Shown here: positions 1 to 64,000 of the stretch, one piece after another
How positions within the stretch are numbered: the stretch's first letter is position 1
How the letters are laid out: every line of letters starts with the position of its first letter
Source of the DNA: a bacterium
GTDB lineage: Bacteria > RBG-13-61-14 > DATKZS01
DNA: 64,000 bases
Assembly (NCBI GenBank): GCA_963674965.2
Contig: CAXXFL010000006.1
Location: 480,001-544,000 of the forward strand
Reading direction: 5' to 3'
The notes under the pieces: generated by a model
Database searches by the model: none
Told to the model about the DNA's origin: nothing
Seen by the model: only the letters and a program-made list of their open reading frames with translations
Translations under genes and position numbers: made by a program

Positions 1-544
1 ACCCTATATTGAAATCGTAGGCCTCGCCGGTGAAGAGATGTGAGAATTCGGTAGTGCCGGTCCTGGCGAGGATTTGGCCGAAGGCGAGGTAGGTGACGGC
101 GTCGGTGACGTCGCCGGCGATGGAGGTGAGGGCGCGGGTGGAGCCGAGGCCGTCGTAGTGGAAGAAGGAGACCGCGCCGGCGCGGGTCTGGCTGATGAGG
201 TCGTCGCCGAAGGAGTAGGCGGCAAGCTCCGCGCCGGAGGCGTTTGTCTCGCGGGCCACCTGCGAGTAACCAGTGCGGTTGTTGTTGTCCACCAGGTAAT
301 TCACGCTCTCCCCCGGAGTCGTTTTCCTTATCCGCTCGCCCCTGTAATCGTAGGCGTACTCCGCCTCGAGGGCGCCGTCCTTCTCGGCCCTCTCCATCTT
401 ATTATCACATGTCCACTCGTAAACCCAACTCCCCTCGGGACCCGCCTTCCCCGCCATGTTCCCATTATCGTCCCAACTATAAGACGTAACCCCCGCACCC
501 GAGGATTCGGACAAAAGCCGGTCGTTGCCGTCATGCGCGTAAGT
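1..544 (-). CDS. Orphan RHS repeat-associated core fragment (runs off left edge; absent from ORF track)
   Basis: Manual translation of the minus strand gives TYAHDGNDRLLSE..VTSYSWDDNGNM..AEYAYDYRGERIRK..GYSQVARE..YSFGDDLISQTR..FHYDGLGSTRALT..VTYLAFG..HLFTGEAYD, i.e. YD repeats and the start of the Rhs core. An in-frame TAG at 545-547 precedes it; first ATG at 457. Confidence 0.85.
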
Positions 545-812
545 CTACGGAAAGGATGGCTTTTAAAAGATTTTTCGGCCATGAAAGGGCTGGACAAGCG
601 GCGACTTGGATTGGCGACGCGCGGCAAGGTTCGCCCTTCATGGACGGGGAAGAAATTTTCGGCTACGGCTACTCAAAGGGTAAATCCCTTCGGTCTTTTT
701 TGCAGACCTCCATGAGCCGAACATCCCAAGTTTTCCAAAATGGGGAAGTCCACCTCTCGCTCCCTTGCCAGTTCCCTCGGGATAATCGTAAACTTATCTG
801 GAAGGGACCTTT

Positions 813-1559
813 ATGAAAGACGACTGGTACAAGGATTTTTTCGAGGGCGTGGCCCTGGATTTCTGGCGCCAGGCCATGCCTCCTCTTCAGACGGGGGTCG
901 AGGCCGACTTTATCGTGGACGCGCTTTCGCCGCCCAAGGGGGGAAAGCTGCTGGACTGCCCCTGCGGCGACGGCCGGCACATGGCCAAGCTGGCCTCCCG
1001 CGGCTTCCGGGTCACGGGGGTGGACGTCTCGCGCTATTGCCTGGAGGCGGCCCGGGCCCGGCTCGAGGAGGCCGGGCTTTCGGACATGGCCGATCTTGTC
1101 CAGGCCGACATGACGGACATGGACGTGGGCGAAGGTTACGGCGGCGCCTATTGCATGGGCAACAGCTTCGGCTACCTGGACCGGGGCGCCATGGATCGCT
1201 TTCTCGGCGCGGTCAGCCGGTCCCTGTTGCCGGGGGCCGGGCTGATACTCGAGACGGCCATGGCGGCGGAGAGCTTCTTCCCCACCTTCCAGGAGCGCGA
1301 CTTCATGAAGGTGGGCGACATAACCCTGCTCATGCGGCACGAGTACCACCCCGGCCAGAGCCGCCTGGACACGGAGTACACCTTCATCCGGGACGGCGAG
1401 GTCCAGGTCCGGGGCTCGCGCTACTGGATTTTCACCATGGGCGAGATAAAGAGGATGATCGGGAAGGCGGGCATGAAGATGGACGCCGTCTTCGGCGCCC
1501 CCGACAAAAGACCCTACCGCCTCGGCTCCCCCGCCGCCCTGATCGTGGCCAGGAAATGA
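813..1559 (+). CDS. Class I SAM-dependent methyltransferase
   Basis: LLDCPCGDGRH motif I, VTGVD, QADM, CMGNSFGY. Confidence 0.9.
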   Translation: MKDDWYKDFFEGVALDFWRQAMPPLQTGVEADFIVDALSPPKGGKLLDCPCGDGRHMAKLASRGFRVTGVDVSRYCLEAARARLEEAGLSDMADLVQADMTDMDVGEGYGGAYCMGNSFGYLDRGAMDRFLGAVSRSLLPGAGLILETAMAAESFFPTFQERDFMKVGDITLLMRHEYHPGQSRLDTEYTFIRDGEVQVRGSRYWIFTMGEIKRMIGKAGMKMDAVFGAPDKRPYRLGSPAALIVARK

Positions 1560-1572
1560 CGCGGGAGATAAA

Positions 1573-1956
1573 ATGGAAGAGCAATATCAAGAGAATGGAA
1601 GCGGGGAAGATATTCCTCCCGTACACCCTCCAGCCTCGCGCGATGAGGAAGACCAATCCGGCGGTCCTCAATGGCTGATTGCCTTTGCGCGGACTATCTT
1701 CATCAATTTTCTGATGTTGGGAGGAGTTGTCCTGTTTCTGTCCTTCTTGCGTGAGTTTGGAATATTCACTTTTGGAGAACCGGGCGGAATGGGCAAGGCT
1801 GATTTTAAAGGAGGAGAAAATAATGGCGTATCGGAAAATCTTATTAAGGCCTGTTCACGTGACCATTTCATGTCTTTTTATCATCTTACTTATGCTATTC
1901 GCTGGGCCTTCATGCAGGATGATGTGCATGAAACCGGACAGGGATGGAATCTTTGA
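1573..1956 (+). CDS. Hypothetical membrane protein, possibly truncated
   Basis: GGAG RBS, acidic N-terminus, one TM segment; 3' part overlaps the ankyrin gene out of frame. Confidence 0.3.
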   Translation: MEEQYQENGSGEDIPPVHPPASRDEEDQSGGPQWLIAFARTIFINFLMLGGVVLFLSFLREFGIFTFGEPGGMGKADFKGGENNGVSENLIKACSRDHFMSFYHLTYAIRWAFMQDDVHETGQGWNL

Positions 1957-2542
1957 AGATACCGACTTCTCTCATCCTCTCCATAAGGCGGCCGCCCTTG
2001 GCCAAGTTGAGGAATGTAATAAAATCCTCGACCAGGGAGTTGACGTTAATTTATTGAACAAAGGCAAGCGGTCTCCTCTTCACATGGCCGCGATCACTGG
2101 CCGGCGGCAGGTGGCGGAATTGCTTATCGAGAGAGGAGCTGATATTGAAATGCAAAATCCATTCAAGGAGACGCCTCTTCAGTTAGCGGCGGAATACGGC
2201 AAACTTGATACCGTTAAGCTGCTCGTTGAAAAAGGCGCTAACCTTGAAGCGAGTAACTGGTTCGGAAGCACGGCCTTGCATAACTCCATTGGGAAAGGCC
2301 ATGACGAAGTTGCTATTTTTCTGATCGAAAATGGCGCGGACATTAACGCGCTCAATAACGCCAAGCAAACGCCCCTGGCCAGGGCCGCTCTTTTCGACAG
2401 GCTGAAGATAGCTGAAGCGCTTATCGAGAAAGGCGCCAAGGTAAATACCATTGACGAATACGGCAAAACTCCCCTCCTTACCGCCAAAGACGGCGGAAAA
2501 GAAGAAATGGTCAAGTTGCTCAGAAAGCACGCGTTCAAATAG
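1823..2542 (+). CDS. Exported ankyrin-repeat protein
   Basis: AGGAGG RBS before ATG 1823; hydrophobic leader with Cys; repeats PLHKAA, SPLHMAA, TPLQLAA, TALHNS, TPLARAA, TPLLTA. Confidence 0.9.
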   Translation: MAYRKILLRPVHVTISCLFIILLMLFAGPSCRMMCMKPDRDGIFEDTDFSHPLHKAAALGQVEECNKILDQGVDVNLLNKGKRSPLHMAAITGRRQVAELLIERGADIEMQNPFKETPLQLAAEYGKLDTVKLLVEKGANLEASNWFGSTALHNSIGKGHDEVAIFLIENGADINALNNAKQTPLARAALFDRLKIAEALIEKGAKVNTIDEYGKTPLLTAKDGGKEEMVKLLRKHAFK

Positions 2543-2595
2543 TAGGGCCATGAAAAAAGATGCACTCGGATTAGACCTTTATAATAGTCCCGGCT

Positions 2596-3075
2596 TTATT
2601 CGGATAGTCTCCAACATTCGACGTCCCGGTCTTCTCCCTCGCCCCCGCTTACGCCGTCCGCGCCGTAGCTTATTATCGAGTACATCCCATAAACGTCCGG
2701 GCTATGGTAGATATACTCGTTTCCCCATGGATCGAGAGGGATGCCCGCCAAATACCCATCGGGATTGTAATTTTTCGGCTCAGGGGGGATCGAAGGTTTT
2801 TCCACCAGCGCCTGCGGGCCCTGCTCCGTGGTGGGATAGGCGCCGTTGTCCTTGTGATACATTTCAAGGGCGGTCTTGAAATTGACGATTTGAGTTTTGG
2901 CGGCGTTTTGCTTTAATTTAATCCGATCGCACTGAAAAGGGGAAGGATAAATCCTGATACCGGAGAGTAAAAGGAGTAGCAGCAAAGCCAGAATTATCAA
3001 AATCGAACGAATGGCCCTTCGCTTTTTGTTTCCCTTTGTTTGAACGGTATCTTCCTTATCCTCTTTTCTTAACAT
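2596..3075 (-). CDS. gspG: Type II secretion major pseudopilin GspG-like protein with atypical N-terminus
   Basis: ALEMYHKDNGAYPTTEQG..LDPWGNEY..SYGADG..GGEGEDRD T2SSG signature; no GFTLxE prepilin motif. Confidence 0.8.
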   Translation of the reverse strand: MLRKEDKEDTVQTKGNKKRRAIRSILIILALLLLLLLSGIRIYPSPFQCDRIKLKQNAAKTQIVNFKTALEMYHKDNGAYPTTEQGPQALVEKPSIPPEPKNYNPDGYLAGIPLDPWGNEYIYHSPDVYGMYSIISYGADGVSGGEGEDRDVECWRLSE

Positions 3076-3369
3076 GGTAATCCCCACCGCCGCGATTTGG
3101 AATCTTCAAATAAAAACCCTGGATGCTAATTAGATTCCCGTCTCGGGAGGTTGTTCCAGATAAAATCCAGAGCGCAACCGAGCCCTCATCAGGGTCATGT
3201 TTCCAAATAACCAATAACTGAACCACCAAGACGCGAAGTAGGCGAAGAAACAATAAAATATCTTTCACCTTTCGAGTTTAAAGACGTCATGATGAATATT
3301 TATCCACATTGTTTTGTAACGCCATGTATGCAAACGTCCGGGCCTATTTTTCCTGAAGGACCTGGAAAC

Positions 3370-3399
3370 TTGACATGAGGGCGAGCTGATAAGTATGCT
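3370..3399 (+). promoter_or_regulatory. Putative sigma70 promoter for the DUF2804 gene
   Basis: TTGACA-N18-TATGCT upstream of ATG 3474. Confidence 0.5.
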
Positions 3400-3473
3400 C
3401 GAAACGTTAAGACCCGGTACCAAGGCTTTCGTACTTGCCCATTAAAAGGACGTATTAAGAGAGGTAAAGCTGA

Positions 3474-4628
3474 ATGAAAAGACGCGATTTTATCAAGGCC
3501 GGCGTGGTCGCCGCTCCTCTTTGCGCGGCGGCGCTTCCCGCCATGGCCAAAAAGCCGCTTCCAAATCACCTTCCCATCATCGACGAGCGGATGAAGCGGA
3601 CCGATTACAAGCCCATTTATGAAGAGCGCGAGATAACCCGGCCGGTCGCCCTTTGCGACGGCGAGGGCAATCTCAACCCCGAGGCCGTGGGCTGGTCCCG
3701 CGTTCCCCTCCAGCGCTGCAACCTGAAGGGGCATTGGGGCCGCAAGAAGAAATGGAACTACTGGAGCTTCACCAGCGAGGAATTCAATTTCAACATCATC
3801 CTTTCCGACGACGACTACGTGGGCATCGGCGGCGGAAACATGCTGGACCTCACCAGGAACGGGCGCATAACCAGGGAGATCATCCGCATACCTTCCCCCA
3901 AAATGAACATGCCCGAGGAGGTGGAGAAGGACATATCCTTTCGCGCCGGCGGGACGTCCTTCTCGATGGTCCACGAGATGGGGGGCATTAGCACGGTTTT
4001 CCACTGCGCCTCCATGGAGGGCGAGGAGGTAAGCGCCGAGTTCTTTATCCACAAGCCGCCCGGCCACGAGAACGTAAACGTGGTGGTCCCCTGGACCAGC
4101 GACAGGTTCCAGTTCACCGCCAAGCAGTACGGGCTTCCCACCGAGGGCGCGATCAAGGTGGGAGCGCGGGAATATAAAATGGACCCCGACAAGTGCTTCG
4201 CCTCCCTCGACTTCGGCCGGGGCATGTGGCCGTACCGGGCCTACTGGAACTGGGCCGCGGGCACGGGCAAGCAGGGCGGCGACGTTCTGGGCGTCAACTT
4301 CGGCTCGAAGTGGACCACGGGGACGGGAAGCAACCAGAACGGCGTGGTGCTCAACTCGAGGCTGTATAAATTCCATGAGGACGTGGAATTCGAGTTCGAC
4401 GCCAAGTCGCCACGGAAGCCGTGGAGGGTACACACGGTCCAATCAAACGACGTCGATATCACCCTGACCCCGCAATTCAACGAGAAGCGGCGCTTGAACC
4501 TGGGCCTGCTCAAGGCCTGCGGTAACATGGCCCTGGGAAGATGGTCGGGCAAGGTTAATCTGGACGGCCGAACCTATGAACTGAAAGACCTCATGGGCTG
4601 GGCCGAGGAGAACGTCTGGCGGTGGTGA
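3474..4628 (+). CDS. DUF2804-family protein with twin-arginine signal
   Basis: MKRRDFIK Tat motif and AMA cleavage site; LCDGEGNLNPEAVGWSR, RKKKWNYW, LDFGRGMWPY..WNWA, terminal GWAEE..RW. Confidence 0.8.
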   Translation: MKRRDFIKAGVVAAPLCAAALPAMAKKPLPNHLPIIDERMKRTDYKPIYEEREITRPVALCDGEGNLNPEAVGWSRVPLQRCNLKGHWGRKKKWNYWSFTSEEFNFNIILSDDDYVGIGGGNMLDLTRNGRITREIIRIPSPKMNMPEEVEKDISFRAGGTSFSMVHEMGGISTVFHCASMEGEEVSAEFFIHKPPGHENVNVVVPWTSDRFQFTAKQYGLPTEGAIKVGAREYKMDPDKCFASLDFGRGMWPYRAYWNWAAGTGKQGGDVLGVNFGSKWTTGTGSNQNGVVLNSRLYKFHEDVEFEFDAKSPRKPWRVHTVQSNDVDITLTPQFNEKRRLNLGLLKACGNMALGRWSGKVNLDGRTYELKDLMGWAEENVWRW

Positions 4629-4643
4629 ATTAATGGCGGCGGG

Positions 4644-5135
4644 ATGGCTCGCGGAAACGATATCGGATTGTCGCCTTGGGCATATATAATATATCATGGC
4701 CATATGGTACACGGCGGCATTAAGGATGATGGGCGCTTGAACCTTGCCCTGGCGGCTTTGACGTTCGTATTGGCCGCTACCTTAAGGCTGATCGGCCTGC
4801 GACAGGGTCTTTGGCTCGATGAAATCATGTCCGTGCGGGAGTATTTCCACGCGCCCTGGATCGTCCTTGTAACGCGCGTGCCCACGCCCAACCATCACCC
4901 GCTTTACTCGCTTATGGCCAAGCCGTGCATTTTACTTTTAGGCGAAAAGGAATGGACCGTGAGGTTGCCGGCATTTGTCCTGGGGTCCTTGACGCCGCCT
5001 CTACTTTATCTTCGAGGAAGGACAACCTGGAACTCATTAAGGCGTCATGCCAATAAACTAAGACCTTTCAATCCTTTGAAAGCGATCAAAACGACGTGCA
5101 TGTCTTCAGATGCCCATGATATTATGTGGCCATGA
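4644..5135 (+). pseudogene. N-terminal fragment of a GT-C (PMT_2/GT39-like) glycosyltransferase
   Basis: LWLDE, NHHPLY, EWTVRLPA motifs; similarity ends near LYLRG, far short of a full multi-TM GT-C. Confidence 0.65.
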
Positions 5136-5187
5136 CCACCCGCGTGATCTTTTAATGTCTCATTTATAGGTTGGCCTGTCCGGTTTT

Positions 5188-5357
5188 GGGGTACGGGGAC
5201 AGTATACGGGGGGGTACGGGGACAGTATACGTATCTCGCCTGCATAGCGGGGCGGGGAGTCGATTATAAATATTCCATCAATTTCCATTTTAGATATCCC
5301 AGATTATTTTCAATCATTAGGTACACTGTCCTCAGATATTCCCAGATATCAGATATT
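5188..5357. repeat. REP-like repeat cluster
   Basis: GGGGTACGGGGACAGTATACG at 5188-5208 and 5211-5231; inverted partner GTACACTGTCCTC at 5321-5333 (11/13 match); tandem CAGATAT units follow. Confidence 0.75.
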
Positions 5358-5375
5358 TCAAGAGTCTTTTAGGGC

Positions 5376-6518
5376 TTAGCGGGTTTCATCTTGAGCCTCG
5401 CCGAGGCGTTCGGAGACTCTTGGTTTCGGTAGCTGGAGGGAGGGGACATTTTGTTGAATGAATGACTCCAGCGCTTTTGCCGTTATTTTATGAGCGATCG
5501 GCGACGGGTGGGGGTCGTCAGGAGACACTATAAGAACTGACCTTGATTGGGGCCTGTACACCGGATAGAGGTCCAGTACCAGGAAGCCTAATGAACTGGC
5601 CGTGGTTGCGACCCGGTCATGGAGTTCAAGATATGGATACTCCGGCCATTCCTCGTTCCCCAGGTCAGGAAAAATCATGACAATAACGGGTACCTCCCGC
5701 TTACGCGCCCATAATTCGAGCCTCATCATGGCTCGATTGACTGACAACCAGCTTCGGGCGTCGTTATGCAAGTACAAGCAATAGTCGTTTCCCCCTTTCC
5801 TCCAAACTTGATACTTCCATTCGGCCAGGCGTAAAAGCCTTAAAAGATGGGACCGTTGCCAGATTCGGTCCGGTTGGTAAAAGGCCTTAAGGGGCTGCAA
5901 TGGGTCCAACTCGGGATCGTTAAGACAATAACCGAGGACGATAAGATCGGGTTCCATCAATGCCCCTCGATGAAGAAACAGGTTTACCTCGTCCTGGGTG
6001 TTATAACCGCTCACCGCCAGATTGAGGACCTGATATTTTCCGGGCGCCGATCGCTCGAAGAGTTTTTGCAGCTCCGCTTCGAAGGTTTGTTCCTGGTTCA
6101 CGCCCCATCCGAAGGAAATGGAGTCTCCAAGCACCTCAATCCTCCGTACCCCGGCGGGCTTGGCCAACGTGATGGGGGGAGATCGCATGGCCAGATCGTT
6201 GGTGACGATGTGCCAGCCAAAAACGACAATGTCTACATTCGGTCGCAGTTCGTAATACAAGCCGGGAATTGAAGAAGCTTGATGCAGGCCTTGATTCCAA
6301 CCCTTGTTGCCCAGGACGTCATATCCTGGGTCCCACAACGCGGGCTGGCCTAACGCTCGCAGAACTATTTCGGCCAAGAGGAGAGCGAAAAACATCGATG
6401 ACGTTGCCGCCAAAATTTTCCGGCGCGCTCGAGGCCGCGGGGAGAGGGAGGGAGAGTCCTGGTTTACGGCATACTCGGAGTGGACCTTTCTATTCATAAG
6501 CTCCTTGGTGTTTCTCAT
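5376..6518 (-). CDS. Membrane-anchored SGNH/GDSL hydrolase
   Basis: N-terminal TM (LLAEIVLR); VLGDSISFG, NLAVSGYNT, YCLND, DDPHP blocks. Confidence 0.88.
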   Translation of the reverse strand: MRNTKELMNRKVHSEYAVNQDSPSLSPRPRARRKILAATSSMFFALLLAEIVLRALGQPALWDPGYDVLGNKGWNQGLHQASSIPGLYYELRPNVDIVVFGWHIVTNDLAMRSPPITLAKPAGVRRIEVLGDSISFGWGVNQEQTFEAELQKLFERSAPGKYQVLNLAVSGYNTQDEVNLFLHRGALMEPDLIVLGYCLNDPELDPLQPLKAFYQPDRIWQRSHLLRLLRLAEWKYQVWRKGGNDYCLYLHNDARSWLSVNRAMMRLELWARKREVPVIVMIFPDLGNEEWPEYPYLELHDRVATTASSLGFLVLDLYPVYRPQSRSVLIVSPDDPHPSPIAHKITAKALESFIQQNVPSLQLPKPRVSERLGEAQDETR

Positions 6519-6561
6519 TATAGCACGCGCGGGTCCAACTTAAAATTAAATCTGGAGATAA

Positions 6562-6920
6562 ATCTGGAGACATACTTAATTATTGATATACATCTTCCCC
6601 TGTGCCAAAATTTTGTCATGGTCAGGATGGCAAGAGCCGTTGTTCCTCGCGCGCCCCACCACGTTAATTAGCGGGGCAACGGGAGGCAGCAAACCTTTTC
6701 GGTTAGACAAGGTACCCTATAATTTGGAGGACTTTTTGAATCTGTCCGTAATTGGCTCCGAGGTCTCGCGAATAAAAACGAGCGAGCGCACCGAGCGCCC
6801 CCTCTGGGAAAAGGACTTTGTGCGGGACTCGAGACCGCCCTCGGCCGCCGCCTCGCCCCCCAAAAGCCGGGCCGGCCTTAAGCCCGAAAAGAAGTGAGTT
6901 AAGTATGGATGTCCCCAGAT
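6562..6920 (+). mobile_element. Internally deleted RAYT/Y1-type transposase remnant with terminal inverted repeats
   Basis: 6618: MVRMARAVVPRAPHHVN*RGNGRQQTF (TAG at 6669) joined to a frameshifted C-terminus ERTERPLW..LETALGRRLAPQKPGRP. IRs: ATCTGGAGACATACTT (6562-6577) and AAGTATGGATGTCCCCAGAT (6901-6920). Confidence 0.75.
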
Positions 6921-7182
6921 CAACGCCCCCCAGGGTCTGTTGAACGGGAAGCCTTCGGAGTTTATCGCTTTGGATGCCTCCGGCAGAGAATAGAAAAGGG
7001 GCGAAGCTTATAGCCCCGCCCTGACGTCTGGCAGCCCGCGCGGCGCTCAGGTCGCTCTCCAGCGTTGCCCTATCCTCCGGGCGAACAAGGATAAGGTATC
7101 ATGAAATAACCGCCTAACAAAACCCGAAAATGGGGAGCCTCCCTCTCCCCTTGACTTTACTTATCATGGATGTCCCCAGATC
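6905..7182. repeat. 17-bp direct repeat bounding a ~260-bp segment
   Basis: ATGGATGTCCCCAGATC exact at 6905-6921 and 7166-7182. Confidence 0.8.
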
Positions 7183-7265
7183 TCCCTCTAATAATATTGA
7201 AAACTATATCCGATTATTTAAACGTTCCTTAATCTGATTATTTTATAGCGGGTCATCGTTGTTCC

Positions 7266-8711
7266 TTACCTCTCGATTCCCGCGGCGGCGGCCATGACGT
7301 CGAAGATCATGGAGTTATCGAGAAGGGTCGTGCCGGAGTGCCACGAACCCTGACGGAGGATGAATCCTCTCGATCCGGGCCCGGTGGCGTATACCATAAC
7401 CAGTTCGTTCGTATGGGAGCCGGGGCCGTAAGTGACCTCGCCGTCGGGATAGGACGATCCGGCCTGAGCGGGTAGGTCTCCCCTGCCCAGGACGGGAGCG
7501 TCGGTCAGGCGCATGAGACCGTTGCCGTGGTCCGAGGTGACGATGACCAGGGTGTTCAGGCGGGTAACGCCGTCTCCGGGCCGGTCGATAAAGTCCATGG
7601 CCGCGGATACGGCCCGGTCCAGGTCCCAGACGCACCCTATCATGCGGGCGTAGTCCCGGTTGTGGTTGGCCCAGTCCAGGTCTCCCTGCTCCGCCATGAG
7701 GAAGAAGCCGTCCTCATCGCGGCTGAGAATTACCAGGGCCGCCTCGACCGCCTCGGCCAGGGAGGGATTTTCCATCTGGACTGAGAACCCCGGCGAGCCG
7801 GGGGCGTCCACCGGCGCCGGCGATTCAAAGTTCCCTCCCGCCCCGCCGAAGATACCGAACAGTTTCTTGTCCGGGCCCAGTCCATAGGCGCGGTCAAGCA
7901 GGGCCGAACCGCCGTCCACCGACGAGGTCCTTTCGACCAGTTCGTACTCGGTTGAAGAACGGAGGGCCGTTAGCTGGTCCAAGGAAACGTATCCGCCCGT
8001 CCAGTCCGGATGTCCGCCCCCGATGACTACCTCGGGCCGGGTGGCATGGATGATCTCGTCGCCTATCTCGAGGTAGTTGCCTCGATTCACGTTATGGCTG
8101 ACGAAGGCCGCGGGGGTGGCGTGGGTTAAGGGAACGGTCGAGACCACGCCGATGGCCGCGCCCCATTTCGCCCGCATAAGCTCGGCGATGGTTATCAGTT
8201 CGCCTCCCGCGGGGTCCCCTCTCAGCCAGGACACGTTGCCGCCGTCGGTCTTATGGCCCGTGGACATGGCGGTGGCGGCGGCGGCCGAGTCGGTGGCCGC
8301 CCCGGTAAGATATTCCGCCAGACCGGACTTGTCCAGGGGCCATGGCGCCAGCCCTCCCAGCGCCGGATCGTAGCCCGTAAACGGGTCGAATGTCGCCTCG
8401 TTGTAGGGCGGCCGGCTGAAAGCTCCCGCCAAGGCGTTATAGGTATCGACGTCCCAGGTGGCCGCGCAGCCCCGGCAAGGGAAGGAGTGCCAGGTCAGAG
8501 AGTAGTCTTCGCCATGAAGATAGCGGCTACCGGCTATCTCGTGGACAAGATGCATTCCGTCGCCAATGAAAAGGATGACGTTTCTGGTCCTCGAGCGGGC
8601 CAGGCCGCGGGAGGATGACTGGTCCTGAAAGCGGACCTCACATCCGCTAGAGGCCAGAGCAGCCGCGAATAAGACAAGGACCGAGACCCCGCTCAGGATT
8701 TTTTTCCCCAT
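7266..8711 (-). CDS. phoA: Alkaline phosphatase (PhoA family), lipoprotein
   Basis: ASSGC lipobox; NVILFIGDGM, TDSAAAATA (catalytic Ser), THATPA, EQGDLDWANH, TSDH, HT. Confidence 0.9.
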   Translation of the reverse strand: MGKKILSGVSVLVLFAAALASSGCEVRFQDQSSSRGLARSRTRNVILFIGDGMHLVHEIAGSRYLHGEDYSLTWHSFPCRGCAATWDVDTYNALAGAFSRPPYNEATFDPFTGYDPALGGLAPWPLDKSGLAEYLTGAATDSAAAATAMSTGHKTDGGNVSWLRGDPAGGELITIAELMRAKWGAAIGVVSTVPLTHATPAAFVSHNVNRGNYLEIGDEIIHATRPEVVIGGGHPDWTGGYVSLDQLTALRSSTEYELVERTSSVDGGSALLDRAYGLGPDKKLFGIFGGAGGNFESPAPVDAPGSPGFSVQMENPSLAEAVEAALVILSRDEDGFFLMAEQGDLDWANHNRDYARMIGCVWDLDRAVSAAMDFIDRPGDGVTRLNTLVIVTSDHGNGLMRLTDAPVLGRGDLPAQAGSSYPDGEVTYGPGSHTNELVMVYATGPGSRGFILRQGSWHSGTTLLDNSMIFDVMAAAAGIER

Positions 8712-8821
8712 TCATTTTTCTCCAATGAAGACGATACAAGATGAAACCATTTTCAAATACTCCGCTCGGACCGACTAGCCACCCGATTCTTAGGATATCA
8801 CGAATAAAACTCGGCGCTCCT

Positions 8822-8970
8822 ATTTCTGGGATGATCGGCGCCAGGACGGGGACGTCCCTCGGTTCATCCAGCAATCCGACCAGTCTTTGAACCGCCGAGA
8901 GAAGCGGTAAGGTCACCGCGCCCGTCACCATTCCGGCGCTGGACGGCTGTAACCGGGGCTGTGGAAGGTT
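8822..8970 (-). pseudogene. Internal fragment of an AraC N-terminal (PF06719-like) regulator
   Basis: Translates NLPQPRLQPSSAGMVTGAVTLPLLSAVQRLVGLLDEPRDVPVLAPII; no HTH present. Confidence 0.55.
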
Positions 8971-9036
8971 CAGTACTCAATACCCCGGGTAGTGCCTCTA
9001 TGTATACCCCCTCCTCATGTTTGTCGATTGGTTTTC

Positions 9037-9065
9037 TTGACACGAGGCGGATTTATTGGTAATCT
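9037..9065 (+). promoter_or_regulatory. Putative sigma70 promoter for ALDH
   Basis: TTGACA-N17-TAATCT with TGn extended -10. Confidence 0.6.
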
Positions 9066-9165
9066 CGTTATGCTTTCAAGAGCATAACGAAAGGGCCATG
9101 AAAATTCAGTCAATATAAGCTCCTCGGCCGGAGGCCCGGCGAGGATATAACCATGGAGGTCAGTC

Positions 9166-10737
9166 ATGAGTGAAGCCGCTAAATTGGCCGAGTATCGCGA
9201 GTATAAAGTCATCGACCCCGCGACGGGGAAGGAGATCGCGTCGTATCCGCTGATGGACGCAGGGCAAGTGGACGAGAAAGTGGCGTCCGCCAGGAAGGCC
9301 TTCCCCTCCTGGAGCCAAACCAGCTTCAAGGAGCGCTCGAAAATAATGCTCGAGGCTTCCTCCTATCTGGCGGAAAACGCGGGCCGCTACGCTGACGATA
9401 TCGCGGCCGAAAACGGCAAGACGCGCTTCGACGCCCTCCTGGCCGACGTCTACGCCACGGCCGACCTCATGAAGTACGTGGCCAAGAACGCCGAGAAATT
9501 CCTCCGCCCCGTCAGGGTCTCCGCCGGCCTGGCCCTGCCTTTCCGCAAGGCCTATTTCCGCTACGAGCCCAAGGGCGTCATCGGGATCATCTCGCCCTGG
9601 AACTACCCGTTCAACCTCTCGGCCGGGCCCGCGGTCCAGGCCATCATGGCGGGGAACTCGGTCGTGCTCAAGCCGTCCTCCCAGACCACCAGGAGCGGGA
9701 TCATCACCAAGGAGATACTCGGCCGGGCGGGCCTTCCAGAGGGAGTCATCGAGGTGGTAACGGGAAGCGGCTCGGTATCGGGCCAGGCCCTTATCGAGCA
9801 TGACGACCTGGACATGCTCTATTTCACGGGCTCGACCCAGGTGGGGCGCGAGATATACATCAAGGCCGCCGAGCGCATTATCCCCGCCGTGATGGAACTG
9901 GGAGGAAACGACGTGGCCATCGTGACCAAAAACGCCGATCTCGAGCGGGCCGCCAACTGCCTGGCCTGGTCGTCCTTTACCAACTGCGGCCAGACCTGCA
10001 TCTCCACCGAGCTCATCCTGGTCCAGCGCGAGGTTTACGACAAGTTCGTCGAGAAGTACACCCAGGTCGTAAGCGCCATCAACCTGGGCAAGGAGGCGGG
10101 CGAGATCGGGGCCATGACCATGTCGTCCCAATTGAAGATCGTGGAGGACCAGCTCGAGGACGCCAGGCAAAAGGGCGCGAGAATCCTGACCGGCGGCAAG
10201 AAGCCGGAGGGACCGGGCCTTTTTTACCCGCCCACCGTCATCGTCGACGCCAAGCCGGACATGAAGCTCATGAAGGAGGAAACCTTCGGGCCCCTCAAGC
10301 CCATCGTCGCCTTCGATAACATCGACGAGGCCATCGAAATGGCCAACGACTCCGAGTACGGTCTCTCGGGATCGGTCTTCACCAAGGACCTCGAGGAGGG
10401 CAGAAAGATCGCCTACCGTATCAAAACCGGCTCGGTCAATATTAACGACTCCATGATGACCCCCGCCATCCCGGCCCTGCCCTTCGGCGGCGTGAAGAAG
10501 TCGGGCATCGGCAGGAACCACGGCCGCCAGGGCATGAGGAACTTCTCCGATATCAAGTCCGTCACCGAGTATAGCGGCGGCGTCAAAAGGGAACTCTTCT
10601 GGTACCCCATCCCGCCCGGCGCCGACAAGCTCATCGAGAAAGTCCTCGTGATCCTCTACTCTAATAAAATCTCCGCCAAGGTCTCGGCGGCGTTGTCGTC
10701 AATCGGGCTGGCGGGGAAGTTGTATAGGAAGATGTGA
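9166..10737 (+). CDS. Aldehyde dehydrogenase family protein
   Basis: PWNYP, FTGS, MELGGND, NCGQTCIS, EETFGP, PFGGVKKSG; GGAGG RBS. Confidence 0.95.
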   Translation: MSEAAKLAEYREYKVIDPATGKEIASYPLMDAGQVDEKVASARKAFPSWSQTSFKERSKIMLEASSYLAENAGRYADDIAAENGKTRFDALLADVYATADLMKYVAKNAEKFLRPVRVSAGLALPFRKAYFRYEPKGVIGIISPWNYPFNLSAGPAVQAIMAGNSVVLKPSSQTTRSGIITKEILGRAGLPEGVIEVVTGSGSVSGQALIEHDDLDMLYFTGSTQVGREIYIKAAERIIPAVMELGGNDVAIVTKNADLERAANCLAWSSFTNCGQTCISTELILVQREVYDKFVEKYTQVVSAINLGKEAGEIGAMTMSSQLKIVEDQLEDARQKGARILTGGKKPEGPGLFYPPTVIVDAKPDMKLMKEETFGPLKPIVAFDNIDEAIEMANDSEYGLSGSVFTKDLEEGRKIAYRIKTGSVNINDSMMTPAIPALPFGGVKKSGIGRNHGRQGMRNFSDIKSVTEYSGGVKRELFWYPIPPGADKLIEKVLVILYSNKISAKVSAALSSIGLAGKLYRKM

Positions 10738-10962
10738 GGGAAGCCCCAGGTAACGCGCGCGGGTACCGCGAGAAAGAATCGTTTTTTGAGCCGCCGCGGG
10801 AATCGAGAGGTAAGGAACAACGATGACCCGCTAAAAAAAATTGATAAAGGCAAGCCCTGATAAGCGGAAATATAAAAAAGAAATCTTCCGGCGCGTCTCT
10901 GATTGTCTTTTCAAAAATATTGGCCTTTATGGCCGATCCTCGATCAAAATTTTTCAGTTCCA

Positions 10963-10980
10963 TGTATATTTTAATATACA
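10963..10980. promoter_or_regulatory. Palindromic candidate operator
   Basis: TGTATATT-TT-AATATACA with perfect 8-bp arms, ~105 bp upstream of the ankyrin gene. Confidence 0.45.
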
Positions 10981-11086
10981 AGCGGTCAAATGAAGGGGGA
11001 AGCTTTTCTAAAGCAATCCCCTCTTTCAAATCGTGTTATTATCTATAGTGGCTCACGCTTTTGCCGGCGTGGAGCGGGCGGCCCAA

Positions 11087-13819
11087 ATGAACAAGAGGAA
11101 AAAGGTCCTTCTGTCACTATTAATCCTTTTCTTGGCGCTATCATTTTGCCAGAGGCGAGAGCTTTATGATTTTTTCGCTGGTTGGGAAGAAAACCTGGAG
11201 TTTGCGGCCGACCGGTATTATCACATCCGGACCAGCCGCATGGATTTCATGGGCATTCATTACGTGGCCTCGCGAGGACAGGCCGAGGCCGCCAAAAGGA
11301 TACTGGAGAAAAATCCCGGGGCGGCCGACTCCAGGGATTATCGAGGCCGGACCCCAATCTTCAAGGCGGTAAAAAGGGGAAGCTACAAGACCCTGGAAGT
11401 GCTTCTTTCAGGCGGGGCCGACGTGGCCGCCCGGGACTACCTGGGCAAGACCTGCATGGACGTCCTGGCCGAAAGCTCTCCCGCCATGTCCGCCCATCGG
11501 CGCGAGCTGGTCGAATCCGAGTTGTCCCAGTGGCGACACCGGCGCGCCTCCGCCGAATACGCCGAGCTTAAGAAAATAATAATAGCGGGAGACTTGAAAC
11601 GCCTTCGCTACTCCTGGAAAAAAATACCCCCCGAGATTGGCGAGATAATAGTCCAAAAGGACAACGAGCGGACGCCAAGTCTTTTAAAGGTGGCGGCGGA
11701 AAAAGGCGACGCCGATATATGTCTTTTCCTTGTCTCCCTGGGCCAGGACCCTTATCGCGCCGATTCCCGCTCTCCATCCGCTCTCTCCCGCGCCGCGAAA
11801 AACGGCCACGTCGAGGCGGTCGAGGCTTTGTTGACCAACCGCCCGAGCCTCCGAAATGAGGACGCTCCCGCCAACGACCCGGTCATGGCCGCGCTTAAAG
11901 CCGGACGTCCAGAGGTGGTAAAGACGCTTATCCGGCGCGGGGCCGACTATTCGGCCGTGGATGAAAAAGGGCGTTCCATACTCCACCTGGCGGTCGAAAG
12001 CGGCATGGACGACCTGGCCGGGTTTCTGGCCCTCAAGTCTCGTTTGGCGAATAAAAAGGACAAAGGCGGTTTGACTCCCCTTTTTTACGCTCTGTTCGCG
12101 GGCAAGGTCGAACTGGCCAGGACCATGATAGACAACCGGGCCGACCTCGGCTTGTGCGACGGCGAGATGCTTCTCATCCACGCGGCCCAAAAGGGAGACC
12201 TTAAGACGGCCTCTTTCCTTCTGGACCATGAGGATGGAAATTACATGGATATCGACGGCCAAAGCTCGCTTGGAAAAACCGCCCTCTTCGCCGCGGCCGA
12301 AAAAGGCGAGGAAAAGGTCGTCGATTTCCTGTTAAGCCGAGGCTCCCTGGCCGATGCTCGCAACGAGCGGGATGGCATGACGGCCCTGCATGAGGCCGCC
12401 TCGCTCAATTACCTGGGGGTCGTCAAGGTCCTGCTGGACAAGGGCGCCGACGTGAACGCCCTGGATGACAAGGCCTACTCTCCATTGCATTACGCCGCCG
12501 CCAACGGGCGGCTGGAGACCATCGAGGAGTTAGCCCGGCGCGGGGCGCGACTGGATGGAAGTTCCCACGGGCCCGCTCAGCCGCCTCCCCTGGCTTTCGC
12601 CGTGTCTTCCGGCATGGCCGAGGCCGTGACTTTGCTTCTCGATCTTGGCGCCGGGGCCGTGAACGCCCGGCTCGACTCGGAGCCAGGCGGCGAGGACCAG
12701 GCGAAATTATCGAACGCCTCTCTACTTCACCTGGCGGTTGGCCGCCGCGACAAGGACATAGCCCGGACCCTGATCGAGCATGGGGCCGACCCTAACGCCG
12801 GAGATTGCCGCGCCGAGTTCATGGGTAATTCCCACGAGGATATAACGCCCCTTCAACTGGCCTTGCTTGCCGAGCGCGAAATATCCATCGACATGCTCGA
12901 GACCCTTCTAGAGGGGGGAGACGGCCTCGAGAAGACGGACTCCCTGGGCCGAACCGCTCTGATGTACGCCGCGTACGGAGGATCAAAGGACGCGATCGAG
13001 TTTCTCCTTGAAAGAGGCGCCGATCCCGACGCCAGGGACCGGGATGGAAGGACGGCCCTGCATTGGTTCGCCATGGGTCCGCACAGATACTGGTGGAGAG
13101 GCAATACCGACCTGGAAGCGGCGAAAGTCCTTCTTGCCTCGCCGGCCGAGATTAACGCCCCGGATAATGACGGGAATTTGGCGCTTCACCTGGCGGCAAA
13201 CAAGGGAGACTCTTCTCTAATCGGGATTCTTTGCGAACATGGCGCCAACCCGAACCTAAGAAATATAAAAGGTCTCAACTCGATACACCAATTGTCCGGC
13301 GTCGACCGCCGCATATTTGGTGAATGCTTGGAAGCGCTGGTCGCCGGAGGAGGAGACGTGGACGCCAGGTTCCCCGACGGTGAAACCTTCCTTCTCAAGG
13401 CCGCGAAAATGAGAAATCACTTGGCCATCGAAGAACTGCTGAAAGCGGGAGCGGACGTTAGGCTTAAGGTGAGGAGCTTTGTCATCGATGACGTCGAATT
13501 TAAGGAATCCACATTTCTTCATCTCGCCGCCGCCCAATATGACCCAAGGCTTACAAGCGCCCTTTTAAAGACGGATGCCGACGTGAACGCGCCGGATAAA
13601 GACGGCAAAACTCCATTGCATTGGATGGTCCCCACCCTGGAAGATTATCAATCCGACAACTATTTGGCCGAGTACCCGTCTCTCGCGGCTCTCCTTGAAA
13701 GAGGCGCCGATCCCCGCCGCAAGGATAACGCGGGCAAATCCCCTCTCGACCTCGCCCGAGAACTCGGCAACCGCGGCCTGATTACCGCGCTGGAGGAATC
13801 GCGCGGGGAGAATGAATGA
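11087..13819 (+). CDS. Large exported ankyrin-repeat protein (~910 aa)
   Basis: MNKRKK plus hydrophobic stretch ending LSFC; many G.TPLH/TAL..AA...GAD.NA.D repeats throughout. Confidence 0.9.
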   Translation: MNKRKKVLLSLLILFLALSFCQRRELYDFFAGWEENLEFAADRYYHIRTSRMDFMGIHYVASRGQAEAAKRILEKNPGAADSRDYRGRTPIFKAVKRGSYKTLEVLLSGGADVAARDYLGKTCMDVLAESSPAMSAHRRELVESELSQWRHRRASAEYAELKKIIIAGDLKRLRYSWKKIPPEIGEIIVQKDNERTPSLLKVAAEKGDADICLFLVSLGQDPYRADSRSPSALSRAAKNGHVEAVEALLTNRPSLRNEDAPANDPVMAALKAGRPEVVKTLIRRGADYSAVDEKGRSILHLAVESGMDDLAGFLALKSRLANKKDKGGLTPLFYALFAGKVELARTMIDNRADLGLCDGEMLLIHAAQKGDLKTASFLLDHEDGNYMDIDGQSSLGKTALFAAAEKGEEKVVDFLLSRGSLADARNERDGMTALHEAASLNYLGVVKVLLDKGADVNALDDKAYSPLHYAAANGRLETIEELARRGARLDGSSHGPAQPPPLAFAVSSGMAEAVTLLLDLGAGAVNARLDSEPGGEDQAKLSNASLLHLAVGRRDKDIARTLIEHGADPNAGDCRAEFMGNSHEDITPLQLALLAEREISIDMLETLLEGGDGLEKTDSLGRTALMYAAYGGSKDAIEFLLERGADPDARDRDGRTALHWFAMGPHRYWWRGNTDLEAAKVLLASPAEINAPDNDGNLALHLAANKGDSSLIGILCEHGANPNLRNIKGLNSIHQLSGVDRRIFGECLEALVAGGGDVDARFPDGETFLLKAAKMRNHLAIEELLKAGADVRLKVRSFVIDDVEFKESTFLHLAAAQYDPRLTSALLKTDADVNAPDKDGKTPLHWMVPTLEDYQSDNYLAEYPSLAALLERGADPRRKDNAGKSPLDLARELGNRGLITALEESRGENE

Positions 13820-14197
13820 ATTGCTTTGAGAGCCGCGGCGGCCGATCGGTTTTTTTACCTTCTCATTTTCGCGATAGCGCGATTGACGTCATTGCCTTTG
13901 CTCGGCCGTGACAGGCATGAATATGACCCTGTATTCCTCTATTTTACAATCCATCGAATTCACGGGAACGATCATTATTCCCTTTATGGACTTCATGGCT
14001 ATCTAATCCGGATAGTTGGCAACTGGAATAATTATCTTCTTTTATTTAAATGCCGTTCATAAGTAACTTTATTTAAAAGCATTTTTACAATATCTTTTAT
14101 CTTTTTTCCCGCGAGAGCAATATTTGCGCCTTTCACTGGCAAAAAAATTAAAATCGTGTTACCGTAAATAGATCGATTAACCTCAGGAGTGGAAATT

Positions 14198-15139
14198 ATG
14201 CGCTATATCATTCCAGTTTCGCTGGTTGTTATTTTTCTTTTAGCCCCGTCAGTCTTAATAAAGGCGCGGGATATAGACGCGCCGGCAATTTCCGCGGGAG
14301 ATACCGTTTCAAAAATTGACGGAACAGCCACTGAAAACCAGCCATCGAAAGCGGGTACGGTAAAAGATGACGGTGATGCAAATCGCAAGTCTGAAAATAT
14401 AATTCCACCTAAAACCGATGAAGCACAAACCAGCGACCTTGTGCCCCGCTTGATGGGCCTTATGGAGGCGGGTATCGACTGGGTCCTCTGGCTGCTCTTT
14501 GGACTTGGCGCCATATGTCTTTTTCTTTTTATCGAGCGGACAATCTATTTCCTTATATACGCCGGCGGAGTCGCGAGAGCGCGGGAGACTCTTTGCGAGC
14601 ATCTTTCCCAGGGAGACTTGAAAAGGGCTCACGACTATTTCAAGGGCCGCCGGGAGATAGCGGCGAGGATAATCACTGAAGCCATTTCCAACGGCGGATG
14701 CGCTCCCGAGGCGGTGGCGGAAATGATAGACGGCCGGCTGATAGTGGAGCGGCAACGCCTGGAGCGCGGCTTAAGCGTGGTGGGGACCATAGGTTCCAAC
14801 GCGCCCTTTATCGGCCTTTTTGGGACGGTTCTTGGCATCATAAAAGCTTTCCATGATTTGTCCATCGCTCAGCAGGCTGGACCGGCGGTGGTGATGTCCG
14901 GAATCTCCGAGGCCCTGGTCGCCACCGCCATTGGGCTTTTGGTGGCCATCCCGGCGGTAGTGGTCTTCAACGTCTTCAAGGCCCGCTCGCGATCAGTTAT
15001 CGCGGGAGCGGAATCGGTTTTCAAACTCTACCTTAGTCATCAGTTGAATATCTGCCTCGGCGGGATGGAGAAATATTCTTCTCACCAGCCTCAACTCGAG
15101 GGCGGCGCGTTCGAATCGGAGTCGCTTCATGAAATCTAA
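14198..15139 (+). CDS. exbB: MotA/TolQ/ExbB proton channel with N-terminal extension
   Basis: TIGSNAPFIGLFGTVLGI, GISEALVATAIGLLVAIPA. Confidence 0.92.
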   Translation: MRYIIPVSLVVIFLLAPSVLIKARDIDAPAISAGDTVSKIDGTATENQPSKAGTVKDDGDANRKSENIIPPKTDEAQTSDLVPRLMGLMEAGIDWVLWLLFGLGAICLFLFIERTIYFLIYAGGVARARETLCEHLSQGDLKRAHDYFKGRREIAARIITEAISNGGCAPEAVAEMIDGRLIVERQRLERGLSVVGTIGSNAPFIGLFGTVLGIIKAFHDLSIAQQAGPAVVMSGISEALVATAIGLLVAIPAVVVFNVFKARSRSVIAGAESVFKLYLSHQLNICLGGMEKYSSHQPQLEGGAFESESLHEI

Positions 15140-15530
15140 GTGGGATGATGAGGAGGTTATAGCCGACATCAACGTCACTCCTCTCGTTGATATCATGCTC
15201 GTGCTATTAATTATCTTCATGGTAACCACGACTTTTATGCTGTCGCCGTCGATACCCGTTGAACTTCCCAGGGCCATGTCCGCCGAGGACCCGCCGGCGC
15301 GGGCCTTCGCCCTGGTCCTGGACAAGGACGGGACCCTGTATCTTAACGGCAACGAGACTTCTTTCAAGGAGGCCTCGGCCGAGTTACAAAGAGCTCTGGA
15401 TCGGGACCCCAAGATGCAGGCGATAATCGCGGCGGACGGCTCCGTCGATTATCAGAGCGTTATCAGTCTGATCGACCTGGTAAAGTCATCCGGCGTCAAG
15501 GACTTCGCCCTTAACGTGCAAAAAGAGTAA
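15129..15530 (+). CDS. exbD: ExbD/TolR
   Basis: INVTPLVDIMLVLLIIFMV; AADGSVDY. Confidence 0.93.
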   Translation: MKSKWDDEEVIADINVTPLVDIMLVLLIIFMVTTTFMLSPSIPVELPRAMSAEDPPARAFALVLDKDGTLYLNGNETSFKEASAELQRALDRDPKMQAIIAADGSVDYQSVISLIDLVKSSGVKDFALNVQKE

Positions 15531-15533
15531 ACC

Positions 15534-16376
15534 ATGGAACGAAGGTTAATTATAAGGGGCGCAAGTCGGTCGAGTCGGGCGGCAAACGGCCTTCGAGGCG
15601 AGCCGCTCAGATATTCATGGAAGGAAGAAAGATATCTCGCTTTGCGCGCTTTCGCGCTTGTCTTAGCGGTGACGGTCATCCTGGCCGGCGCTCGTGGTCT
15701 CTCCAAGGCTTCAACGTCGCCCTCCAGGCGCGACGCGTCATATCTGGTGAAGATTACCGATCGGAAAATCGACTTTCCCTCCGCGAAGCCGCCACCCGCT
15801 CCAGACCCGATCAAGCCCGAGGTAATCCCCGAGCAACCGGCCCCCAAGCCGCCGCCGAAGGCCGTCAGGAAGAGGAAACCCAGACGAAGCGCCAAGGAGG
15901 CGGCGATAAAATCGAGGCCTCGGACTCACAAGTCCGCCGATGAACCATCGGACAATCCCCCAAAAGAAGTATTCGGCGTGGACGCAAACTCGGTGGTAAA
16001 GGGAGGCGGCCAATCCACTCCCGTGGGCAATACCTTAATGAAGGAACCCGAGAGGGAATTTACGCCCCCTTGGAAGGTCAAGAGCGTCTACAATCCTCCC
16101 GAGGTGGATAAGGCCCCCCGATATAAAAAGGTGATCAAGCCCTCCTATCCGCGACCCGCCAGAATTCAAGGCGTGGAGGGAGTCGTAAAGATCAGCCTGG
16201 TCGTGGATGAAAATGGGAACCCGACTAGAATCAGAGTCACGAAAGGAATAGGCCACGGCTGCGACGAGGCCGCCCTTCGAGCGGTGGGGAATTATCGGTT
16301 CTATCCCGGTATTATCGACGGCCGGCCGGTCAAGGTCAGGGTCGTCGTCCCTGTGAGGTTTAGCCTCAATGATTGA
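15534..16376 (+). CDS. tonB: TonB energy transducer
   Basis: TM anchor, Pro-rich linker, PSYPRPARIQGVEGVV, C-terminal VPVRFSL. Confidence 0.9.
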   Translation: MERRLIIRGASRSSRAANGLRGEPLRYSWKEERYLALRAFALVLAVTVILAGARGLSKASTSPSRRDASYLVKITDRKIDFPSAKPPPAPDPIKPEVIPEQPAPKPPPKAVRKRKPRRSAKEAAIKSRPRTHKSADEPSDNPPKEVFGVDANSVVKGGGQSTPVGNTLMKEPEREFTPPWKVKSVYNPPEVDKAPRYKKVIKPSYPRPARIQGVEGVVKISLVVDENGNPTRIRVTKGIGHGCDEAALRAVGNYRFYPGIIDGRPVKVRVVVPVRFSLND

Positions 16377-17385
16377 GCGCGGCCTGACGGCGGCTTACTT
16401 CCAGAGCTTGCGCAAAAAACGCGCTCTTTTGCTCGTCCTGATTCTGTTGATTCTGATTGTGGCCGTGTACGCCATAGTCCAGGGGGCCTATGAGATTTCG
16501 ATAAAGGAAGTCCTGCTGGCCCTGACCGGACAATCCGAGGGACCAAATCGCGTGGTAGTGACCAGCATCCGCCTCCCGCGGGTCGCCGCTTCCATTGTCT
16601 GCGGAGTCTGTCTCTCCCTTTCGGGCTTGTGTTTGCAGTCGGTGCTGAAAAACCCTCTTGCCTCGCCCATGACCCTGGGTATAAACCATGGCGCCGCTTG
16701 CGGAGCGGCTTTGTCCATTGTCTTTTTCGGCTCCCGGGTATTTTCGACTACGGCCTTTGCCTTCATTGGCGCCATGTCGGCGACCATGGTCATTCTCGTT
16801 CTGGGCAGGCTCAAACGCCTGTCGGCCGAGGCCATTATTTTAGCCGGCGTGGCCATGTCGTCGTTTTTCCTGTCGGCCACCACTCTGATTCAATACCTGG
16901 CCTCGGAGACCGAGCTGGCCATGGTGGTTTTCTGGACCTTTGGCGACGTTGCGCGCTCGAGTTGGAAAGAGATCGGCCTTACGGCCGTTGCCGCTTTTCC
17001 CGCCCTGGTCTTGCTTTATATTTTCAGATGGGACCTTAACTCCATGGCCTCGGGGGAGGAGACCGCCAAGGGACTGGGGGTCAACGTTGAACGACTGAGG
17101 CTGGGGGGTTTAATCGGAGCCGCCCTGGTGGCGGCCCTGGCCACCGCTTTTCACGGGAACATCAACTTCCTCGGGCTGATCGCCCCCCATATCGCCAAGC
17201 GGATGGTCGGCGAGGACCACGGAATTCTGATTCCGGTCACGGTGGCGGTCGGGGCGCTGCTCATGCTCACCGCCGACACGGCGGGCAAGGCGGTGGTCGG
17301 GTCGGGCGCCCTGCCCGTGGGCGTGATCACCTCTTTTCTGGGCGCTCCCATGTTTATATACCTCCTGGTGAAGGGGTACAAATGA
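16369..17385 (+). CDS. FecCD-family ABC permease
   Basis: IRLPR, KNPLASP, GEETAKGLG, FLGLIAPH, LPVGVITSFLGAP. Confidence 0.93.
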   Translation: MIERGLTAAYFQSLRKKRALLLVLILLILIVAVYAIVQGAYEISIKEVLLALTGQSEGPNRVVVTSIRLPRVAASIVCGVCLSLSGLCLQSVLKNPLASPMTLGINHGAACGAALSIVFFGSRVFSTTAFAFIGAMSATMVILVLGRLKRLSAEAIILAGVAMSSFFLSATTLIQYLASETELAMVVFWTFGDVARSSWKEIGLTAVAAFPALVLLYIFRWDLNSMASGEETAKGLGVNVERLRLGGLIGAALVAALATAFHGNINFLGLIAPHIAKRMVGEDHGILIPVTVAVGALLMLTADTAGKAVVGSGALPVGVITSFLGAPMFIYLLVKGYK

Positions 17386-18134
17386 GGCTTTCGGTTGAGG
17401 ACCTTCGATTTTCCTACTTCAGCGAGACCACGCTGGAGAACGTGAGCTTCACTCTTCATGAAGGCGAGATCATGAGCATCCTCGGGGTGAACGGGGCGGG
17501 GAAATCCACCCTGCTCAAGTGCGTGAACAGGATACTCAAGCCGAAGGGCGGCTCCGTCCTGGTCGACGGCGAGGACGTTCTGAAATTAGGCCGCAGGCGG
17601 ACGGCCCGGAGAATAGGGTACGTGCCTCAAAACTGCTCCGAAACGGGCCTCACCGTTTTCGAGACGGTACTCATGGGCAGAAGGCCTCACGTCCAGTGGG
17701 CCATGACCGACAACGACTATCGCCTGGTTGAAGAGACCATGCAAAGGATCGGCATCGAGCACCTGGCCATGCGGCCGGTCCATGAACTCAGCGGCGGGGA
17801 GGCGCAAAAGGTCGCTATTGCCCGGGCCCTGGCCCAGTCTCCCCGGCTGCTTCTGCTGGACGAACCCACCAGCAGCCTGGACCTGAAAAATCAGCTCGAG
17901 GTGATGGAGCTTATCCGATCGATTGTGGCCGGACGAGGATTGTCGGCCTTGGTCGCGATTCACGATATCAACATGGCCCTGCGCTTTACGGATAAATTCC
18001 TCTTCTTAAAGGACCGCGAGATTTTCGCCATCGCCGACAAGAACCGGCTGAGCGCGGAGATTATCAGCGAGGTTTACGGAGTAAAGGTGTCGCTGGAGGA
18101 GTTCGGCGGTAACGCCATCCTTGTCCCGCTGTGA
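17382..18134 (+). CDS. Metal-chelate ABC ATP-binding protein
   Basis: [26 protein letters not shown]. Confidence 0.95.
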
Positions 18135-18150
18135 ATTCAAGGAGATGAAA

Positions 18151-19245
18151 ATGAAGAAAATCGCTCGCTTGTCGTTCCTGATGGTTTTATTAACGAGCTT
18201 CGCGGCCTTTGGCTCGGGCGAGAAAACCGTGACGGTCACCGACATGGCCGGCCGGGAGGTCACGGCCCCCTTTGATCCCGCGAGAATCGCGTGCATCAGT
18301 CCGGGAACGCTCAGGCTTATCGTATACCTCCAGGCGGAACAAAAGGTCGTGGGCGTGGAGGAGATGGAGAAGATGACTTCACGGGGTCGGCCATACTGGA
18401 TCGCCCATCCCGAGCTGGCCGAGCTGCCTCGATGCGGACCGGGAGGTCCCTCGAGCATCAACAAAAAGCCGGACCTGGAAGCCTTGCTTTCCGTCAAGCC
18501 CCAGGTGATTTTCGTAACCTACATGGACGCGGCAATGGCCGACGAGGTGGAGAAGACTATCGGCGTGCCGGTGGTGGTGTTGAGCTACGGGTCCTTTGCG
18601 ACTTTCGATGAAACGGTTTACGACGCCCTGCGCGTGGCGGGCAAGGTCCTGAATCGGGAAAAGCGGGCCGACGAAGTGGTGGCCTACATCGAGTCGCTGC
18701 GAAGGGACCTGGCCAAAAGGACCAGCGGGCCGGCCGATGCGGATAAGCCGTCCGTGTACGTGGGCGGCATTGGCCATCGCGGGGCTTATGGACTTGAAAG
18801 CACGGAGTCGAGCTACATTCCCTTCGATTGGGTGGGAGCCGACAACGCGGCGGAAAAAGCCGAGGCCGCGGCCGGGAGCCACGTGTTCATGGACAAGGAA
18901 ACCCTTCTGAAACTCGACCCGGACGTAATCTTTATCGACGGCGGGGGCCTGGTCCTGACCAGGAAGGACTATAATAAAAAGCCGGAATTCTACAACGCCT
19001 TGAAGGCCTTTCAAAACGGGCGGGTATACACGCTTTTGCCTTTCAATTACTACACCACCAATATAGGGACCGCCATGGCCGACGCCTACGCGATCGGCAT
19101 GATCCTTTATCCAGACCGGTTCGAAGACGTGGACGTGGAAAAAAAGGCCGATGAAATATACGGCTTCCTTGTCGGGTCCCCAGTATACGGGCGGATGAAA
19201 GAGGACTTCGGGCCCATTGGGAGCAAGCCGACCTTTTTGAAATAA
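18151..19245 (+). CDS. Class III (FecB/BtuF/HemV-like) substrate-binding protein
   Basis: Signal peptide, TDMAGREV, DLEALLSVKPQVIF, LKAFQNGRVY. Confidence 0.9.
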   Translation: MKKIARLSFLMVLLTSFAAFGSGEKTVTVTDMAGREVTAPFDPARIACISPGTLRLIVYLQAEQKVVGVEEMEKMTSRGRPYWIAHPELAELPRCGPGGPSSINKKPDLEALLSVKPQVIFVTYMDAAMADEVEKTIGVPVVVLSYGSFATFDETVYDALRVAGKVLNREKRADEVVAYIESLRRDLAKRTSGPADADKPSVYVGGIGHRGAYGLESTESSYIPFDWVGADNAAEKAEAAAGSHVFMDKETLLKLDPDVIFIDGGGLVLTRKDYNKKPEFYNALKAFQNGRVYTLLPFNYYTTNIGTAMADAYAIGMILYPDRFEDVDVEKKADEIYGFLVGSPVYGRMKEDFGPIGSKPTFLK

Positions 19246-19311
19246 AAAGAGACCGCCGTCCGTTACGTTGCGTATCGATTTTTGATTCCGAACCATGTCC
19301 CGAATTATTCA

Positions 19312-19357
19312 TTGACAAGCGCGCGGTCGCGTGCTATTTTATTTAAATTCGTAACAA
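19312..19357 (+). promoter_or_regulatory. sigma70 promoter overlapped by a candidate NikR-type operator
   Basis: TTGACA-N17-TATTTT with TGn; GTGCTAT-N13-GTAACAA (19331-19357) versus the deltaproteobacterial NikR consensus GTGTTAC-N13-GTAACAC as I recall it. Confidence 0.55.
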
Positions 19358-19396
19358 GCCATTCGGCCTGACAATTCAGATGTATGGAGGGTAACG

Positions 19397-21628
19397 ATGA
19401 AGAAGTTTTTTAAGATTGCCGCGATAATCATCACATTGATCCCCTGCTCCCCGGTCCTGGCCGGGGAACCGCAAGAAGATGGAGAGCAAAACGCCGGCGA
19501 TGAATACGCCATGGAGGAGGTCGTGGTCAGCGGCGAAAAAATCGTCATTCCCACCAAGCAGACCGACGACACCGTCTATACCGGAGCCGAGGTCACCAAA
19601 GAGGGGATAAAGGCGCGGGGCCAGGGGGCCTGTGTCAGCGTTTACAACGCGGTGGACATCCTGCCCGGAGTAGTGGCGGAAAGCACGGACCCCTATGGAC
19701 TGGCGGCGGAGCAAAGCCAGATTCGCACCCGCGGGGTCCGGGGTTACCTGGGATCGATGACGGTGGAGGGCGTGCCCAATTACGGCGGCAACCCCATGGG
19801 ACCCAGGGACTATATCTACGACATGGAAAACATGGACGGTATCGCCGTGTACAAGGGAGCGGTCCCCGGAGACCTCGGCATCGGCGTGGGCGCGCGGGGA
19901 GGCGCGATCGAACTCAGGCCCCGCTGGCCGGAGGAGGAGTTCGGAGTCGATCTGTCCCAGTCCTTTGCCGAGAACAAGTACACCCGCTCGTTCGTCAGGA
20001 TGGACTCGGGCGAACTGCCCGGCGTGAATACCGCCCTGGCGGGGTCCTACTCTTTCAGCCAGACGGACAAGTGGAAGGGACCGGGAGAGATCGGTCCTCG
20101 CAACAACGCCTCTTTCATGCTCAGCCAGCCGTTGGGCGATCAAGACGTCATCAAGCTCTGGTACAACTACAACTACCTCAAACAGGACCTGTACCGCCCG
20201 CTTACCTACGATGAGGTCGAGGACCTGCACGGCAATTATAACCTTGATTATAACGATGAATTGACGGGGACCAAGGCGGACGACCTTTATTATTACGAGT
20301 ACAACCGCGGCAAGTACGCCAACCAGGACGTGATGGCGGTGGTACCCATATCTTTTTCCGATTCATTTCGCCTGACCTTCAAGCCCTACTACTCGGAGGA
20401 GGACTCGGAAATTTCCCAGGGAGTGGCTTCCATGGGCGGGAGCGTGCAGGTACGGACCAGGGAGATCGAGCGTTACGGCGTGATTTCCCAGTTGGACTGG
20501 AAGCTGCAAAGCATGACCATTGGCCTGGGTTACTTTTTCGAGTCATCGGACATGGAAATCGCCAACCAGTTTTACGACCCCGTCACCCTGGCTTTCAAGG
20601 GTTACGGAATGTACATGGAAAACGAATCTCCGGGACTGGTGAACAGCCCGTATATAAAGCTGGCCGGCGGCCATGACAAACTGGACTGGCAGGCTGGTCT
20701 CAAGTACTTCCACTACCGGGACCCGGAAAGCCAGGGCTACATTTCTCCCCCTCCCGATTATGTCCTGGTCAAGGCCGATGACCTGGTGAGGGAGGAAAAG
20801 GTGTACGAGGCTTACCTGCCCACCCTGGGCGTAAGCTATCACCTAAGCGACTCGGCGGAGGTCTACGCCAGTTACGGCAGGAATCACATCAGGCCCTACG
20901 CTTACATGCCGCTGATCAATCTGTACAACCAGAATAGGACCACGTTCCAGAACGCGGGCATTACCCTTGATGAACTGTTCGACAACTACGACATGGAAAT
21001 ATCGGACTCCTACGAGGTGGGGGCCCGTTTCCACGACGAGCGGATGGACCTGTCCGGGTCCTTGTTTTACGCCACGCACGATAACCTCATCACCCCGGTT
21101 TACGATCCCCGGGTGGACCTGACCTATAATCAGTTCGTGGGCGAGGCCGCGGGTTACGGCGTCGAGCTGGTCACGAACTTCTATCCGATCGATAATTTGA
21201 CCATCTTTGTCAACCCCGCCTACACCTCTCTGACTTATGACGAGGACATCTCTTACCAGGGCCAGACCCTGGAGGTCAAGGGGAGCCAGGTCGTTGACAC
21301 TCCGGAGTGGACGGTCAAGGGCGGCGCGATAGTTTCCCATGACGGCTTCGAGTTCGTATCGCGTCTTAGGTATATTGGAGACAGGTACGCCGACGTGGAG
21401 CACGAGGAAAAAATCGACGGATATTTCGTAACCGATCTGAAGCTGGGATACACGGCCAAAAATTACACGACGCTGGACGCGCTGACCCTGTCGGTCGAGG
21501 TAAACAACGTCTTTAACGAGGAATACGTTTCCAACATCAACTCTTCCGACACCACCATGGCCGGCGCCTCGAGTTTCCAGGTGGGAGCGCCCAGGACGGT
21601 CCTCTTTAACGTGTCGGCTGAATTTTAA
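19397..21628 (+). CDS. TonB-dependent receptor
   Basis: Signal peptide, TonB box EEVVVSG, plug (RTRG, GGAI), NNVFNEEY, GAPRT, terminal Phe. Confidence 0.92.
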   Translation: MKKFFKIAAIIITLIPCSPVLAGEPQEDGEQNAGDEYAMEEVVVSGEKIVIPTKQTDDTVYTGAEVTKEGIKARGQGACVSVYNAVDILPGVVAESTDPYGLAAEQSQIRTRGVRGYLGSMTVEGVPNYGGNPMGPRDYIYDMENMDGIAVYKGAVPGDLGIGVGARGGAIELRPRWPEEEFGVDLSQSFAENKYTRSFVRMDSGELPGVNTALAGSYSFSQTDKWKGPGEIGPRNNASFMLSQPLGDQDVIKLWYNYNYLKQDLYRPLTYDEVEDLHGNYNLDYNDELTGTKADDLYYYEYNRGKYANQDVMAVVPISFSDSFRLTFKPYYSEEDSEISQGVASMGGSVQVRTREIERYGVISQLDWKLQSMTIGLGYFFESSDMEIANQFYDPVTLAFKGYGMYMENESPGLVNSPYIKLAGGHDKLDWQAGLKYFHYRDPESQGYISPPPDYVLVKADDLVREEKVYEAYLPTLGVSYHLSDSAEVYASYGRNHIRPYAYMPLINLYNQNRTTFQNAGITLDELFDNYDMEISDSYEVGARFHDERMDLSGSLFYATHDNLITPVYDPRVDLTYNQFVGEAAGYGVELVTNFYPIDNLTIFVNPAYTSLTYDEDISYQGQTLEVKGSQVVDTPEWTVKGGAIVSHDGFEFVSRLRYIGDRYADVEHEEKIDGYFVTDLKLGYTAKNYTTLDALTLSVEVNNVFNEEYVSNINSSDTTMAGASSFQVGAPRTVLFNVSAEF

Positions 21629-21653
21629 TAACGGTAAGCAATGGAGACATGGA

Positions 21654-22205
21654 ATGGAAAACAACCCGGAAATATCCAAGCCCCTGGAGCTTTATCCCGT
21701 TGGCGTGGTAAAAAGTCCTATCAAAAAACCCATGCTCCACGCCGGCAAAACGGATTTGGAGCTTAAGGAGGGAATAGAGAGGGCCAAATCTCAAAGAAAA
21801 GAGATTGATGAAAACGTCGTCGAGTTGGTAATCCTTCCGGAAATGTCGGACCTCCTTGACGGCGTCGATGGATTCTCTCATATCCTTGTTTTATACTGGC
21901 CGCATTTGATCGACCAAGAGCGGCGTAGCCTCCTCAAGGTCCATCCCATGGGGCGCAAGGACCTTCCCATGCAGGGCATTTACGCCACTTGCAGCCCGGT
22001 CCGGCCCAACCCAATTCTGGTAACGGCGGTCCGACTTCTCGAAAGAGACGGAAACATACTCAAGGTAAAGGGACTCGAGGCGGTTGACGGAAGTCCCATC
22101 ATCGACATTAAGCCATATTCAAAGCATTACTATCAAGTTGAAAACCCAACCGTCCCGGCGTGGATGGAACAAATCCACCGCGAACTTGAAGAAGGAGGGT
22201 CTTGA
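21654..22205 (+). CDS. tsaA: Single-domain TsaA/TrmO-like SAM-binding protein
   Basis: PVGVVKSP, GFSHILVLYW, GIYATCSPVRPNPI, DGSPIIDIKPY. Confidence 0.85.
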   Translation: MENNPEISKPLELYPVGVVKSPIKKPMLHAGKTDLELKEGIERAKSQRKEIDENVVELVILPEMSDLLDGVDGFSHILVLYWPHLIDQERRSLLKVHPMGRKDLPMQGIYATCSPVRPNPILVTAVRLLERDGNILKVKGLEAVDGSPIIDIKPYSKHYYQVENPTVPAWMEQIHRELEEGGS

Positions 22206-22831
22206 AAATGACGTCTGAAACCTCAATGCCGCCCACCGCCGATGAAATTTTTTCCGGTGAAGATTTCAAACGCTGCGCCGACTTTCACGGACATATATGC
22301 CCCGGTCTTTCCCTGGGATACAAAGCCGCCAGGGCCGGCATGGCCTGGCTCAAGGAGAACCGGTCCGAGGACGAGGAACTCGTGGCCATAGTCGAAACCG
22401 ACGCCTGTTCGGCCGACGCCATACAGGTCCTCACGGGATGCACTTTTGGCAAGGGTAACTTTTTTCATAAGGACCATGGAAAAATGGCCGTGACCTTCTT
22501 CAGCCGCAAAACGGGCCAGGGAGTGCGCGTGTCTCTTAAGCCCGGGGCTTTCGCGCCCGATCCCGAGCACGTGGCCTTGATTCAAAAATTTATCTCCGGT
22601 GAAGCCACCGACGATGAGCGGGGGCGTTTTCAAAAACTGCACCTCCAACGGAGTCGCGAAGTGTTGGAGACCCCTGACGGCGAGCTCTTCATTTGCTCGC
22701 CGGTTCGGACCGAACCCCCGCCCAAGGCCAGGATCGAGCCGTCGGAAATATGCCCCGTCTGCGGCGAGCCGACCATGCCTTCTAAGATGGAAACAACGGA
22801 TGGGCGGAGGGTTTGCAGGAGTTGTCTCTGA
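22202..22831 (+). CDS. FmdE (FwdE) family protein with C-terminal zinc finger
   Basis: FHGHICPG, ETDACSADA, GCTFGKGN, CPVCGE..CRSC. Confidence 0.9.
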   Translation: MKMTSETSMPPTADEIFSGEDFKRCADFHGHICPGLSLGYKAARAGMAWLKENRSEDEELVAIVETDACSADAIQVLTGCTFGKGNFFHKDHGKMAVTFFSRKTGQGVRVSLKPGAFAPDPEHVALIQKFISGEATDDERGRFQKLHLQRSREVLETPDGELFICSPVRTEPPPKARIEPSEICPVCGEPTMPSKMETTDGRRVCRSCL

Positions 22832-22832
22832 C

Positions 22833-23807
22833 ATGAGCGGGACGCCCCGCGAAAAGACGGAAACCGTTTCCTTCGGATGCCGACCTCACGGCCACGTATT
22901 GACGTCAAAGCATCAACGCGCCAACGAGCGCCGGACATGGTTGGTACTCGGCATTACGCTGGTCACCATGGTTTTGGAAATCGTTTGCGGCCTGCTTTTC
23001 GGATCCATGGCCCTGTTGGCCGATGGCTGGCCCATGGCCAGCCATGCCTTGGCCATGGGCGTCACCGCGCTGGCTTATTATTTGACCCGTAAGCACCAGG
23101 ACGATCCCCTATTTACGTTCGGCGCCGGTAAGATAGGAGACTTGGCGGGGATCGGCAGCGCTCTATTGCTTTGGTTCATCGCGGTCCTTATGGCCTATGA
23201 ATCCATTATCCGGCTTGTTCATCCCGTGACCATACGTTTCGGGGAGGCTATGATGGTGGCCGGCATCGGACTGGCCGTTAATCTTGCCAGCGCGATGATC
23301 CTCAAAGAGCATACCCATGAGGACGAACGAAATCACTGCAATCACGACCATAATATTCGAGCGGCCTATCTTCACGTTCTGGCGGACGCTCTTACTTCCA
23401 TTCTGGCCATCGTGGGACTGGGAGCGGGGATGCTGTGGGGTTGGTCTTTCCTCGATCCGCTGATGGGCATCGTGGGCGCGGCCCTGATCAGTCACTGGTC
23501 CTGGGGCCTGTTGCGGCGGACCGGCAACGTATTACTGGACAGGACAACCGACGAAGGCATGGCCCGCGAGATTTCTGACGCTATCTTTGCTTTTGATGGA
23601 GTCCGCAATGTCGATTTGCACGTATGGAGGGTGGGACCAGGGCATTTCAGTTCCATCGTCTCGCTTATCGCGCCGGACGGGCAAACTCCAGATGATTTCA
23701 AGTCCCGATTATGCAACGTCAGCGGTCTGTCGCACGTGACTATTGAAGTAAATCCATCCGCCGGAAATCAAAACATCAAGAGAGAAAAATATGCCGCCAA
23801 AACGTAA
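22833..23807 (+). CDS. dmeF: CDF family DmeF-like Co/Ni efflux transporter
   Basis: GSMALLADGW, FTFGAGK, His loop, AAYLHVLADALTS, DLHVWRVGPG, SHVTIEV; TM2 His replaced by Pro. Confidence 0.85.
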   Translation: MSGTPREKTETVSFGCRPHGHVLTSKHQRANERRTWLVLGITLVTMVLEIVCGLLFGSMALLADGWPMASHALAMGVTALAYYLTRKHQDDPLFTFGAGKIGDLAGIGSALLLWFIAVLMAYESIIRLVHPVTIRFGEAMMVAGIGLAVNLASAMILKEHTHEDERNHCNHDHNIRAAYLHVLADALTSILAIVGLGAGMLWGWSFLDPLMGIVGAALISHWSWGLLRRTGNVLLDRTTDEGMAREISDAIFAFDGVRNVDLHVWRVGPGHFSSIVSLIAPDGQTPDDFKSRLCNVSGLSHVTIEVNPSAGNQNIKREKYAAKT

Positions 23808-23852
23808 TGGGCGGCTTGCGTGAAGAACGTCTTTCAAGTAAAGGAGCATCAA

Positions 23853-24974
23853 GTGAAAAAAAAGATTTGTGGATCGATCGGAAAACAAAGGTATTCATGC
23901 TTTTGGCTGGTGATTTTGCTTGCAACGTTAAGTTTGTGCGCCTTCTCCTTTAAGGTCGTGACGGCGGCTTCCGTTTACGATTCATGGTCGGCTATTGGAA
24001 AAGTTGCCGCTGAACGAGCCTTGGGCATGATTAAACGGGCGGGAGCAACGCCCGCCAAGGGAAATCTCGTCGTCATCACAAACGCGGGATACGCGGAGGT
24101 GAAAGGGTCCTCCACTCAGGCCGCGCTCGATGGACTGTCGGACGCCGCGGGAGCAAGCAGGGGACGCAATACTCTCGTCGAAGTTCATTCCTCTCCCTGG
24201 TCCCCGCTCTGGTTTGCCGTTTACGATAAAGCCTCGGGTAACTGCGCGTACTTGGAGGTCAATCCGGATGTCGCGGAATTGTCAAAGGATGCATCGAATT
24301 TATTCAAGGTATCGGCGATCGAAAAAATCGACGCGGAACGTCTTTATAAAAACGCCGATGATTATAAAGCTATATTTAAGGAAAAAATATTTGGCGGCAA
24401 TGAGTTCAGGATCATTACCATAGCCAACGCCGTCTCCAAGGGAGCGCCTAACGCGGTCGTCAGGGCCTTCGAGTTCCACGACCACTACTGCCCCGGAGTG
24501 ACGTCGGGCGTCATGATGGCCAACTACCTCAAGAAAAATTTCCCGGCCGGCGATTCCGGATACTTCGTTCATAGCGTCGACCCATGGTGCAAGGAAGACG
24601 CTCTTATTACTCTGCTCAACGCGACGCCCGGTAAAAAAGGCTACGCGGTCAGTTACCCGAGCGACGAGGACAAGAAGGACCTGACGGAGGACGGTAAAAA
24701 AGCTTCTACCATCGTCTATCGCCAGAACAACGAGACCGGAATTTGGGAGGGAATGGTTCTGGCCTTTGACTGGAGCGCCGAGACCGGTTGCGAGCAAACC
24801 GGGAACATGGCGGTGGACAAGCTCTGCGCGGATATGTGGTATCTCGACCGCCTCGACCGCCCCGAGGATTTCGTCAAGGTCCTGAAAACCTTCGAGATGC
24901 CAAAGGACGTCTCGCCAAGAGATTGGGCCAGGCCGGGCGTGGACCCGCTGGAAAAGCTCGGCATGAAAAAATAG
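23853..24974 (+). CDS. Exported tandem FmdE-family protein
   Basis: AGGAG + GTG start, signal peptide, degenerate N-domain (ITNAGY..ALDG..GRNTL) and intact FHDHYCPG..WCKEDA domain. Confidence 0.8.
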   Translation: MKKKICGSIGKQRYSCFWLVILLATLSLCAFSFKVVTAASVYDSWSAIGKVAAERALGMIKRAGATPAKGNLVVITNAGYAEVKGSSTQAALDGLSDAAGASRGRNTLVEVHSSPWSPLWFAVYDKASGNCAYLEVNPDVAELSKDASNLFKVSAIEKIDAERLYKNADDYKAIFKEKIFGGNEFRIITIANAVSKGAPNAVVRAFEFHDHYCPGVTSGVMMANYLKKNFPAGDSGYFVHSVDPWCKEDALITLLNATPGKKGYAVSYPSDEDKKDLTEDGKKASTIVYRQNNETGIWEGMVLAFDWSAETGCEQTGNMAVDKLCADMWYLDRLDRPEDFVKVLKTFEMPKDVSPRDWARPGVDPLEKLGMKK

Positions 24975-25371
24975 CCGGCCCGTCACGCCGGTCGTCCCAT
25001 ATAAACAGCGGCCAATGAAAAGGATAAAGTTATTGTCGAGCGCCAATGGCCTTATTCCCGAAAGGAAGCGATCGCCAGGGACTTCTTTGAGGATATGTCC
25101 GACGAGAAGCGGTGGCCGGAATTGTCCGAGTGGGAATTCCCGATCGCCTGGAGGGCCATCCTTGAATTGGAACCGGCGTCCGGCAAGTGAAGCCCTTGGC
25201 CATAGTTTAGTCCTCCTTATCGCCATGCTTTTTTTGTAATAAAATTATCCCGCGGCGAGGAGGACTTTTCATTCAAAAGCTATCTTGGACAAGAGTGAAT
25301 ATTACTCAGGACTCAAAGCCGGGGGCTTTCAAGCGCGCGTTTATTTACAATCACTTGAGGCCGTTCATGGC

Positions 25372-26799
25372 TTAGCTTTTTTTCATGGGTATGTCCCACT
25401 TCTTCATGTATTTCCATATAGTGGTGTGACTGCATCCCAATCTTCTTCCCACCATTGACTTATTCCAGTCGCATTCCTCAAGGAGATTAACGAGTTCTTG
25501 CCGGGTCATATCTTTTCTTTTTTTCTTTTTCGCGTTTTGTCCGAGGTTGTTGTACTGTATTCTTCTAACCTCGACCGGAATGTCGAAAAGTTCAATCCGG
25601 TTATGCTTGCATATCACGAAGGCGTGCTCGATGGCGTTTTCGAGTTCCCTTATGTTTCCCGGCCAGTGGTACTCCATGAGGACCCTCATTGCTTCCTCGG
25701 AAATGCACGATATATCGCGGTTGTTCTCGCGGTTGAACCTTTTGATAAAGTGGTCGACCAGAAGGGGGATATCGCTTTTATGATCACGCAAAGGCGGCAT
25801 ATGAATCGTGAAAACCTTGAGTCGAAAATAAAGGTCCTCCCTGAACGCTCCCTTTTTTACCAGTTCCTCCAAATTCCTGTTAGTGGCGGCTATGACCCTG
25901 ATGTCGATCTTTCGTTGCCGGGATTCGCCTATCCTCTCGATGGCGTGGTCCTGGAGCACCCGGAGCAGTTTCACTTGGATGACGGGAGATATGTCGCCTA
26001 TCTCGTCGAGCAGGATCGTGCCGCCGTGGGCCTCTTCAAACCTTCCCACCCGGCTTCGAAACGCGCCGGTAAAGGCGCCCTTGACGTGACCGAACAGCTC
26101 GCTTTCAAGCATTGACTCGGGCAAGGCCGAGCAATTTACCATTATCAGCGGGTGCGGCTCCCGGGCGCTTTGATAATGGATGGCCCCGGCGGCCAGTTCT
26201 TTTCCCGTGCCGCTTTCTCCCTGGACCAGGACGGTGGCGTTGCTCGATGCCCCCGCTCTCCTGATGGCGTTATAGACCCTCTTCATGGGGAGACTTTCCC
26301 CAACGATGTTGCCCAGGCTGTGATGCAGTTTTTTATGTTCATTCTCGGCTTTGGCCTTTATCTTTTGAACCGAGGTTATATCCGTCACGCTCTCGACCGC
26401 TCCAATGATCCTGCCGTTTTTATCCTGGATCACGCGGGCGTTTTTAAGCACCGGCACGAACCACCCGTTTTTATGGCGGAGCATGCACTCCATGTCCTTG
26501 ATCTCGCCCTTGACGAAAAGTCCGCACGCTTCGACGTCGCTGGGGCAGACCTCTCCGTTCCTGTACTGGAACTGCAAAAGGCTGGGATGCTTGCCCAGCG
26601 CTTCTTCCCTTGAATAGCCGGTGATGTTTTCCATGCTCTTGTTCCAGAGAATAACGCGCGTAGCCCTGTCTATTACGAAGGCGCCGTCTGGAAAGGTGTC
26701 GATAAGTATTTCGAGAAGAGAAGACTCGAGGTCGTCCTTTATCGATTCCTGAAATTTTCTTAATACTTCCATTTTTTTGTTTTCCGGTATTTTAAGCAA
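25372..26799 (-). CDS. PAS-domain sigma54-dependent enhancer-binding protein (Fis HTH)
   Basis: PAS, GESGTGKE, ESELFGH, GAFTGA, LDEIG, WPGNIREL, C-terminal HTH. Confidence 0.95.
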   Translation of the reverse strand: MLKIPENKKMEVLRKFQESIKDDLESSLLEILIDTFPDGAFVIDRATRVILWNKSMENITGYSREEALGKHPSLLQFQYRNGEVCPSDVEACGLFVKGEIKDMECMLRHKNGWFVPVLKNARVIQDKNGRIIGAVESVTDITSVQKIKAKAENEHKKLHHSLGNIVGESLPMKRVYNAIRRAGASSNATVLVQGESGTGKELAAGAIHYQSAREPHPLIMVNCSALPESMLESELFGHVKGAFTGAFRSRVGRFEEAHGGTILLDEIGDISPVIQVKLLRVLQDHAIERIGESRQRKIDIRVIAATNRNLEELVKKGAFREDLYFRLKVFTIHMPPLRDHKSDIPLLVDHFIKRFNRENNRDISCISEEAMRVLMEYHWPGNIRELENAIEHAFVICKHNRIELFDIPVEVRRIQYNNLGQNAKKKKRKDMTRQELVNLLEECDWNKSMVGRRLGCSHTTIWKYMKKWDIPMKKS

Positions 26800-26982
26800 A
26801 GATTGAGGTGGATAAATGAAAAAAGTCCGGAAATTATTTTCTCGCCGCCAGGCGGAAAATATCCTCAGCCCGGCGATGGCGCGGCTGGAACCATCCGCTT
26901 TTTCGCGATTATAATTATTTTAAAGCTTATATAACATGATATTACGTTCGGCGCGTTTTTCAAGTATCCGCCTTTTTACATC

Positions 26983-27861
26983 CTAAAACCTGGCGTTTAC
27001 CGCGTCCCTGGGCACGCTGCATATGGACGCGACTTCCCTTGCGTTCTCGCCCATGCACAAGGCAAGAATCTGGTTGTAGTCGAAAACCGGTATACCGTAG
27101 GCGCCGTTTCCGCCGCTCAAATGTTTTTGTACGTTGTCAAGGTGCATGAGGCAGGTTATGCATGAAACCACGATCAAGTCCGCCTTGGTTTCGTTTTTGA
27201 TGGCGTCAAGTTTTTCCTTGGCGTACCGTTGGGCCTCAGGGGCCGAGGTGTTATGAAATCCTCCCGCCCCTCCGCAGCATTGGTACTCCCTGCTGAAGGA
27301 GTCGACCTCAGCGCCCAGGGCCTCGACCAAGTCCCTGAGAATGTGCGGGCGCGCGGGAGGAGAGTCGAAACCGACCAGTTCGCTGGGAAACAAGGTATGG
27401 CACGGGTACTGTACCACGGCGTGGAGGCCCTCGAGGCTCTTGCCGATGGTCCTGGATATCTTGTCAAGCCCCACCTCGTTATACAAAACGTCGGTTATGT
27501 GACGGACCTTGGCCTTGCCCGTCACGCTTCTTCCCGTCGGCTCGAGCAGCTCGTTGACCCGGTCCTTTCTTTTCTCGCTCGATAGAATGTGCTCACGCCC
27601 GGTCTGTAGCGAGCTGTAGCATGATCCACACTCGACGAGCAGGTCCAGCCCTTTTTTTTCGGCCAGGGAAAGGTTCCAGCCGCTCACGGCCAGATGGGAA
27701 TCGTCGTCGTTTGACGGGAAAGTCCCGAAAGCCGGACAACAGACGAAACCCTCCAGGTCCACCAGGTCGACGCCCAGCCGGGGCATGGTCGTTCTTATCG
27801 CCCTCTCCACGTCCGGGCGCAGAGCCGGGGTATTGCATCCCAAGAATAGTCCGATTTCCAT
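26983..27861 (-). CDS. hdrB: Heterodisulfide reductase subunit B-like
   Basis: FLGC, CCPAFG, CGSC, YPCH, CCGG, CITC (two CCG domains). Confidence 0.88.
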   Translation of the reverse strand: MEIGLFLGCNTPALRPDVERAIRTTMPRLGVDLVDLEGFVCCPAFGTFPSNDDDSHLAVSGWNLSLAEKKGLDLLVECGSCYSSLQTGREHILSSEKRKDRVNELLEPTGRSVTGKAKVRHITDVLYNEVGLDKISRTIGKSLEGLHAVVQYPCHTLFPSELVGFDSPPARPHILRDLVEALGAEVDSFSREYQCCGGAGGFHNTSAPEAQRYAKEKLDAIKNETKADLIVVSCITCLMHLDNVQKHLSGGNGAYGIPVFDYNQILALCMGENAREVASICSVPRDAVNARF

Positions 27862-27862
27862 T

Positions 27863-28372
27863 TTATGCACCCTTAAACATGAATTCGTTGTCGCTGATGA
27901 TCTTGGTCTTCATCAGCATTTGTCTGAATTTCTCCAGAAGATCGGGATACTCCCCTAAAACCGGCAGCTTTTCCGGAAGCCCGAGTTCCTTTCTCTGCTC
28001 GGTGTTTCTCTCAACCGGCTGGGTGTATCCCCTGTTATAAATTTCCACGATCGACGGTGGAATCCGAGTGGAATCGTTCGCGCACTGCCACTTTCTGATG
28101 GCCAGACAAAGCTCGAAAGGCTTGACGTCCATGGGACACATTTCCTCGCAGCGCGAGCAGGTCACGCAGGTCCAAGGCGTGTCCTCATCGAGAAGCTCGT
28201 CCTCCATGCCCAGGATGACCATGCGCGCCAGGTTCCGGATGAGAAGCGGAGGGTCCGCGTTTGAAGCCGGGCAGCCGGAGATACAGGCTCCGCAATTGAA
28301 GCAATAGCGCAGGTTGGGATTGTCGTAAACCTCGCTCCATAAATCTTTCTTCGCTTCCTGCAAATCAACCAA
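27863..28372 (-). CDS. hdrC: Heterodisulfide reductase subunit C-like
   Basis: AGGAGG + TTG at 28372; CFNCGACISGCP and CVTCSRCEEMCP. Confidence 0.88.
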   Translation of the reverse strand: MVDLQEAKKDLWSEVYDNPNLRYCFNCGACISGCPASNADPPLLIRNLARMVILGMEDELLDEDTPWTCVTCSRCEEMCPMDVKPFELCLAIRKWQCANDSTRIPPSIVEIYNRGYTQPVERNTEQRKELGLPEKLPVLGEYPDLLEKFRQMLMKTKIISDNEFMFKGA

Positions 28373-28389
28373 GTCGGGACCTCCTGAGT

Positions 28390-31300
28390 TTACAAGACCG
28401 CGCCGACGCTCTCGTCCCTTAATTTCGCGTCGATCACGGCCATGGTTTGTTTTTCGTTCCAGCCTAGGACCTCGGCCGCGTTGTTCGGGCAGCTTACCGC
28501 GCACATGCCGCATGCCTGACAAGCTTCCGGGTCCACCATGATTTGGTTTTTAACCTCGTCGAAGGAGCGGGCGTTGTAGGGACAGACCTCCACGCATCGC
28601 CGGCAGCGGGAACAGAGCGAGTCATGCACCACCGAAACCACCCGGGGCGTGTGAATCTCGCCGCGGGAAAGATACTCGTAGGCCTTTTGCGCCGCGGCCT
28701 CGGCCTGCATTATGGCCTCGTTGACCGTCCGCGGCGAGTGGGCCAGGCCGGCCATGAAGACGCCCAGCCTGTTGGATTCAACCGGCCTCCATTTCGAGTC
28801 GGCCTCGACGAAAAAGCCGTCGGCGTTCAACTCGACGTCAAAGACGCGGGCGAGGGAGGCGTTGGATTCGCTGGGCTCGATCCCGGTGGCCAGGATTACC
28901 CGGTCGGCCGCTATTTCCATGGGCAGGCGCAACACGTGGTCGGTAAATCTCACCACCGGTTTATCGGCCCCGAGCTCGACTTCAGGCTTGGAGTCAAGCT
29001 CGTAATTCACGAAGATAATCCCCTCGCCGCGCGCCTTGGTGTAATATTGCTCGAAGTAACCGTAGGTCATCATGTCCCGGTTCAGAATGAACACTCGCGT
29101 CTCGGGGTTTTTTTCACGGATTTTAAAGGCGTTCTTGAGAGCGCCGGCGCAACACACGCGGCTGCAATATTCCCTTTGTCCCCTCTCGCGGGAGCCGACG
29201 CACTGGATCATGACCACGTTTTCCAAACCCCCGGCGTCGATCTCCCCGGAGGAGAACTTTTTTTCAAACTCCGACTGGGTCAGGACACGGTCGGATTTTC
29301 CATGAGAATATTCATCGGTTTTGCCCTCGCGTCCCCCCGTGGCCAGGATAACGGCCCCGTGCTCGATTTCCTTGGTTTCCCCTCCTCCGACGTTCCTGAT
29401 CGTCGAGACGAAACATCCCAGCGCCCCGTCGCTTCTGGCGACCTCGTGGTTGAAATGTACCTCGATGCCGTCGCTGTCCTGGACCTCATTGATCAAACTT
29501 TCCACCATGCCGGAGGTGTTCAGGTTGTCAACCGTGTATTGAAGCTCCGTTCCCGCGTGCCCTCCCAGCCGTCTGGACTTCTCGATGAGGTGAACAAAAA
29601 CGCCTCGCTCCGCCAGGGAAAGGGCCGCCTTCATGCCGGCCACTCCTCCTCCCACCACCAGGGCCGACTGGTTGATGGGAACGATATTTCGATGAAGGGC
29701 CCTGGCAAGCCTGAGCTTTTCCTTGTTGACCTGAATCTCCTCGACGATTTTTCCGATCCAGCCCTTGTCATCCGGATCGGACAAGCCGTTTCTCGCTATA
29801 TCCAGCAGGTTGAAGACCTCGACCAGGGAATAATTGAAGCCCGCGTCGAGCGCGATATGCTTTAGTTTCCGCTTGTACACGTAGGGCAGGCAGGCGCCGA
29901 AGAGCAGCCGGTTGCACTTGGTTTTGCGGAGTATTTCCTCGAGTTCCTCCCTTTGCTCCTCCCGGCACAGGGAATCCAGGATATGGACCTCGTCCACCCC
30001 GTGCAGGCCCTTTAGCTTGGCCCCCAGAGGCTCGAGGTCGAGACCCTCGGGTATCTTCTCGTCCTTGCAGCGGCAAAGGATGGCGGCGACGCGAGGTTGT
30101 TCGCGATCCACGTCCTTTTCCTCCACTTCCTTTTCCATTATTCTGGGCGCGTTGATACGCCTCAAAAGCTTGGAAGCTTCCCCGGAGGCCGCGATGCCGC
30201 TGGTGATGGCCTCGCTGATATCGGTCAGTCCCATCAGGGAACCGCAGATATATACGCCTTCCTTGACCAATTTCACCTTGCTGAAGTCCTCGTTTTTAAG
30301 AAGACTCGAATCCGTAACCTCCGTGTCCAGCAACTCGGAGATTTTTTTATGGTCCTCGAAGGGAGCCTGTCCGGTCGAGAGCACCACCATGTCGAACTCG
30401 TCCCTCTTGAACTCCCCGGCGCGATTGTCGTAATACCTGATAGTAAGGGTCCCGTCCGGGTCCTTGAGTACTTCCTGCGCCCTGCACCTGACCAGCTTGA
30501 CGCCGTATTCCTTTTCGGCCATTTCGCGATAGCGGTAAAAATCCTTTCCAAAGGTTCGCATGTCCATGTAGAAGATGGTGGTTTCCATTCCGGGTCCGCC
30601 TTCCTCGTGGGCCAGCACGGCCTCCTTGAGCGCGAACATGCAGCAGATGGAGGAACAGTAATCCCTCCCGTGGCGGCGGTTCCTGGACCCCACGCACTGT
30701 ATCCATGCTATGCGCTTGGCCGGCCTTCCGTCCGAGGGGCGGTGAATTTCCCCGTCGTAAGTCCCGGACCCGCTCAATATGCGCTCGAAGGCCAGGGAGG
30801 TCACGACGTCCTCCGACACGGTGTAAGGCTTGGCGTCGTCCTGGGTACCGGGGTCGTAAAGAGAGACGCCGGAGGCCATAATGATCGCGTCGACTTCAAC
30901 CAGTTCTATCTCGTCCCGGGCCTCGAGGTCGATGGCGTCGGTAGGACAGACCTTGAGACACTCGCCGCACTTGTCGCAGGCGTCGACGTCCACGACCAGC
31001 ATCTGGGGCACGTTGTGGGGCACGGGCTGGTAAATGGCCTTCCTGTCGGTGAGCCCGTGGTTGAACTCGTCCGGCGCCGTCACGGGGCAGGCCTCGACGC
31101 ACTCGCCGAACCCGTTGCAGATGTCGGGATTCACGTGGCGGGCGCGTTTCAGGAGTTCCACTTGGTATTCACCGGCGCTTCCTTTTATTGACTTCACCTC
31201 GGTAAAGGGCATTATTTCGATGTTGTCGTGGTAAAGGCTTTTTCTCATGCAGTGCTGGGAGGCATATTCTCTTCCCACCATGGGCAGCATCCTGCACATG

Positions 31301-31476
31301 CCGCAATGGTTGGTGGGAAACTGGTGGTCGAGTTTGGCGAGTATTCCCCCGATGTGGGGAGAGGACTCGGCTAAAATCACCTTATAACCCGTTTCAGCGA
31401 GCTCGAGCGCGGCCTTGATCCCGGCGATTCCAGCCCCCACCACGAGCACCGTGCCGACTCTTTCCTGGTCTGCCAT
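28390..31476 (-). CDS. hdrA: Double-module HdrA-like flavo-FeS protein (BamE-like)
   Basis: Two GxGxAG FAD motifs, two QCVGSR..YCS..CC motifs, internal and C-terminal ferredoxin domains. Confidence 0.9.
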   Translation of the reverse strand: MADQERVGTVLVVGAGIAGIKAALELAETGYKVILAESSPHIGGILAKLDHQFPTNHCGMCRMLPMVGREYASQHCMRKSLYHDNIEIMPFTEVKSIKGSAGEYQVELLKRARHVNPDICNGFGECVEACPVTAPDEFNHGLTDRKAIYQPVPHNVPQMLVVDVDACDKCGECLKVCPTDAIDLEARDEIELVEVDAIIMASGVSLYDPGTQDDAKPYTVSEDVVTSLAFERILSGSGTYDGEIHRPSDGRPAKRIAWIQCVGSRNRRHGRDYCSSICCMFALKEAVLAHEEGGPGMETTIFYMDMRTFGKDFYRYREMAEKEYGVKLVRCRAQEVLKDPDGTLTIRYYDNRAGEFKRDEFDMVVLSTGQAPFEDHKKISELLDTEVTDSSLLKNEDFSKVKLVKEGVYICGSLMGLTDISEAITSGIAASGEASKLLRRINAPRIMEKEVEEKDVDREQPRVAAILCRCKDEKIPEGLDLEPLGAKLKGLHGVDEVHILDSLCREEQREELEEILRKTKCNRLLFGACLPYVYKRKLKHIALDAGFNYSLVEVFNLLDIARNGLSDPDDKGWIGKIVEEIQVNKEKLRLARALHRNIVPINQSALVVGGGVAGMKAALSLAERGVFVHLIEKSRRLGGHAGTELQYTVDNLNTSGMVESLINEVQDSDGIEVHFNHEVARSDGALGCFVSTIRNVGGGETKEIEHGAVILATGGREGKTDEYSHGKSDRVLTQSEFEKKFSSGEIDAGGLENVVMIQCVGSRERGQREYCSRVCCAGALKNAFKIREKNPETRVFILNRDMMTYGYFEQYYTKARGEGIIFVNYELDSKPEVELGADKPVVRFTDHVLRLPMEIAADRVILATGIEPSESNASLARVFDVELNADGFFVEADSKWRPVESNRLGVFMAGLAHSPRTVNEAIMQAEAAAQKAYEYLSRGEIHTPRVVSVVHDSLCSRCRRCVEVCPYNARSFDEVKNQIMVDPEACQACGMCAVSCPNNAAEVLGWNEKQTMAVIDAKLRDESVGAVL

Positions 31477-31486
31477 TTCTCGTCTC

Positions 31487-32620
31487 CTAGCCGGCCTGTC
31501 CGGTCACTTCGGCAAACTCGTCCTCGAAGAACACCGAAAGCGGCTGAGGTTCTTCCAGGTCTCTTCCCGGCTCGTACTCGAACCTGGCCTGGGTCCTCAT
31601 GGCCATGGACCGGAACAAGGGAGCCAGCTCGATGCCGTTGGGGCACGCGCTCGAGCACTGGCCGCAGCCGACGCACAAGGCGCTCATGTGCAGCATGCGC
31701 GTCATATGAAACATGAGGGTGTCGCTGGGAATCTTGAAAAAACCGTGCTTGTCGGCCCAGTTCATGTATTTGTCCCCGGGGTGCCGGAAGGTATCGGTCA
31801 CGAACACGCATTCCTTGCAATAGCAAACCGGGCAGGCCACCCGGCAGTTGTAGCAGTTAACGCATCCGGCCAGATGCTCCTCCAGCTTTCCCACCTCGTC
31901 GATCTTCTCATCGAACTCGGCGAGGACCGCGTCTCTTGTCTCGACTCGCCTGCTAACGATCTCCTCGACGGCTTTTTGCCTTTTGGCCGGTTCCTCTTCC
32001 GTTTTCATGCCCAGCTTTTCGCGGACTTCCCGGCCTTTTTCGCTGATCCACTCGAGGTAGACCTCCTCGGGTCCCGACCCGATGACGCAAAGGTTTATAT
32101 CCGCGTTTTGGGGCACGGGAAACTCGCACATCCCGCAGGCGGGAGCCAACGCCGGCTCCCCCTCTGACGCCTCTTTGTTCGCCAGGGCCGACTCCAGGAA
32201 TTGAGTCGTGGTCGCGCCATTCCTCGCCAGTTTCAGGAAATCCTTGTTTTCGAACCTTCCCAGGCAGTCCATTCCGATCAGAATGAGGCCGTCAAGGTTG
32301 GCCTGGTGCAGTTTCACCAGCTCGATAAGGGCCCGTAACTCGCACGATCTCATGACCACGGCCAGTGGCCTTCCCGACGGCGTGCTTGTCAAACTCGAAA
32401 CCAGCTTGGCCGAGGAAAGAGGCGCCACCGGCGCGAAGGGGTCCGCGGCGTCGCATCCGACCGGTTCCGATATCAGGGTCGGCATGACGCCTTTCTCGGG
32501 CTGGCGGGCCGGGACCAGTATCGCGTCGACCACTTTTTTCTCCAGCAAACTCTTAAAGAATCTGCCGACTTTTTTATTCAGGTTTCCTTTTCCCTCGGAG
32601 AGCCTGCTGAATTCTCCCAT
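31487..32620 (-). CDS. FrhB/FdhB-like 4Fe-4S protein
   Basis: RSCELRA, GMDCLG, ACGMC, CVNCYNCRVACPVCYCKEC, CVGCGQCSSACP. Confidence 0.85.
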   Translation of the reverse strand: MGEFSRLSEGKGNLNKKVGRFFKSLLEKKVVDAILVPARQPEKGVMPTLISEPVGCDAADPFAPVAPLSSAKLVSSLTSTPSGRPLAVVMRSCELRALIELVKLHQANLDGLILIGMDCLGRFENKDFLKLARNGATTTQFLESALANKEASEGEPALAPACGMCEFPVPQNADINLCVIGSGPEEVYLEWISEKGREVREKLGMKTEEEPAKRQKAVEEIVSRRVETRDAVLAEFDEKIDEVGKLEEHLAGCVNCYNCRVACPVCYCKECVFVTDTFRHPGDKYMNWADKHGFFKIPSDTLMFHMTRMLHMSALCVGCGQCSSACPNGIELAPLFRSMAMRTQARFEYEPGRDLEEPQPLSVFFEDEFAEVTGQAG

Positions 32621-32689
32621 CTTTCGCCTCCAGAAAAAACGTCCGGTAATAGCCGTTATTTAAACGCTTCGCGGTTATAAGCAATTAAA

Positions 32690-33205
32690 CTACGTGCGCT
32701 GCGCCTGCAGCTCGGCGGACTCGAGGTCCTCGAGTTTCACGTCGTCGCCTCCTCCATCCAGCACCGTTAAAAGGGCCCTTCTGCGCGCCCAGTCCTTCTT
32801 GATGGGGCTGGGACCGAGCTTCTTTAAGTTCTCGGTCATCTCGTCGGCGTACTTTTGAAACATGACGCCGTCGCTGGCGGCCACCCATCTGAGCCAGAAT
32901 CGCTCCTCCTCGATGCCGAACTTTTCCAGGAGCTCCTGGACCATGGCCATGCGCCTTCTGGCCTTCAGGTTGCCGTTGATGTAATGGCAGTCGCCGGGCC
33001 AGCATCCGCCGATAAACACTCCGTCCGCGCCCTCGATAAAGGCCTTGAGCACGTACATGGGGTCAACCATTCCCGAGCACATGACGCGAATGATCTTCAC
33101 GTTTTGCGGGTAGCTCAGCCTCGAGCTTCCCGCCAGGTCGGCGGCCGTGTAGGTGCACCAATTGCATAAAAAGGCCACTATTTTCGGTTCGAATTCTTCT
33201 GACAT
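32690..33205 (-). CDS. mvhD: MvhD-like [2Fe-2S] subunit
   Basis: FEPKIVAFLCNWCTY, RVMCSG, GCWPGDCHY. Confidence 0.93.
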   Translation of the reverse strand: MSEEFEPKIVAFLCNWCTYTAADLAGSSRLSYPQNVKIIRVMCSGMVDPMYVLKAFIEGADGVFIGGCWPGDCHYINGNLKARRRMAMVQELLEKFGIEEERFWLRWVAASDGVMFQKYADEMTENLKKLGPSPIKKDWARRRALLTVLDGGGDDVKLEDLESAELQAQRT

Positions 33206-33217
33206 ACCTTTTCCTCC

Positions 33218-36200
33218 CTAGCTAGCTAAAAGTCCTTCAATCTCGCTGAAAACTTGTTTCTGAGTGAAGTGTCTAATATCAGCCGCCCCGCTGGGGCAAT
33301 GAGCGGCGCAGCTTCCACATCCCCTGCATACGGCCTCGTTGATAACGCTTATCTTCCTCAACTCGTCGAACTCTATGGCCCCGTAGGGGCAAAGGCCTAT
33401 ACAGGCCTGGCATCCTATGCAGACGTCCTCGTCTATATGGCTTATCATGGGCTCGACCACCACCTTGCCCAGGGTGGAAAGGGCCTGCGCCTCGCTGGCG
33501 GCCGCCTTGGCCTGGGCCACCGAGTCGGGGATATCCTTGGGCCCCTGGCACGCGCCCGCCAGGAACACCCCGGAGGTGGGGGTCGAGACCGGACCCAGCT
33601 TGGGGTGTTCCTCCATGAAGAAGCCGTCCTTGCTCAGGGAGAGACCGAAAGTCCGGGCCACGTCCTGAGCGTCATCCCTGGCCTCCATGGCCGTGCAGAG
33701 AACGACCATCTCGACCGGGACCCTGACGGTCTTGCCGATAAGAGTGTCCTCCGCCTTGACGATCAGCATGCCCTCTTCCTCGGGACTTTCGGCCTTGTCC
33801 GTAACCTCCGTGGCCTTGCCCCGGATAAAGCGGACCCCCTCGTCCTGCACCCGCTGGTAGAACTCCTCATAGCCCTTGCCAAAGCAGCGCATGTCTATAT
33901 AGAAGTTGAATACCTGGGTTTCATGGCCGCACTTGTCCTTGACCAGGTGCGCCATCTTCAAGGCGTACATGCAGCAGGTGCGCGAGCAGTATTCGTGGTA
34001 GTTCTTGTCCCGGCTGCCTATGCAGTGGAGAAAAGCCACGCTCTGGGGCGGATCGGAGTACTTGAATTTTTCCACCGGGTCTTTTTTCAGTATCTTGCCG
34101 GAGGTCGGTCCCGTCGCGTTCGAGAGCCTTTCGAACTCGAGATTAGTTATCACGTTGGCGTACCTGGAGTAGCCGTAGTTTTCCATGGGCGTCGGGTCCA
34201 TGACGTCGAATCCGGTGGCCACGATAATCGAGCCCACGTCGAGCTCGACCACCTGGTCTTTCTGGTCGTGCTCGATGGCCCTCGCCTCGCAGGACGGAAC
34301 GCAGAGCTTGCACTCGCAGCAGACGCCGCACGAGACGCACCTTCCCGCCTCGGCCCTCGCCTGTTCCTCGGTAAAGGCCAGCTCGACCTCGTCAAAGCTT
34401 TTGATGCTTTCCGCCGGGTCGAGCTGGGGCGGGGCCATCCTGGCGGTTTTTGCCAGGTCCTTGGGTATTTCGCCCCAATTTCGGCCGGTGGGCCTTTGCG
34501 GCCTGTCCTCGGCCAGGTCGTCTCCCCGCAGGTAGCGGCCGATGGATATGGCCGCCTCCCTGCCCGCGGCCACGGCCTCGACCACCAGCGACGGCCCGGT
34601 GAAAACGTCTCCACCGGCGAACACTCCCGGCATGGTGGTCTGCATGGTCGTCGGGTCCACCCGCATCAACCCCCTTGACGTCGTTTCGATCCCCTCCATT
34701 CCCTTGACGCAGGCCAGGTCCGGCTTCTGTCCTATGGCCGGGATCAGGGTGTCCGCGTCCATCATTTCGAGGGCGCCTTCTATGGGGACCGGGCGGCGGC
34801 GTCCAGAGTCGTCGGGCTCTCCCAGTTCCATTTTCTGAATCTCGATCCGCTTGAGCGCGCCTTTTTTATCCGCCACCGCCTTGTTGGGGGCGGCAAGGAA
34901 ATGGAACTCCACGCCTTCGCGCTCCGCCGCCTCGATTTCCTCGAGGTTGGCCGGCATCTCGGCGCGGGTCCGCCTGTAAAGGACGGTAACCTTGTCCGCG
35001 CCCAGGCGAAGCGAAACGCGGGCCGCGTCGATGGCGGAGTTTCCGCCGCCCACCACCACCACGCGCTTGCCGACCTTGGCCTTGCCCTCAAGGTTGCACT
35101 CGCGCAGGAACGTGATCGCGTTAACGACGCCCTTCGCGTCTTCCCCCTCGATGCCGAGGCTCATGTCCTTGTGCGCGCCGGTCGCTATGAAGACCGCCTT
35201 GTAGCCTTCCTTTAACAGCGAGTTGATATCTCTTCCCTCGCCGATGGGGGTCTCGGTCTTGATTTCCACGCCCATTCGTTTCACGTACTCGAGCTCTTTC
35301 TCGATCTCCTCCGGCGGCAACCTGTAATCGGGAATCCCGGTTCGAAGCATGCCGCCCACCGCGGGCAGGGCCTCGAAAATGGTCGGGTGATAGCCCTCGC
35401 GGGCGAGAAAATATGCGCATGATATGCCGCCGGGCCCGGACCCTATCACGGCGACCTTCTCCTCGGGGGGCTTTTCGTCTATCTCCGGGAGCGGAAAGGT
35501 TTTCCAGTCGACCTGGTCGGCGGCGAACCTTTTCAGGGCCCTTATGGCGAGGGGGGCGTCCACTTCCGCCCTTCTACAAGCGCCCTCGCACGGCGCCGGG
35601 CACACGCGCCCGAGCACCCCCGGGATGGGAAGGTTCTCGAGCATTATCTTGACGGCCTGGTCGTAATTCCCCTCCTTGATCATGGTCACGTAGCCCTGCA
35701 CGTTGGTACCCGCCGGGCAGGTCTGCACGCAGGGTCCGCGGTCGCGCTTGTCGATGGCGAAATTGATGGGCACGGCCTGGGGAAAAGGCCTGTATATCGC
35801 TTTTCTGAGCTGGGTCCCCACGTCCCATTCGTTGGGCAGCGAAACGGGGCATTGCTTGGCGCACTCGCCGCACCCCGTGCACTTGTTCGCGTCCACGTAT
35901 TGCGCCTTCCTTTTGACCTTGACCGTGAAGTTCCCCACGAAGCCGCTAACCTCCTCGACCTCGCTGTGGGACATGATCTCGATGTTGGGATGCTGTCCCG
36001 CCGAGACGAGCTTGGGCGTACCGATACAGGCCGCGCAGTCCATGGTGGGAAAGGTCTTGTCATACTGAAGCATGTGACCGCCGATGGTCCCCTGCCTCTC
36101 GATGAGATAGACCTTGTAGCCGGCGGCGGCGACGTCCAGCGACGCCTGGATTCCCGCTATGCCTCCGCCCACCACCATGGTGTTGGGATTGACCGGAAAG

Positions 36201-36631
36201 GTCTCGGGAAAAAGGTCGGTCTGGTAGCGAACCCTGTTAATCCCGGCCCTGCTCAGCGCCTTGGCCTTCTCGGTCGCCTCGTCCTCGTCCAGGGTAACCC
36301 AGGAAACGTGTTCCCTGACGCACACGTGATGGAAGGAACGGAATGGGTTCAGTCCGGCCCTCTGGCACGCGGCCCTGAAGGTGTTCTCATGCATGCGGGG
36401 GGAGCACGACGCGACCACCACCCGGGTAAGCCCGTGTTCCTTGACGTCCTTTTCGATCAATTCCTGGCCGGGGTCGGAGCACATGAACAGGTAATCGCGG
36501 GAAACGACGACCCCGGGCAGTGAGCCTATATACTCCGCCACTTCCCCGCACCTGACCTTGAAGGCGATATTGATCCCGCAATGACAGATATAAAAACCGA
36601 TCCTCTCCTGGCTAAGTGAAATTACGCTCAT
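33218..36631 (-). CDS. HdrL-type protein: HdrA with inserted GltD/NfnB-like NAD(P)H oxidoreductase module
   Basis: CHCG, CSP, DKTFPTMDC; insert PCVQTCP, GRVCPAPCE, GSGPGG, GGGNSA..YRRT; then HCIGSR..CSRTCC, HPKL, GPKDI and ferredoxin. Confidence 0.9.
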   Translation of the reverse strand: MSVISLSQERIGFYICHCGINIAFKVRCGEVAEYIGSLPGVVVSRDYLFMCSDPGQELIEKDVKEHGLTRVVVASCSPRMHENTFRAACQRAGLNPFRSFHHVCVREHVSWVTLDEDEATEKAKALSRAGINRVRYQTDLFPETFPVNPNTMVVGGGIAGIQASLDVAAAGYKVYLIERQGTIGGHMLQYDKTFPTMDCAACIGTPKLVSAGQHPNIEIMSHSEVEEVSGFVGNFTVKVKRKAQYVDANKCTGCGECAKQCPVSLPNEWDVGTQLRKAIYRPFPQAVPINFAIDKRDRGPCVQTCPAGTNVQGYVTMIKEGNYDQAVKIMLENLPIPGVLGRVCPAPCEGACRRAEVDAPLAIRALKRFAADQVDWKTFPLPEIDEKPPEEKVAVIGSGPGGISCAYFLAREGYHPTIFEALPAVGGMLRTGIPDYRLPPEEIEKELEYVKRMGVEIKTETPIGEGRDINSLLKEGYKAVFIATGAHKDMSLGIEGEDAKGVVNAITFLRECNLEGKAKVGKRVVVVGGGNSAIDAARVSLRLGADKVTVLYRRTRAEMPANLEEIEAAEREGVEFHFLAAPNKAVADKKGALKRIEIQKMELGEPDDSGRRRPVPIEGALEMMDADTLIPAIGQKPDLACVKGMEGIETTSRGLMRVDPTTMQTTMPGVFAGGDVFTGPSLVVEAVAAGREAAISIGRYLRGDDLAEDRPQRPTGRNWGEIPKDLAKTARMAPPQLDPAESIKSFDEVELAFTEEQARAEAGRCVSCGVCCECKLCVPSCEARAIEHDQKDQVVELDVGSIIVATGFDVMDPTPMENYGYSRYANVITNLEFERLSNATGPTSGKILKKDPVEKFKYSDPPQSVAFLHCIGSRDKNYHEYCSRTCCMYALKMAHLVKDKCGHETQVFNFYIDMRCFGKGYEEFYQRVQDEGVRFIRGKATEVTDKAESPEEEGMLIVKAEDTLIGKTVRVPVEMVVLCTAMEARDDAQDVARTFGLSLSKDGFFMEEHPKLGPVSTPTSGVFLAGACQGPKDIPDSVAQAKAAASEAQALSTLGKVVVEPMISHIDEDVCIGCQACIGLCPYGAIEFDELRKISVINEAVCRGCGSCAAHCPSGAADIRHFTQKQVFSEIEGLLAS

Positions 36632-36645
36632 AAAGATTCCCCTCG

Positions 36646-37785
36646 TTAAACGGACTGATACAGCAATTCAGCCACGTCCAGAATTTTCATCTCATCTTCG
36701 CCTAGACCCAACGACTTGAGGGCGTCCTCAAACATGATCATGCAGAAGGGACAGGCGGTGGCGATGACCTCCGCGCCCACTTCCTGGGCTTCTCGAACGC
36801 GAAGCACGCTGAAGCGCTTTTCCTTTTCGATCTCGGCCCAGATTCCTCCCCCCCCGCCGCCGCAGCAGAGGCTGAAACGCCGATTGCGCGGAAACTCCAC
36901 CGGCTCGAGTCCGGGGATGCTTTGCAAAACCCGGCGCGGCTCCTCGTAGACGCCGTTGTGACGGCCCAGGTAGCAGGGGTCGTGATATGCTACCTTCAAG
37001 GGAACTTCCTTTTGGGGAACAAGCTTTTCTTTTTGGATCAACTCGTCGAAAACCTGGACGTAATGCAGGGACCGGTAATCCCCGGAGTAATGCTTCTTGA
37101 ACATGTTCATGCAGTGCGGAGAACTGGTGATAATGCTTTTCACGCCTTTTTTCTCGAACAGTTCCGAGTTCGAGTTTTCCAGGGTCGAAAATATTTCAAA
37201 TCCGCCGCACTTATGGACCTGGTCCCCGCAGCAGCTTTCCTCGTTTCCGATTATTCCCATGGACGCGCCGGATTTCAGTAGCAGCTCGGCCATTTCCTTG
37301 ACGACCTTTTTGTTCCTGCCGTCAAAGGCGTGGGTGCAACAGGCGTAAAACAGGTTTTCGGTTTCCCCGGCCTCGAACCGGGGAAGTTCGAGGCCCTGGG
37401 CCCATTGCTCGCGGTCGTCGCGCGAGTTGCCCCAGGGGTTTCCTTCGTTTCTCAGGCTTCCGAAGGGCGTCCTGAACAGGGGCGGAACTATTCCTCCCTC
37501 TATCATCACGCTCCTGGTCGAGCGCATGACGTCCACCATGTCAACCCCTCTCGGGCATCTGTCCACGCACGTTCCGCAAGTCACGCAGTTCCAGAGGCCA
37601 TCCTGCTCGTAGCCTTCTATTCCCATGCTGGCCAGCCGTAAAAGCTGGCGGGGGTTGAAATCATCAACGAGGTTCCAGGGGCACACGCTGGTGCAGGTGC
37701 CGCACTGGATGCATATTTTCATGGTTTCTCCGCCGATATCCATTATCATGTCGGCTATTTCGAGCATTGGAGCGATTGCGGTCAT
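36646..37785 (-). CDS. BamD/HdrD-like protein (2x4Fe-4S plus two CCG domains)
   Basis: CIQCGTCTSVCPW, CVTCGTCVDRCP, GNPW, ESCCG, SSPHC, YHDPCYLGR, CCGGGGG, ACPFC. Confidence 0.88.
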   Translation of the reverse strand: MTAIAPMLEIADMIMDIGGETMKICIQCGTCTSVCPWNLVDDFNPRQLLRLASMGIEGYEQDGLWNCVTCGTCVDRCPRGVDMVDVMRSTRSVMIEGGIVPPLFRTPFGSLRNEGNPWGNSRDDREQWAQGLELPRFEAGETENLFYACCTHAFDGRNKKVVKEMAELLLKSGASMGIIGNEESCCGDQVHKCGGFEIFSTLENSNSELFEKKGVKSIITSSPHCMNMFKKHYSGDYRSLHYVQVFDELIQKEKLVPQKEVPLKVAYHDPCYLGRHNGVYEEPRRVLQSIPGLEPVEFPRNRRFSLCCGGGGGGIWAEIEKEKRFSVLRVREAQEVGAEVIATACPFCMIMFEDALKSLGLGEDEMKILDVAELLYQSV

Positions 37786-37815
37786 CAGATTCTCTCCTTG
37801 TAATGGCGATTAGAT

Positions 37816-38679
37816 TTACATTCCATTCCTGTCGGGGGGGCATATGCTTCCGATGTTCAATACCGAACCGGTCGAGGATATCTCGCCTTTATAAAGAAGC
37901 ATGTGGCGGACGAGCTTGATAAAGGAATCGCGCGTGGTCGGATGCTCCGCGTATTTTCCGTGCCTTAAAATGACCGCTTCGCGGAATGAGTCCTCGTAAA
38001 CCCGGGTCGGCTCCAAAGGACCCACCGAAACAAGGATGGGGATGCCGCACAAATTCCTGTCTCGCTGCAGGGCAAAAAGGGTCTTGTTTCCCTCCTTGTT
38101 GTGCATGCTGATGTTCAGAAATATCAGGTCCGGCCTGTTTTGTTTTATCTGATCCATCGCGCTTTTGTAGTCGTTCGCGATCGCGACGTTATTGAACTTG
38201 GCTTCCTTAAGGATGGTGATCACGCAGAAGGTTATGTCGGGATCGTCGTCCACCACCATGATTTCCTTGTGAAGAAGCATCTTTTCCCTTTCGCGGTCCA
38301 GCATTTCCTCCCAGACCACGTCCGTTTGTTGCTCGGGATCATAGTATCCGGTCACGGCGTTTAACTCCTTTGCCAGGGTTTTTTCCGGCTGAACCCCGGA
38401 AAATCTCTTCAGTTCCGAACCGTTGCGAAAAATTACCACCGTGGGAACGTTGTGGATGTTATACTTGGATTTCGCGGTCGGAACGTTTTCTATATCAACG
38501 CTGCCGAAATGAACGTTCTCCTTGAAAAGTATGGAAACCTTGTCCGCTATACTGTTCTGTATGTTGCAGGCCGCCGACCACGGCACTCCAAAAGTCATAA
38601 GAGTAACGCCCTTGCTGGATATTATTTTTGAAAACGACTCGTAATCCGTAAGAAAATCCATCTTGTCTATTTCAGGCAT
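37816..38679 (-). CDS. Thioredoxin(SxxC) / pseudo-receiver fusion protein
   Basis: PWSAAC and cis-Pro NVPT..F.NG thioredoxin fold; VVDDDP..PDLIFLNISM receiver with Asn at the phospho-Asp position. Confidence 0.8.
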   Translation of the reverse strand: MPEIDKMDFLTDYESFSKIISSKGVTLMTFGVPWSAACNIQNSIADKVSILFKENVHFGSVDIENVPTAKSKYNIHNVPTVVIFRNGSELKRFSGVQPEKTLAKELNAVTGYYDPEQQTDVVWEEMLDREREKMLLHKEIMVVDDDPDITFCVITILKEAKFNNVAIANDYKSAMDQIKQNRPDLIFLNISMHNKEGNKTLFALQRDRNLCGIPILVSVGPLEPTRVYEDSFREAVILRHGKYAEHPTTRDSFIKLVRHMLLYKGEISSTGSVLNIGSICPPDRNGM

Positions 38680-38724
38680 TGCGTCCTCTCCCGCGTTGTA
38701 TTTGCAAAAATCAATTGGGAATAA

Positions 38725-38740
38725 GGCAATTGTTGTGCCG
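38725..38740 (-). promoter_or_regulatory. sigma54 -24/-12 promoter of the Hdr-like operon
   Basis: Minus strand CGGCACAACAATTGCC (GG-N10-GC), ~45 bp upstream of ATG 38679. Confidence 0.8.
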
Positions 38741-38865
38741 TTAAAGGTAATAAATTGCTTTGGGCGGCGAATAAAATATCTTTACGCCAGGATATTATGA
38801 CATTATAACAATGGGTTATATAACATACGCATTCGATGGCCCGGCGGCGAAGATTGCAGGTTCGG

Positions 38866-38887
38866 TTTGTAAATATGAAGTAACAAA
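38866..38887. promoter_or_regulatory. Candidate upstream activator sequence
   Basis: TTTGT-N12-ACAAA ~130 bp upstream of the sigma54 site. Confidence 0.4.
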
Positions 38888-38980
38888 AATTGAAACGGAG
38901 CTATTTTTGCAACCGTTCCTTAAGGGTAACGGTTTCCCCGCGTTTCCCTATATGCTTGAGAGTACCGACTTCTAACCCTC

Positions 38981-39226
38981 TCAACCTTCTTTGCTCTTTT
39001 CAATTTTCATCTTGATTTTCGAACGCTCGATTTCCAGGTCCACCCACTCGTCAATTAGCTTCTTGAAACGGCGATAGGCCGCGTTCTGCGCTTTGATCTC
39101 CCGCGCGAACTCCGGGCGAATATATTCGGTCCGCCCTTTGCCCCGGTGAGTGTAGCTGAGTTGATGGTAAGTCTTCTCGGCTCCTCGCTTCATGGATAAG
39201 AACCATAAGGCCGGGCATCCCTCCAT
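38981..39226 (-). pseudogene. DUF6788-like IS accessory protein remnant
   Basis: YHQLSYTHRGKGRTEYIR..AYRRFKKLIDEWVDL resembles the C-terminal half; no transposase adjacent. Confidence 0.55.
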
Positions 39227-39513
39227 CGCAACAAGTCACCGCCATTGCCATGAGAAACGCCCTGCCGGAATTTATCGCTGATTCGTCGGATAAACACATC
39301 TTCGCGAAATTCCTGCGGGAAAGAATAGATACAACAAGGGCTGAGGGATTACGTATGCTTGCCGTCAACGAATGAGTTGACGAGGAAAGGGGAAACGGTA
39401 CTCTCAAGAAAAGTAATTGCGCGTCATAATTGCTGAGCCCGCGGCCGCCGCCCAGGCAATATTGCAGACAACATTGCCTGGGCAACCCCGCTGGAGGATT
39501 TGACAATCTGATT

Positions 39514-41082
39514 TCACCTGGGTCGTTTTGGAAGCTTTTTAATATCAACGATAAATGGCGCCGATATCGAAGACGCCGTCACAACCAGGCACAACCAACT
39601 GAAATAATGGCCAAAACGACTGTAAAAAGATTTCTCTTTAATAAATACGCCCTCGGCGACGATATGCCCGATTTCGCCGATTTCGGTCTCAGAAAGAATC
39701 CGGCCGTGGGCGTCGACCATTTGCGATACCCCCGAAGAAGCGACTCTGAAAAGCCATCGCCGGTTTTCAACCGCCCGCAGGGAACTCATGGCCGCGTGCT
39801 GCAAGTGTTGAGAGCGGCCCCAGATAAAAGCGTCCATGGTCGGGAAGATCAATATCTCGGCCCCATTCGAAACCAGCCCGCGGCTCACATAGGAATAATC
39901 CATGTCATAGCAGATCGCCACTCCGGCTTTGCCGAACTCCGTATTCACCACCGTGAAATCCTTGCCCGGCTCGCCGTCCATGAAAAATGGAATCGGGTTC
40001 ATCTTCACCGCCCGGCCGATTATCTCTCCCTTTCTCGAAAGAACGAAGGCGGTGTTCTTGAACGAATTGGCCTCATCTCCCGAATCCCTCCCGCCGAAGA
40101 TAAAATAAACGTCGTTTTCGGCCGCGAACTCAGTCAACCTATCCATCGGCTCGGGGTCTTTCTCCAGGATAAAAGGCGTCGAGTACTCGGGCCATACAAT
40201 AATATCGGCGCTGGAATCTCCGTTCTTAATCGCTTTCTCCGAAAGCTCGATCAACTCGTCATACCAGCCCGACTCGAACTGAACGCCGACAAATTTTACC
40301 GGCCGTCCCAAGTGGACCTTTTGTAACGACCAGACGCCATAGACGAACATAAGCGCAATCAGCAAGACGGAAAAAACATTCATCAAAAAAGGGCCGGGAA
40401 AATACGGATACTTTTTATCTTTTCGATCCAGCAGAAAATCCACGATTAAAGCAACGGAGGAATTCACGGAAAGCAGGGCGAATGAAATTCCATATACGCC
40501 GAACAGGTCGGCCGATTGAAGGATTGTCAGGCTCGCGTGTTGGGTGTAGCCCATGCCTAGCCAGGCGAATTTCAAAGTCCATAACTCGCTTCGGAAAAAC
40601 TCGACGCCCGTCCAGATAAAGGGAGCCAAAGCGGCGGCGGCCAAATTGCCAAACCGTTTTTTTAAGCTGGAAACGATAAAAGCGAACAGCGCGGTGAACG
40701 TCGCCAGGACCATGATCAGAAGAAATCCAAACGCTCCGAAGATGGTCATGAACCAGTAAAGACCTCCCGAATAAAAGACCAGCCCCCAGATGAACCCATA
40801 GGCCAGGCCCCAGCGCCGCTTGACGCGCGGTATCACGGCCAGCAAAGGGACCAGCGCGATCCAGGCCATCAAAGAAAAATCAAAAGGGGGAAAAGCCGCG
40901 ATAGCGAGCAGGCTGGAGGCGAGAGTCGCGACGAGGTATGGAAATTTAAACTTAGCTTCCAAATCAGGCACGTTATTTAGCTTCTCCGATTGAAAAAGGC
41001 CTCTCAGTACGATTGGCGTCAGAAGCGTCCAGCCCGCGGTCTTAGCCGCCCACGCAATAATGAAGACAAAATTGCGGGCCAC
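39514..41082 (-). CDS. lnt: Apolipoprotein N-acyltransferase
   Basis: AFPPF, WIALVPL, WLGMGYTQ, GVYGISF; nitrilase triad WPE / K..P / ICYD; LRAVENRR. Start uncertain. Confidence 0.88.
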   Translation of the reverse strand: MARNFVFIIAWAAKTAGWTLLTPIVLRGLFQSEKLNNVPDLEAKFKFPYLVATLASSLLAIAAFPPFDFSLMAWIALVPLLAVIPRVKRRWGLAYGFIWGLVFYSGGLYWFMTIFGAFGFLLIMVLATFTALFAFIVSSLKKRFGNLAAAALAPFIWTGVEFFRSELWTLKFAWLGMGYTQHASLTILQSADLFGVYGISFALLSVNSSVALIVDFLLDRKDKKYPYFPGPFLMNVFSVLLIALMFVYGVWSLQKVHLGRPVKFVGVQFESGWYDELIELSEKAIKNGDSSADIIVWPEYSTPFILEKDPEPMDRLTEFAAENDVYFIFGGRDSGDEANSFKNTAFVLSRKGEIIGRAVKMNPIPFFMDGEPGKDFTVVNTEFGKAGVAICYDMDYSYVSRGLVSNGAEILIFPTMDAFIWGRSQHLQHAAMSSLRAVENRRWLFRVASSGVSQMVDAHGRILSETEIGEIGHIVAEGVFIKEKSFYSRFGHYFSWLCLVVTASSISAPFIVDIKKLPKRPR

Positions 41083-41738
41083 CCCGCGATCCCCCTATTC
41101 AGAAGCGTTCCGCTCGCGTGTTCGTTCTCTACTATCAAATGTTACTTATTGGTATCCCCTCATGCTAGACGGGAAAGCTTATGTGAAAATATCGATATTA
41201 GACCACCAAGCATCAGGTAGCCGAGGACCACCTCCAACATTACTATTACCTCACCGCATGTCGAGGTTGGAGTAATATCACCAAACCCGAGGGTTGTAAA
41301 GGTAACCACACTGAAATATAAATAAGTAAAAAAATCAGCTTTTCGCCCTCCTAAGACGGTGAGTACGAGAGATTCTTTTTCCGTCGCTGAAAGTAAATGC
41401 CACTGTTTTAACTGAATTAAAAGATCCGCATTGCTAATTTGTCCCACACTCACCAAAGAATCTCCTCCAATCCAAAAAATAATGCCAAAGGTAAAAGCGA
41501 AAAATAATGACCAACCTGCCCATAGCAATATATTTGTCCCATAACCTGAAGTGACTCCCCACACGAACATCCATGCTTGGTCGAGTATACTTCTTTTACT
41601 TGCCTCAATCCTGGCTTCAAGGTAGGATTGGTCCTTTATATAGCGTAGGTCTAGTGGGTCGCATGGACCAAGGTTCTCGACAGATGCCCCTTTCCAGCTA
41701 GTGGGCTTTGTAACAATTCTGGCAATTAATGATTTTTT

Positions 41739-43087
41739 GGGTCTTCCCAAGAATCTGTGGGTGTTCTTTGACATAGTTTAGTTGAAAAGCACGGTCGTTT
41801 CAGGCTAATAGGGTTATGCGAAAACAATCCTGAAGCCTGAAGGAGTCGACCGTGCTTGTAGAGAGTCTTGTACGAGAAACGCTTGGTGTCAAGGATCACA
41901 AGGTTAAGAGCGTCAGCGGAGACGCGGTGGGGCTTACGGTTCTTATGGATCGCAAGAAGCTTCGGAAGCTCACCTGCTCTTGTTGCGGCTCTCGAGCTTG
42001 GGTTTACGACACGCTTGCCGAGAGGACCTGGCGTCATGTTCCGTTGTGGGGCATCCCCGTGACCATCGTTTACAGCCCGCGCCGGGTGAACTGCCCAAAT
42101 TGCGGCGTCAAGGTCGAGCAGGTCCCGTGGGGGATGGGCAAAAGTCGGCTCTCCCTGCCGCTGATCATCGTGCTCGCCGCCTGGGCCAGGCTCCTGGCCG
42201 TCGGCGTCGTGGCCGATCTCTTCGGCTTGAGTTGGTCCACGGTGGGGGCGGCGGTCAAGCACGCGGTGGCTTACGGCCTCGAACACCGCGACGTTTCCGG
42301 CGTGCTTTACATCGGGATCGACGAGGTCTCTCGCAAAAAAGGCCACGTCTATCACACCCAGGTTTACGAGATCGGCAAGAGGCGGCGTCTTTTGTGGTCC
42401 GGAGAGGGGCGCAAGAAAGAGACGCTGGAACGTTTTTTCGATGAACTTGGCGAGGAGGGGGTTGCCGCCATCCAGGGCGTCTGTTGCGACATGTGGGCGC
42501 CTTACGTGGACGTCATCAAGGAGAAGGCGCCCAAGGCGGTCCTTGTTTTTGACAAATTCCACCTTGTCCGCCACTTGAACGACGCCGTGGACAAGGTGAG
42601 AAAAAAGGAAGCCGAGAAGCTCAAGGAAAAGGACCCGGGGCTTTTGAAGGGCACGAAATACATCTGGCTCAAAAACCCCTGGAACCTGACGCCCAAACAG
42701 AAACAGCGGCTTGGTTACCTGGAGAGCATGAACCTTAAGATCAACCGCGCTTACCTTCTCAAGGAGAGCTTCCGTGAATTGTGGTCCTATCAGAGCAAGG
42801 GTTGGGCCAAGCGTTATTTGAACAAGTGGTTCTGGTGGGCGACCCACTCTCGCCTGGAACCGATGCGTGATTTTGCCTGGCTTCTTCGCCGTCATGAGGA
42901 AGACGTCCTTAATTGGTTCAACGTTCCGATCGATAATGGGGCGGTGGAGGCAATGAACAACAACGCCAAGGCCATCAGTCACCGAGCCAGAGGTTACAGG
43001 AGCGAAAAATGGTTCACCCTGATACAATTACATTGCCTGGGTCAAATGCCCATGCCGGAATCCACCCACAGATTTGCGTGAGGAGCC
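41739..43087 (+). mobile_element. ISL3-family insertion sequence (1349 bp)
   Basis: Imperfect 24-bp IRs GGGTCTTCCCAAGAATCTGTGGGT / GGCTCCTCACGCAAATCTGTGGGT (18/24); 8-bp TSD GATTTTTT at 41731-41738 and 43088-43095. Confidence 0.93.
41852..43081 (+). CDS. ISL3-family transposase
   Basis: CSCCG..CPNCG zinc finger, IGIDE, CCDMW, FDKFH, NGAVEAMN, RARGYR. Confidence 0.95.
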   Translation: MLVESLVRETLGVKDHKVKSVSGDAVGLTVLMDRKKLRKLTCSCCGSRAWVYDTLAERTWRHVPLWGIPVTIVYSPRRVNCPNCGVKVEQVPWGMGKSRLSLPLIIVLAAWARLLAVGVVADLFGLSWSTVGAAVKHAVAYGLEHRDVSGVLYIGIDEVSRKKGHVYHTQVYEIGKRRRLLWSGEGRKKETLERFFDELGEEGVAAIQGVCCDMWAPYVDVIKEKAPKAVLVFDKFHLVRHLNDAVDKVRKKEAEKLKEKDPGLLKGTKYIWLKNPWNLTPKQKQRLGYLESMNLKINRAYLLKESFRELWSYQSKGWAKRYLNKWFWWATHSRLEPMRDFAWLLRRHEEDVLNWFNVPIDNGAVEAMNNNAKAISHRARGYRSEKWFTLIQLHCLGQMPMPESTHRFA

Positions 43088-44072
43088 GATTTTTTCTTTG
43101 ACTTTTTACGAAACTCTAGTCTTTTTGAAGTGCATTCTTTTAAAATATTGAAGTAATAATCAAAGTAACCTGTGTCCCGAATGGCATCAAAGAGATAACG
43201 CAAAAGACCTTCAAAATAAATCGGTTTCTTATCAATCCATGAAAGCCAAACACAAAGGCAGAATGCCTGGATAAATGATGGAAGTCGGATAAATTCCGTG
43301 TAATAGATGCTGCGGAGATCCGCCTTTTCAAGATTAGCCTCCTCAAAGTCAGCCCCCTCGATATGTGCTAACCATAGGTTTGCGGCTTTTAGGTTAACAT
43401 GCCAAAGTTCCGCCCTTTCGAGATTGGCGCACTCTAGTTCCGCACCGTCTAGATCAGACCCAGAAAGTAAAGCACCCTTAAGATTTGCACTGCAAAGTGA
43501 GGAATTCTTGAGATTTGCGTCATTTATTTCTGCATTTTCGAGATTGCTGAAATTGAGATTCGCCTTTTGAAGAACTGCGGTTGCGATCAATGCATTTTTT
43601 AGGTTTGCTTTTTTGAGATTTGCCCCTTCAAGATTGGCATTCCATAGTACAGCACCTTCAAGATTAGCTCCCTCAAGATATATCCCTTTTAGGTTTGCAT
43701 TTTTAAAATATCCATTTTGCAGATTACTTCTCTCTAATTCAACTCCATCACGCCATCTGAGTACTCCATCATTCCCGGTTTCTTTCTGCAAACACGCTGC
43801 ACAATAATCAGAACCCCACAGGGCAAGCTCCCCGCATAAACATCTCGTAGCAGTAATTACTTGCATGATGCTACTCTCCAGTGTCTATCCATCCGTTAGG
43901 TCATATTTTTTCTCACTCCACCTTTGCCACGATTCTCTCGTCGCCGTATTACTCAGCCCATTCGGTACCTTCACCCATGTGAGATGGGCTTTTCATAAAA
44001 TTATATATATCCAACTGTCGCGCCGGGCGGTGGTGCAAGTAATATATAAAACCGGGCCGTGCCATCCTTGAA

Positions 44073-45494
44073 TTACAGCTTGCACTTGTCGGTCGAGTCG
44101 GGGATGTCGATGTGGTTGAACTTGGAAACCTCCTCACACTCGATCTTCCACTCCTCGCCGACCTTGACCAGACGAAAGCGCTTGTCCACCCCGTACTCGA
44201 CCACCTCGCCGAAGTTGTTCGTAAGAGAGCCGTCAACCGTGCACTCGACCATGGCCTTGTCGCCGGTCTCGCTATACTCCTCCCTCAGGTTGTAAATCGA
44301 CATGTCGTAGGCCTTGATGCTCCTTAAATATTTGGCGTGGTTCTCCAGGAGCCACGACCGGGTTTTGTTGGTGCCCCTCCAGACGACGCCGTCCGTGTAA
44401 TAGCCGGCCATGTCCTGGGCCGACTTGTTCTCCTCCGCCAGGGTGAACAAGGTCACCACCTGCATGGGGTCGCAGGTCAGGGGCTTTTGCGACGTGTCGC
44501 AAACCAGCTTTCCCTCGTTGTCCATCACCACGTAGCGGGAGACGGGCCCGCCGCCCATGGGCCGGAAAATCTTCACCTGGAAGCCGGCCTTGGAAAAGGA
44601 CTCGACCTCGCCCTGCCCCATCAGGACCAGCTTTTTGTCGCTCACGGAAAAGGTCTTCGCCTGGGTGAGACCGGCGCTGGACACGCAGGTCGAGGAGATA
44701 ATTTTGGACGCGGCGTCGAAGGAGGGCGAGCAGAGGGAGTCGAACATGTCGGTCGGCTTGTATTGCATGGTTTCCTTATCGAAGAGCCAGTACAGATATT
44801 GCTCTCTTACTCCCCTGCCCTTCTCGGTCACCAGGAGCCTCAAGTCGGCGTATCCGTCAAAGTCCATGTCCTCGATACTGAAGTCCACGTCCCTGGTCTT
44901 GAGGACGTCGGCGAAGAGGATGCTTTGAGGTGGCGCGGCCCCGGCGGACCTATACTCGATCCGGTCGAGGTAGTTGTTCTTTCCCGCGAAGACCAGCTTG
45001 AACTCGGCGGCGGGCATATCGGAATGGATGGCCGCCTTCTCGGCGTAGCTGACGGGAGAAGGGGCGCAGGCTTCCTTTTTATCCTGGGCCCCGGCGTTGG
45101 CGCACTTGACGTAATCGTTAATGTCGGACATATAGAGCATGGGGCCGACCTGGATATAGGCCTTGTCCGCCTTCCACTGCGCGCCGGAGACGGCGGCCAT
45201 CACGTCGGTGGCGAGGCCGATCCGGCTCCCCTTCTCCTCCCGCGCCTTGAAAAGGGCGTCCTCAAGATTGTCTCCGTCAACGTCCACCAGTGAAACGCCG
45301 AGGGAAAGGCCGGCCTTGGCCAACTCCCCCTCCAGAACGCTTTGAAAGGTCTCGGCCGGGACCTCGGTTTTATCGTCCTTGTCCTTGCCGCCTTTTTCCC
45401 GGGCCGCTCCCGACCCGCCGCAGCCAAGGGCCAGGGCGATCAATACGGCCGCCGCCAAAACCGGTCCGCTCGCTCGCCAAAGATAACGTTGCAT
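44073..45494 (-). CDS. Lipoprotein with XAC2610-like domain and C-terminal NTF2-like domain
   Basis: LALGC lipobox; EDMDFDGYADL..YWLFD..SPSFD; C-terminal FRLVKVGEEWKI. Confidence 0.6.
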   Translation of the reverse strand: MQRYLWRASGPVLAAAVLIALALGCGGSGAAREKGGKDKDDKTEVPAETFQSVLEGELAKAGLSLGVSLVDVDGDNLEDALFKAREEKGSRIGLATDVMAAVSGAQWKADKAYIQVGPMLYMSDINDYVKCANAGAQDKKEACAPSPVSYAEKAAIHSDMPAAEFKLVFAGKNNYLDRIEYRSAGAAPPQSILFADVLKTRDVDFSIEDMDFDGYADLRLLVTEKGRGVREQYLYWLFDKETMQYKPTDMFDSLCSPSFDAASKIISSTCVSSAGLTQAKTFSVSDKKLVLMGQGEVESFSKAGFQVKIFRPMGGGPVSRYVVMDNEGKLVCDTSQKPLTCDPMQVVTLFTLAEENKSAQDMAGYYTDGVVWRGTNKTRSWLLENHAKYLRSIKAYDMSIYNLREEYSETGDKAMVECTVDGSLTNNFGEVVEYGVDKRFRLVKVGEEWKIECEEVSKFNHIDIPDSTDKCKL

Positions 45495-45547
45495 GTCCCC
45501 TCCCCGGCGGCCCTATGGCCGCTCTATAATTTCGTCCCCTTTGAACG

Positions 45548-46990
45548 CTATATTACCATGGAAATGAACTTCAGCTCCGTGTAGGCGTCAACGCCTTCCC
45601 GGCCGCCTTCCCGCCCCATGCCCGAGGCTTTTACTCCCCCGAAGGGCCCCTGCACCGCCGCGGGCGCCGGGTCGTTGACTCCCACTATACCCGCCTCGAG
45701 TCTCTCGCTCAGCTTGATGGCGTAGTCCAGTCTTTTCGTGACCACGTAGGCCGCGAGACCGAACTCGGTGCCGTTGGCCACCTCGACGGCCTGGTCCAGG
45801 TCGTCGTAGCCCATGACCGGCATAATGGGGGCGAAGGGTTCCTCCTTCATGATGATCATGTCACCGTTGACTTCGGTGACCACGGCGGGCTCGATCCAGA
45901 AACCCTTTTTATATTTCTCTCCCTGGGGCCTTTTGCCTCCGCACACGATCTTGCCGCCCTTGTCGGCCACGTCCTGCAAGAGGGCCTCCGTCTCCGCCAG
46001 CCTGAGCCGGTCGTGGAGCGGGCCCACGTCCACGTCGGGCTCGAGGCCGTTGCCTATGCGGAGGGCCGAGGCGAACTCGGCCGCCCTGGCCAGGAACTCG
46101 TCCTTCATCCGGCTGGGCACGAAGAAGCGGGAGGGGGATATGCACACCTGCCCCATGTTGCGGTACTTACCGAACACGGCCAGGCGGGCGGCGTCCTCGG
46201 GCGAGGCGTCGTCGCATACTATAAAGGGAGAGTGGCCGCCTAGCTCGAGGGAAATCCTTTTCAAGGAGTCGGCCGACCTCTTCAATAACTCCTTGCCCAC
46301 GGGCACGGAGCCGGTAAAGCTGATCTTTCTCACCGCCGGGTTCCCGATGAACTCGTCGGCCGCGTCCGCGGGCGGTCCGGTGATCAAATTGGCCACGCCG
46401 GGGGGCAACCCGGCCTCGTGGATGCAGTTCCACATTTCCATGGTGGCAAGGGGGGTCTGGGTGGCGGATCGTCCGACCACGGCGTTGCCGCAGGCCAGGG
46501 CCGGGGCGATCTTGCGCGCCATGAGCAAAACGGGGAAGTTCCAGGGCGCGATGGCGCCCACGACCCCCAGCGGAGACCGGGTCGACATCATGCGCTTGTC
46601 CGTCATATGGGAGGGTATCCACTCGCCCCATCTGCGCTTGACCTCCTCGGCGTACCACTCGAACTGGGCCGCCGCGCCCATGATCTCTCCCCTCGACTCC
46701 GCCAGGGGCTTGCCCACCTCCATGGTCAGGGTCCTGGACATCTCGTCCGCCCGGGAGCGCATGAGGCCGGCTATCCGGAGAAGCAGCGGGGCCCTTTGAT
46801 ATGGAGTATTGTCTCTCCAATCCGGATAGGCCGAGCGGGCGGCCTCGACGGCCTGGACGGCCTCGTAACGAGAACCGTAGGGGACCTCCCGGATCGTCTC
46901 CTCCGTCGCCGGGTTGATCACGCCCATCGACTGGCCTTCCTTGCCTTCTATAAACTCTCCATTTACGTATAGCTTGTACTCCATGCTCAT
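45548..46990 (-). CDS. gabD: NAD(P)-dependent succinate-semialdehyde dehydrogenase-like ALDH
   Basis: PWNFP, RKIAPALA, SFTGS, SLELGGHSP, RNMGQVCIS, PFGGVKASGMGREG. Confidence 0.85.
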   Translation of the reverse strand: MSMEYKLYVNGEFIEGKEGQSMGVINPATEETIREVPYGSRYEAVQAVEAARSAYPDWRDNTPYQRAPLLLRIAGLMRSRADEMSRTLTMEVGKPLAESRGEIMGAAAQFEWYAEEVKRRWGEWIPSHMTDKRMMSTRSPLGVVGAIAPWNFPVLLMARKIAPALACGNAVVGRSATQTPLATMEMWNCIHEAGLPPGVANLITGPPADAADEFIGNPAVRKISFTGSVPVGKELLKRSADSLKRISLELGGHSPFIVCDDASPEDAARLAVFGKYRNMGQVCISPSRFFVPSRMKDEFLARAAEFASALRIGNGLEPDVDVGPLHDRLRLAETEALLQDVADKGGKIVCGGKRPQGEKYKKGFWIEPAVVTEVNGDMIIMKEEPFAPIMPVMGYDDLDQAVEVANGTEFGLAAYVVTKRLDYAIKLSERLEAGIVGVNDPAPAAVQGPFGGVKASGMGREGGREGVDAYTELKFISMVI

Positions 46991-47356
46991 AAACGCCTCC
47001 CTTTTTGGATGATGGGGACCTCAGATGACTCAATCACCGGGCCTCACGATCTGGATAAGTTTATTATACCAAAGGCCCGGGCGCCAGTTTGAGCGCGCCT
47101 TTTCCGATCCCGGCTCCAGCGATCGGGGAAATCCGGCTTTTTTCGCCGGCCAACCGCGCCGATCTTTGTTATGCCTCGAGAGCCAATTGTAAAAGCGCCT
47201 CGGTTACCGTCTTTCACGGCCAAGTCTCCGGACTCGTTCATGATATTTTGTGGTCTCATGACGGGAATCTTTCAAAAAACGACGCTTCCCCCCGAGCGCT
47301 CTCAAGCATTAATCCGATCTTTGCGGCTTTGGGACTTTCGTGATAAATTCCCTAAC

Positions 47357-49126
47357 ATGAGACAAATTTCGATCGCGACAACGGACGCCCGAAAACGGCC
47401 GAGCTTCGTTCCTCTTTGGCTACTCCTCTGTTTCCTTATGGCCCTGGGATGCTGCTCTTTCAAACGACCCGTCATGCCGAAAAATCTGAGCGGCATCGGC
47501 CACTCCGGCACTTACCTGGAGCGAGACCCCGAGGTCCTGGCCATGAACCACTTCACCTTCGCCCAGCACTACGTTTATAACGGGCAGGCCGAGGAAGCGG
47601 TGGAGGAACTTAGGGAGGCCCTCCGGATCGACCCCGGCTCGGTCTACGTCAGGGAATACCTGGCCGGTCTTTTATATCAGATGGGCGAGACGGACGAGTC
47701 TCTCGAGCTGGTGGAGGAAATTTTAGCCATCGATCCTGACCGGGCCCAGGCTTACAACCTTCGGGGGCTTATCATCCTCAACTCGGGGAGGGAGGACCAG
47801 CTCGAGGAGGCGGAGACGGCCTTTATCGAGGCCCTGTCCCGAGAGCCCGACTCGGTCGAGTACGTTTTAAGCCTGGCCGAGACCCGGGTCCGGATGGGTA
47901 AGCTCAAGGCCGCCCTCGAGGTGCTCGAGAACTTCGCCATCAAAAACCCCGGCGCCATCGACGTGTACCATTACATCGCCAGCATCCTTAACGGGATGGG
48001 ACGCTCGCAGGAGGCGGCCGAGGTTTACTGGGGCATAGTCAAAAAAGCCCCCGGTTATTACCCGGCCATGCGCGACCTTTTCCTTCTCGAGGTGGGAAGG
48101 CAAAACTGGGACAAGGCCATCGAACTGGGGGATATGATCGTGTCCTTTTATCCGGGCGACTCCGAGACCAGGCTGACCCTGGCCAAAATCCTGGTCTACC
48201 GGGGCCAGGACGACCGGGCCCTCGAGGTCCTTCAGGCGGGCAAGACCTCGGGCGTGGTCCTTATCGACTGGTACCTCCAGCGAGGCTACATCTTCCTCAA
48301 ACAGGACAAGCTCGATGAGGCGGAAAACGAGTTCAGCCTCGCCCTCACCCTCGAGCCCTCCAACGGGGAGGCCGTTTTCGCCATGGGACTGATCGAGGCG
48401 GCGAAAAACGACCGCGTGGCCGCGGCCTCTTATTTCGAGTCCGTGCCTCAGGACGACCCCATTTACCTCGAGGCCAGGAAGCAGTTGGCCCTGCTCGCCA
48501 TTAAGGACGGCGACAACCAAAGGGCCCTGGCCATAGTCGAGGACCTGCTCGAGAAAAAGCCGGACGATAAGGGCATTGTCTTCGCCTATTCCATGATCTG
48601 CCGCCAGATCGGGGAACCGGAACGCGCGCAGTCCGCGGTAATCGACGCCCTGGCCGCCGACCCCGAGGACGAGAACCTGAAATACGAGCTGGGCATGCTC
48701 TTTTACGAGGAGGGAAGGGTCGAGGCGGCCCTGGCCCTTAACGAGGAAATCCTCTCGAGAAACCCGAACAACGCCAACTCGCTGAACTTCATCGGCTACA
48801 CCTGGGCCGAGAGGGGCGAGCGCCTGGATGAGGCCGAGGCGAAAATCCGCCGGGCCCTCGAGCTCGAGCCCGAGGCGGGCCACATCATGGACAGCCTGGG
48901 ATGGGTTTATTATCAGCGGGGCGACTACGGCGAGGCCTTGAAGTGGCTTAACAAGGCGGTGGAGAAACTGGGACGGGAGCCGGAGCTTCTCGAGCACCTT
49001 GCCCTTTGCCATCTTGCCATGGGCGATAAGGCCAAGGCGGTCGAGATATTCGAGGAGGCCCTTGCAAAGGGTCCCACCCCCAGAATTAAAGAGAGGATCG
49101 AAAGAAAGCTCGAGGATATCAAATGA
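47357..49126 (+). CDS. TPR-repeat lipoprotein (LbcA/PA4667-like)
   Basis: ALGC lipobox, tandem TPRs, C-terminal LNFIGYTWAE..DSLGWVYY. Start uncertain. Confidence 0.8.
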   Translation: MRQISIATTDARKRPSFVPLWLLLCFLMALGCCSFKRPVMPKNLSGIGHSGTYLERDPEVLAMNHFTFAQHYVYNGQAEEAVEELREALRIDPGSVYVREYLAGLLYQMGETDESLELVEEILAIDPDRAQAYNLRGLIILNSGREDQLEEAETAFIEALSREPDSVEYVLSLAETRVRMGKLKAALEVLENFAIKNPGAIDVYHYIASILNGMGRSQEAAEVYWGIVKKAPGYYPAMRDLFLLEVGRQNWDKAIELGDMIVSFYPGDSETRLTLAKILVYRGQDDRALEVLQAGKTSGVVLIDWYLQRGYIFLKQDKLDEAENEFSLALTLEPSNGEAVFAMGLIEAAKNDRVAAASYFESVPQDDPIYLEARKQLALLAIKDGDNQRALAIVEDLLEKKPDDKGIVFAYSMICRQIGEPERAQSAVIDALAADPEDENLKYELGMLFYEEGRVEAALALNEEILSRNPNNANSLNFIGYTWAERGERLDEAEAKIRRALELEPEAGHIMDSLGWVYYQRGDYGEALKWLNKAVEKLGREPELLEHLALCHLAMGDKAKAVEIFEEALAKGPTPRIKERIERKLEDIK

Positions 49127-50868
49127 AAAAAGCGGCCATCCTTCTGGCGGTGCTTCTCGCTTTTGGGGCGGGTTGCAAAAAGCGCGGCAATGACAAGGGC
49201 TCGAACTCCGGTCCCGGAAAGGACGTAAGAACCGGGGAGACGGTTGAGACGAAAAAATCCGCCGGTTGCTCCGCGGTCGATCCCGGCGGCGTGACCTCGA
49301 TCCCCGCGCCGGCGGGAGAGGTCCCCGACGACGGCGACGCGCTGGTAAGAAGGCTGCCCGCCGAGCCCGGCACCCTTAACCCCCTGACCGCCACCGACGC
49401 CTACGAGCAGTCCATCAACTATCCCTTCGTGATCGAGACCCTGCTGGACCAGGACCTCGCGACGGGTGAGCTTAAGCCCCTTTTGGCCGAGAGCTGGGAC
49501 GTGTCTCCCGACAAGCTGACCTTTACCTTCCATCTCCGGAAGGACGTGAAATGGCACGACGGAAAACCGCTTACCGTTGACGACGTGGTGTTTACCTATG
49601 ACAAGCTCATGGACCCCAAGGTCGACGCGGCCTCATACCGGAGCTACTTCGGCGACATGGAGTCCTACGAGAAAATCGACGACTATACCTTCCTCGTGAA
49701 ATGGAAAAAGCCCTATTTCAAGTCCCTCGAGATGATCGGCGGAACGCCCGTCTTGCCCAAACACGCGCTCGACGACGGGACCGACTTCAACAAGCATCCC
49801 TATGGCCGGGCCCCTCTCGGCTCGGGTCCCTACGTGTTCGACAAATGGGAAACGGGCCAGCGCATAGTCCTGAAAAGGAACCCGAATTACTGGGGCAAAA
49901 AACCCCATTTCGACTCCGTGGTCTTTAAGATACTCACCAACGACGACGTGGCGCTTAGCCTCATGAAAAAAGGCGAACTGGACACTTTAGGCCTGTCGCC
50001 GCTGCAATGGGTATATCAGACGGGAACGTCCCAGTTCAACGAGAAGAACCATAAAATCCATTACCATTATCCCGGCTATTCTTATATCGGTTGGAACCTC
50101 AGGAAGCCCCTTTTCCAGGACAAGAGGGTAAGGAAAGCCCTTACCATGCTCCTTAACCGGGAGGCCATCCTGGAAAAAATCTATTATTGCCTCGGGTCCA
50201 TTCAGACCGGTCCCTACGACCAGACCGGAGACTTCGCCGACCCCGATATCAAGCCCTATCCGTTCGATCCCAAGGCGGCCGGAGCCCTTCTGGCCGAGGC
50301 GGGATGGACGGACGAGGACGGGGACGGAATATTGGACAAGGACGGTATGGCCTTCCGTTTCGAGATGTCCTTTACGGCCCAGCTTCCCGAGGTGGAAAAG
50401 GCCATGCGCATATACAAGGAGGACCTGAGGAAAGCCGGAATCGACATGGAGATACGGACCCTCGAGTGGGCCGTGTTCCTGCAAAACGTGCAGGAATGGA
50501 AGTTCGACGCCACGGCCCTTGGCTGGGCCCTCGCCTCCAATCCAGACTCCTATCAGCTCTGGCACTCGAGCCAGGCCGATATCAAGTCAAGCTCGAACCA
50601 CGTGGGTTTCAAGAGCGCCAGGGTGGACGAGTTGATCGAGCTTAACCGGGAGGAGTTCGACCGGAACAAAAGGATCGAGTACTGCCGGGAAATCCACCGG
50701 GTGCTGCATGAGGAGCAGCCATACACGTTCTTCATCTCCTCCGAGGCCCTGTCCGCCGTGGATAAAAGGATTCACAACGTGGTCCCCCATCCCATCCGGC
50801 CCATATTTCTTTACAACGAGTGGTACGTGCCCAAGGCCATGCAAAAAAGGAGCGCGGCCTCACTTTAA
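49123..50868 (+). CDS. Peptide ABC transporter substrate-binding lipoprotein (OppA/AppA family)
   Basis: GAGC lipobox, TLNP, PLLAESW, KWHDGKP, GSGPY, RVRKAL. Confidence 0.93.
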   Translation: MKKAAILLAVLLAFGAGCKKRGNDKGSNSGPGKDVRTGETVETKKSAGCSAVDPGGVTSIPAPAGEVPDDGDALVRRLPAEPGTLNPLTATDAYEQSINYPFVIETLLDQDLATGELKPLLAESWDVSPDKLTFTFHLRKDVKWHDGKPLTVDDVVFTYDKLMDPKVDAASYRSYFGDMESYEKIDDYTFLVKWKKPYFKSLEMIGGTPVLPKHALDDGTDFNKHPYGRAPLGSGPYVFDKWETGQRIVLKRNPNYWGKKPHFDSVVFKILTNDDVALSLMKKGELDTLGLSPLQWVYQTGTSQFNEKNHKIHYHYPGYSYIGWNLRKPLFQDKRVRKALTMLLNREAILEKIYYCLGSIQTGPYDQTGDFADPDIKPYPFDPKAAGALLAEAGWTDEDGDGILDKDGMAFRFEMSFTAQLPEVEKAMRIYKEDLRKAGIDMEIRTLEWAVFLQNVQEWKFDATALGWALASNPDSYQLWHSSQADIKSSSNHVGFKSARVDELIELNREEFDRNKRIEYCREIHRVLHEEQPYTFFISSEALSAVDKRIHNVVPHPIRPIFLYNEWYVPKAMQKRSAASL

Positions 50869-50869
50869 A

Positions 50870-53068
50870 ATGCGCGACTACGTGATAAAAAGGCTTCTCG
50901 CCATTATACCCACCATATTCGGGATCACCCTGATCACGTTCCTTATTATCAACCTGGCGCCGGGAAACCCGGCCGAGCTTAAAATCCGAAAGGCCCAGGG
51001 CGGAGAGCTCGATCCCCAGTTCGCCGCCGAGATCATCGAGCAGACCAGGAAGCTCTACGGTCTGGACAAGCCGCTGGGCCGGCGCTACCTGATCTGGGTG
51101 GGCCAGATACTGACCCTGGACTTCGGGGAGTCCTATAAGGACCACAGGCCCGTGACGGACAAGATACTCGAGCGCGTGCCCGTGTCCCTCCAGCTCTCCA
51201 TCATCAGCATTTTCCTGGTCTATCTTCTGGCCATACCAATCGGGGTATTCAGCGCGGTCAAGCAGGAAACCATGGCCGACCGGGCGCTCACGGTCTTTCT
51301 TTTCATCTTGTACAGTCTGCCCAACTTCTGGGTGGCCATGATGCTGATTACCTTCCTCGGGGGCGGTGACTTCCTGGACCTCTTCCCCATTTACGGGCTT
51401 TCCAGCGACGGGGCCGAGGCCCTGCCCTTGCTCGGCCGACTCCTCGACCGCGCTCACCACCTCGTGCTGCCCGTGGCCTGCCTGACTTACGGCGGGCTGG
51501 CCTACATCAGCCGCCAGATGCGCGGCTCCATGCTCGAGGTCATCAGGCAGGACTACGTGCGCACGGCCCGGGCCAAGGGCCTTTCGGAAAAAGTGGTGGT
51601 CGGCAAGCACGCCTTTCGCAACTCTCTCATACCCATCGTCACGCTGCTGGCGGTGCTGTTCCCTGCCCTGATCGGGGGATCGGTCATCATCGAGGAAATC
51701 TTTTCCATCCCCGGCATGGGCAAGATGAGCTTCGAGGCCATCCTGTCCCGCGACTATCCCGTCATCATGGGCGTCATTACGGTTTCCTCCATTTTGACGC
51801 TCATCGGGATACTGGTGGCCGACCTCGTCTACACCCTGGTCGACCCCAGGATAGACTTCTCCGGCGCCCCCGTCATGATCAAGCCGAAAAGCTTCCTCAT
51901 CGGATTGGCCGTTGTCGCGACCATTGTCCTGGCCGCCCTCTGGGCCCCAACGGCCGAGGTGGGACTGGGGTCCCTTATCCTCCTCCACGGAAAAAAGGCG
52001 GCCCTTATAATCCTGGCCGCCTCCGCCGCCATAGTGGCCTATTCTCTTATCGGAGACAGGGGCTACTGGGCCTCCGTGTTCAGGCAGTTTCGGCGGGGCA
52101 AGGTCGCCATGGTCTCCCTTGGCGGAGTGCTGGCGCTCTTCCTGGTAGCGGCCCTGGCTCCCCTTTTGGCCAACGACAAGCCCCTGGTGATGAAGGTGGG
52201 CGGCGAATATTACTTCCCCGCCTTTCGCGACTACCTTCCCGAGAGGTCCCGCCATTACCGGGAGTTCGGCAATCGGGACATAGGCGAGATGGCCTCGGCC
52301 CTCGAGGGCGACGACTACGCCCTGTTTCCGCCCGTGGCCTGGGGACCATATCAGAACGACCTTGACGGCGTGCTGCAAGGCCCAAGTTCAAGGCACTTCC
52401 TCGGCGCCGACGGATCGGGAAGGGACGTCCTGGCCCGCATGATCCACGGCTCTCGCATAGCTTTGTCCGTGGGATTCGTGGCCGTGGGACTTTACGTTTT
52501 TATCGGGGTGGTCTTCGGGTCCCTGGCCGGATACTACGGGGGCTGGGTGGACGTCATCATCTCGCGTCTCATCGAGGTGATGATGTGCATCCCCACCTTC
52601 TTCCTTATCATCTCGGTGGTGGCTTTCCTCGATCCCAGCATCTATAACGTCATGGCCGCCATCGGTCTGGTGGGATGGACGGGCACGGCGCGGCTGGTGC
52701 GGGGCGAGTTCCTCAAGGTGAGGAACATGGAGTTCGTCGAGGCCTCGCGGGCCCTGGGCGCGAGGGACCCGCGCGTTATCTTCCGCCACGTGTTGCCCAA
52801 CGCCCTTACGCCCGTCCTGGTCATCGCCACCTTCGGCGTGGCCGACGCCATCCTGGTCGAGTCGTCCCTCAGCTTCCTGGGTTTCGGCGTCCAGCCGCCC
52901 ACCGCCAGTTGGGGGGACATTCTCAGCAAGGCCAGAAGTTATTACAACGTGGCCTGGTGGATTACGCTTTTTCCGGGCCTGGCCATCTTCTTCACCATCA
53001 CCACACTGAACCTGGTGGGGGAAGGATTGAGGGACGCTATTGACCCGAGACTCAAAGATAAAAGATAA
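50870..53068 (+). CDS. Fused OppB-OppC peptide ABC permease
   Basis: OppB half (YVIKRLL, DFGES, TARAKG, LVDPRI) in frame with OppC half (LGADGSGRD, EASRALG, GEGLRDAIDPR). Confidence 0.9.
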   Translation: MRDYVIKRLLAIIPTIFGITLITFLIINLAPGNPAELKIRKAQGGELDPQFAAEIIEQTRKLYGLDKPLGRRYLIWVGQILTLDFGESYKDHRPVTDKILERVPVSLQLSIISIFLVYLLAIPIGVFSAVKQETMADRALTVFLFILYSLPNFWVAMMLITFLGGGDFLDLFPIYGLSSDGAEALPLLGRLLDRAHHLVLPVACLTYGGLAYISRQMRGSMLEVIRQDYVRTARAKGLSEKVVVGKHAFRNSLIPIVTLLAVLFPALIGGSVIIEEIFSIPGMGKMSFEAILSRDYPVIMGVITVSSILTLIGILVADLVYTLVDPRIDFSGAPVMIKPKSFLIGLAVVATIVLAALWAPTAEVGLGSLILLHGKKAALIILAASAAIVAYSLIGDRGYWASVFRQFRRGKVAMVSLGGVLALFLVAALAPLLANDKPLVMKVGGEYYFPAFRDYLPERSRHYREFGNRDIGEMASALEGDDYALFPPVAWGPYQNDLDGVLQGPSSRHFLGADGSGRDVLARMIHGSRIALSVGFVAVGLYVFIGVVFGSLAGYYGGWVDVIISRLIEVMMCIPTFFLIISVVAFLDPSIYNVMAAIGLVGWTGTARLVRGEFLKVRNMEFVEASRALGARDPRVIFRHVLPNALTPVLVIATFGVADAILVESSLSFLGFGVQPPTASWGDILSKARSYYNVAWWITLFPGLAIFFTITTLNLVGEGLRDAIDPRLKDKR

Positions 53069-53179
53069 TGGAGGACGTCCAATTAATGGCGACCGACGGG
53101 CGGCCGCGTGCTAGAATAAAAAAGGCGAGATATCGATCGATATCATCGCGGCCGGGACAGGGCACAAGGAGGAGTTCCC

Positions 53180-54304
53180 ATGGCGGACGATAAAGACAAA
53201 TTTGGCGAAGACTCGGCTTGGGCGCCGCCCGAGGTCGGACCGGACGAAACGTCCGACGAGATGGACATTATCAAGTCCGTCTTCTCCGCCGACGCGGAAG
53301 AGGAGTCCGCGGGCGGAGGCGTTTTCAGCCAGGACCTGTTCGGCGGCTCCGATCAGTCCGCTCCCGCCGGGGCGGACGAGTCGGCCCAGGAGATCGAGCC
53401 CATCATGACCGAGCCTTCTCCTCCCGAGGAAGCCGAGTCCGAGCCGTGCGCGGCTACGGAGGCCTCCGCTTCCCCCGAGGACGAAGTCGAGGAACCGGCC
53501 GATGAAGCCCCGCCGGAAAAGCAGGCCGCGGAGGCCGGCCCGGCCGAGGGCGTCAAGATCGTGACCGACGACGACCTGCGCGCCCTCTTCGAGGCCAGCT
53601 CTCCAGGCGCTCCGCGCCCTCCCGAGTCTCCTCTCCCCGAGGCCGCGGAAGAGATGGAAGACGAGATGGAAGGCGAGGCCGAGGAAAGCGCGCCTTCCCC
53701 CGAGCCACCAGCCGAGCCGGAGCCGGCGGAGCCTGAAGAGGTGGAAGAGCCCGAGTTTTCCGCTCCCGCCATGGCGCCCGTGGCGGCCGACGTCGAGGAG
53801 TTGGGTTTCGACATGGACGACTCCTCGTCGGGACAACTGGACGAGCCTCCCCCCCCGGCCGAGACCCGGGATGAGATGGATGAAATGGAAGAGGCGGTAC
53901 CCGAGGACGAGATAACCGAGGTATACGAGGAGGAGGAGCCTCCCCCGCCCGAGGAAACCTCCATCGAGGAGACCAAAGCCGAGGAAGATGACGAACAAGG
54001 ACCTCCGGCCGACTCCCCCAGCGTAAGCGATATATCGCCGGACGAGATAGTGGACAACCTCGAGTCCATGGCCCAGGTCGGCGAGATGACCGCCGTGGCC
54101 GCGGGCAAAAAGGGAGAGCTGCTGGACAAGACCAAGGACCTTATTACCAGGCTGGCCCCCGCCGGTGACGACTTCATGAGCGTGGCCGAGCTTAAAAAGC
54201 TCTTCGAGAACATGAACGTCATCATCGAGTGGGCCAAGGAGATGAACGAGCGTCTGGAGGCGATCGAGGAGCGCCTGTCCCGGGCGGAGGGGAAGGAAGA
54301 TTGA
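53180..54304 (+). CDS. Acidic Pro/Glu/Asp-rich disordered protein with C-terminal helical/coiled-coil domain
   Basis: AAGGAGGAG RBS; low-complexity body; [12 protein letters not shown] tail; TGA overlaps the next ATG. Confidence 0.8.
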
Positions 54305-55320
54305 TGGCCGAGACGGCGAAAAAGCCCGAGGCGTCCTCATCCCCCCTCCTCGAGGTCGAGGACCTGGTGACGGAGTTCCGGACGGAGGAAGGCCTTCTCC
54401 GGGCGGTGGACGGCGTCTCGATCCGGATCGGCCGGGGAGGCAAGGTCGGGGTTATCGGCGAATCGGGCTGCGGCAAGAGCGTCACGGCCCTGTCCGTTCT
54501 TCGGCTGATCCCCGATCCTCCGGGCATGATCAGCTCGGGCCGTATCAGCTTCGACGGTCTCGATCTTCTTGGCCTTCCGCTCTCCAGGATGCGCTCGATC
54601 CGGGGCAACAGAATATCCATGATTTTCCAGGAGCCCATGAGTTCGCTCAACCCGGTTTTCACGGTGGGGGACCAGATCGGTGAGGCGATCCGTCTCCACC
54701 AGGGGAAGAGCCGCAAGGAGGCGCTCGAGCTTTCCATCGAGCTTCTGGGCAAGGTCGGCATCCCCGACCCGGAGCGGAGGGTCAAGGACTACCCGGGCAT
54801 GCTCTCGGGCGGCATGTGCCAGCGGGTCATGATCGCCATGGCCCTTAGCTGCCATCCCGAGCTTCTCATGGCGGACGAGCCCACCACGGCCCTGGACGTG
54901 ACCATCCAGGCGCAGATACTCGAGCTGATGCAGGAGTTGGTGGACGAGATGGACATGAGCCTCATGCTTATCACCCACGACCTGGGCGTGGTGGCCGAGA
55001 CGGTGGACTACGTGTACGTCATGTACACCGGCAAGGTGGTCGAGCAAACCGACGTCCGCTCGATTTTCCGCGAGCCTCTCCATCCTTACACCAGGGGACT
55101 CCTGGCGGGCCTGCCCGGAGCGGCGGGCGCCCCTTCCCAAAAGGGGGAGGCGAAAAGACGGCTCCGAGCCATTCCCGGCGTGGTCCCCAGTCCCCTTCAC
55201 CTGCCTGAAGGTTGCCCTTTCCAGGAACGGTGCGGACTAAGAAAGCCCCATTGCTCGGAGTCCATGCCCGAGCTCGAGGAGAAAAAACCCGGCCGGTTCG
55301 TCAGGTGTTTTGAAGTATAG
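54304..55320 (+). CDS. oppD: Peptide ABC ATP-binding protein (OppD/DppD-like)
   Basis: [35 protein letters not shown], four-Cys C-terminal domain. Confidence 0.92.
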
Positions 55321-55337
55321 GAAATAATGCCCGCGCC

Positions 55338-57656
55338 TTAAGCCGTGCCGGAAGCAGCCGGTGAATTTTTGTCTCCATCCAGCGCCTCTCTTACTTTCCT
55401 GGACAGGGACTCGATGGTGAAGGGTTTTTGCAGGAGATGCACTCCCTCCTCGACCACCCCCAATTGCCCGATCACGTCGTCCGTATAGCCGGACATATAC
55501 AAAGATTTAAGGCCGGGAAAAGACTCTTTCAGCCTGACAATCAATTCGCTCCCGTTCATGTTGGGCATGATAACGTCGGTCAGGACCAGGTCGACCTTTC
55601 CGGCGTACCCCTTGGCCTTGAGCAGGGCGTCCTCCCCGTCCACCGCCTCGATCACCCCGTATCCCCTCATGGTCAGCATGCGCCTGGCCAGGGTCCGGAC
55701 CGCCCGGTCGTCCTCAACCAGCAGTATCGTCTCGTTTCCATCGGGGATTTCCTTTGCCAACTTTATGGTGGACTTTCTCGGCTCGGGCCGAGCCGCGGGG
55801 AAATAGATTTTAAAGGTCGTTCCAGCTCCGGGCTCGGAATCGACCTCGATAAATCCTCCGTTCTGCTTGGTGACCCCGTAGACGGTGGACAGCCCCAGTC
55901 CCGTTCCCTTTCCCATGGGCTTGGTGGAGAAGAAGGGCTCGAATATCCTTTGCCTGACCTCGGCGTCCATGCCCTGTCCGTTGTCGCTGACGGCTAGAAG
56001 AACGTAGTTCCCCGGGCCGGCTTCCTTGCCGGAGGCGAATTCCTCCGCGATTGAAGCGTTCATGGTCTCGATCACGAGCTTGCCGCCCTCGGGCATGGCG
56101 TCCCGGGCGTTGACCGCCAGGTTGACCAGTATCTGATCGATTTGTGCCGGGTCGGCCATGATTGCCCAAAGCGACTCCGCGGGCTTGAACTCGAGCCTTA
56201 CGTCCTCCCCTATGATCCTCTCGAGCATTTTCCTCGAAACCTCGAGCGACTCGTCGATCCTTATCAAGCGGGGCGATATTATCTGCTTCCTGCTGAAGGC
56301 GAGAAGCTGGTTGGTCAGACCGACCGCCCTTTCACCGGCCTTCCTGATTTCCTGGACGTCGGCGTAGAGGGGGTCGTCGGGCTTCAAGGCGGCCAGGGCC
56401 ATCTCGGAGTAGCCCGTTATTCCGGTGAGTATGTTATTGAAGTCGTGGGCCACGCCTCCCGCCAGGCGGCCGATGGCCTCCATCTTCTGGGACTGGATGA
56501 GCTGTTCCTCGAGGGACGCCCTCTCCTCCTCGGCTCGAATCCGCTCGGTCACGTCGCGGGTGACCCCCAGAATACCAGTTGCCTTTCCATCCTGGCCGTG
56601 AAGCATGGTCATGGTGACCTCGGCCCAGATGGTATGGCCGTCCTTATGGTACTGTTCCATGGTGAGGGTAACGGGCCGGTTCGGCTCTCTCAGGCCCTCC
56701 TCCTCCAGCTTCATCTCCCGCTCGAAAGCCTCCATGACCAGGCCAAAAGACTCGGGCGTCAGCATGTCCCGGGGCGTCTGGGACATGTGCTCCTTTACCG
56801 TGTAGCCTCTGAGCGCGAGGCATGAGGGACTGATATAGGTGAAATTGAGCCCGAGGTCCATTGTCCAGATCACGTCGGAGGCGTTCTCGGCCAGGCGGCG
56901 ATACCTCTCCTCGCTGTCGCGCAGGGCCAGCTCCGACTCCTTGCGCTCGGTGATGTTCCGGACGATGGCCAGTATGCGTTCACGGCCGCCTATGGCCGCC
57001 ATCTTGAGGTTGACCTCGCCCCAGAAGGCGTTCCCCTCCCGATCCTTGCAGCGCCACTCGAAGATTTGAGGCTCGCCCGCGGCCGCCTTCAGGATCAACT
57101 CGACCGCCCGCGTCTGATTGAAGGGAGGCCGGCCCTCGCTTAGGTCCTCGACCTTCATCTGGGTAGCTTCATCCCTCGTGCACTTGAACATATCGCACAT
57201 GCTTTGGTTCACGTCCAGGATGTCGCCCGTTTCCATATCGTGGATGAAGATGGCGTCGTTAACCGAATTGAAAATGGAGTAATAGGAGTCGCTGAACTCG
57301 ACGGCCGAGCCATCCGTCTCGCGCGCGGGCTTTATCGTCACCAGGCGCCCGCCTGGGCCGGGAGCGGAGTCAAGGGGTGAGGCCGTCAGACGGCGGGAAA
57401 AGTCGCGGCCGGCAAAGCGAAAAACGACGTTTCCTTTCCACTTGCCCTTGGATTCGACAATCTCTCGCCATATGGACGGGTCTAAGAAAAATCTCGAAAT
57501 ATCCAGGCCCGCCGCATGGTCCTCCTCGCCCAGCCCAAGCGCGTCGAGAGCGGCCCCGTTAATACATATCAAGCGGCCGCCGGGGCCGATGACCATCGCC
57601 GCGTCGTCCAGCGCGTTTAAGAGAGATTGTATAACGCGAAAAGAGCCGGTTTCCAT
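55338..57656 (-). CDS. Multi-PAS hybrid histidine kinase with receiver
   Basis: PAS domains, AHDFNN H-box, NARDAM, DNGQGM, FFSTK, GTGLGL, LTDVIMP. Confidence 0.95.
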
Positions 57657-57896
57657 GAGGGCGTCCCTTTAAGTTCGCCAATATAATCGACGAGGAAGAT
57701 ACTCCCGCCTCGCGGGCGTGGATGTGATACTCGATGGGCGGACTTGGCGGGTAAAGGCCTCGAGGACGCTCCCCATTCCTCCATCCAAGGAGCAAGACGC
57801 CGGGCCAAGGCTCGGACGGCTTCATCTTTTAAGGTAGCATCGATAACCCGAGGCGCAAAGGAGATTTATTCGCGGTAATTGTTCTTGCGTCGGCGG

Positions 57897-58940
57897 TCAT
57901 GGCCGCAACGGCGGCGATAAAAGTCCCTCAGTCTCGGGAAGTCCCAGCATGAGGTTCATGTTCTGGACGGCCGCTCCCGAGGCGCCTTTCACCAGGTTGT
58001 CGATGGCCGTGACCACGATGGCCTCCTTGCCGTCGGGCGACGCGGTGACGGCCAGGTCCACGAAGTTGGTCCCCCTCACGCGGGAGACGCAAGGCAGGTC
58101 TCCCACCGGGAGCACCCGTACGAAGGGCTCGTCCAGGTAGGCCTCGGCCAGGACTTCCCGGAGGGCGGAGCTCGATAGTTTTTTCGTCAGGGCCAGATAG
58201 ATGGTCCCCAGTATGCCCCGGTTCATGGGGGCCAGGTGGGGGCTGAAGGTCACGCTCGCCTTCTTGCCCAGGGCGGCGGAAAGCTCCTGCTCCATCTCGG
58301 GACCGTGGCGGTGAGCGTAAAGGTTATAGGCGCGAAAGGCCTCGTTGACCTCGCAAAAGGAAAGGGCCAGCGTGCCCTTCCGGCCCGCGCCGGAAACTCC
58401 GGACTTCATGTCCGCGATGATCCGGCCGGGGCCGGCGACCCCCGCGGACAAAAGCGGCGCTACCCCGAGGATGACGCCGGTGGGATAACATCCAGGGTTC
58501 GCCACCAGTTGGGCCTTTTTGATTTTTTCCCTGTATAGCTCGGGCAGGCCGTAAACGGCCTTTTTTAAAAGGTCTCCCCTCGAGTGCGGCCCGTACCATT
58601 TTTCATAAACCTTCTTCACCCTCAGGCGGAAGTCGGCGGAAAGGTCCACCGCCTTCACGCCCAGGTCGTGGGCCTTGCCCACGGCTTCCATGCTCTCGGC
58701 GTGGGGCAGGCAGAAAAAGGCCAGGTCCACGCTCCTCAGCCTGGCGGGATCGTACTGAGTGAGCGTGGGCAGATCGTATCCTTTGAAGCTGGGAAACAGG
58801 TCCGCGTAGGCCTCGCCGGTGTTTTGCCGCGAGGTCATGATAGAAATCCTGGCCGACGGATGAACGGCCAGTATCCGCGTCAGTTCCTGTCCGGTGTATC
58901 CCGTGGCGCCCACTATGGCCAGTTTTTTCTTCTCGCCCAT
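57897..58940 (-). CDS. argC: N-acetyl-gamma-glutamyl-phosphate reductase
   Basis: GATGYTG, DLSADFR, ANPGCY, SGVSGAG, HRH.PE, DNLVKGASG.AVQNMN. Confidence 0.97.
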   Translation of the reverse strand: MGEKKKLAIVGATGYTGQELTRILAVHPSARISIMTSRQNTGEAYADLFPSFKGYDLPTLTQYDPARLRSVDLAFFCLPHAESMEAVGKAHDLGVKAVDLSADFRLRVKKVYEKWYGPHSRGDLLKKAVYGLPELYREKIKKAQLVANPGCYPTGVILGVAPLLSAGVAGPGRIIADMKSGVSGAGRKGTLALSFCEVNEAFRAYNLYAHRHGPEMEQELSAALGKKASVTFSPHLAPMNRGILGTIYLALTKKLSSSALREVLAEAYLDEPFVRVLPVGDLPCVSRVRGTNFVDLAVTASPDGKEAIVVTAIDNLVKGASGAAVQNMNLMLGLPETEGLLSPPLRP

Positions 58941-58959
58941 TTATCTCTCCAGGCTAAGC

Positions 58960-58985
58960 GGCGCCGCCGGCAAGCCGGCGACGCC
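58960..58985. terminator. GC-rich hairpin between the LITAF-like gene and argC
   Basis: GGCGCCGCCGGC-AA-GCCGGCGACGCC; no clear U-tract. Confidence 0.3.
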
Positions 58986-59030
58986 TTGGTCTATCGATTC
59001 CGGGTCGGATACCTCCGTCCCTTTTTCATC

Positions 59031-59624
59031 TCACGCCCTTGGTATGACGTATCCGCAGTAGTCGCACTTCCAGTAGGTTTTTCCCACTCTCATGTAGACC
59101 ACTCCCAGGACGGCGGCGGCGGCGGCGGGTATAAACAGGGTCCAAATCCAGAGTCCGGCGACGGCCAGGACCGCTCCCAGCCCGAGCAGCGCGAAGGGCC
59201 AGGCCCTCGAGTAGGGCATGGACCTTTGCACCTCCATCGCGCCTCCGCACTGGACGCAACGGATGGACCTCGCCTTCTCACCCCGCGTCCCGTATTCCTC
59301 CCGCGTCTCCTCCCCATCATCCGAAACCACCGTGACCAAGGGAGCCTGGATCTCCTGCCTGCGGCGCTGATCTTGCTTTAATTGCTCGGATTCCTGGCCC
59401 TCGTTCTTCTTTCTCCTCCCCCTTGGCTCGATCTCCTCGCGTTTTGGGGCCTTTTGAGACCTCTCCAGCATCCTGGATTTCAATCTCTCCGCGGCCGAGG
59501 TCTGGCTGACGTCCTCCGCCAGGACCACCCTCGACCTGGGTTCCATGGTTTTAAGGTCGATCTCGCACCGGCGGCATACCTGCTCGCCGGGGGGATGGAC
59601 CAGGTTGCATCGCGGGCAGTTCAT
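59031..59624 (-). CDS. Zinc-ribbon protein with LITAF-like C-terminal domain
   Basis: N-terminal CPRC..CRRC; C-terminal CVQC-hydrophobic hairpin-CDYC. Confidence 0.7.
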   Translation of the reverse strand: MNCPRCNLVHPPGEQVCRRCEIDLKTMEPRSRVVLAEDVSQTSAAERLKSRMLERSQKAPKREEIEPRGRRKKNEGQESEQLKQDQRRRQEIQAPLVTVVSDDGEETREEYGTRGEKARSIRCVQCGGAMEVQRSMPYSRAWPFALLGLGAVLAVAGLWIWTLFIPAAAAAVLGVVYMRVGKTYWKCDYCGYVIPRA

Positions 59625-59633
59625 GCGCCTTGG

Positions 59634-59993
59634 TTACTCCCCGCCCTTGTTTCTGGCGTTGGCCTGCCAGAGCGAGTCGATAAGGTCCCTGTCCTCGTCG
59701 GACAGCGCGTCGAACTCGATGCCCATGCCCGCGGGTTCCTGCTCGTCCTCACCGGGAAAGATGACCCGAGCGACCTGGCCCGTGGTCTTGAAGGGTTTAT
59801 CCAGTCCGGGTATCTCGAACTCGATCTCGACCCTCGAGCCCCTGGCCAGGGGACGCCTGGTCTTGATGAACATGCCCCCGTGACTGACGTTCAGGGCGTA
59901 GTCGTAGAAAAAAGCGTCCAGGCTGTGGTACTTGACCTGCATGGAGATGGGCTTTCTCTCGTGCCTCCTGCGCTCCCTGCCAGAATATTTCAT
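59634..59993 (-). CDS. PilZ-domain protein (TIGR02266-like)
   Basis: RRRHER (RxxxR), NVSHGG (NxSxxG), PAGMGIEF. Confidence 0.88.
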   Translation of the reverse strand: MKYSGRERRRHERKPISMQVKYHSLDAFFYDYALNVSHGGMFIKTRRPLARGSRVEIEFEIPGLDKPFKTTGQVARVIFPGEDEQEPAGMGIEFDALSDEDRDLIDSLWQANARNKGGE

Positions 59994-60068
59994 GCAACTT
60001 CTCCTTTTTCCACGTCTCCGACCGTCGATGAACGGCCGCGGGCCAAAACCAGCGGCCGAGTCCGCTTA

Positions 60069-61904
60069 TTAGGTGAAGCTCTCCTCGGCGATGTCGAGGG
60101 GAGACGTCTCGTCCGCCATCACCTCGGCCGCCTTGCCCGGCATGTTGGCCAGGTAAGAGCCGATGAAATAACGGGCCGACTGGACCTTGCCGTCCAGATA
60201 GGCCGCCTCGTTGTTCTCCTTGACGATGACCGCCTTGTCGCCGCCGCCCACCAGCTCGGCCAGAAGCTTCTCGGCGATCGAGGCCTGCCAAAGCAGCATC
60301 CATCCCGCCAGGACGTCTCCCACCATGTAGAGTAGGGGCGTGGCGTTAAGGAAGCCCAGCATAAAGTCCTTGCTCCCGGCCTTGCCCGTCACGTTCTTGA
60401 CCGCCTTGATCATTTCCGAGCGGGCGGCCTCGAGTTTCTCCGCGTACGGGCCAAGGGCCGCGCTGGCCTTGGCCTCCGCCAGCGACTCGTCCATCTTGGC
60501 CATGAGGGCCTCGAAAACCTTGCCGCCCGCCATGGGAAGCTTGCGCCCGAGAAGGTCCATGGCCTGGATGCCGGTGGTACCCTCGTAAAGGCTGGTGATC
60601 TTACAGTCGCGGGCCAATTGCTCGACGCGGTACTCGGAGCAGAAGCCGTAGCCGCCGTGCACCTGGATGGCCTGCTCGGTCACGCGGTACGACATGTCCG
60701 ACCCGTAGGCCTTGACGACGGGCGTGAGAAGCTCGACCAGGCCGGACCACAGCTTCTTCTCGTCGCCCTCCGCCACGTGGGCCATGTCGATGCACATTCC
60801 GGTGTAGTAGTTCATGGCCCTCATGCCCTCGGTCATGGACTTCATCCACATGAGCATACGCCTTATGTCCGGATGCTGGATGATGGGCACGGGAGGAGCG
60901 TCGGGGTTCTTGCCCTGGGTGATGTGCCTCCCCTGCAGCCTCTCCCTCGAGTAGGCCTGGGCCAGCTGGTAGGCCGCCGAGGCGATGCCCATGGCCTGGG
61001 CCGCCACCAGGAGCCTCTCCTCATTCATCATGAGGAACATGATCTTAAGGCCCTCGCGGGCGTTGCCAAGCAGCTCTCCCACGCAATTTCCATCCTCGCC
61101 GAAAGCGAGTTGGCAGGTGGCCGAGGCCTTGATGCCCATCTTATGCTCGATGCCCAGACACTTGACGTCGTTGTTCTCGCCGATCGACCCGTCCTCCCCC
61201 ACGCGGTCGCGGGGCACGATGAAAATCGAGATGCCCTTGGGTCCGGCAGGGTCTCCCTCGATCCGGGCCAGAACCGGATGGATAACGTTGGGCCTCAAGT
61301 CGTGCTGGCCCGCGGTTATAAACGTTTTCGTTCCCACGATGTTGTAAAGTCCGTCGTCCCTGGGGATGGCCTTGGTTTTGAGGATGCCCAGGTCCGAGCC
61401 CGCGCCCGGCTCGGTCAGGCACATGGTCCCCGACCACTCGCCGGACCAAAGCCGCGAGAGGAAAAGCTCCTTTTGCCTGTCCGTGCCGTGGCTGTGGATC
61501 ATGACGCCCGCGCCGTGGGTCAGGTTAGGATAATTGGCGAAGGCCGTGTTCGAGCCGTGAAAGCACTCGTGGCAGGCCGTGCAAAGGGCCTCGGGAAGGC
61601 CCTGCCCACCGTCGTCCGGGGAATCGGAAGGCGTCAGCCAGCCGCCCTCCACGTACTGGTCGTAGGCGTCCTTAAAGCCCTCGGGCACGGTCACGATCCC
61701 TTCCTTCCAGACGGCCCCCTCCTCGTCGCCCTTCTGGTTGAGCGGCCAAAGAACGTTCTCCGCGAATTTTTCCGCCTCCGACATGACCATCTCGAAGACG
61801 TCCTTGTCATAGTCCGCGAACTTCTCGTACTTGTTAAGGTCCTGAATCTTGAGCTGGTCGAACAGGATAAACCTGCGATCCCTGTAATCACCTAGCTTGG
61901 TCAT
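60069..61904 (-). CDS. Acyl-CoA dehydrogenase (long form)
   Basis: TMCLTEPGAGSD, GTKTFIT, EHKMGI, IQVHGGYG, YEGTTGIQ..DLLGRK. Confidence 0.95.
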   Translation of the reverse strand: MTKLGDYRDRRFILFDQLKIQDLNKYEKFADYDKDVFEMVMSEAEKFAENVLWPLNQKGDEEGAVWKEGIVTVPEGFKDAYDQYVEGGWLTPSDSPDDGGQGLPEALCTACHECFHGSNTAFANYPNLTHGAGVMIHSHGTDRQKELFLSRLWSGEWSGTMCLTEPGAGSDLGILKTKAIPRDDGLYNIVGTKTFITAGQHDLRPNVIHPVLARIEGDPAGPKGISIFIVPRDRVGEDGSIGENNDVKCLGIEHKMGIKASATCQLAFGEDGNCVGELLGNAREGLKIMFLMMNEERLLVAAQAMGIASAAYQLAQAYSRERLQGRHITQGKNPDAPPVPIIQHPDIRRMLMWMKSMTEGMRAMNYYTGMCIDMAHVAEGDEKKLWSGLVELLTPVVKAYGSDMSYRVTEQAIQVHGGYGFCSEYRVEQLARDCKITSLYEGTTGIQAMDLLGRKLPMAGGKVFEALMAKMDESLAEAKASAALGPYAEKLEAARSEMIKAVKNVTGKAGSKDFMLGFLNATPLLYMVGDVLAGWMLLWQASIAEKLLAELVGGGDKAVIVKENNEAAYLDGKVQSARYFIGSYLANMPGKAAEVMADETSPLDIAEESFT

Positions 61905-62074
61905 GTTTACTACTCCTTTTCCGACTGGTTGGCGGTCCCGGCGGACCGATTGGACATAATATCATGAAAACACCGGGGAGTTAACTTCACCTGTAACCCG
62001 AGGCCTGGGGCAAGGACCAATATATCTCGATAAGCGGCGTCTTTTCAAGACGAGACGGCAAAGGCCGTTAAAGG

Positions 62075-63064
62075 TTACTTCCAGGTGATCCTGGGAGTGC
62101 TCCTTTTCACCGGGCCGTCTATCTCGCCCTGGGGCCAGCCCAGGGCCACGCTGGTGGCTATGCGAAGGGGCCACGCTATCCCCAGTTCCTTCATCAACTT
62201 CCGGTCGGGCAGAGAGTTAAGGGCCGTGATAAAGCCGACGTAGCAGGTCCCCAAGCCCAGGCTATGGGCCGCCAGCACCAGGTTCTGGGCGCATATGCCC
62301 GCGTCGAGCTCGACCTGTCCTATGCCCCGCAGGTCCGACAGTATCACTATCACCACCGGCGCCCCGAAGAAAAGCGTATCGCGCTCGACCGCCGTGTCCA
62401 TGCCCGAGATGACCCGGACGTCCGCGTCGCCCGGCCGCCAGAGGCTGATGAGGTTCCACATGAGTCTCCTTGCCCTTCCCTGCTTCAGGTAGTTGCCCGA
62501 GGTCAGCTTGAGCCCCTTGAGGGAAGCCGTCTCGACGCGCCGTATAAGTTCCCGGTCCCGCAGCGCGAGGAACTCCCAGGACTGGCCGTTGCCCGAGCTG
62601 GGAGCGTAGCGGGCCGCCTCGATCACCCTGCGGATCAGTTCCTCGGGCACCTCCTTTTTCTTGAAGAGACGGTTCGAGCGGCGGCGGTAGATCACCCGCT
62701 CCACCGGCGTCAGTTCCTCCTCGATGGTCTCGAACGCGGGCGGGACCTCGGCGCCGAGCGGATTGGGCGGGGAGACAACGCCCCGGCTGAGGCTTTGGTA
62801 GCGGCCGGACGAGACGTAATAGTCGCCGCTCACCGAGGCCGCGCCCTCCTTGCAGACGGCCATGCAGTTGTTGCAGCCAAGACACGCGACCTCGAGGCCC
62901 TTGTAACCACGGATAACGGGCGGTCCCTCCTCGGGCATGTACAGGATGTGGGTGGGACAAGTCCTCACGCACCGGCCGCAGCGCGTGCATTTTTCCGGGT
63001 CCGCCCAGAACCGGGGAAACTCCGCCGGAGGATAATGGGCCTTGCCAATGTACTTGAGGTTCAT
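62075..63064 (-). CDS. Ferredoxin-fused nitroreductase family protein
   Basis: CTRCGRCVRTCP, CLGCNNCMAVC, RRSNRLF, APSSGNGQ, LAAHSLGLGTC. Confidence 0.92.
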   Translation of the reverse strand: MNLKYIGKAHYPPAEFPRFWADPEKCTRCGRCVRTCPTHILYMPEEGPPVIRGYKGLEVACLGCNNCMAVCKEGAASVSGDYYVSSGRYQSLSRGVVSPPNPLGAEVPPAFETIEEELTPVERVIYRRRSNRLFKKKEVPEELIRRVIEAARYAPSSGNGQSWEFLALRDRELIRRVETASLKGLKLTSGNYLKQGRARRLMWNLISLWRPGDADVRVISGMDTAVERDTLFFGAPVVIVILSDLRGIGQVELDAGICAQNLVLAAHSLGLGTCYVGFITALNSLPDRKLMKELGIAWPLRIATSVALGWPQGEIDGPVKRSTPRITWK

Positions 63065-63257
63065 GAGTCCCTCCTGAAATGAATTACTCTCATCCTATTA
63101 TTATCGCCGGCCCGATTGCAATAAGAAAACATGAGTGGTGGAAGAGAAAAAAGGCGTAAAAGGCGTCAAGAGGCTTTGGGATATTTCCAGCGCCGCTGGG
63201 CCACCCGGATAAATAAAACCGAGTGACCCATCTTGCGGCGATATATCCGGGAGGGCG

Positions 63258-63602
63258 TTAATGGTATTCGTGCGTGCCCTGCTTCACCTCGATTCCGGTC
63301 TTGCCGCTTATGATCTGTGCCATCTCGTCGGCGTTCGAGTAAGGGCAGCCGGGTTTGGCCCCCACCAGGCAGCTTGACAGGCGTATCTCGTCCGGCTTGA
63401 TCTCCGAAAGCTTGATCGCCATCCCCACGTTGGGGGCCAGGCTGCGGCCGGGACATTCGCACTTGACGAAGCCGATCACCTGGACCGGCTCATCGAATTT
63501 GCCCTCCCCCAGGGCCGCCGCCTTCAGGCAACGCCACTCGCCCGGGCATCCATAGCCGCTGTCCATGTACGCTCCACATCCCACCACGAATACTTTTTTC
63601 AT
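63258..63602 (-). CDS. CGGC-domain-like protein
   Basis: GC..CPGEWRC..CECPG..LSSC..CPY..GTH. Confidence 0.75.
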   Translation of the reverse strand: MKKVFVVGCGAYMDSGYGCPGEWRCLKAAALGEGKFDEPVQVIGFVKCECPGRSLAPNVGMAIKLSEIKPDEIRLSSCLVGAKPGCPYSNADEMAQIISGKTGIEVKQGTHEYH

Positions 63603-63713
63603 TTTAAACGTCTCCTTCTCTTTACTAATTCACCGCGCCCACAGTATATCATGGGCTTTGGGTTTCCCCGACAATATTTTTTTGCGGCGCCTTTCCTCAA
63701 ACCTTGGCCCCTC

Positions 63714-64000
63714 TCATTTTATTTTCTGAAGGGCCTGCTCGGCGGCGATGGTAATGGGCTCGGCGCTGGGCTCGGAGGAGCAGTCGGGATTTCCCGCGCA
63801 CATGAGCGTGGTCAGTTCCGGTATGGTTTTTCCTCCCAGGATCAGGGCGTTAATGGCGTCGATCTCCTTGGCCGGCGCCACGTCGTCGCTGATGATCTGT
63901 CCGCCGATAAGCTTTTGGCTTTTTTTATCGAACACCAGCTTGAGGGTCCAGGGCTTCTTGCCGGGGATCATGTTGTGCTTGCTCCGAGAGTCGACCGTCG
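63714..64000 (-). CDS. C-terminus of a pyridine nucleotide-disulfide/NADH oxidase-like flavoprotein (partial)
   Basis: Frame open to window edge; LKLVFD..LIGGQI..EID dimerisation domain; CAGNPDCSSEP tail. Confidence 0.75.
   Translation of the reverse strand, partial: TVDSRSKHNMIPGKKPWTLKLVFDKKSQKLIGGQIISDDVAPAKEIDAINALILGGKTIPELTTLMCAGNPDCSSEPSAEPITIAAEQALQKIK

What the first reader, a model, noticed from the sequence alone, without database searches (positions are those of the whole stretch)
26983..37785. Hydrogenase-free Hdr supercluster: three HdrA modules, an NADPH-type input and two different CCG reductase modules
Seen: BamD/HdrD-like, HdrL, MvhD, FdhB-like, double HdrA, HdrC and HdrB in one tight operon, with no MvhAG, FdhA, FlxA, NuoEFG or BamBC. 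The HdrL insert has GGGNSA..YRRT, typical of NADP(H)-binding GltD/NfnB domains. Established: HdrA performs flavin-based electron bifurcation and CCG domains reduce disulfides. Inference: a soluble NADPH/ferredoxin/thiol-disulfide bifurcating or confurcating complex with possibly two unknown disulfide substrates. The parts are known; this combination may not be characterised.
Basis: partly seen in the sequence, partly recalled or inferred. Interest (0 to 1): 0.72.

Follow-up and report, generated by a model that had tools for sequence, protein, structure and literature searches.

The report
Two-flavin Hdr hub with ETF dock
This is a real seven-gene operon of a sulfate-reducing bacterium, of a type already described but never purified, and it likely builds a soluble electron-routing complex in which one subunit read as a second disulfide reductase is more likely a docking site for the flavoprotein that carries electrons from fatty-acid breakdown.

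Summary
The operon is real and intact. It is not new: the same gene set is described in Syntrophobacter fumaroxidans (HdrABC/HdrL, detected only with sulfate) and Desulfobacterium autotrophicum locus VIII; 34 of 63 well-flanked related loci hold all seven genes; the scan found this type before on other DNA. Three corrections follow from residues. (1) The first CCG gene has the histidine that blocks the substrate site in EtfD, EMO and BamD, all ETF-linked wires; only HdrB keeps a full disulfide-reductase site. (2) The double HdrA is a BamE-type fused pair: its first flavin site is invariant, its second is not, so two branch points are likely, not three. (3) The NADP(H) motif is real (78 of 87 relatives), and the insert sits at HdrA's low-potential port, where relatives instead carry a formate dehydrogenase or a NuoEFG-type module. 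The genome has DsrABC, four ETFs and an orphan FdhA, but no BamB. Best reading: NADPH and reduced ETF are jointly oxidised and DsrC is reduced. Direction and the ferredoxin step are unresolved.

The parts
38726..38740 (-). sigma-54-type -24/-12 promoter site, 46 bases upstream of the first gene
   Evidence: Only match in the 64 kb window, but 23 of 100 shuffles also give one; same position upstream of the orthologue in G001 and near the first gene in 16 of 60 related loci against 0.0115 expected per 510 bases. Consensus recalled.
37816..38679 (-). Thioredoxin-receiver fusion, 287 aa; both halves degenerate (first active-site Cys replaced by Ser; phosphoacceptor Asp position appears to be Asn). 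Probably regulatory.
   Evidence: Pfam/NCBIfam; found in the same 3 of 13 genomes of the phylum as the FdhB-like gene; alignment
36646..37785 (-). Soluble BamD/EtfD-type subunit (two cubane clusters + two CCG domains), 379 aa; likely ETF-docking wire
   Evidence: Best solved relative is EtfD 9OJN, E 4.8e-62, His224 aligned to His583; Ser222 and His224 invariant in 67 of 67 relatives; no hydrophobic segment
33218..36631 (-). HdrL: complete HdrA (N-terminal domain, Cys199/Cys202, Glu834, Lys892, C-terminal ferredoxin domain) with an insert in its inserted ferredoxin domain, 1137 aa
   Evidence: listed Cys, Glu and Lys residues invariant in 87 of 87 relatives
34322..35746 (-). NfnB/GltD/StnC-type NADP(H) module inside HdrL (about residues 296-770)
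   Evidence: Best solved matches 9BOV_A, 9N5U_A, 8OH5_C, then NfnB 5JCA/4YLF; Tyr-Arg-Arg in 78 of 87 relatives; motif tied to NADP(H) in PMC7596348
32690..33205 (-). MvhD [2Fe-2S] adaptor, 171 aa, about 30 residues longer at the C-terminus than most relatives
   Evidence: PF02662 E 6e-53; lengths
31487..32620 (-). FdhB/ElpB-fold Fe-S protein, 377 aa; likely a flavin-less wire
   Evidence: Model matches 8RVU_E (Z 33.1, rmsd 3.7, 340 aligned) and 7BKB_E (Z 32.2, rmsd 3.0, 338 aligned); the N-terminal Gly-Gly stretch of the three methanogen proteins is not matched; no CofD in the genome
28390..31476 (-). BamE-type fused HdrA pair, 1028 aa: module 1 (about 9-440) with Cys58/Cys61, inserted ferredoxin domain, Glu231, Lys284; module 2 (about 450-1019) with N- and C-terminal domains and a variable flavin site
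   Evidence: single-chain model pTM 0.86; same architecture described for BamE
27863..28372 (-). HdrC (start approximate, about 169 aa)
   Evidence: TIGR03290 90 bits, below its cut-off of 160; gene call
26983..27870 (-). HdrB with all ten cluster cysteines; the only likely disulfide reductase
   Evidence: E 1.7e-55 to methanogen HdrB over the full length; ten Cys and His158 invariant in 62 of 62 relatives
25372..26799 (-). PAS-AAA+-HTH sigma-54 activator, likely regulator of the operon
   Evidence: same position in G001 and G004 at 78% identity

Best explanation
The operon encodes seven intact Hdr-family subunits that likely assemble into one soluble complex with two flavin branch points, in which HdrL would merge electrons from NADPH with electrons from reduced ETF and pass them through MvhD and the FdhB-like wire to the fused HdrA and HdrCB, which likely reduce a disulfide, most plausibly on DsrC. 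Shown by sequence: the genes, their order, the cofactor-binding residues, the NADP(H) motif, the position of the insert in HdrA's inserted ferredoxin domain. From solved homologues: that domain is the low-potential port, the HdrC/BamD contact is the high-potential port, and a histidine at this position blocks the substrate site in three ETF-linked CCG proteins. Inferred: one complex, pairing of the 379 aa subunit with HdrL and of HdrCB with the fused HdrA, ETF and DsrC as partners, and the direction. The fused HdrA also keeps a ferredoxin exit; whether ferredoxin is reduced in the same turnover is the weakest step.
For: ETF dock: closest solved relative of the 379 aa subunit is EtfD, with His224 aligned to His583, which makes that cluster non-catalytic (PMC13083937); EMO His534 does the same; BamD has His230/Trp325/Tyr356 in the site, a Cys-to-Ser change and binds ETF in situ. 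The window has His224, Trp316, Phe347 and Ser222; His and Ser are invariant in 67 of 67, position 347 is aromatic Tyr/Phe in 66 of 67; in a 25-row alignment the His/Trp/aromatic triad is shared with two of three EMO-like rows and absent from both HdrB rows and DsrK. A 46%-identical relative lies two genes from etfBA (L262). The genome has 4 ETF-alpha matches and 31 acyl-CoA dehydrogenase domain matches. Pairing: the slot before hdrL holds this gene, a QmoC-like membrane fusion of it (50 of 68), or an hdrC/hdrB pair (L024, L036, L093). NADP(H) port; the same site carries NuoE/NuoF-GltD/NuoG-type parts in L073, L099, L121 and an FdhA in L101, L156. Two branch points. DsrC: dsrA, dsrB above cut-off, dsrC present; the S. 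fumaroxidans complex is seen only with sulfate.
Against: Energetics (potentials recalled, except ETF +16 mV): NADPH plus ETF average about -180 to -225 mV, ferredoxin plus a disulfide about -300 mV, so strict coupling of both branch points in this direction is uphill; it works only if the ferredoxin exit is not obligatory. In BCRII, ETF is an acceptor, not a donor. The same subunit clade also sits in Flx-Hdr operons (L261, L263, L265, L273) and after qmoB (L223), and only 1 of 20 fetched neighbourhoods had etf genes. An extra invariant Cys149 could restore a five-cysteine distal site. No etf gene lies beside the window's operon. The BamD and BamE residue matches rest on spacing, since those sequences were not aligned. 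The window's own second HdrA module keeps Glu738 and Lys781.
Confidence: 0.4

Rival explanations
1. Same wiring, opposite flow, as in class II benzoyl-CoA reductase: the fused HdrA merges reduced ferredoxin with electrons entering at HdrCB, and HdrL splits them to NADP+ and to ETF (or menaquinone in the membrane-anchored relatives).
For: ETF is the high-potential acceptor of BamD; this is the downhill direction on recalled potentials; the operon also occurs in cable bacteria (L067, L070, L075), which oxidise sulfide (recalled).
Against: Both half-reactions are downhill without coupling, so the machinery would save nothing; oxidising DsrC thiols is futile in a sulfate reducer; expression only with sulfate in S. 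fumaroxidans.
Confidence: 0.2
2. A catalytic subunit encoded elsewhere docks on the FdhB-like protein and supplies mid-potential electrons to both HdrA units in parallel; the orphan selenocysteine FdhA at G000:C3:523674-526370 is the candidate, giving a bacterial FdhAB-MvhD-HdrABC.
For: The FdhB-like fold matches the FdhB of the Fdh-Hdr-Fmd complex; the FdhA passes TIGR01591 and has no electron-transfer gene beside it; D. autotrophicum loci V and VI have fdhB followed by fdhA; formate to ferredoxin plus disulfide is energetically sound (recalled).
Against: That FdhA carries a NuoG/HoxU-type head that normally docks on a NuoF-type partner (recalled), and the genome has such partners; where relatives encode FdhA in the operon it is wired into HdrA's inserted ferredoxin domain, not placed by fdhB.
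Confidence: 0.2
3. One reading: both CCG modules are disulfide reductases with different substrates (or both act on DsrC), fed by NADPH, with ferredoxin as the low-potential product.
For: The C-terminal CCG domain of the 379 aa subunit keeps five cysteines and the N-terminal one has five in a shifted pattern; the clade replaces HdrBC in Flx-Hdr operons, and Flx-Hdr is reported to interact with DsrC (title seen in a reference list); hdrC/hdrB can fill the same operon slot.
Against: Invariant blocking histidine and aromatic residues as in EtfD, EMO and BamD; nearest structure is an ETF-linked wire.
Confidence: 0.15

Closest known systems
HdrABC/HdrL of Syntrophobacter fumaroxidans (Sfum_0819-0824; PMC5947623, passages read)
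   Same: hdrL, mvhD, FdhB-like Fe-S gene, hdrA, hdrC, hdrB together, no mvhA; Syntrophobacteraceae loci L040 and L062 show the same order.
   Different: The paper names no HdrD-type gene in the cluster; it assumes NADH. The Sfum proteins were not aligned here.
Desulfobacterium autotrophicum HRM2 hdr locus VIII (PMC2702500, passages and section 18 read, figure not seen)
   Same: Tandem hdrL/hdrA4, mvhD, fdhB without fdhA, hdrC, hdrB and an hdrD gene: all seven gene types.
   Different: The legend places hdrD2 after hdrA4; here the HdrD-type gene leads the operon. Many HRM2 Hdr proteins use selenocysteine; these ORFs are open without it.
BamDEF module of class II benzoyl-CoA reductase (bioRxiv 10.64898/2026.04.10.717634, parts 1-4 of 8 read)
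   Same: Fused HdrA pair with one bifurcating and one structural flavin, Cys pair near position 60, MvhD-type adaptor, HdrBC-fusion subunit with blocked site; two branch modules in series.
   Different: No BamBC or BamGHI; second branch module is HdrL; HdrCB present; no BamB among the genome's four AOR-family proteins.
EtfD / EMO (PMC13083937, passages; bioRxiv 10.64898/2026.08.18.745454, passages and section 10)
   Same: Two cubanes plus two CCG domains with a histidine in the substrate position.
   Different: Those are membrane haem proteins; the window's subunit is soluble and tied to HdrL. Its long relatives use a QmoC-like anchor.
Methanogen FdhAB/ElpAB-MvhD-HdrABC (7BKB, 8RVU) and ANME HdrA-NfnB and fused HdrA forms (PMC9012536, section 15 part 1 read)
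   Same: FdhB fold next to MvhD and HdrABC; NfnB insert in the ferredoxin domain; complementary Cys197/N-terminal domain split in fused pairs.
   Different: No F420 pathway marker here; module order of the fused pair is reversed relative to ANME HdrA3/4.

Membership tests
HdrABC/HdrL cluster of sulfate reducers | hdrL (HdrA + NAD(P)H module), mvhD, FdhB-like gene, second hdrA, hdrC, hdrB in one cluster | tested here: met
   against the descriptions
HdrABC/HdrL cluster of sulfate reducers | No catalytic MvhA or FdhA in the cluster | tested here: met
   the genome's NiFe large subunit and FdhA lie elsewhere
HdrABC/HdrL cluster of sulfate reducers | Host has the Dsr pathway | tested here: met
   dsrA, dsrB above cut-off, dsrC
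HdrABC/HdrL cluster of sulfate reducers | Produced during growth with sulfate | not testable with these tools
   No RNA run was listed for this DNA
Bifurcating HdrA | Flavin-contacting Lys (Lys409 of 5ODC), partner Glu (recalled), Cys197-type pair, [4Fe-4S] ligands: HdrL and module 1 of the fused HdrA | tested here: met
   Invariant in 87 of 87 and 64 of 64; mapped through the 8RVU alignment with an 8-residue offset to 5ODC
Bifurcating HdrA | Same features in module 2 of the fused HdrA | tested here: not met
   No Cys pair, no inserted ferredoxin domain; Lys in 14 of 64 relatives, though kept in the window
Bifurcating HdrA | Coupled two-acceptor turnover | not testable with these tools
   Needs enzyme assay
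Heterodisulfide reductase HdrB | Ten cysteines for two non-cubane clusters, no blocking histidine: window HdrB | tested here: met
   TIGR03288 score 216 is below its cut-off 345
Heterodisulfide reductase HdrD | Canonical cysteine pattern in both CCG domains and an open substrate site: 379 aa subunit | tested here: not met
   Ser222 for Cys, His224 at the EtfD His583 position; an extra Cys149 leaves the distal cluster type open
BamD/EtfD/EMO-type ETF-linked CCG wire | Histidine in the proximal substrate position and altered distal cluster | tested here: met
   BamD match by residue spacing only
BamD/EtfD/EMO-type ETF-linked CCG wire | Binds ETF | not tested
Class II benzoyl-CoA reductase | BamBC catalytic module and BamGHI in cluster or genome | tested here: not met
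   All 4 AOR-family proteins score higher to 1AOR than to BamB 4Z3W; genome 97.6% complete
F420-dependent FdhB/ElpB | FAD-binding N-terminal motif and F420 in the host | tested here: not met
   Fold shared but Gly-Gly stretch unmatched (its role is recalled); no CofD match
NADP(H)-specific GltD/NfnB-type module | Tyr-Arg-Arg phosphate-binding motif | tested here: met

The most novel reading that the evidence does not exclude
This widespread operon is a sulfate-reducer counterpart of the class II benzoyl-CoA reductase design: two HdrA flavin branch points in series, whose BamD-type subunit lets beta-oxidation electrons on ETF be pushed onto DsrC by NADPH without spending proton-motive force, and whose low-potential port is an evolutionary plug socket that takes NADPH, NADH, a NuoEFG-type module or formate dehydrogenase.
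Probability: 0.25. Interest if true: 0.75.

Novelty: new member of a known kind. Interest (0 to 1): 0.42.

Why it matters
How sulfate reducers dispose of the high-potential electrons from acyl-CoA dehydrogenases, and what the many uncharacterised HdrL clusters do, are open questions. The operon type is old news, but two 2026 structures now allow its subunits to be re-read, and the re-reading changes the experiment: test ETF, not a second disulfide. This copy is fully soluble and free of selenocysteine, which makes it an easier expression target than the common membrane-anchored form.

Tried and rejected
Single-sequence locus scan with the FdhB-like protein found no relative among 102 pattern matches; the alignment query worked. 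Complex prediction (FdhB-like with HdrA module 2, then ETF with the 379 aa subunit) was not available; no verdict. Expression: no RNA holder listed. Pereira et al. 2011 could not be retrieved; Appel et al. 2021 seen only as a reference title. No solved HdrL or bacterial fused-HdrA structure appeared. Link to MetVF: only 2 of the fetched loci have metF nearby; not adopted. Thioredoxin domain as disulfide substrate: rejected as unlikely, first Cys missing and gene found in only 3 of 13 genomes and in none of the other fetched loci. Direction of gain or loss of the membrane anchor: soluble forms lie on several basal branches of a midpoint-rooted quick tree; no root or clade test was run, so no claim. 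The CCG tree is a quick tree with long branches and is used only for the 96-supported grouping of the subunit with ETF-, Qmo- and Flx-linked relatives. Sigma-70 and terminator scans were near chance. Stand-alone relatives of the subunit sit among housekeeping genes, not beta-oxidation genes (L274).
Full report
Observation. Two flanking genes belong with them: a thioredoxin-receiver fusion starting 30 bases before the first gene, and a PAS sigma-54 activator after hdrB, kept in the same place in G001 (both) and G004 (activator). A sigma-54-type site lies 46 bases upstream of the fusion gene. Alone it is weak (23 of 100 shuffles give a match), but 16 of 60 related loci have one near their first gene against 0.0115 expected per 510 bases; these loci are kin and include duplicates.

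Host. G000 (6.5 Mb, 97.6% complete) has dsrA and dsrB above cut-off, dsrC, an acetyl-CoA synthase, four ETF-alpha matches and 31 acyl-CoA dehydrogenase domain matches, some of them pieces of one gene. Sat, Apr, Qmo, DsrMK and Rnf were recognised from gene lists by eye. It has one NiFe large subunit, a stand-alone selenocysteine FdhA, four AOR-family proteins that all score higher to AOR than to BamB, and no CofD match.

Distribution. The FdhB-like protein has 3612 relatives at E <= 1e-40 among 7999 scored candidates. Of 158 loci with an FdhB-like ORF, 63 had at least 8 kb upstream and 5.5 kb downstream; 63 of 63 have the double HdrA next, 54 HdrL, 39 the six-gene core and 34 all seven genes (automatic thresholds, so frameshifts and masked ORFs count as misses). 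In the window's own phylum only 3 of 13 genomes carry it. The set is described for S. fumaroxidans, where it was detected complete only with sulfate (PMC5947623, passages), and for D. autotrophicum locus VIII (PMC2702500, passages and section 18). The scan reported the type before. Ten searches of the held library showed no purification or assay of such a complex; most subscription papers are not in that library, and two key reviews could not be read.

HdrL. It is a complete HdrA: Cys199/Cys202, Glu834 and Lys892 are invariant in 87 of 87 full-length relatives. The insert (about 296-770) splits the inserted ferredoxin domain, which is the low-potential exit in methanogen HdrA and BamE (PMC9012536 section 15). 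Its best solved matches are the NADP(H) modules of NfnABC/StnABC, then NfnB. The Tyr-Arg-Arg motif, tied to NADP(H) use in DsrL-2 and NfnB (PMC7596348, passages), is in 78 of 87; 8 have Cys-Leu-Glu, probably NADH-type, including close relatives L021, L022 and cable-bacterium loci L067, L070. The site is exchangeable: in L073, L099 and L121 HdrA is cut at this domain and a NuoF-GltD gene sits between the halves (NuoE- and 2Fe-2S-type domains confirmed on the halves for L099); in L101 and L156 a molybdopterin FdhA-like gene sits there; L133 is split with a GltD-FdhA fusion downstream; L079 has a plain HdrA.

Double HdrA. [quoted passage not shown] Module 2 has the N- and C-terminal domains, no Cys pair, and Lys at 781 in 14 of 64. 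The model is one compact body (pTM 0.86). This is the architecture reported for BamE: bifurcating flavin at Lys280, Cys59-Cys62, second flavin structural (bioRxiv 10.64898/2026.04.10.717634, parts 1-4 of 8 read). The window's module 2 does keep Glu738 and Lys781.

The two CCG modules. HdrB aligns along its length to methanogen HdrB and keeps ten cysteines in 62 of 62. The 379 aa subunit is different. Its best solved relative is EtfD; His224 aligns to His583, which completes the proximal cluster and makes it non-catalytic (PMC13083937, passages). EMO has His534 in that place (bioRxiv 10.64898/2026.08.18.745454, passages and section 10). BamD has His230, Trp325 and Tyr356 in the site, a Cys-to-Ser change, and ETF bound in situ. 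The window has His224, Trp316, Phe347, Ser222; spacing 92 and 31 against 95 and 31. The preprint's extended data could not be seen and bear on this match. Against a pure ETF role: an extra invariant Cys149; the same clade in Flx-Hdr operons and after qmoB; etfBA next to only 1 of 20 fetched relatives. In 50 of 68 related loci the subunit is fused behind a QmoC-like membrane domain (about 26% to the genome's QmoC, 3-5 hydrophobic segments); 18 are short, of which five look like edge or frameshift fragments. So the common form likely reaches the quinone pool, and this one cannot by itself.

FdhB-like protein. The fold is that of ElpB/FdhB (Z 33.1 and 32.2). The N-terminal Gly-Gly stretch of the three methanogen proteins is not matched; that it binds FAD is recalled. 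With no CofD in the host, a flavin-less wire is the likelier role.

Mechanism. Each HdrA branch point has three ports. HdrL: NADP(H) low, BamD-type subunit high. Fused HdrA: ferredoxin low, HdrCB high. MvhD and the FdhB-like protein would join the two middle ports. I put 0.4 on NADPH plus reduced ETF driving DsrC reduction, 0.2 on the reverse flow, 0.2 on an outside catalytic subunit such as the orphan FdhA, 0.15 on two disulfide reductases. The main weakness of the first is energetic: on recalled potentials, obligatory ferredoxin reduction at the second flavin would make it uphill. No binding prediction could be run.

Other papers seen as passages only and not decisive: PMC12142623, PMC10553843, PMC6405883, PMC5109826.

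Verdict. A new member of a described, common, biochemically untested operon type. Interest 0.42: ordinary as a gene set, useful because recent structures point to a different and testable partner.

Noticed in passing
L004:10652-11041 (G000:C2 about 630650-631040): A remnant of a second copy of this operon: about 170 bases nearly identical to the 3' part of hdrL joined directly to about 140 bases nearly identical to the FdhB-like gene, near an insertion-sequence-like ORF.
   Followed up: partly
L001:8055-18656 (G000:C2): A 2-oxoacid:ferredoxin oxidoreductase operon continuing into a GltD-HdrA fusion, MvhD, a different CCG protein (no blocking His) and an HdrA split at the Cys pair, probably by selenocysteine (not checked); resembles the HdrAL/POR cluster named in PMC5947623.
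   Followed up: partly
   Followed up: partly
L005:7612-11620 (G000:C1): A paralogue of the window's sigma-54 activator (53% identical) faces a normal thioredoxin and a second metV/metF pair, echoing the activator-thioredoxin pairing at the window's operon.
   Followed up: no
G000:C3:523674-526370: Selenocysteine FdhA with a NuoG-type head and no electron-transfer subunit beside it.
   Followed up: partly
L012:7124-14727 (G000:C3): NuoE, NuoF-GltD fusion, NuoG-NfnA fusion and NfnB in one operon: a transhydrogenase-like set with possibly two kinds of branch point.
   Followed up: no
G000:C1:588161-588787, C2:303480-304112, C6:66111-66737: Three proteins each with two tandem DsrC-family domains, apart from the canonical dsrC.
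   Followed up: no
L223:891-3505 (G014): A QmoB-like gene followed by this soluble CCG subunit type where qmoC would be expected.
   Followed up: no
L262:840-4341 (G022): A 46%-identical relative of the CCG subunit two genes upstream of etfB-etfA.
   Followed up: partly
G000:C6:1044839-1046097: The qmoA-like gene appears as two overlapping ORFs, a possible frameshift or assembly error.
   Followed up: no
window 41160-43866: A transposase-like ORF (41852-43081, +) lies between a pentapeptide-repeat ORF and a channel-like ORF on the minus strand, as if it had split one gene; labels by eye.
   Followed up: no
window 26963-26936: Best sigma-70-like site of the region (10 of 12) lies between hdrB and the activator gene, possibly the activator's own promoter.
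   Followed up: no

Follow-up and report, generated by a model that had tools for sequence, protein, structure and literature searches.

The first gene of an Hdr operon in the window, the 64,000-nucleotide stretch of bacterial DNA analyzed here, encodes a fusion of a thioredoxin domain and a receiver domain. Judging by the residues that have been lost, neither half is capable of its canonical chemistry. Aspartate-less receivers (ALRs) have been described before, as have SxxC thioredoxins; their combination represents a rare, undescribed ALR-type variant, which is probably regulatory. We regard the chances as even that the protein is a phosphorylation-independent, Cys-based redox adaptor that dsr-bearing anaerobes express under a predicted sigma-54 promoter. 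A first-pass annotation of this DNA had offered such an adaptor beside a DsrC-like protein thiol partner of the downstream reductases. The adaptor is also the best reading here; the DsrC-like alternative found no support.

Architecture and conservation of the fusion protein

Both halves of the protein were matched by Pfam above the cut-off, the N-terminal one by PF00085 (Table 1) and the C-terminal one by Response_reg, PF00072 (residues 140-215, E 1.5e-12). In predicted models the former resembled thioredoxins (Z 17.4, rmsd 1.5, 104 aligned) and the latter DivK (Z 16.8, rmsd 2.0, 123 aligned). Only these two families matched, and neither a DNA-binding effector nor an enzymatic output domain was found in the fusion. 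The full-length predicted model left the arrangement of the domains unset (pTM 0.51), and a Foldseek search with it gave only thioredoxins among the matches listed. The final 20-24 residues had pLDDT values <50 in both predicted models.

Table 1. Features of the fusion gene, its upstream region and the downstream operon (positions in the window)
Feature	Position	Strand	Basis
Sigma-54 -24/-12 promoter-like site (GG-N10-GC), 61 nt before ATG	38726..38740	(-)	conserved position
Candidate enhancer (upstream activator) sequence	38891..38931	(-)	conserved block; function inferred
Thioredoxin/pseudo-receiver fusion gene	37816..38679	(-)	287 aa ORF; Pfam; profile search
Thioredoxin domain (residues 13-107); W34, C38 and P79 at the cis-Pro position kept	38359..38643	(-)	PF00085 E 2.8e-13, above cut-off
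W-S-A-A-C motif; family form W-[S/A]-x-x-C in 17/17 rows	38566..38580	(-)	alignment
Predicted linker helix (residues about 115-137); conserved W123, E130, E132	38269..38337	(-)	model and alignment
Aspartate-less receiver (residues 138-263); N189, V219, H246 on the D/T/K sites	37891..38268	(-)	alignment and model
C-terminal tail, predicted low-confidence/flexible; invariant Cys280 (37840-37842)	37819..37890	(-)	alignment; pLDDT <50 in both models
HdrD-like (4Fe-4S dicluster and CCG domains)	36646..37785	(-)	family matches
HdrA of the HdrL type, carrying a glutamate-synthase-like NAD(P)-binding insertion	33218..36631	(-)	family matches
MvhD/FlpD	32690..33205	(-)	family match
FrhB/FdhB-like Fe-S protein	31487..32620	(-)	PF04432 under cut-off; Fer4 domains
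Large HdrA	28390..31476	(-)	family matches
HdrC-like, start uncertain	27863..28390	(-)	family matches
HdrB-like (CCG)	26983..27870	(-)	family matches
PAS-AAA+-HTH sigma-54 activator (bEBP), likely operon activator	25372..26799	(-)	family matches, context

The characteristic motifs are W34-S-A-A-C38, FLN189 and H246-P247; further cysteines reside at positions 152, 211 and 280. Motifs, Pfam and models thus all agreed with the first-pass annotation, which had described a WSAAC thioredoxin fused to an Asn/His receiver with three more Cys, one of them in the C-terminal tail. Alignment with 14 canonical receivers disclosed the exchanges D to N189, K to H246 and T/S to V219, the last of which had not been noticed before. 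The thioredoxin half has lost the attacking Cys, the Pro of the CGPC motif and the equivalent of Asp26 (T29), which activates the remaining Cys in thioredoxins. Since the Asp26-equivalent and the motif Pro are missing and Trp34 and Pro79 are kept, the half shows the pattern of a docking module; the roles of these residues we take to be those in the E. coli thioredoxin.

The losses are shared by the whole family, whose alignment comprised 20 rows, several of them close kin (counts refer to the rows spanning each site). Of the features of a canonical thioredoxin (TIGR01068), fold and cis-Pro loop are present, Pro79 occurring in 18/18 covering rows. The WCxxC dithiol is absent, the position of the lost Cys being occupied by Ser in 13 and by Ala in 4 of 17 rows, and the fusion scored 53.3 bits against a cut-off of 96.8. 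Likewise, the receiver fold is retained and none of the Asp, Thr/Ser and Lys residues needed for phosphorylation is kept: the acceptor site is Asn and the Thr site Val in all 19 rows, and His (11), Gln (6) or Trp (2) stands at the Lys site. The protein therefore falls under the definition of an ALR, a receiver domain without the phospho-accepting Asp. CxxC and the phospho-Asp are missing from every member, even those with only about 38% identity, and the earlier statement that canonical phosphorylation and dithiol exchange are precluded extends to the family. For SxxC this agrees with CnoX, whose reductase activity came back when the Cys was put back (as given in the available text of PMC10998233).

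Three cysteines are invariant, Cys38 (17/17), Cys152 (18/18) and Cys280 (19/19). Cys152 is located on receiver helix 1 and was evidently gained, since the 14 aligned canonical receivers have Ala or Phe there. Residues 218-263, corresponding to beta4-alpha4-beta5-alpha5, make up the most conserved stretch of the protein. Hence, among the residues whose conservation had been questioned, Asn189 and these cysteines are fixed and Ser35, His246 and Cys211 vary. Several candidate residues could be discarded on this basis: Ser35 as a nucleophile or phosphorylation site (Ala in 4/17 rows), selenocysteine at the same site (TCN/GCC codons in 9/9 loci), His246 as a functional residue (Gln or Trp in 8/19 rows) and Cys211 (1/19 rows, private to the window protein).

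A single-sequence search yielded 15 relatives among 381 candidates. When 7997 sequences were scored with a profile, 17 clusters with the fusion architecture stood out at E <= 7e-85; the first match beyond the family was a plain receiver at 7e-19, which argues for an architecture that is more than chance. An index-free search of 1.84 billion representatives recovered two full-length members and two fragments only. Longer fused forms gave nine matches, all large receiver-bearing proteins, mostly kinases, and no family member, which weighs little as evidence.

The two broken active sites of the window copy could in principle stem from local decay of what were once an ordinary thioredoxin and an ordinary response regulator. 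This explanation can practically be dismissed: reading frames are intact, the identical losses occur in all members to about 38% identity, and no ortholog has retained CxxC and Asp. In trees of 33 rows each (midpoint rooting for drawing only), the thioredoxin halves grouped in a single supported clade apart from the outgroups used, and so did the receiver halves. Among ten pairs from five loci dN was 0.13-0.23 and dS at least 1.17 or saturated, with both domains constrained. The resulting dN/dS of about 0.16 or less, a check that had been called for, indicates that the family is under purifying selection. In the receiver tree the members without hdr linkage branch first, with a support short of the starred mark.

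We found no description of a thioredoxin-receiver fusion in the literature searched, which covered few subscription papers. In the six supplementary files of an ALR survey (Pfam 26 era), a search showed no Thioredoxin/PF00085 architecture, the nearest being DSBA-REC-GGDEF. CnoX/YbbN of E. coli, an SQHC thioredoxin with TPR, shares the Ser in place of the attacking Cys and the missing reductase activity and acts through another Cys and its fused domain (PMC10998233, available text). Unlike CnoX, the fusion has no TPR and a receiver as C-terminal half, and the window protein has no Cys63-equivalent. KaiB-receiver fusions of the ESM Atlas also unite a thioredoxin-like fold with a receiver and gave the top feature matches (0.91-0.92). 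With 153-158 of 256 shared features, under the mark of 170, they are a lead only, and KaiB (PF07689) did not match the fusion at E 0.01. These KaiB-receiver clusters belong to Acidobacteriota and Myxococcota.

Linkage to the Hdr cassette and to dsr genes

The fusion gene is the first of the operon and lies 30 nt ahead of hdrD. From the fusion gene through hdrB, gaps do not exceed 69 nt, and the bEBP gene follows 183 nt further (Table 1; HdrL as defined in the accessible text of PMC2702500). Ten loci with genomic context were compared; the members P0002, P0003, P0008, P0010 and P0012-P0015 were left out. In seven of them (window, L001, L002, L040-L043) hdrD lies directly 3' of the fusion gene, at a distance of 28-34 nt in six and of 128 nt in one. 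Three divergent members are not linked to hdr. One is divergent from ETF genes (L003) and another has a hydrolase-like gene on one side and membrane/glycosyltransferase-like genes on the other, as labeled by inspection (L044). The gene of the third (G418) is split across two contig ends within a dsr island. The fragmented assembly containing L003 (G013) has no close HdrD or HdrB (29% and 27%), yet another hdr cluster is present. Just downstream of the fusion gene in L044 (2574-2626), a 15-nt motif occurs three times at 19-nt spacing.

The HdrB subfamily of the window (60-76%) was encountered in 5 of 401 sampled Desulfobacterota genomes, four of which display the full cassette order. None of the five contains the fusion, the completeness of these genomes not being given. 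The closest fusion-free cassette (G257; HdrB 76%, HdrD 68%) is flanked instead by canonical receivers and kinase(s). Thus, the fusion is not present wherever an HdrL/HdrABC-MvhD cassette is. It is not a core Hdr component, and its linkage to hdr is real, not obligate. The presumed hdr linkage was borne out for the main clade and failed for the divergent members and the Desulfobacterota cassettes.

In the phylum of the host, a close HdrD orthologue (75-76%) was detected only in those 3 of 13 genomes that carry the fusion. An orthologue of the bEBP (78-79%) is confined to exactly the same three, following hdrB in each, which indicates that the whole cassette travels as one unit in this phylum. 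Elsewhere in the host genome (G000:C2:630660-630974), partial copies of the window hdrL and frhB-like genes, with 91% and 96% identity, adjoin one another; they are a remnant or an assembly duplicate.

The carriers for which a genome was available amount to five assemblies from two small phyla (L043 and L044 left out). All five contain dsrA, which is present in 10 of the 26 genomes of these phyla; accordingly, the fusion occurs in 5 of 10 dsrA-positive and in 0 of 16 dsrA-negative genomes (Fisher p 0.004, a value that is overstated because kin genomes are not independent). The host itself possesses dsrAB and a canonical DsrC with a two-Cys arm.

Hosts with dsr genes have in DsrC a small thiol protein whose C-terminal arm bears Cys, and in this respect DsrC recalls the fusion. 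One could imagine the fusion as a DsrC-like substrate of HdrD/HdrB, in which Cys280 on a swinging tail forms a disulfide with Cys152 or Cys38 that is reduced by Hdr. The position of hdrD in seven of ten loci, the flexible Cys-bearing tail, the restriction to dsrA-positive hosts and the close HdrD orthologue found in the host phylum only with the fusion would suit such a role. DsrC has an unrelated fold, however, and related hdr cassettes do not require the fusion. PF04358 did not match the fusion (its seven matches in the host genome lie elsewhere), and the tail harbors one Cys instead of the two conserved C-terminal Cys of DsrC. The same HdrB/C subfamily manages without the fusion in 5/5 Desulfobacterota genomes including G257, the host has its own two-Cys DsrC, and the three divergent members are unlinked, one of them in a genome without close HdrD/HdrB. 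Moreover, in L136 (G342:C121:243-13000) hdrA-hdrC-hdrB follow straight after dsrC itself within a dsr operon. We consider the substrate role very unlikely. The fusion-free cassettes, the unlinked members, the host DsrC and L136 leave the DsrC-like thiol partner proposed in the first-pass annotation without support, and an obligate DsrC-like role is unlikely on account of the first three.

The arrangement in L136 in its own right suggests DsrC as the substrate of this type of HdrB. Three tandem double-DsrC-domain proteins without a C-terminal Cys arm were also seen in the host (G000:C1:588137-588796, C2:303471-304208 and C6:66102-66755), the second with a sigma-54-like site upstream of its gene.

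The surroundings likewise invite the idea of an accessory protein that would use its invariant Cys to hold a metal, a persulfide or an Fe-S cluster and would help in the assembly or repair of the cluster-rich Hdr/CCG enzymes. Monothiol glutaredoxins have non-catalytic thioredoxin docking domains, and thioredoxin domains of Grx3/PICOT were among the sequence and fold matches. The fusion has three invariant Cys and heads an operon of Fe-S proteins; the G418 member lies among CCG/DsrK-TmcB-like genes and the L003 member diverges from ETF genes. On the other hand, all five genomes with a related cassette manage without the fusion, and L044 has no Fe-S neighbors in the ORFs read. The three Cys reside in three separate parts of the protein and form no cluster motif, and signaling is the better match for a receiver fold whose output face is conserved. 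Such a function is, in our estimation, rather improbable.

Promoter region, PAS activator and origin of the two halves

Using the sigma-54 -24/-12 consensus, we found a single GG-N10-GC match in the whole window, namely the one upstream of the fusion gene. By count it is not significant (0.21 expected; 19 of 100 shuffles reach one), and its weight comes from the conserved position. The GG-N10-GC site occurs in seven of ten loci (window, L001, L002, L040, L041, L043, G418), sigma-54-like sites lying 57-76 nt before the fusion start. Counting the TTGT variants in L042 and L003, nine of ten loci have a predicted site; in L044 a promoter-like site occurs only at -274, possibly by chance. In the host genome, which contains rpoN, the exact motif turns up at a rate of about 0.001 per 400 nt.

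About 160-210 nt before the promoter site, tandem palindromes resembling TGTTAC-N6-GTAACA were detected in 7/7 hdr-linked upstream regions, with 2-4 GTTAC/GTAAC half-sites per region versus 0.4-0.8 in shuffles. In the three non-hdr loci there are no half-sites, and a scan of the host genome with the strict pattern brought up no other clear site. Three features that the first-pass annotation had passed over, namely the palindromes, the sigma-54 site and the tie to the PAS-bEBP subfamily, point to a regulatory module. In the G418 genome the fusion abuts another PAS-bEBP, within the dsr island. No bEBP is adjacent in the DNA examined of L003 and L044, and the best bEBP of G013 is only 41% identical. 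Since these loci have no close bEBP and the non-hdr loci no palindromes, no single bEBP is common to the fusion family. Co-folding of the fusion with residues 20-415 of the cassette bEBP gave a score of 0.00, which in the absence of folded controls counts neither for nor against a contact.

Abutting the candidate enhancer of the window is a DUF6788 ORF (38981-39226). A transposase-like ORF, identified by inspection, follows further upstream (41852-43081), and the GC content drops to 49% over 38-42 kb. Downstream of the bEBP (14189-24974), TonB/ExbB, ABC and TonB-receptor genes make up a probable metal-uptake locus, again by inspection, in which two proteins have FHGH/FHDH-CPG motifs.

The cassette activator recalls the OrpR-type PAS-bEBP regulons of sulfate reducers, where sigma-54 operons are likewise paired with an activator whose PAS domain bears Cys. 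The redox sensor of OrpR from Desulfovibrio is a 4Fe-4S cluster that its PAS domain binds through C52/C61/C65 (PMC8359166, accessible text). Unlike the OrpR system, the loci studied here have another palindrome, and the first Cys position is occupied by Pro in the cassette bEBP; no Trx-receiver accessory is seen for OrpR in that text. In three cassettes the PAS domain keeps C85, C92 and C105, and Pro and Tyr replace two Cys of the thioredoxin-linked relatives described below.

The best-matching thioredoxin paralogue of the host (WCAPC, G000:C1) is oriented divergently to a bEBP that shares 54% identity with the cassette bEBP, and its locus has its own sigma-54-like site and similar half-sites. 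A profile of the eight top thioredoxin matches, one of which was a fusion fragment, was run on 301 Desulfobacterota genomes and detected relatives in five at E <= 1e-30. All five are CxxC-intact, and four of them adjoin a bEBP 51-55% identical to that of the window, again with similar half-sites. In L151 of the host (G000:C1:605600-609600), a CxxC-intact thioredoxin, a small Cys-containing ORF and metV/metF-like genes (labeled by inspection) lie behind a sigma-54-like site, divergent from a Cys-rich PAS-bEBP with 54% identity to that of the window; this Trx-bEBP pair is met again in L157-L160. Standalone thioredoxins with WSAPC or WSSPC (P0057, P0095, P0139, P0163) also appeared among the matches and possibly constitute a non-catalytic subfamily. 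The Ser may accordingly predate the fusion, the tree leaving the order open.

Among receivers, the closest relatives of the C-terminal half are single-domain proteins that share its long beta4-beta5 insert; several of them lie in hdr/dsr clusters, and in contrast to the fusion they keep D, T/S and K. The best family match of this half was to the DVU0259/DivK-like single-domain response regulators (NF045717), at 50.2 bits and thus far under the 160-bit cut-off. The nearest canonical receivers are rarely hdr-linked, 4 of 116 loci matching any cassette protein (many of the loci are short). As far as such comparisons go, the gene history points to a sigma-54/PAS-bEBP module more than to Hdr catalysis.

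The same relationships can be reconciled with a pure scaffold or inhibitor without thiol chemistry, e.g., a decoy for a histidine kinase or the bEBP, with Cys of structural function. The catalytic residues of both halves are all lost, including the Asp26-equivalent, the receiver half goes back to single-domain receivers whose genes sit next to kinase genes in redox clusters, and WSxPC thioredoxins exist on their own. What is hard to explain structurally is the gained Cys152 together with an invariant Cys280 in an otherwise variable, predicted flexible tail. We therefore judge a role without thiol chemistry unlikely, though worth keeping in mind.

The fusion as a putative redox adaptor

For the redox adaptor, which we prefer, the following course of events is conceivable. 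The thioredoxin half, with its docking surface (W34, P79) kept, would dock onto a thiol protein and leave it unreduced. A change at Cys152 and at Cys280 in the flexible tail, be it oxidation, persulfidation or the uptake of a metal, would alter the beta4-alpha4-beta5-alpha5 face of the receiver and thereby tune a putative partner. The likeliest partner would be a regulator of the operon, either the PAS-bEBP or a DVU0259-like signaling protein, and the outcome a feedback on Hdr/Dsr electron flow.

A Cys-dependent conformational switch of this kind would have a precedent in RitR, an ALR of Streptococcus pneumoniae with Asn at the phospho-Asp site, in which a Cys located away from the pocket serves as the redox switch (PMC4395418 and PMC5965902, available text). 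Unlike RitR, which has a DNA-binding domain and one Cys, the fusion has an N-terminal thioredoxin and three invariant Cys. Some points count against the adaptor. Membership of a bEBP regulon does not make the fusion the regulator of that bEBP, invariant Cys can be structural, many alignment rows are close kin, the family as a whole shares no single bEBP, and the protein, as far as its domains can be recognized, is devoid of a DNA-binding or enzymatic output domain.

A bolder reading, which we hold to be a long shot, takes the fusion as a sensor of the DsrC/protein-persulfide redox pool that controls the sigma-54 activator of the cassette. The dead thioredoxin would hold an oxidised sulfur carrier without reducing it and transmit its state to Cys152/Cys280; the pseudo-receiver would then control the bEBP, whose PAS domain has lost two cysteines of its own. 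The distribution in dsrA-positive genomes only, the Cys pattern of the bEBP and a reported pull-down of DsrC and QmoB by Trx1 in Desulfovibrio (accessible text of bioRxiv 10.1101/2024.09.27.615472) are compatible with it, and it is on account of the pull-down that we keep this reading open.

The reach of the fusion is limited, since it is rare (17 clusters; five assemblies from two small phyla) and stands outside the Hdr core. The sensing of the thiol/DsrC redox state and the regulation of Hdr-like complexes are poorly understood in dissimilatory sulfur metabolisers. Here the protein is small and soluble and has three invariant cysteines, and a promoter (predicted), an enhancer and an activator (both candidates) are at hand, so that a laboratory strain could serve to reconstruct the circuit. 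If the fusion did sense DsrC, it would constitute a new route coupling the DsrC cycle to transcription in sulfite reducers.
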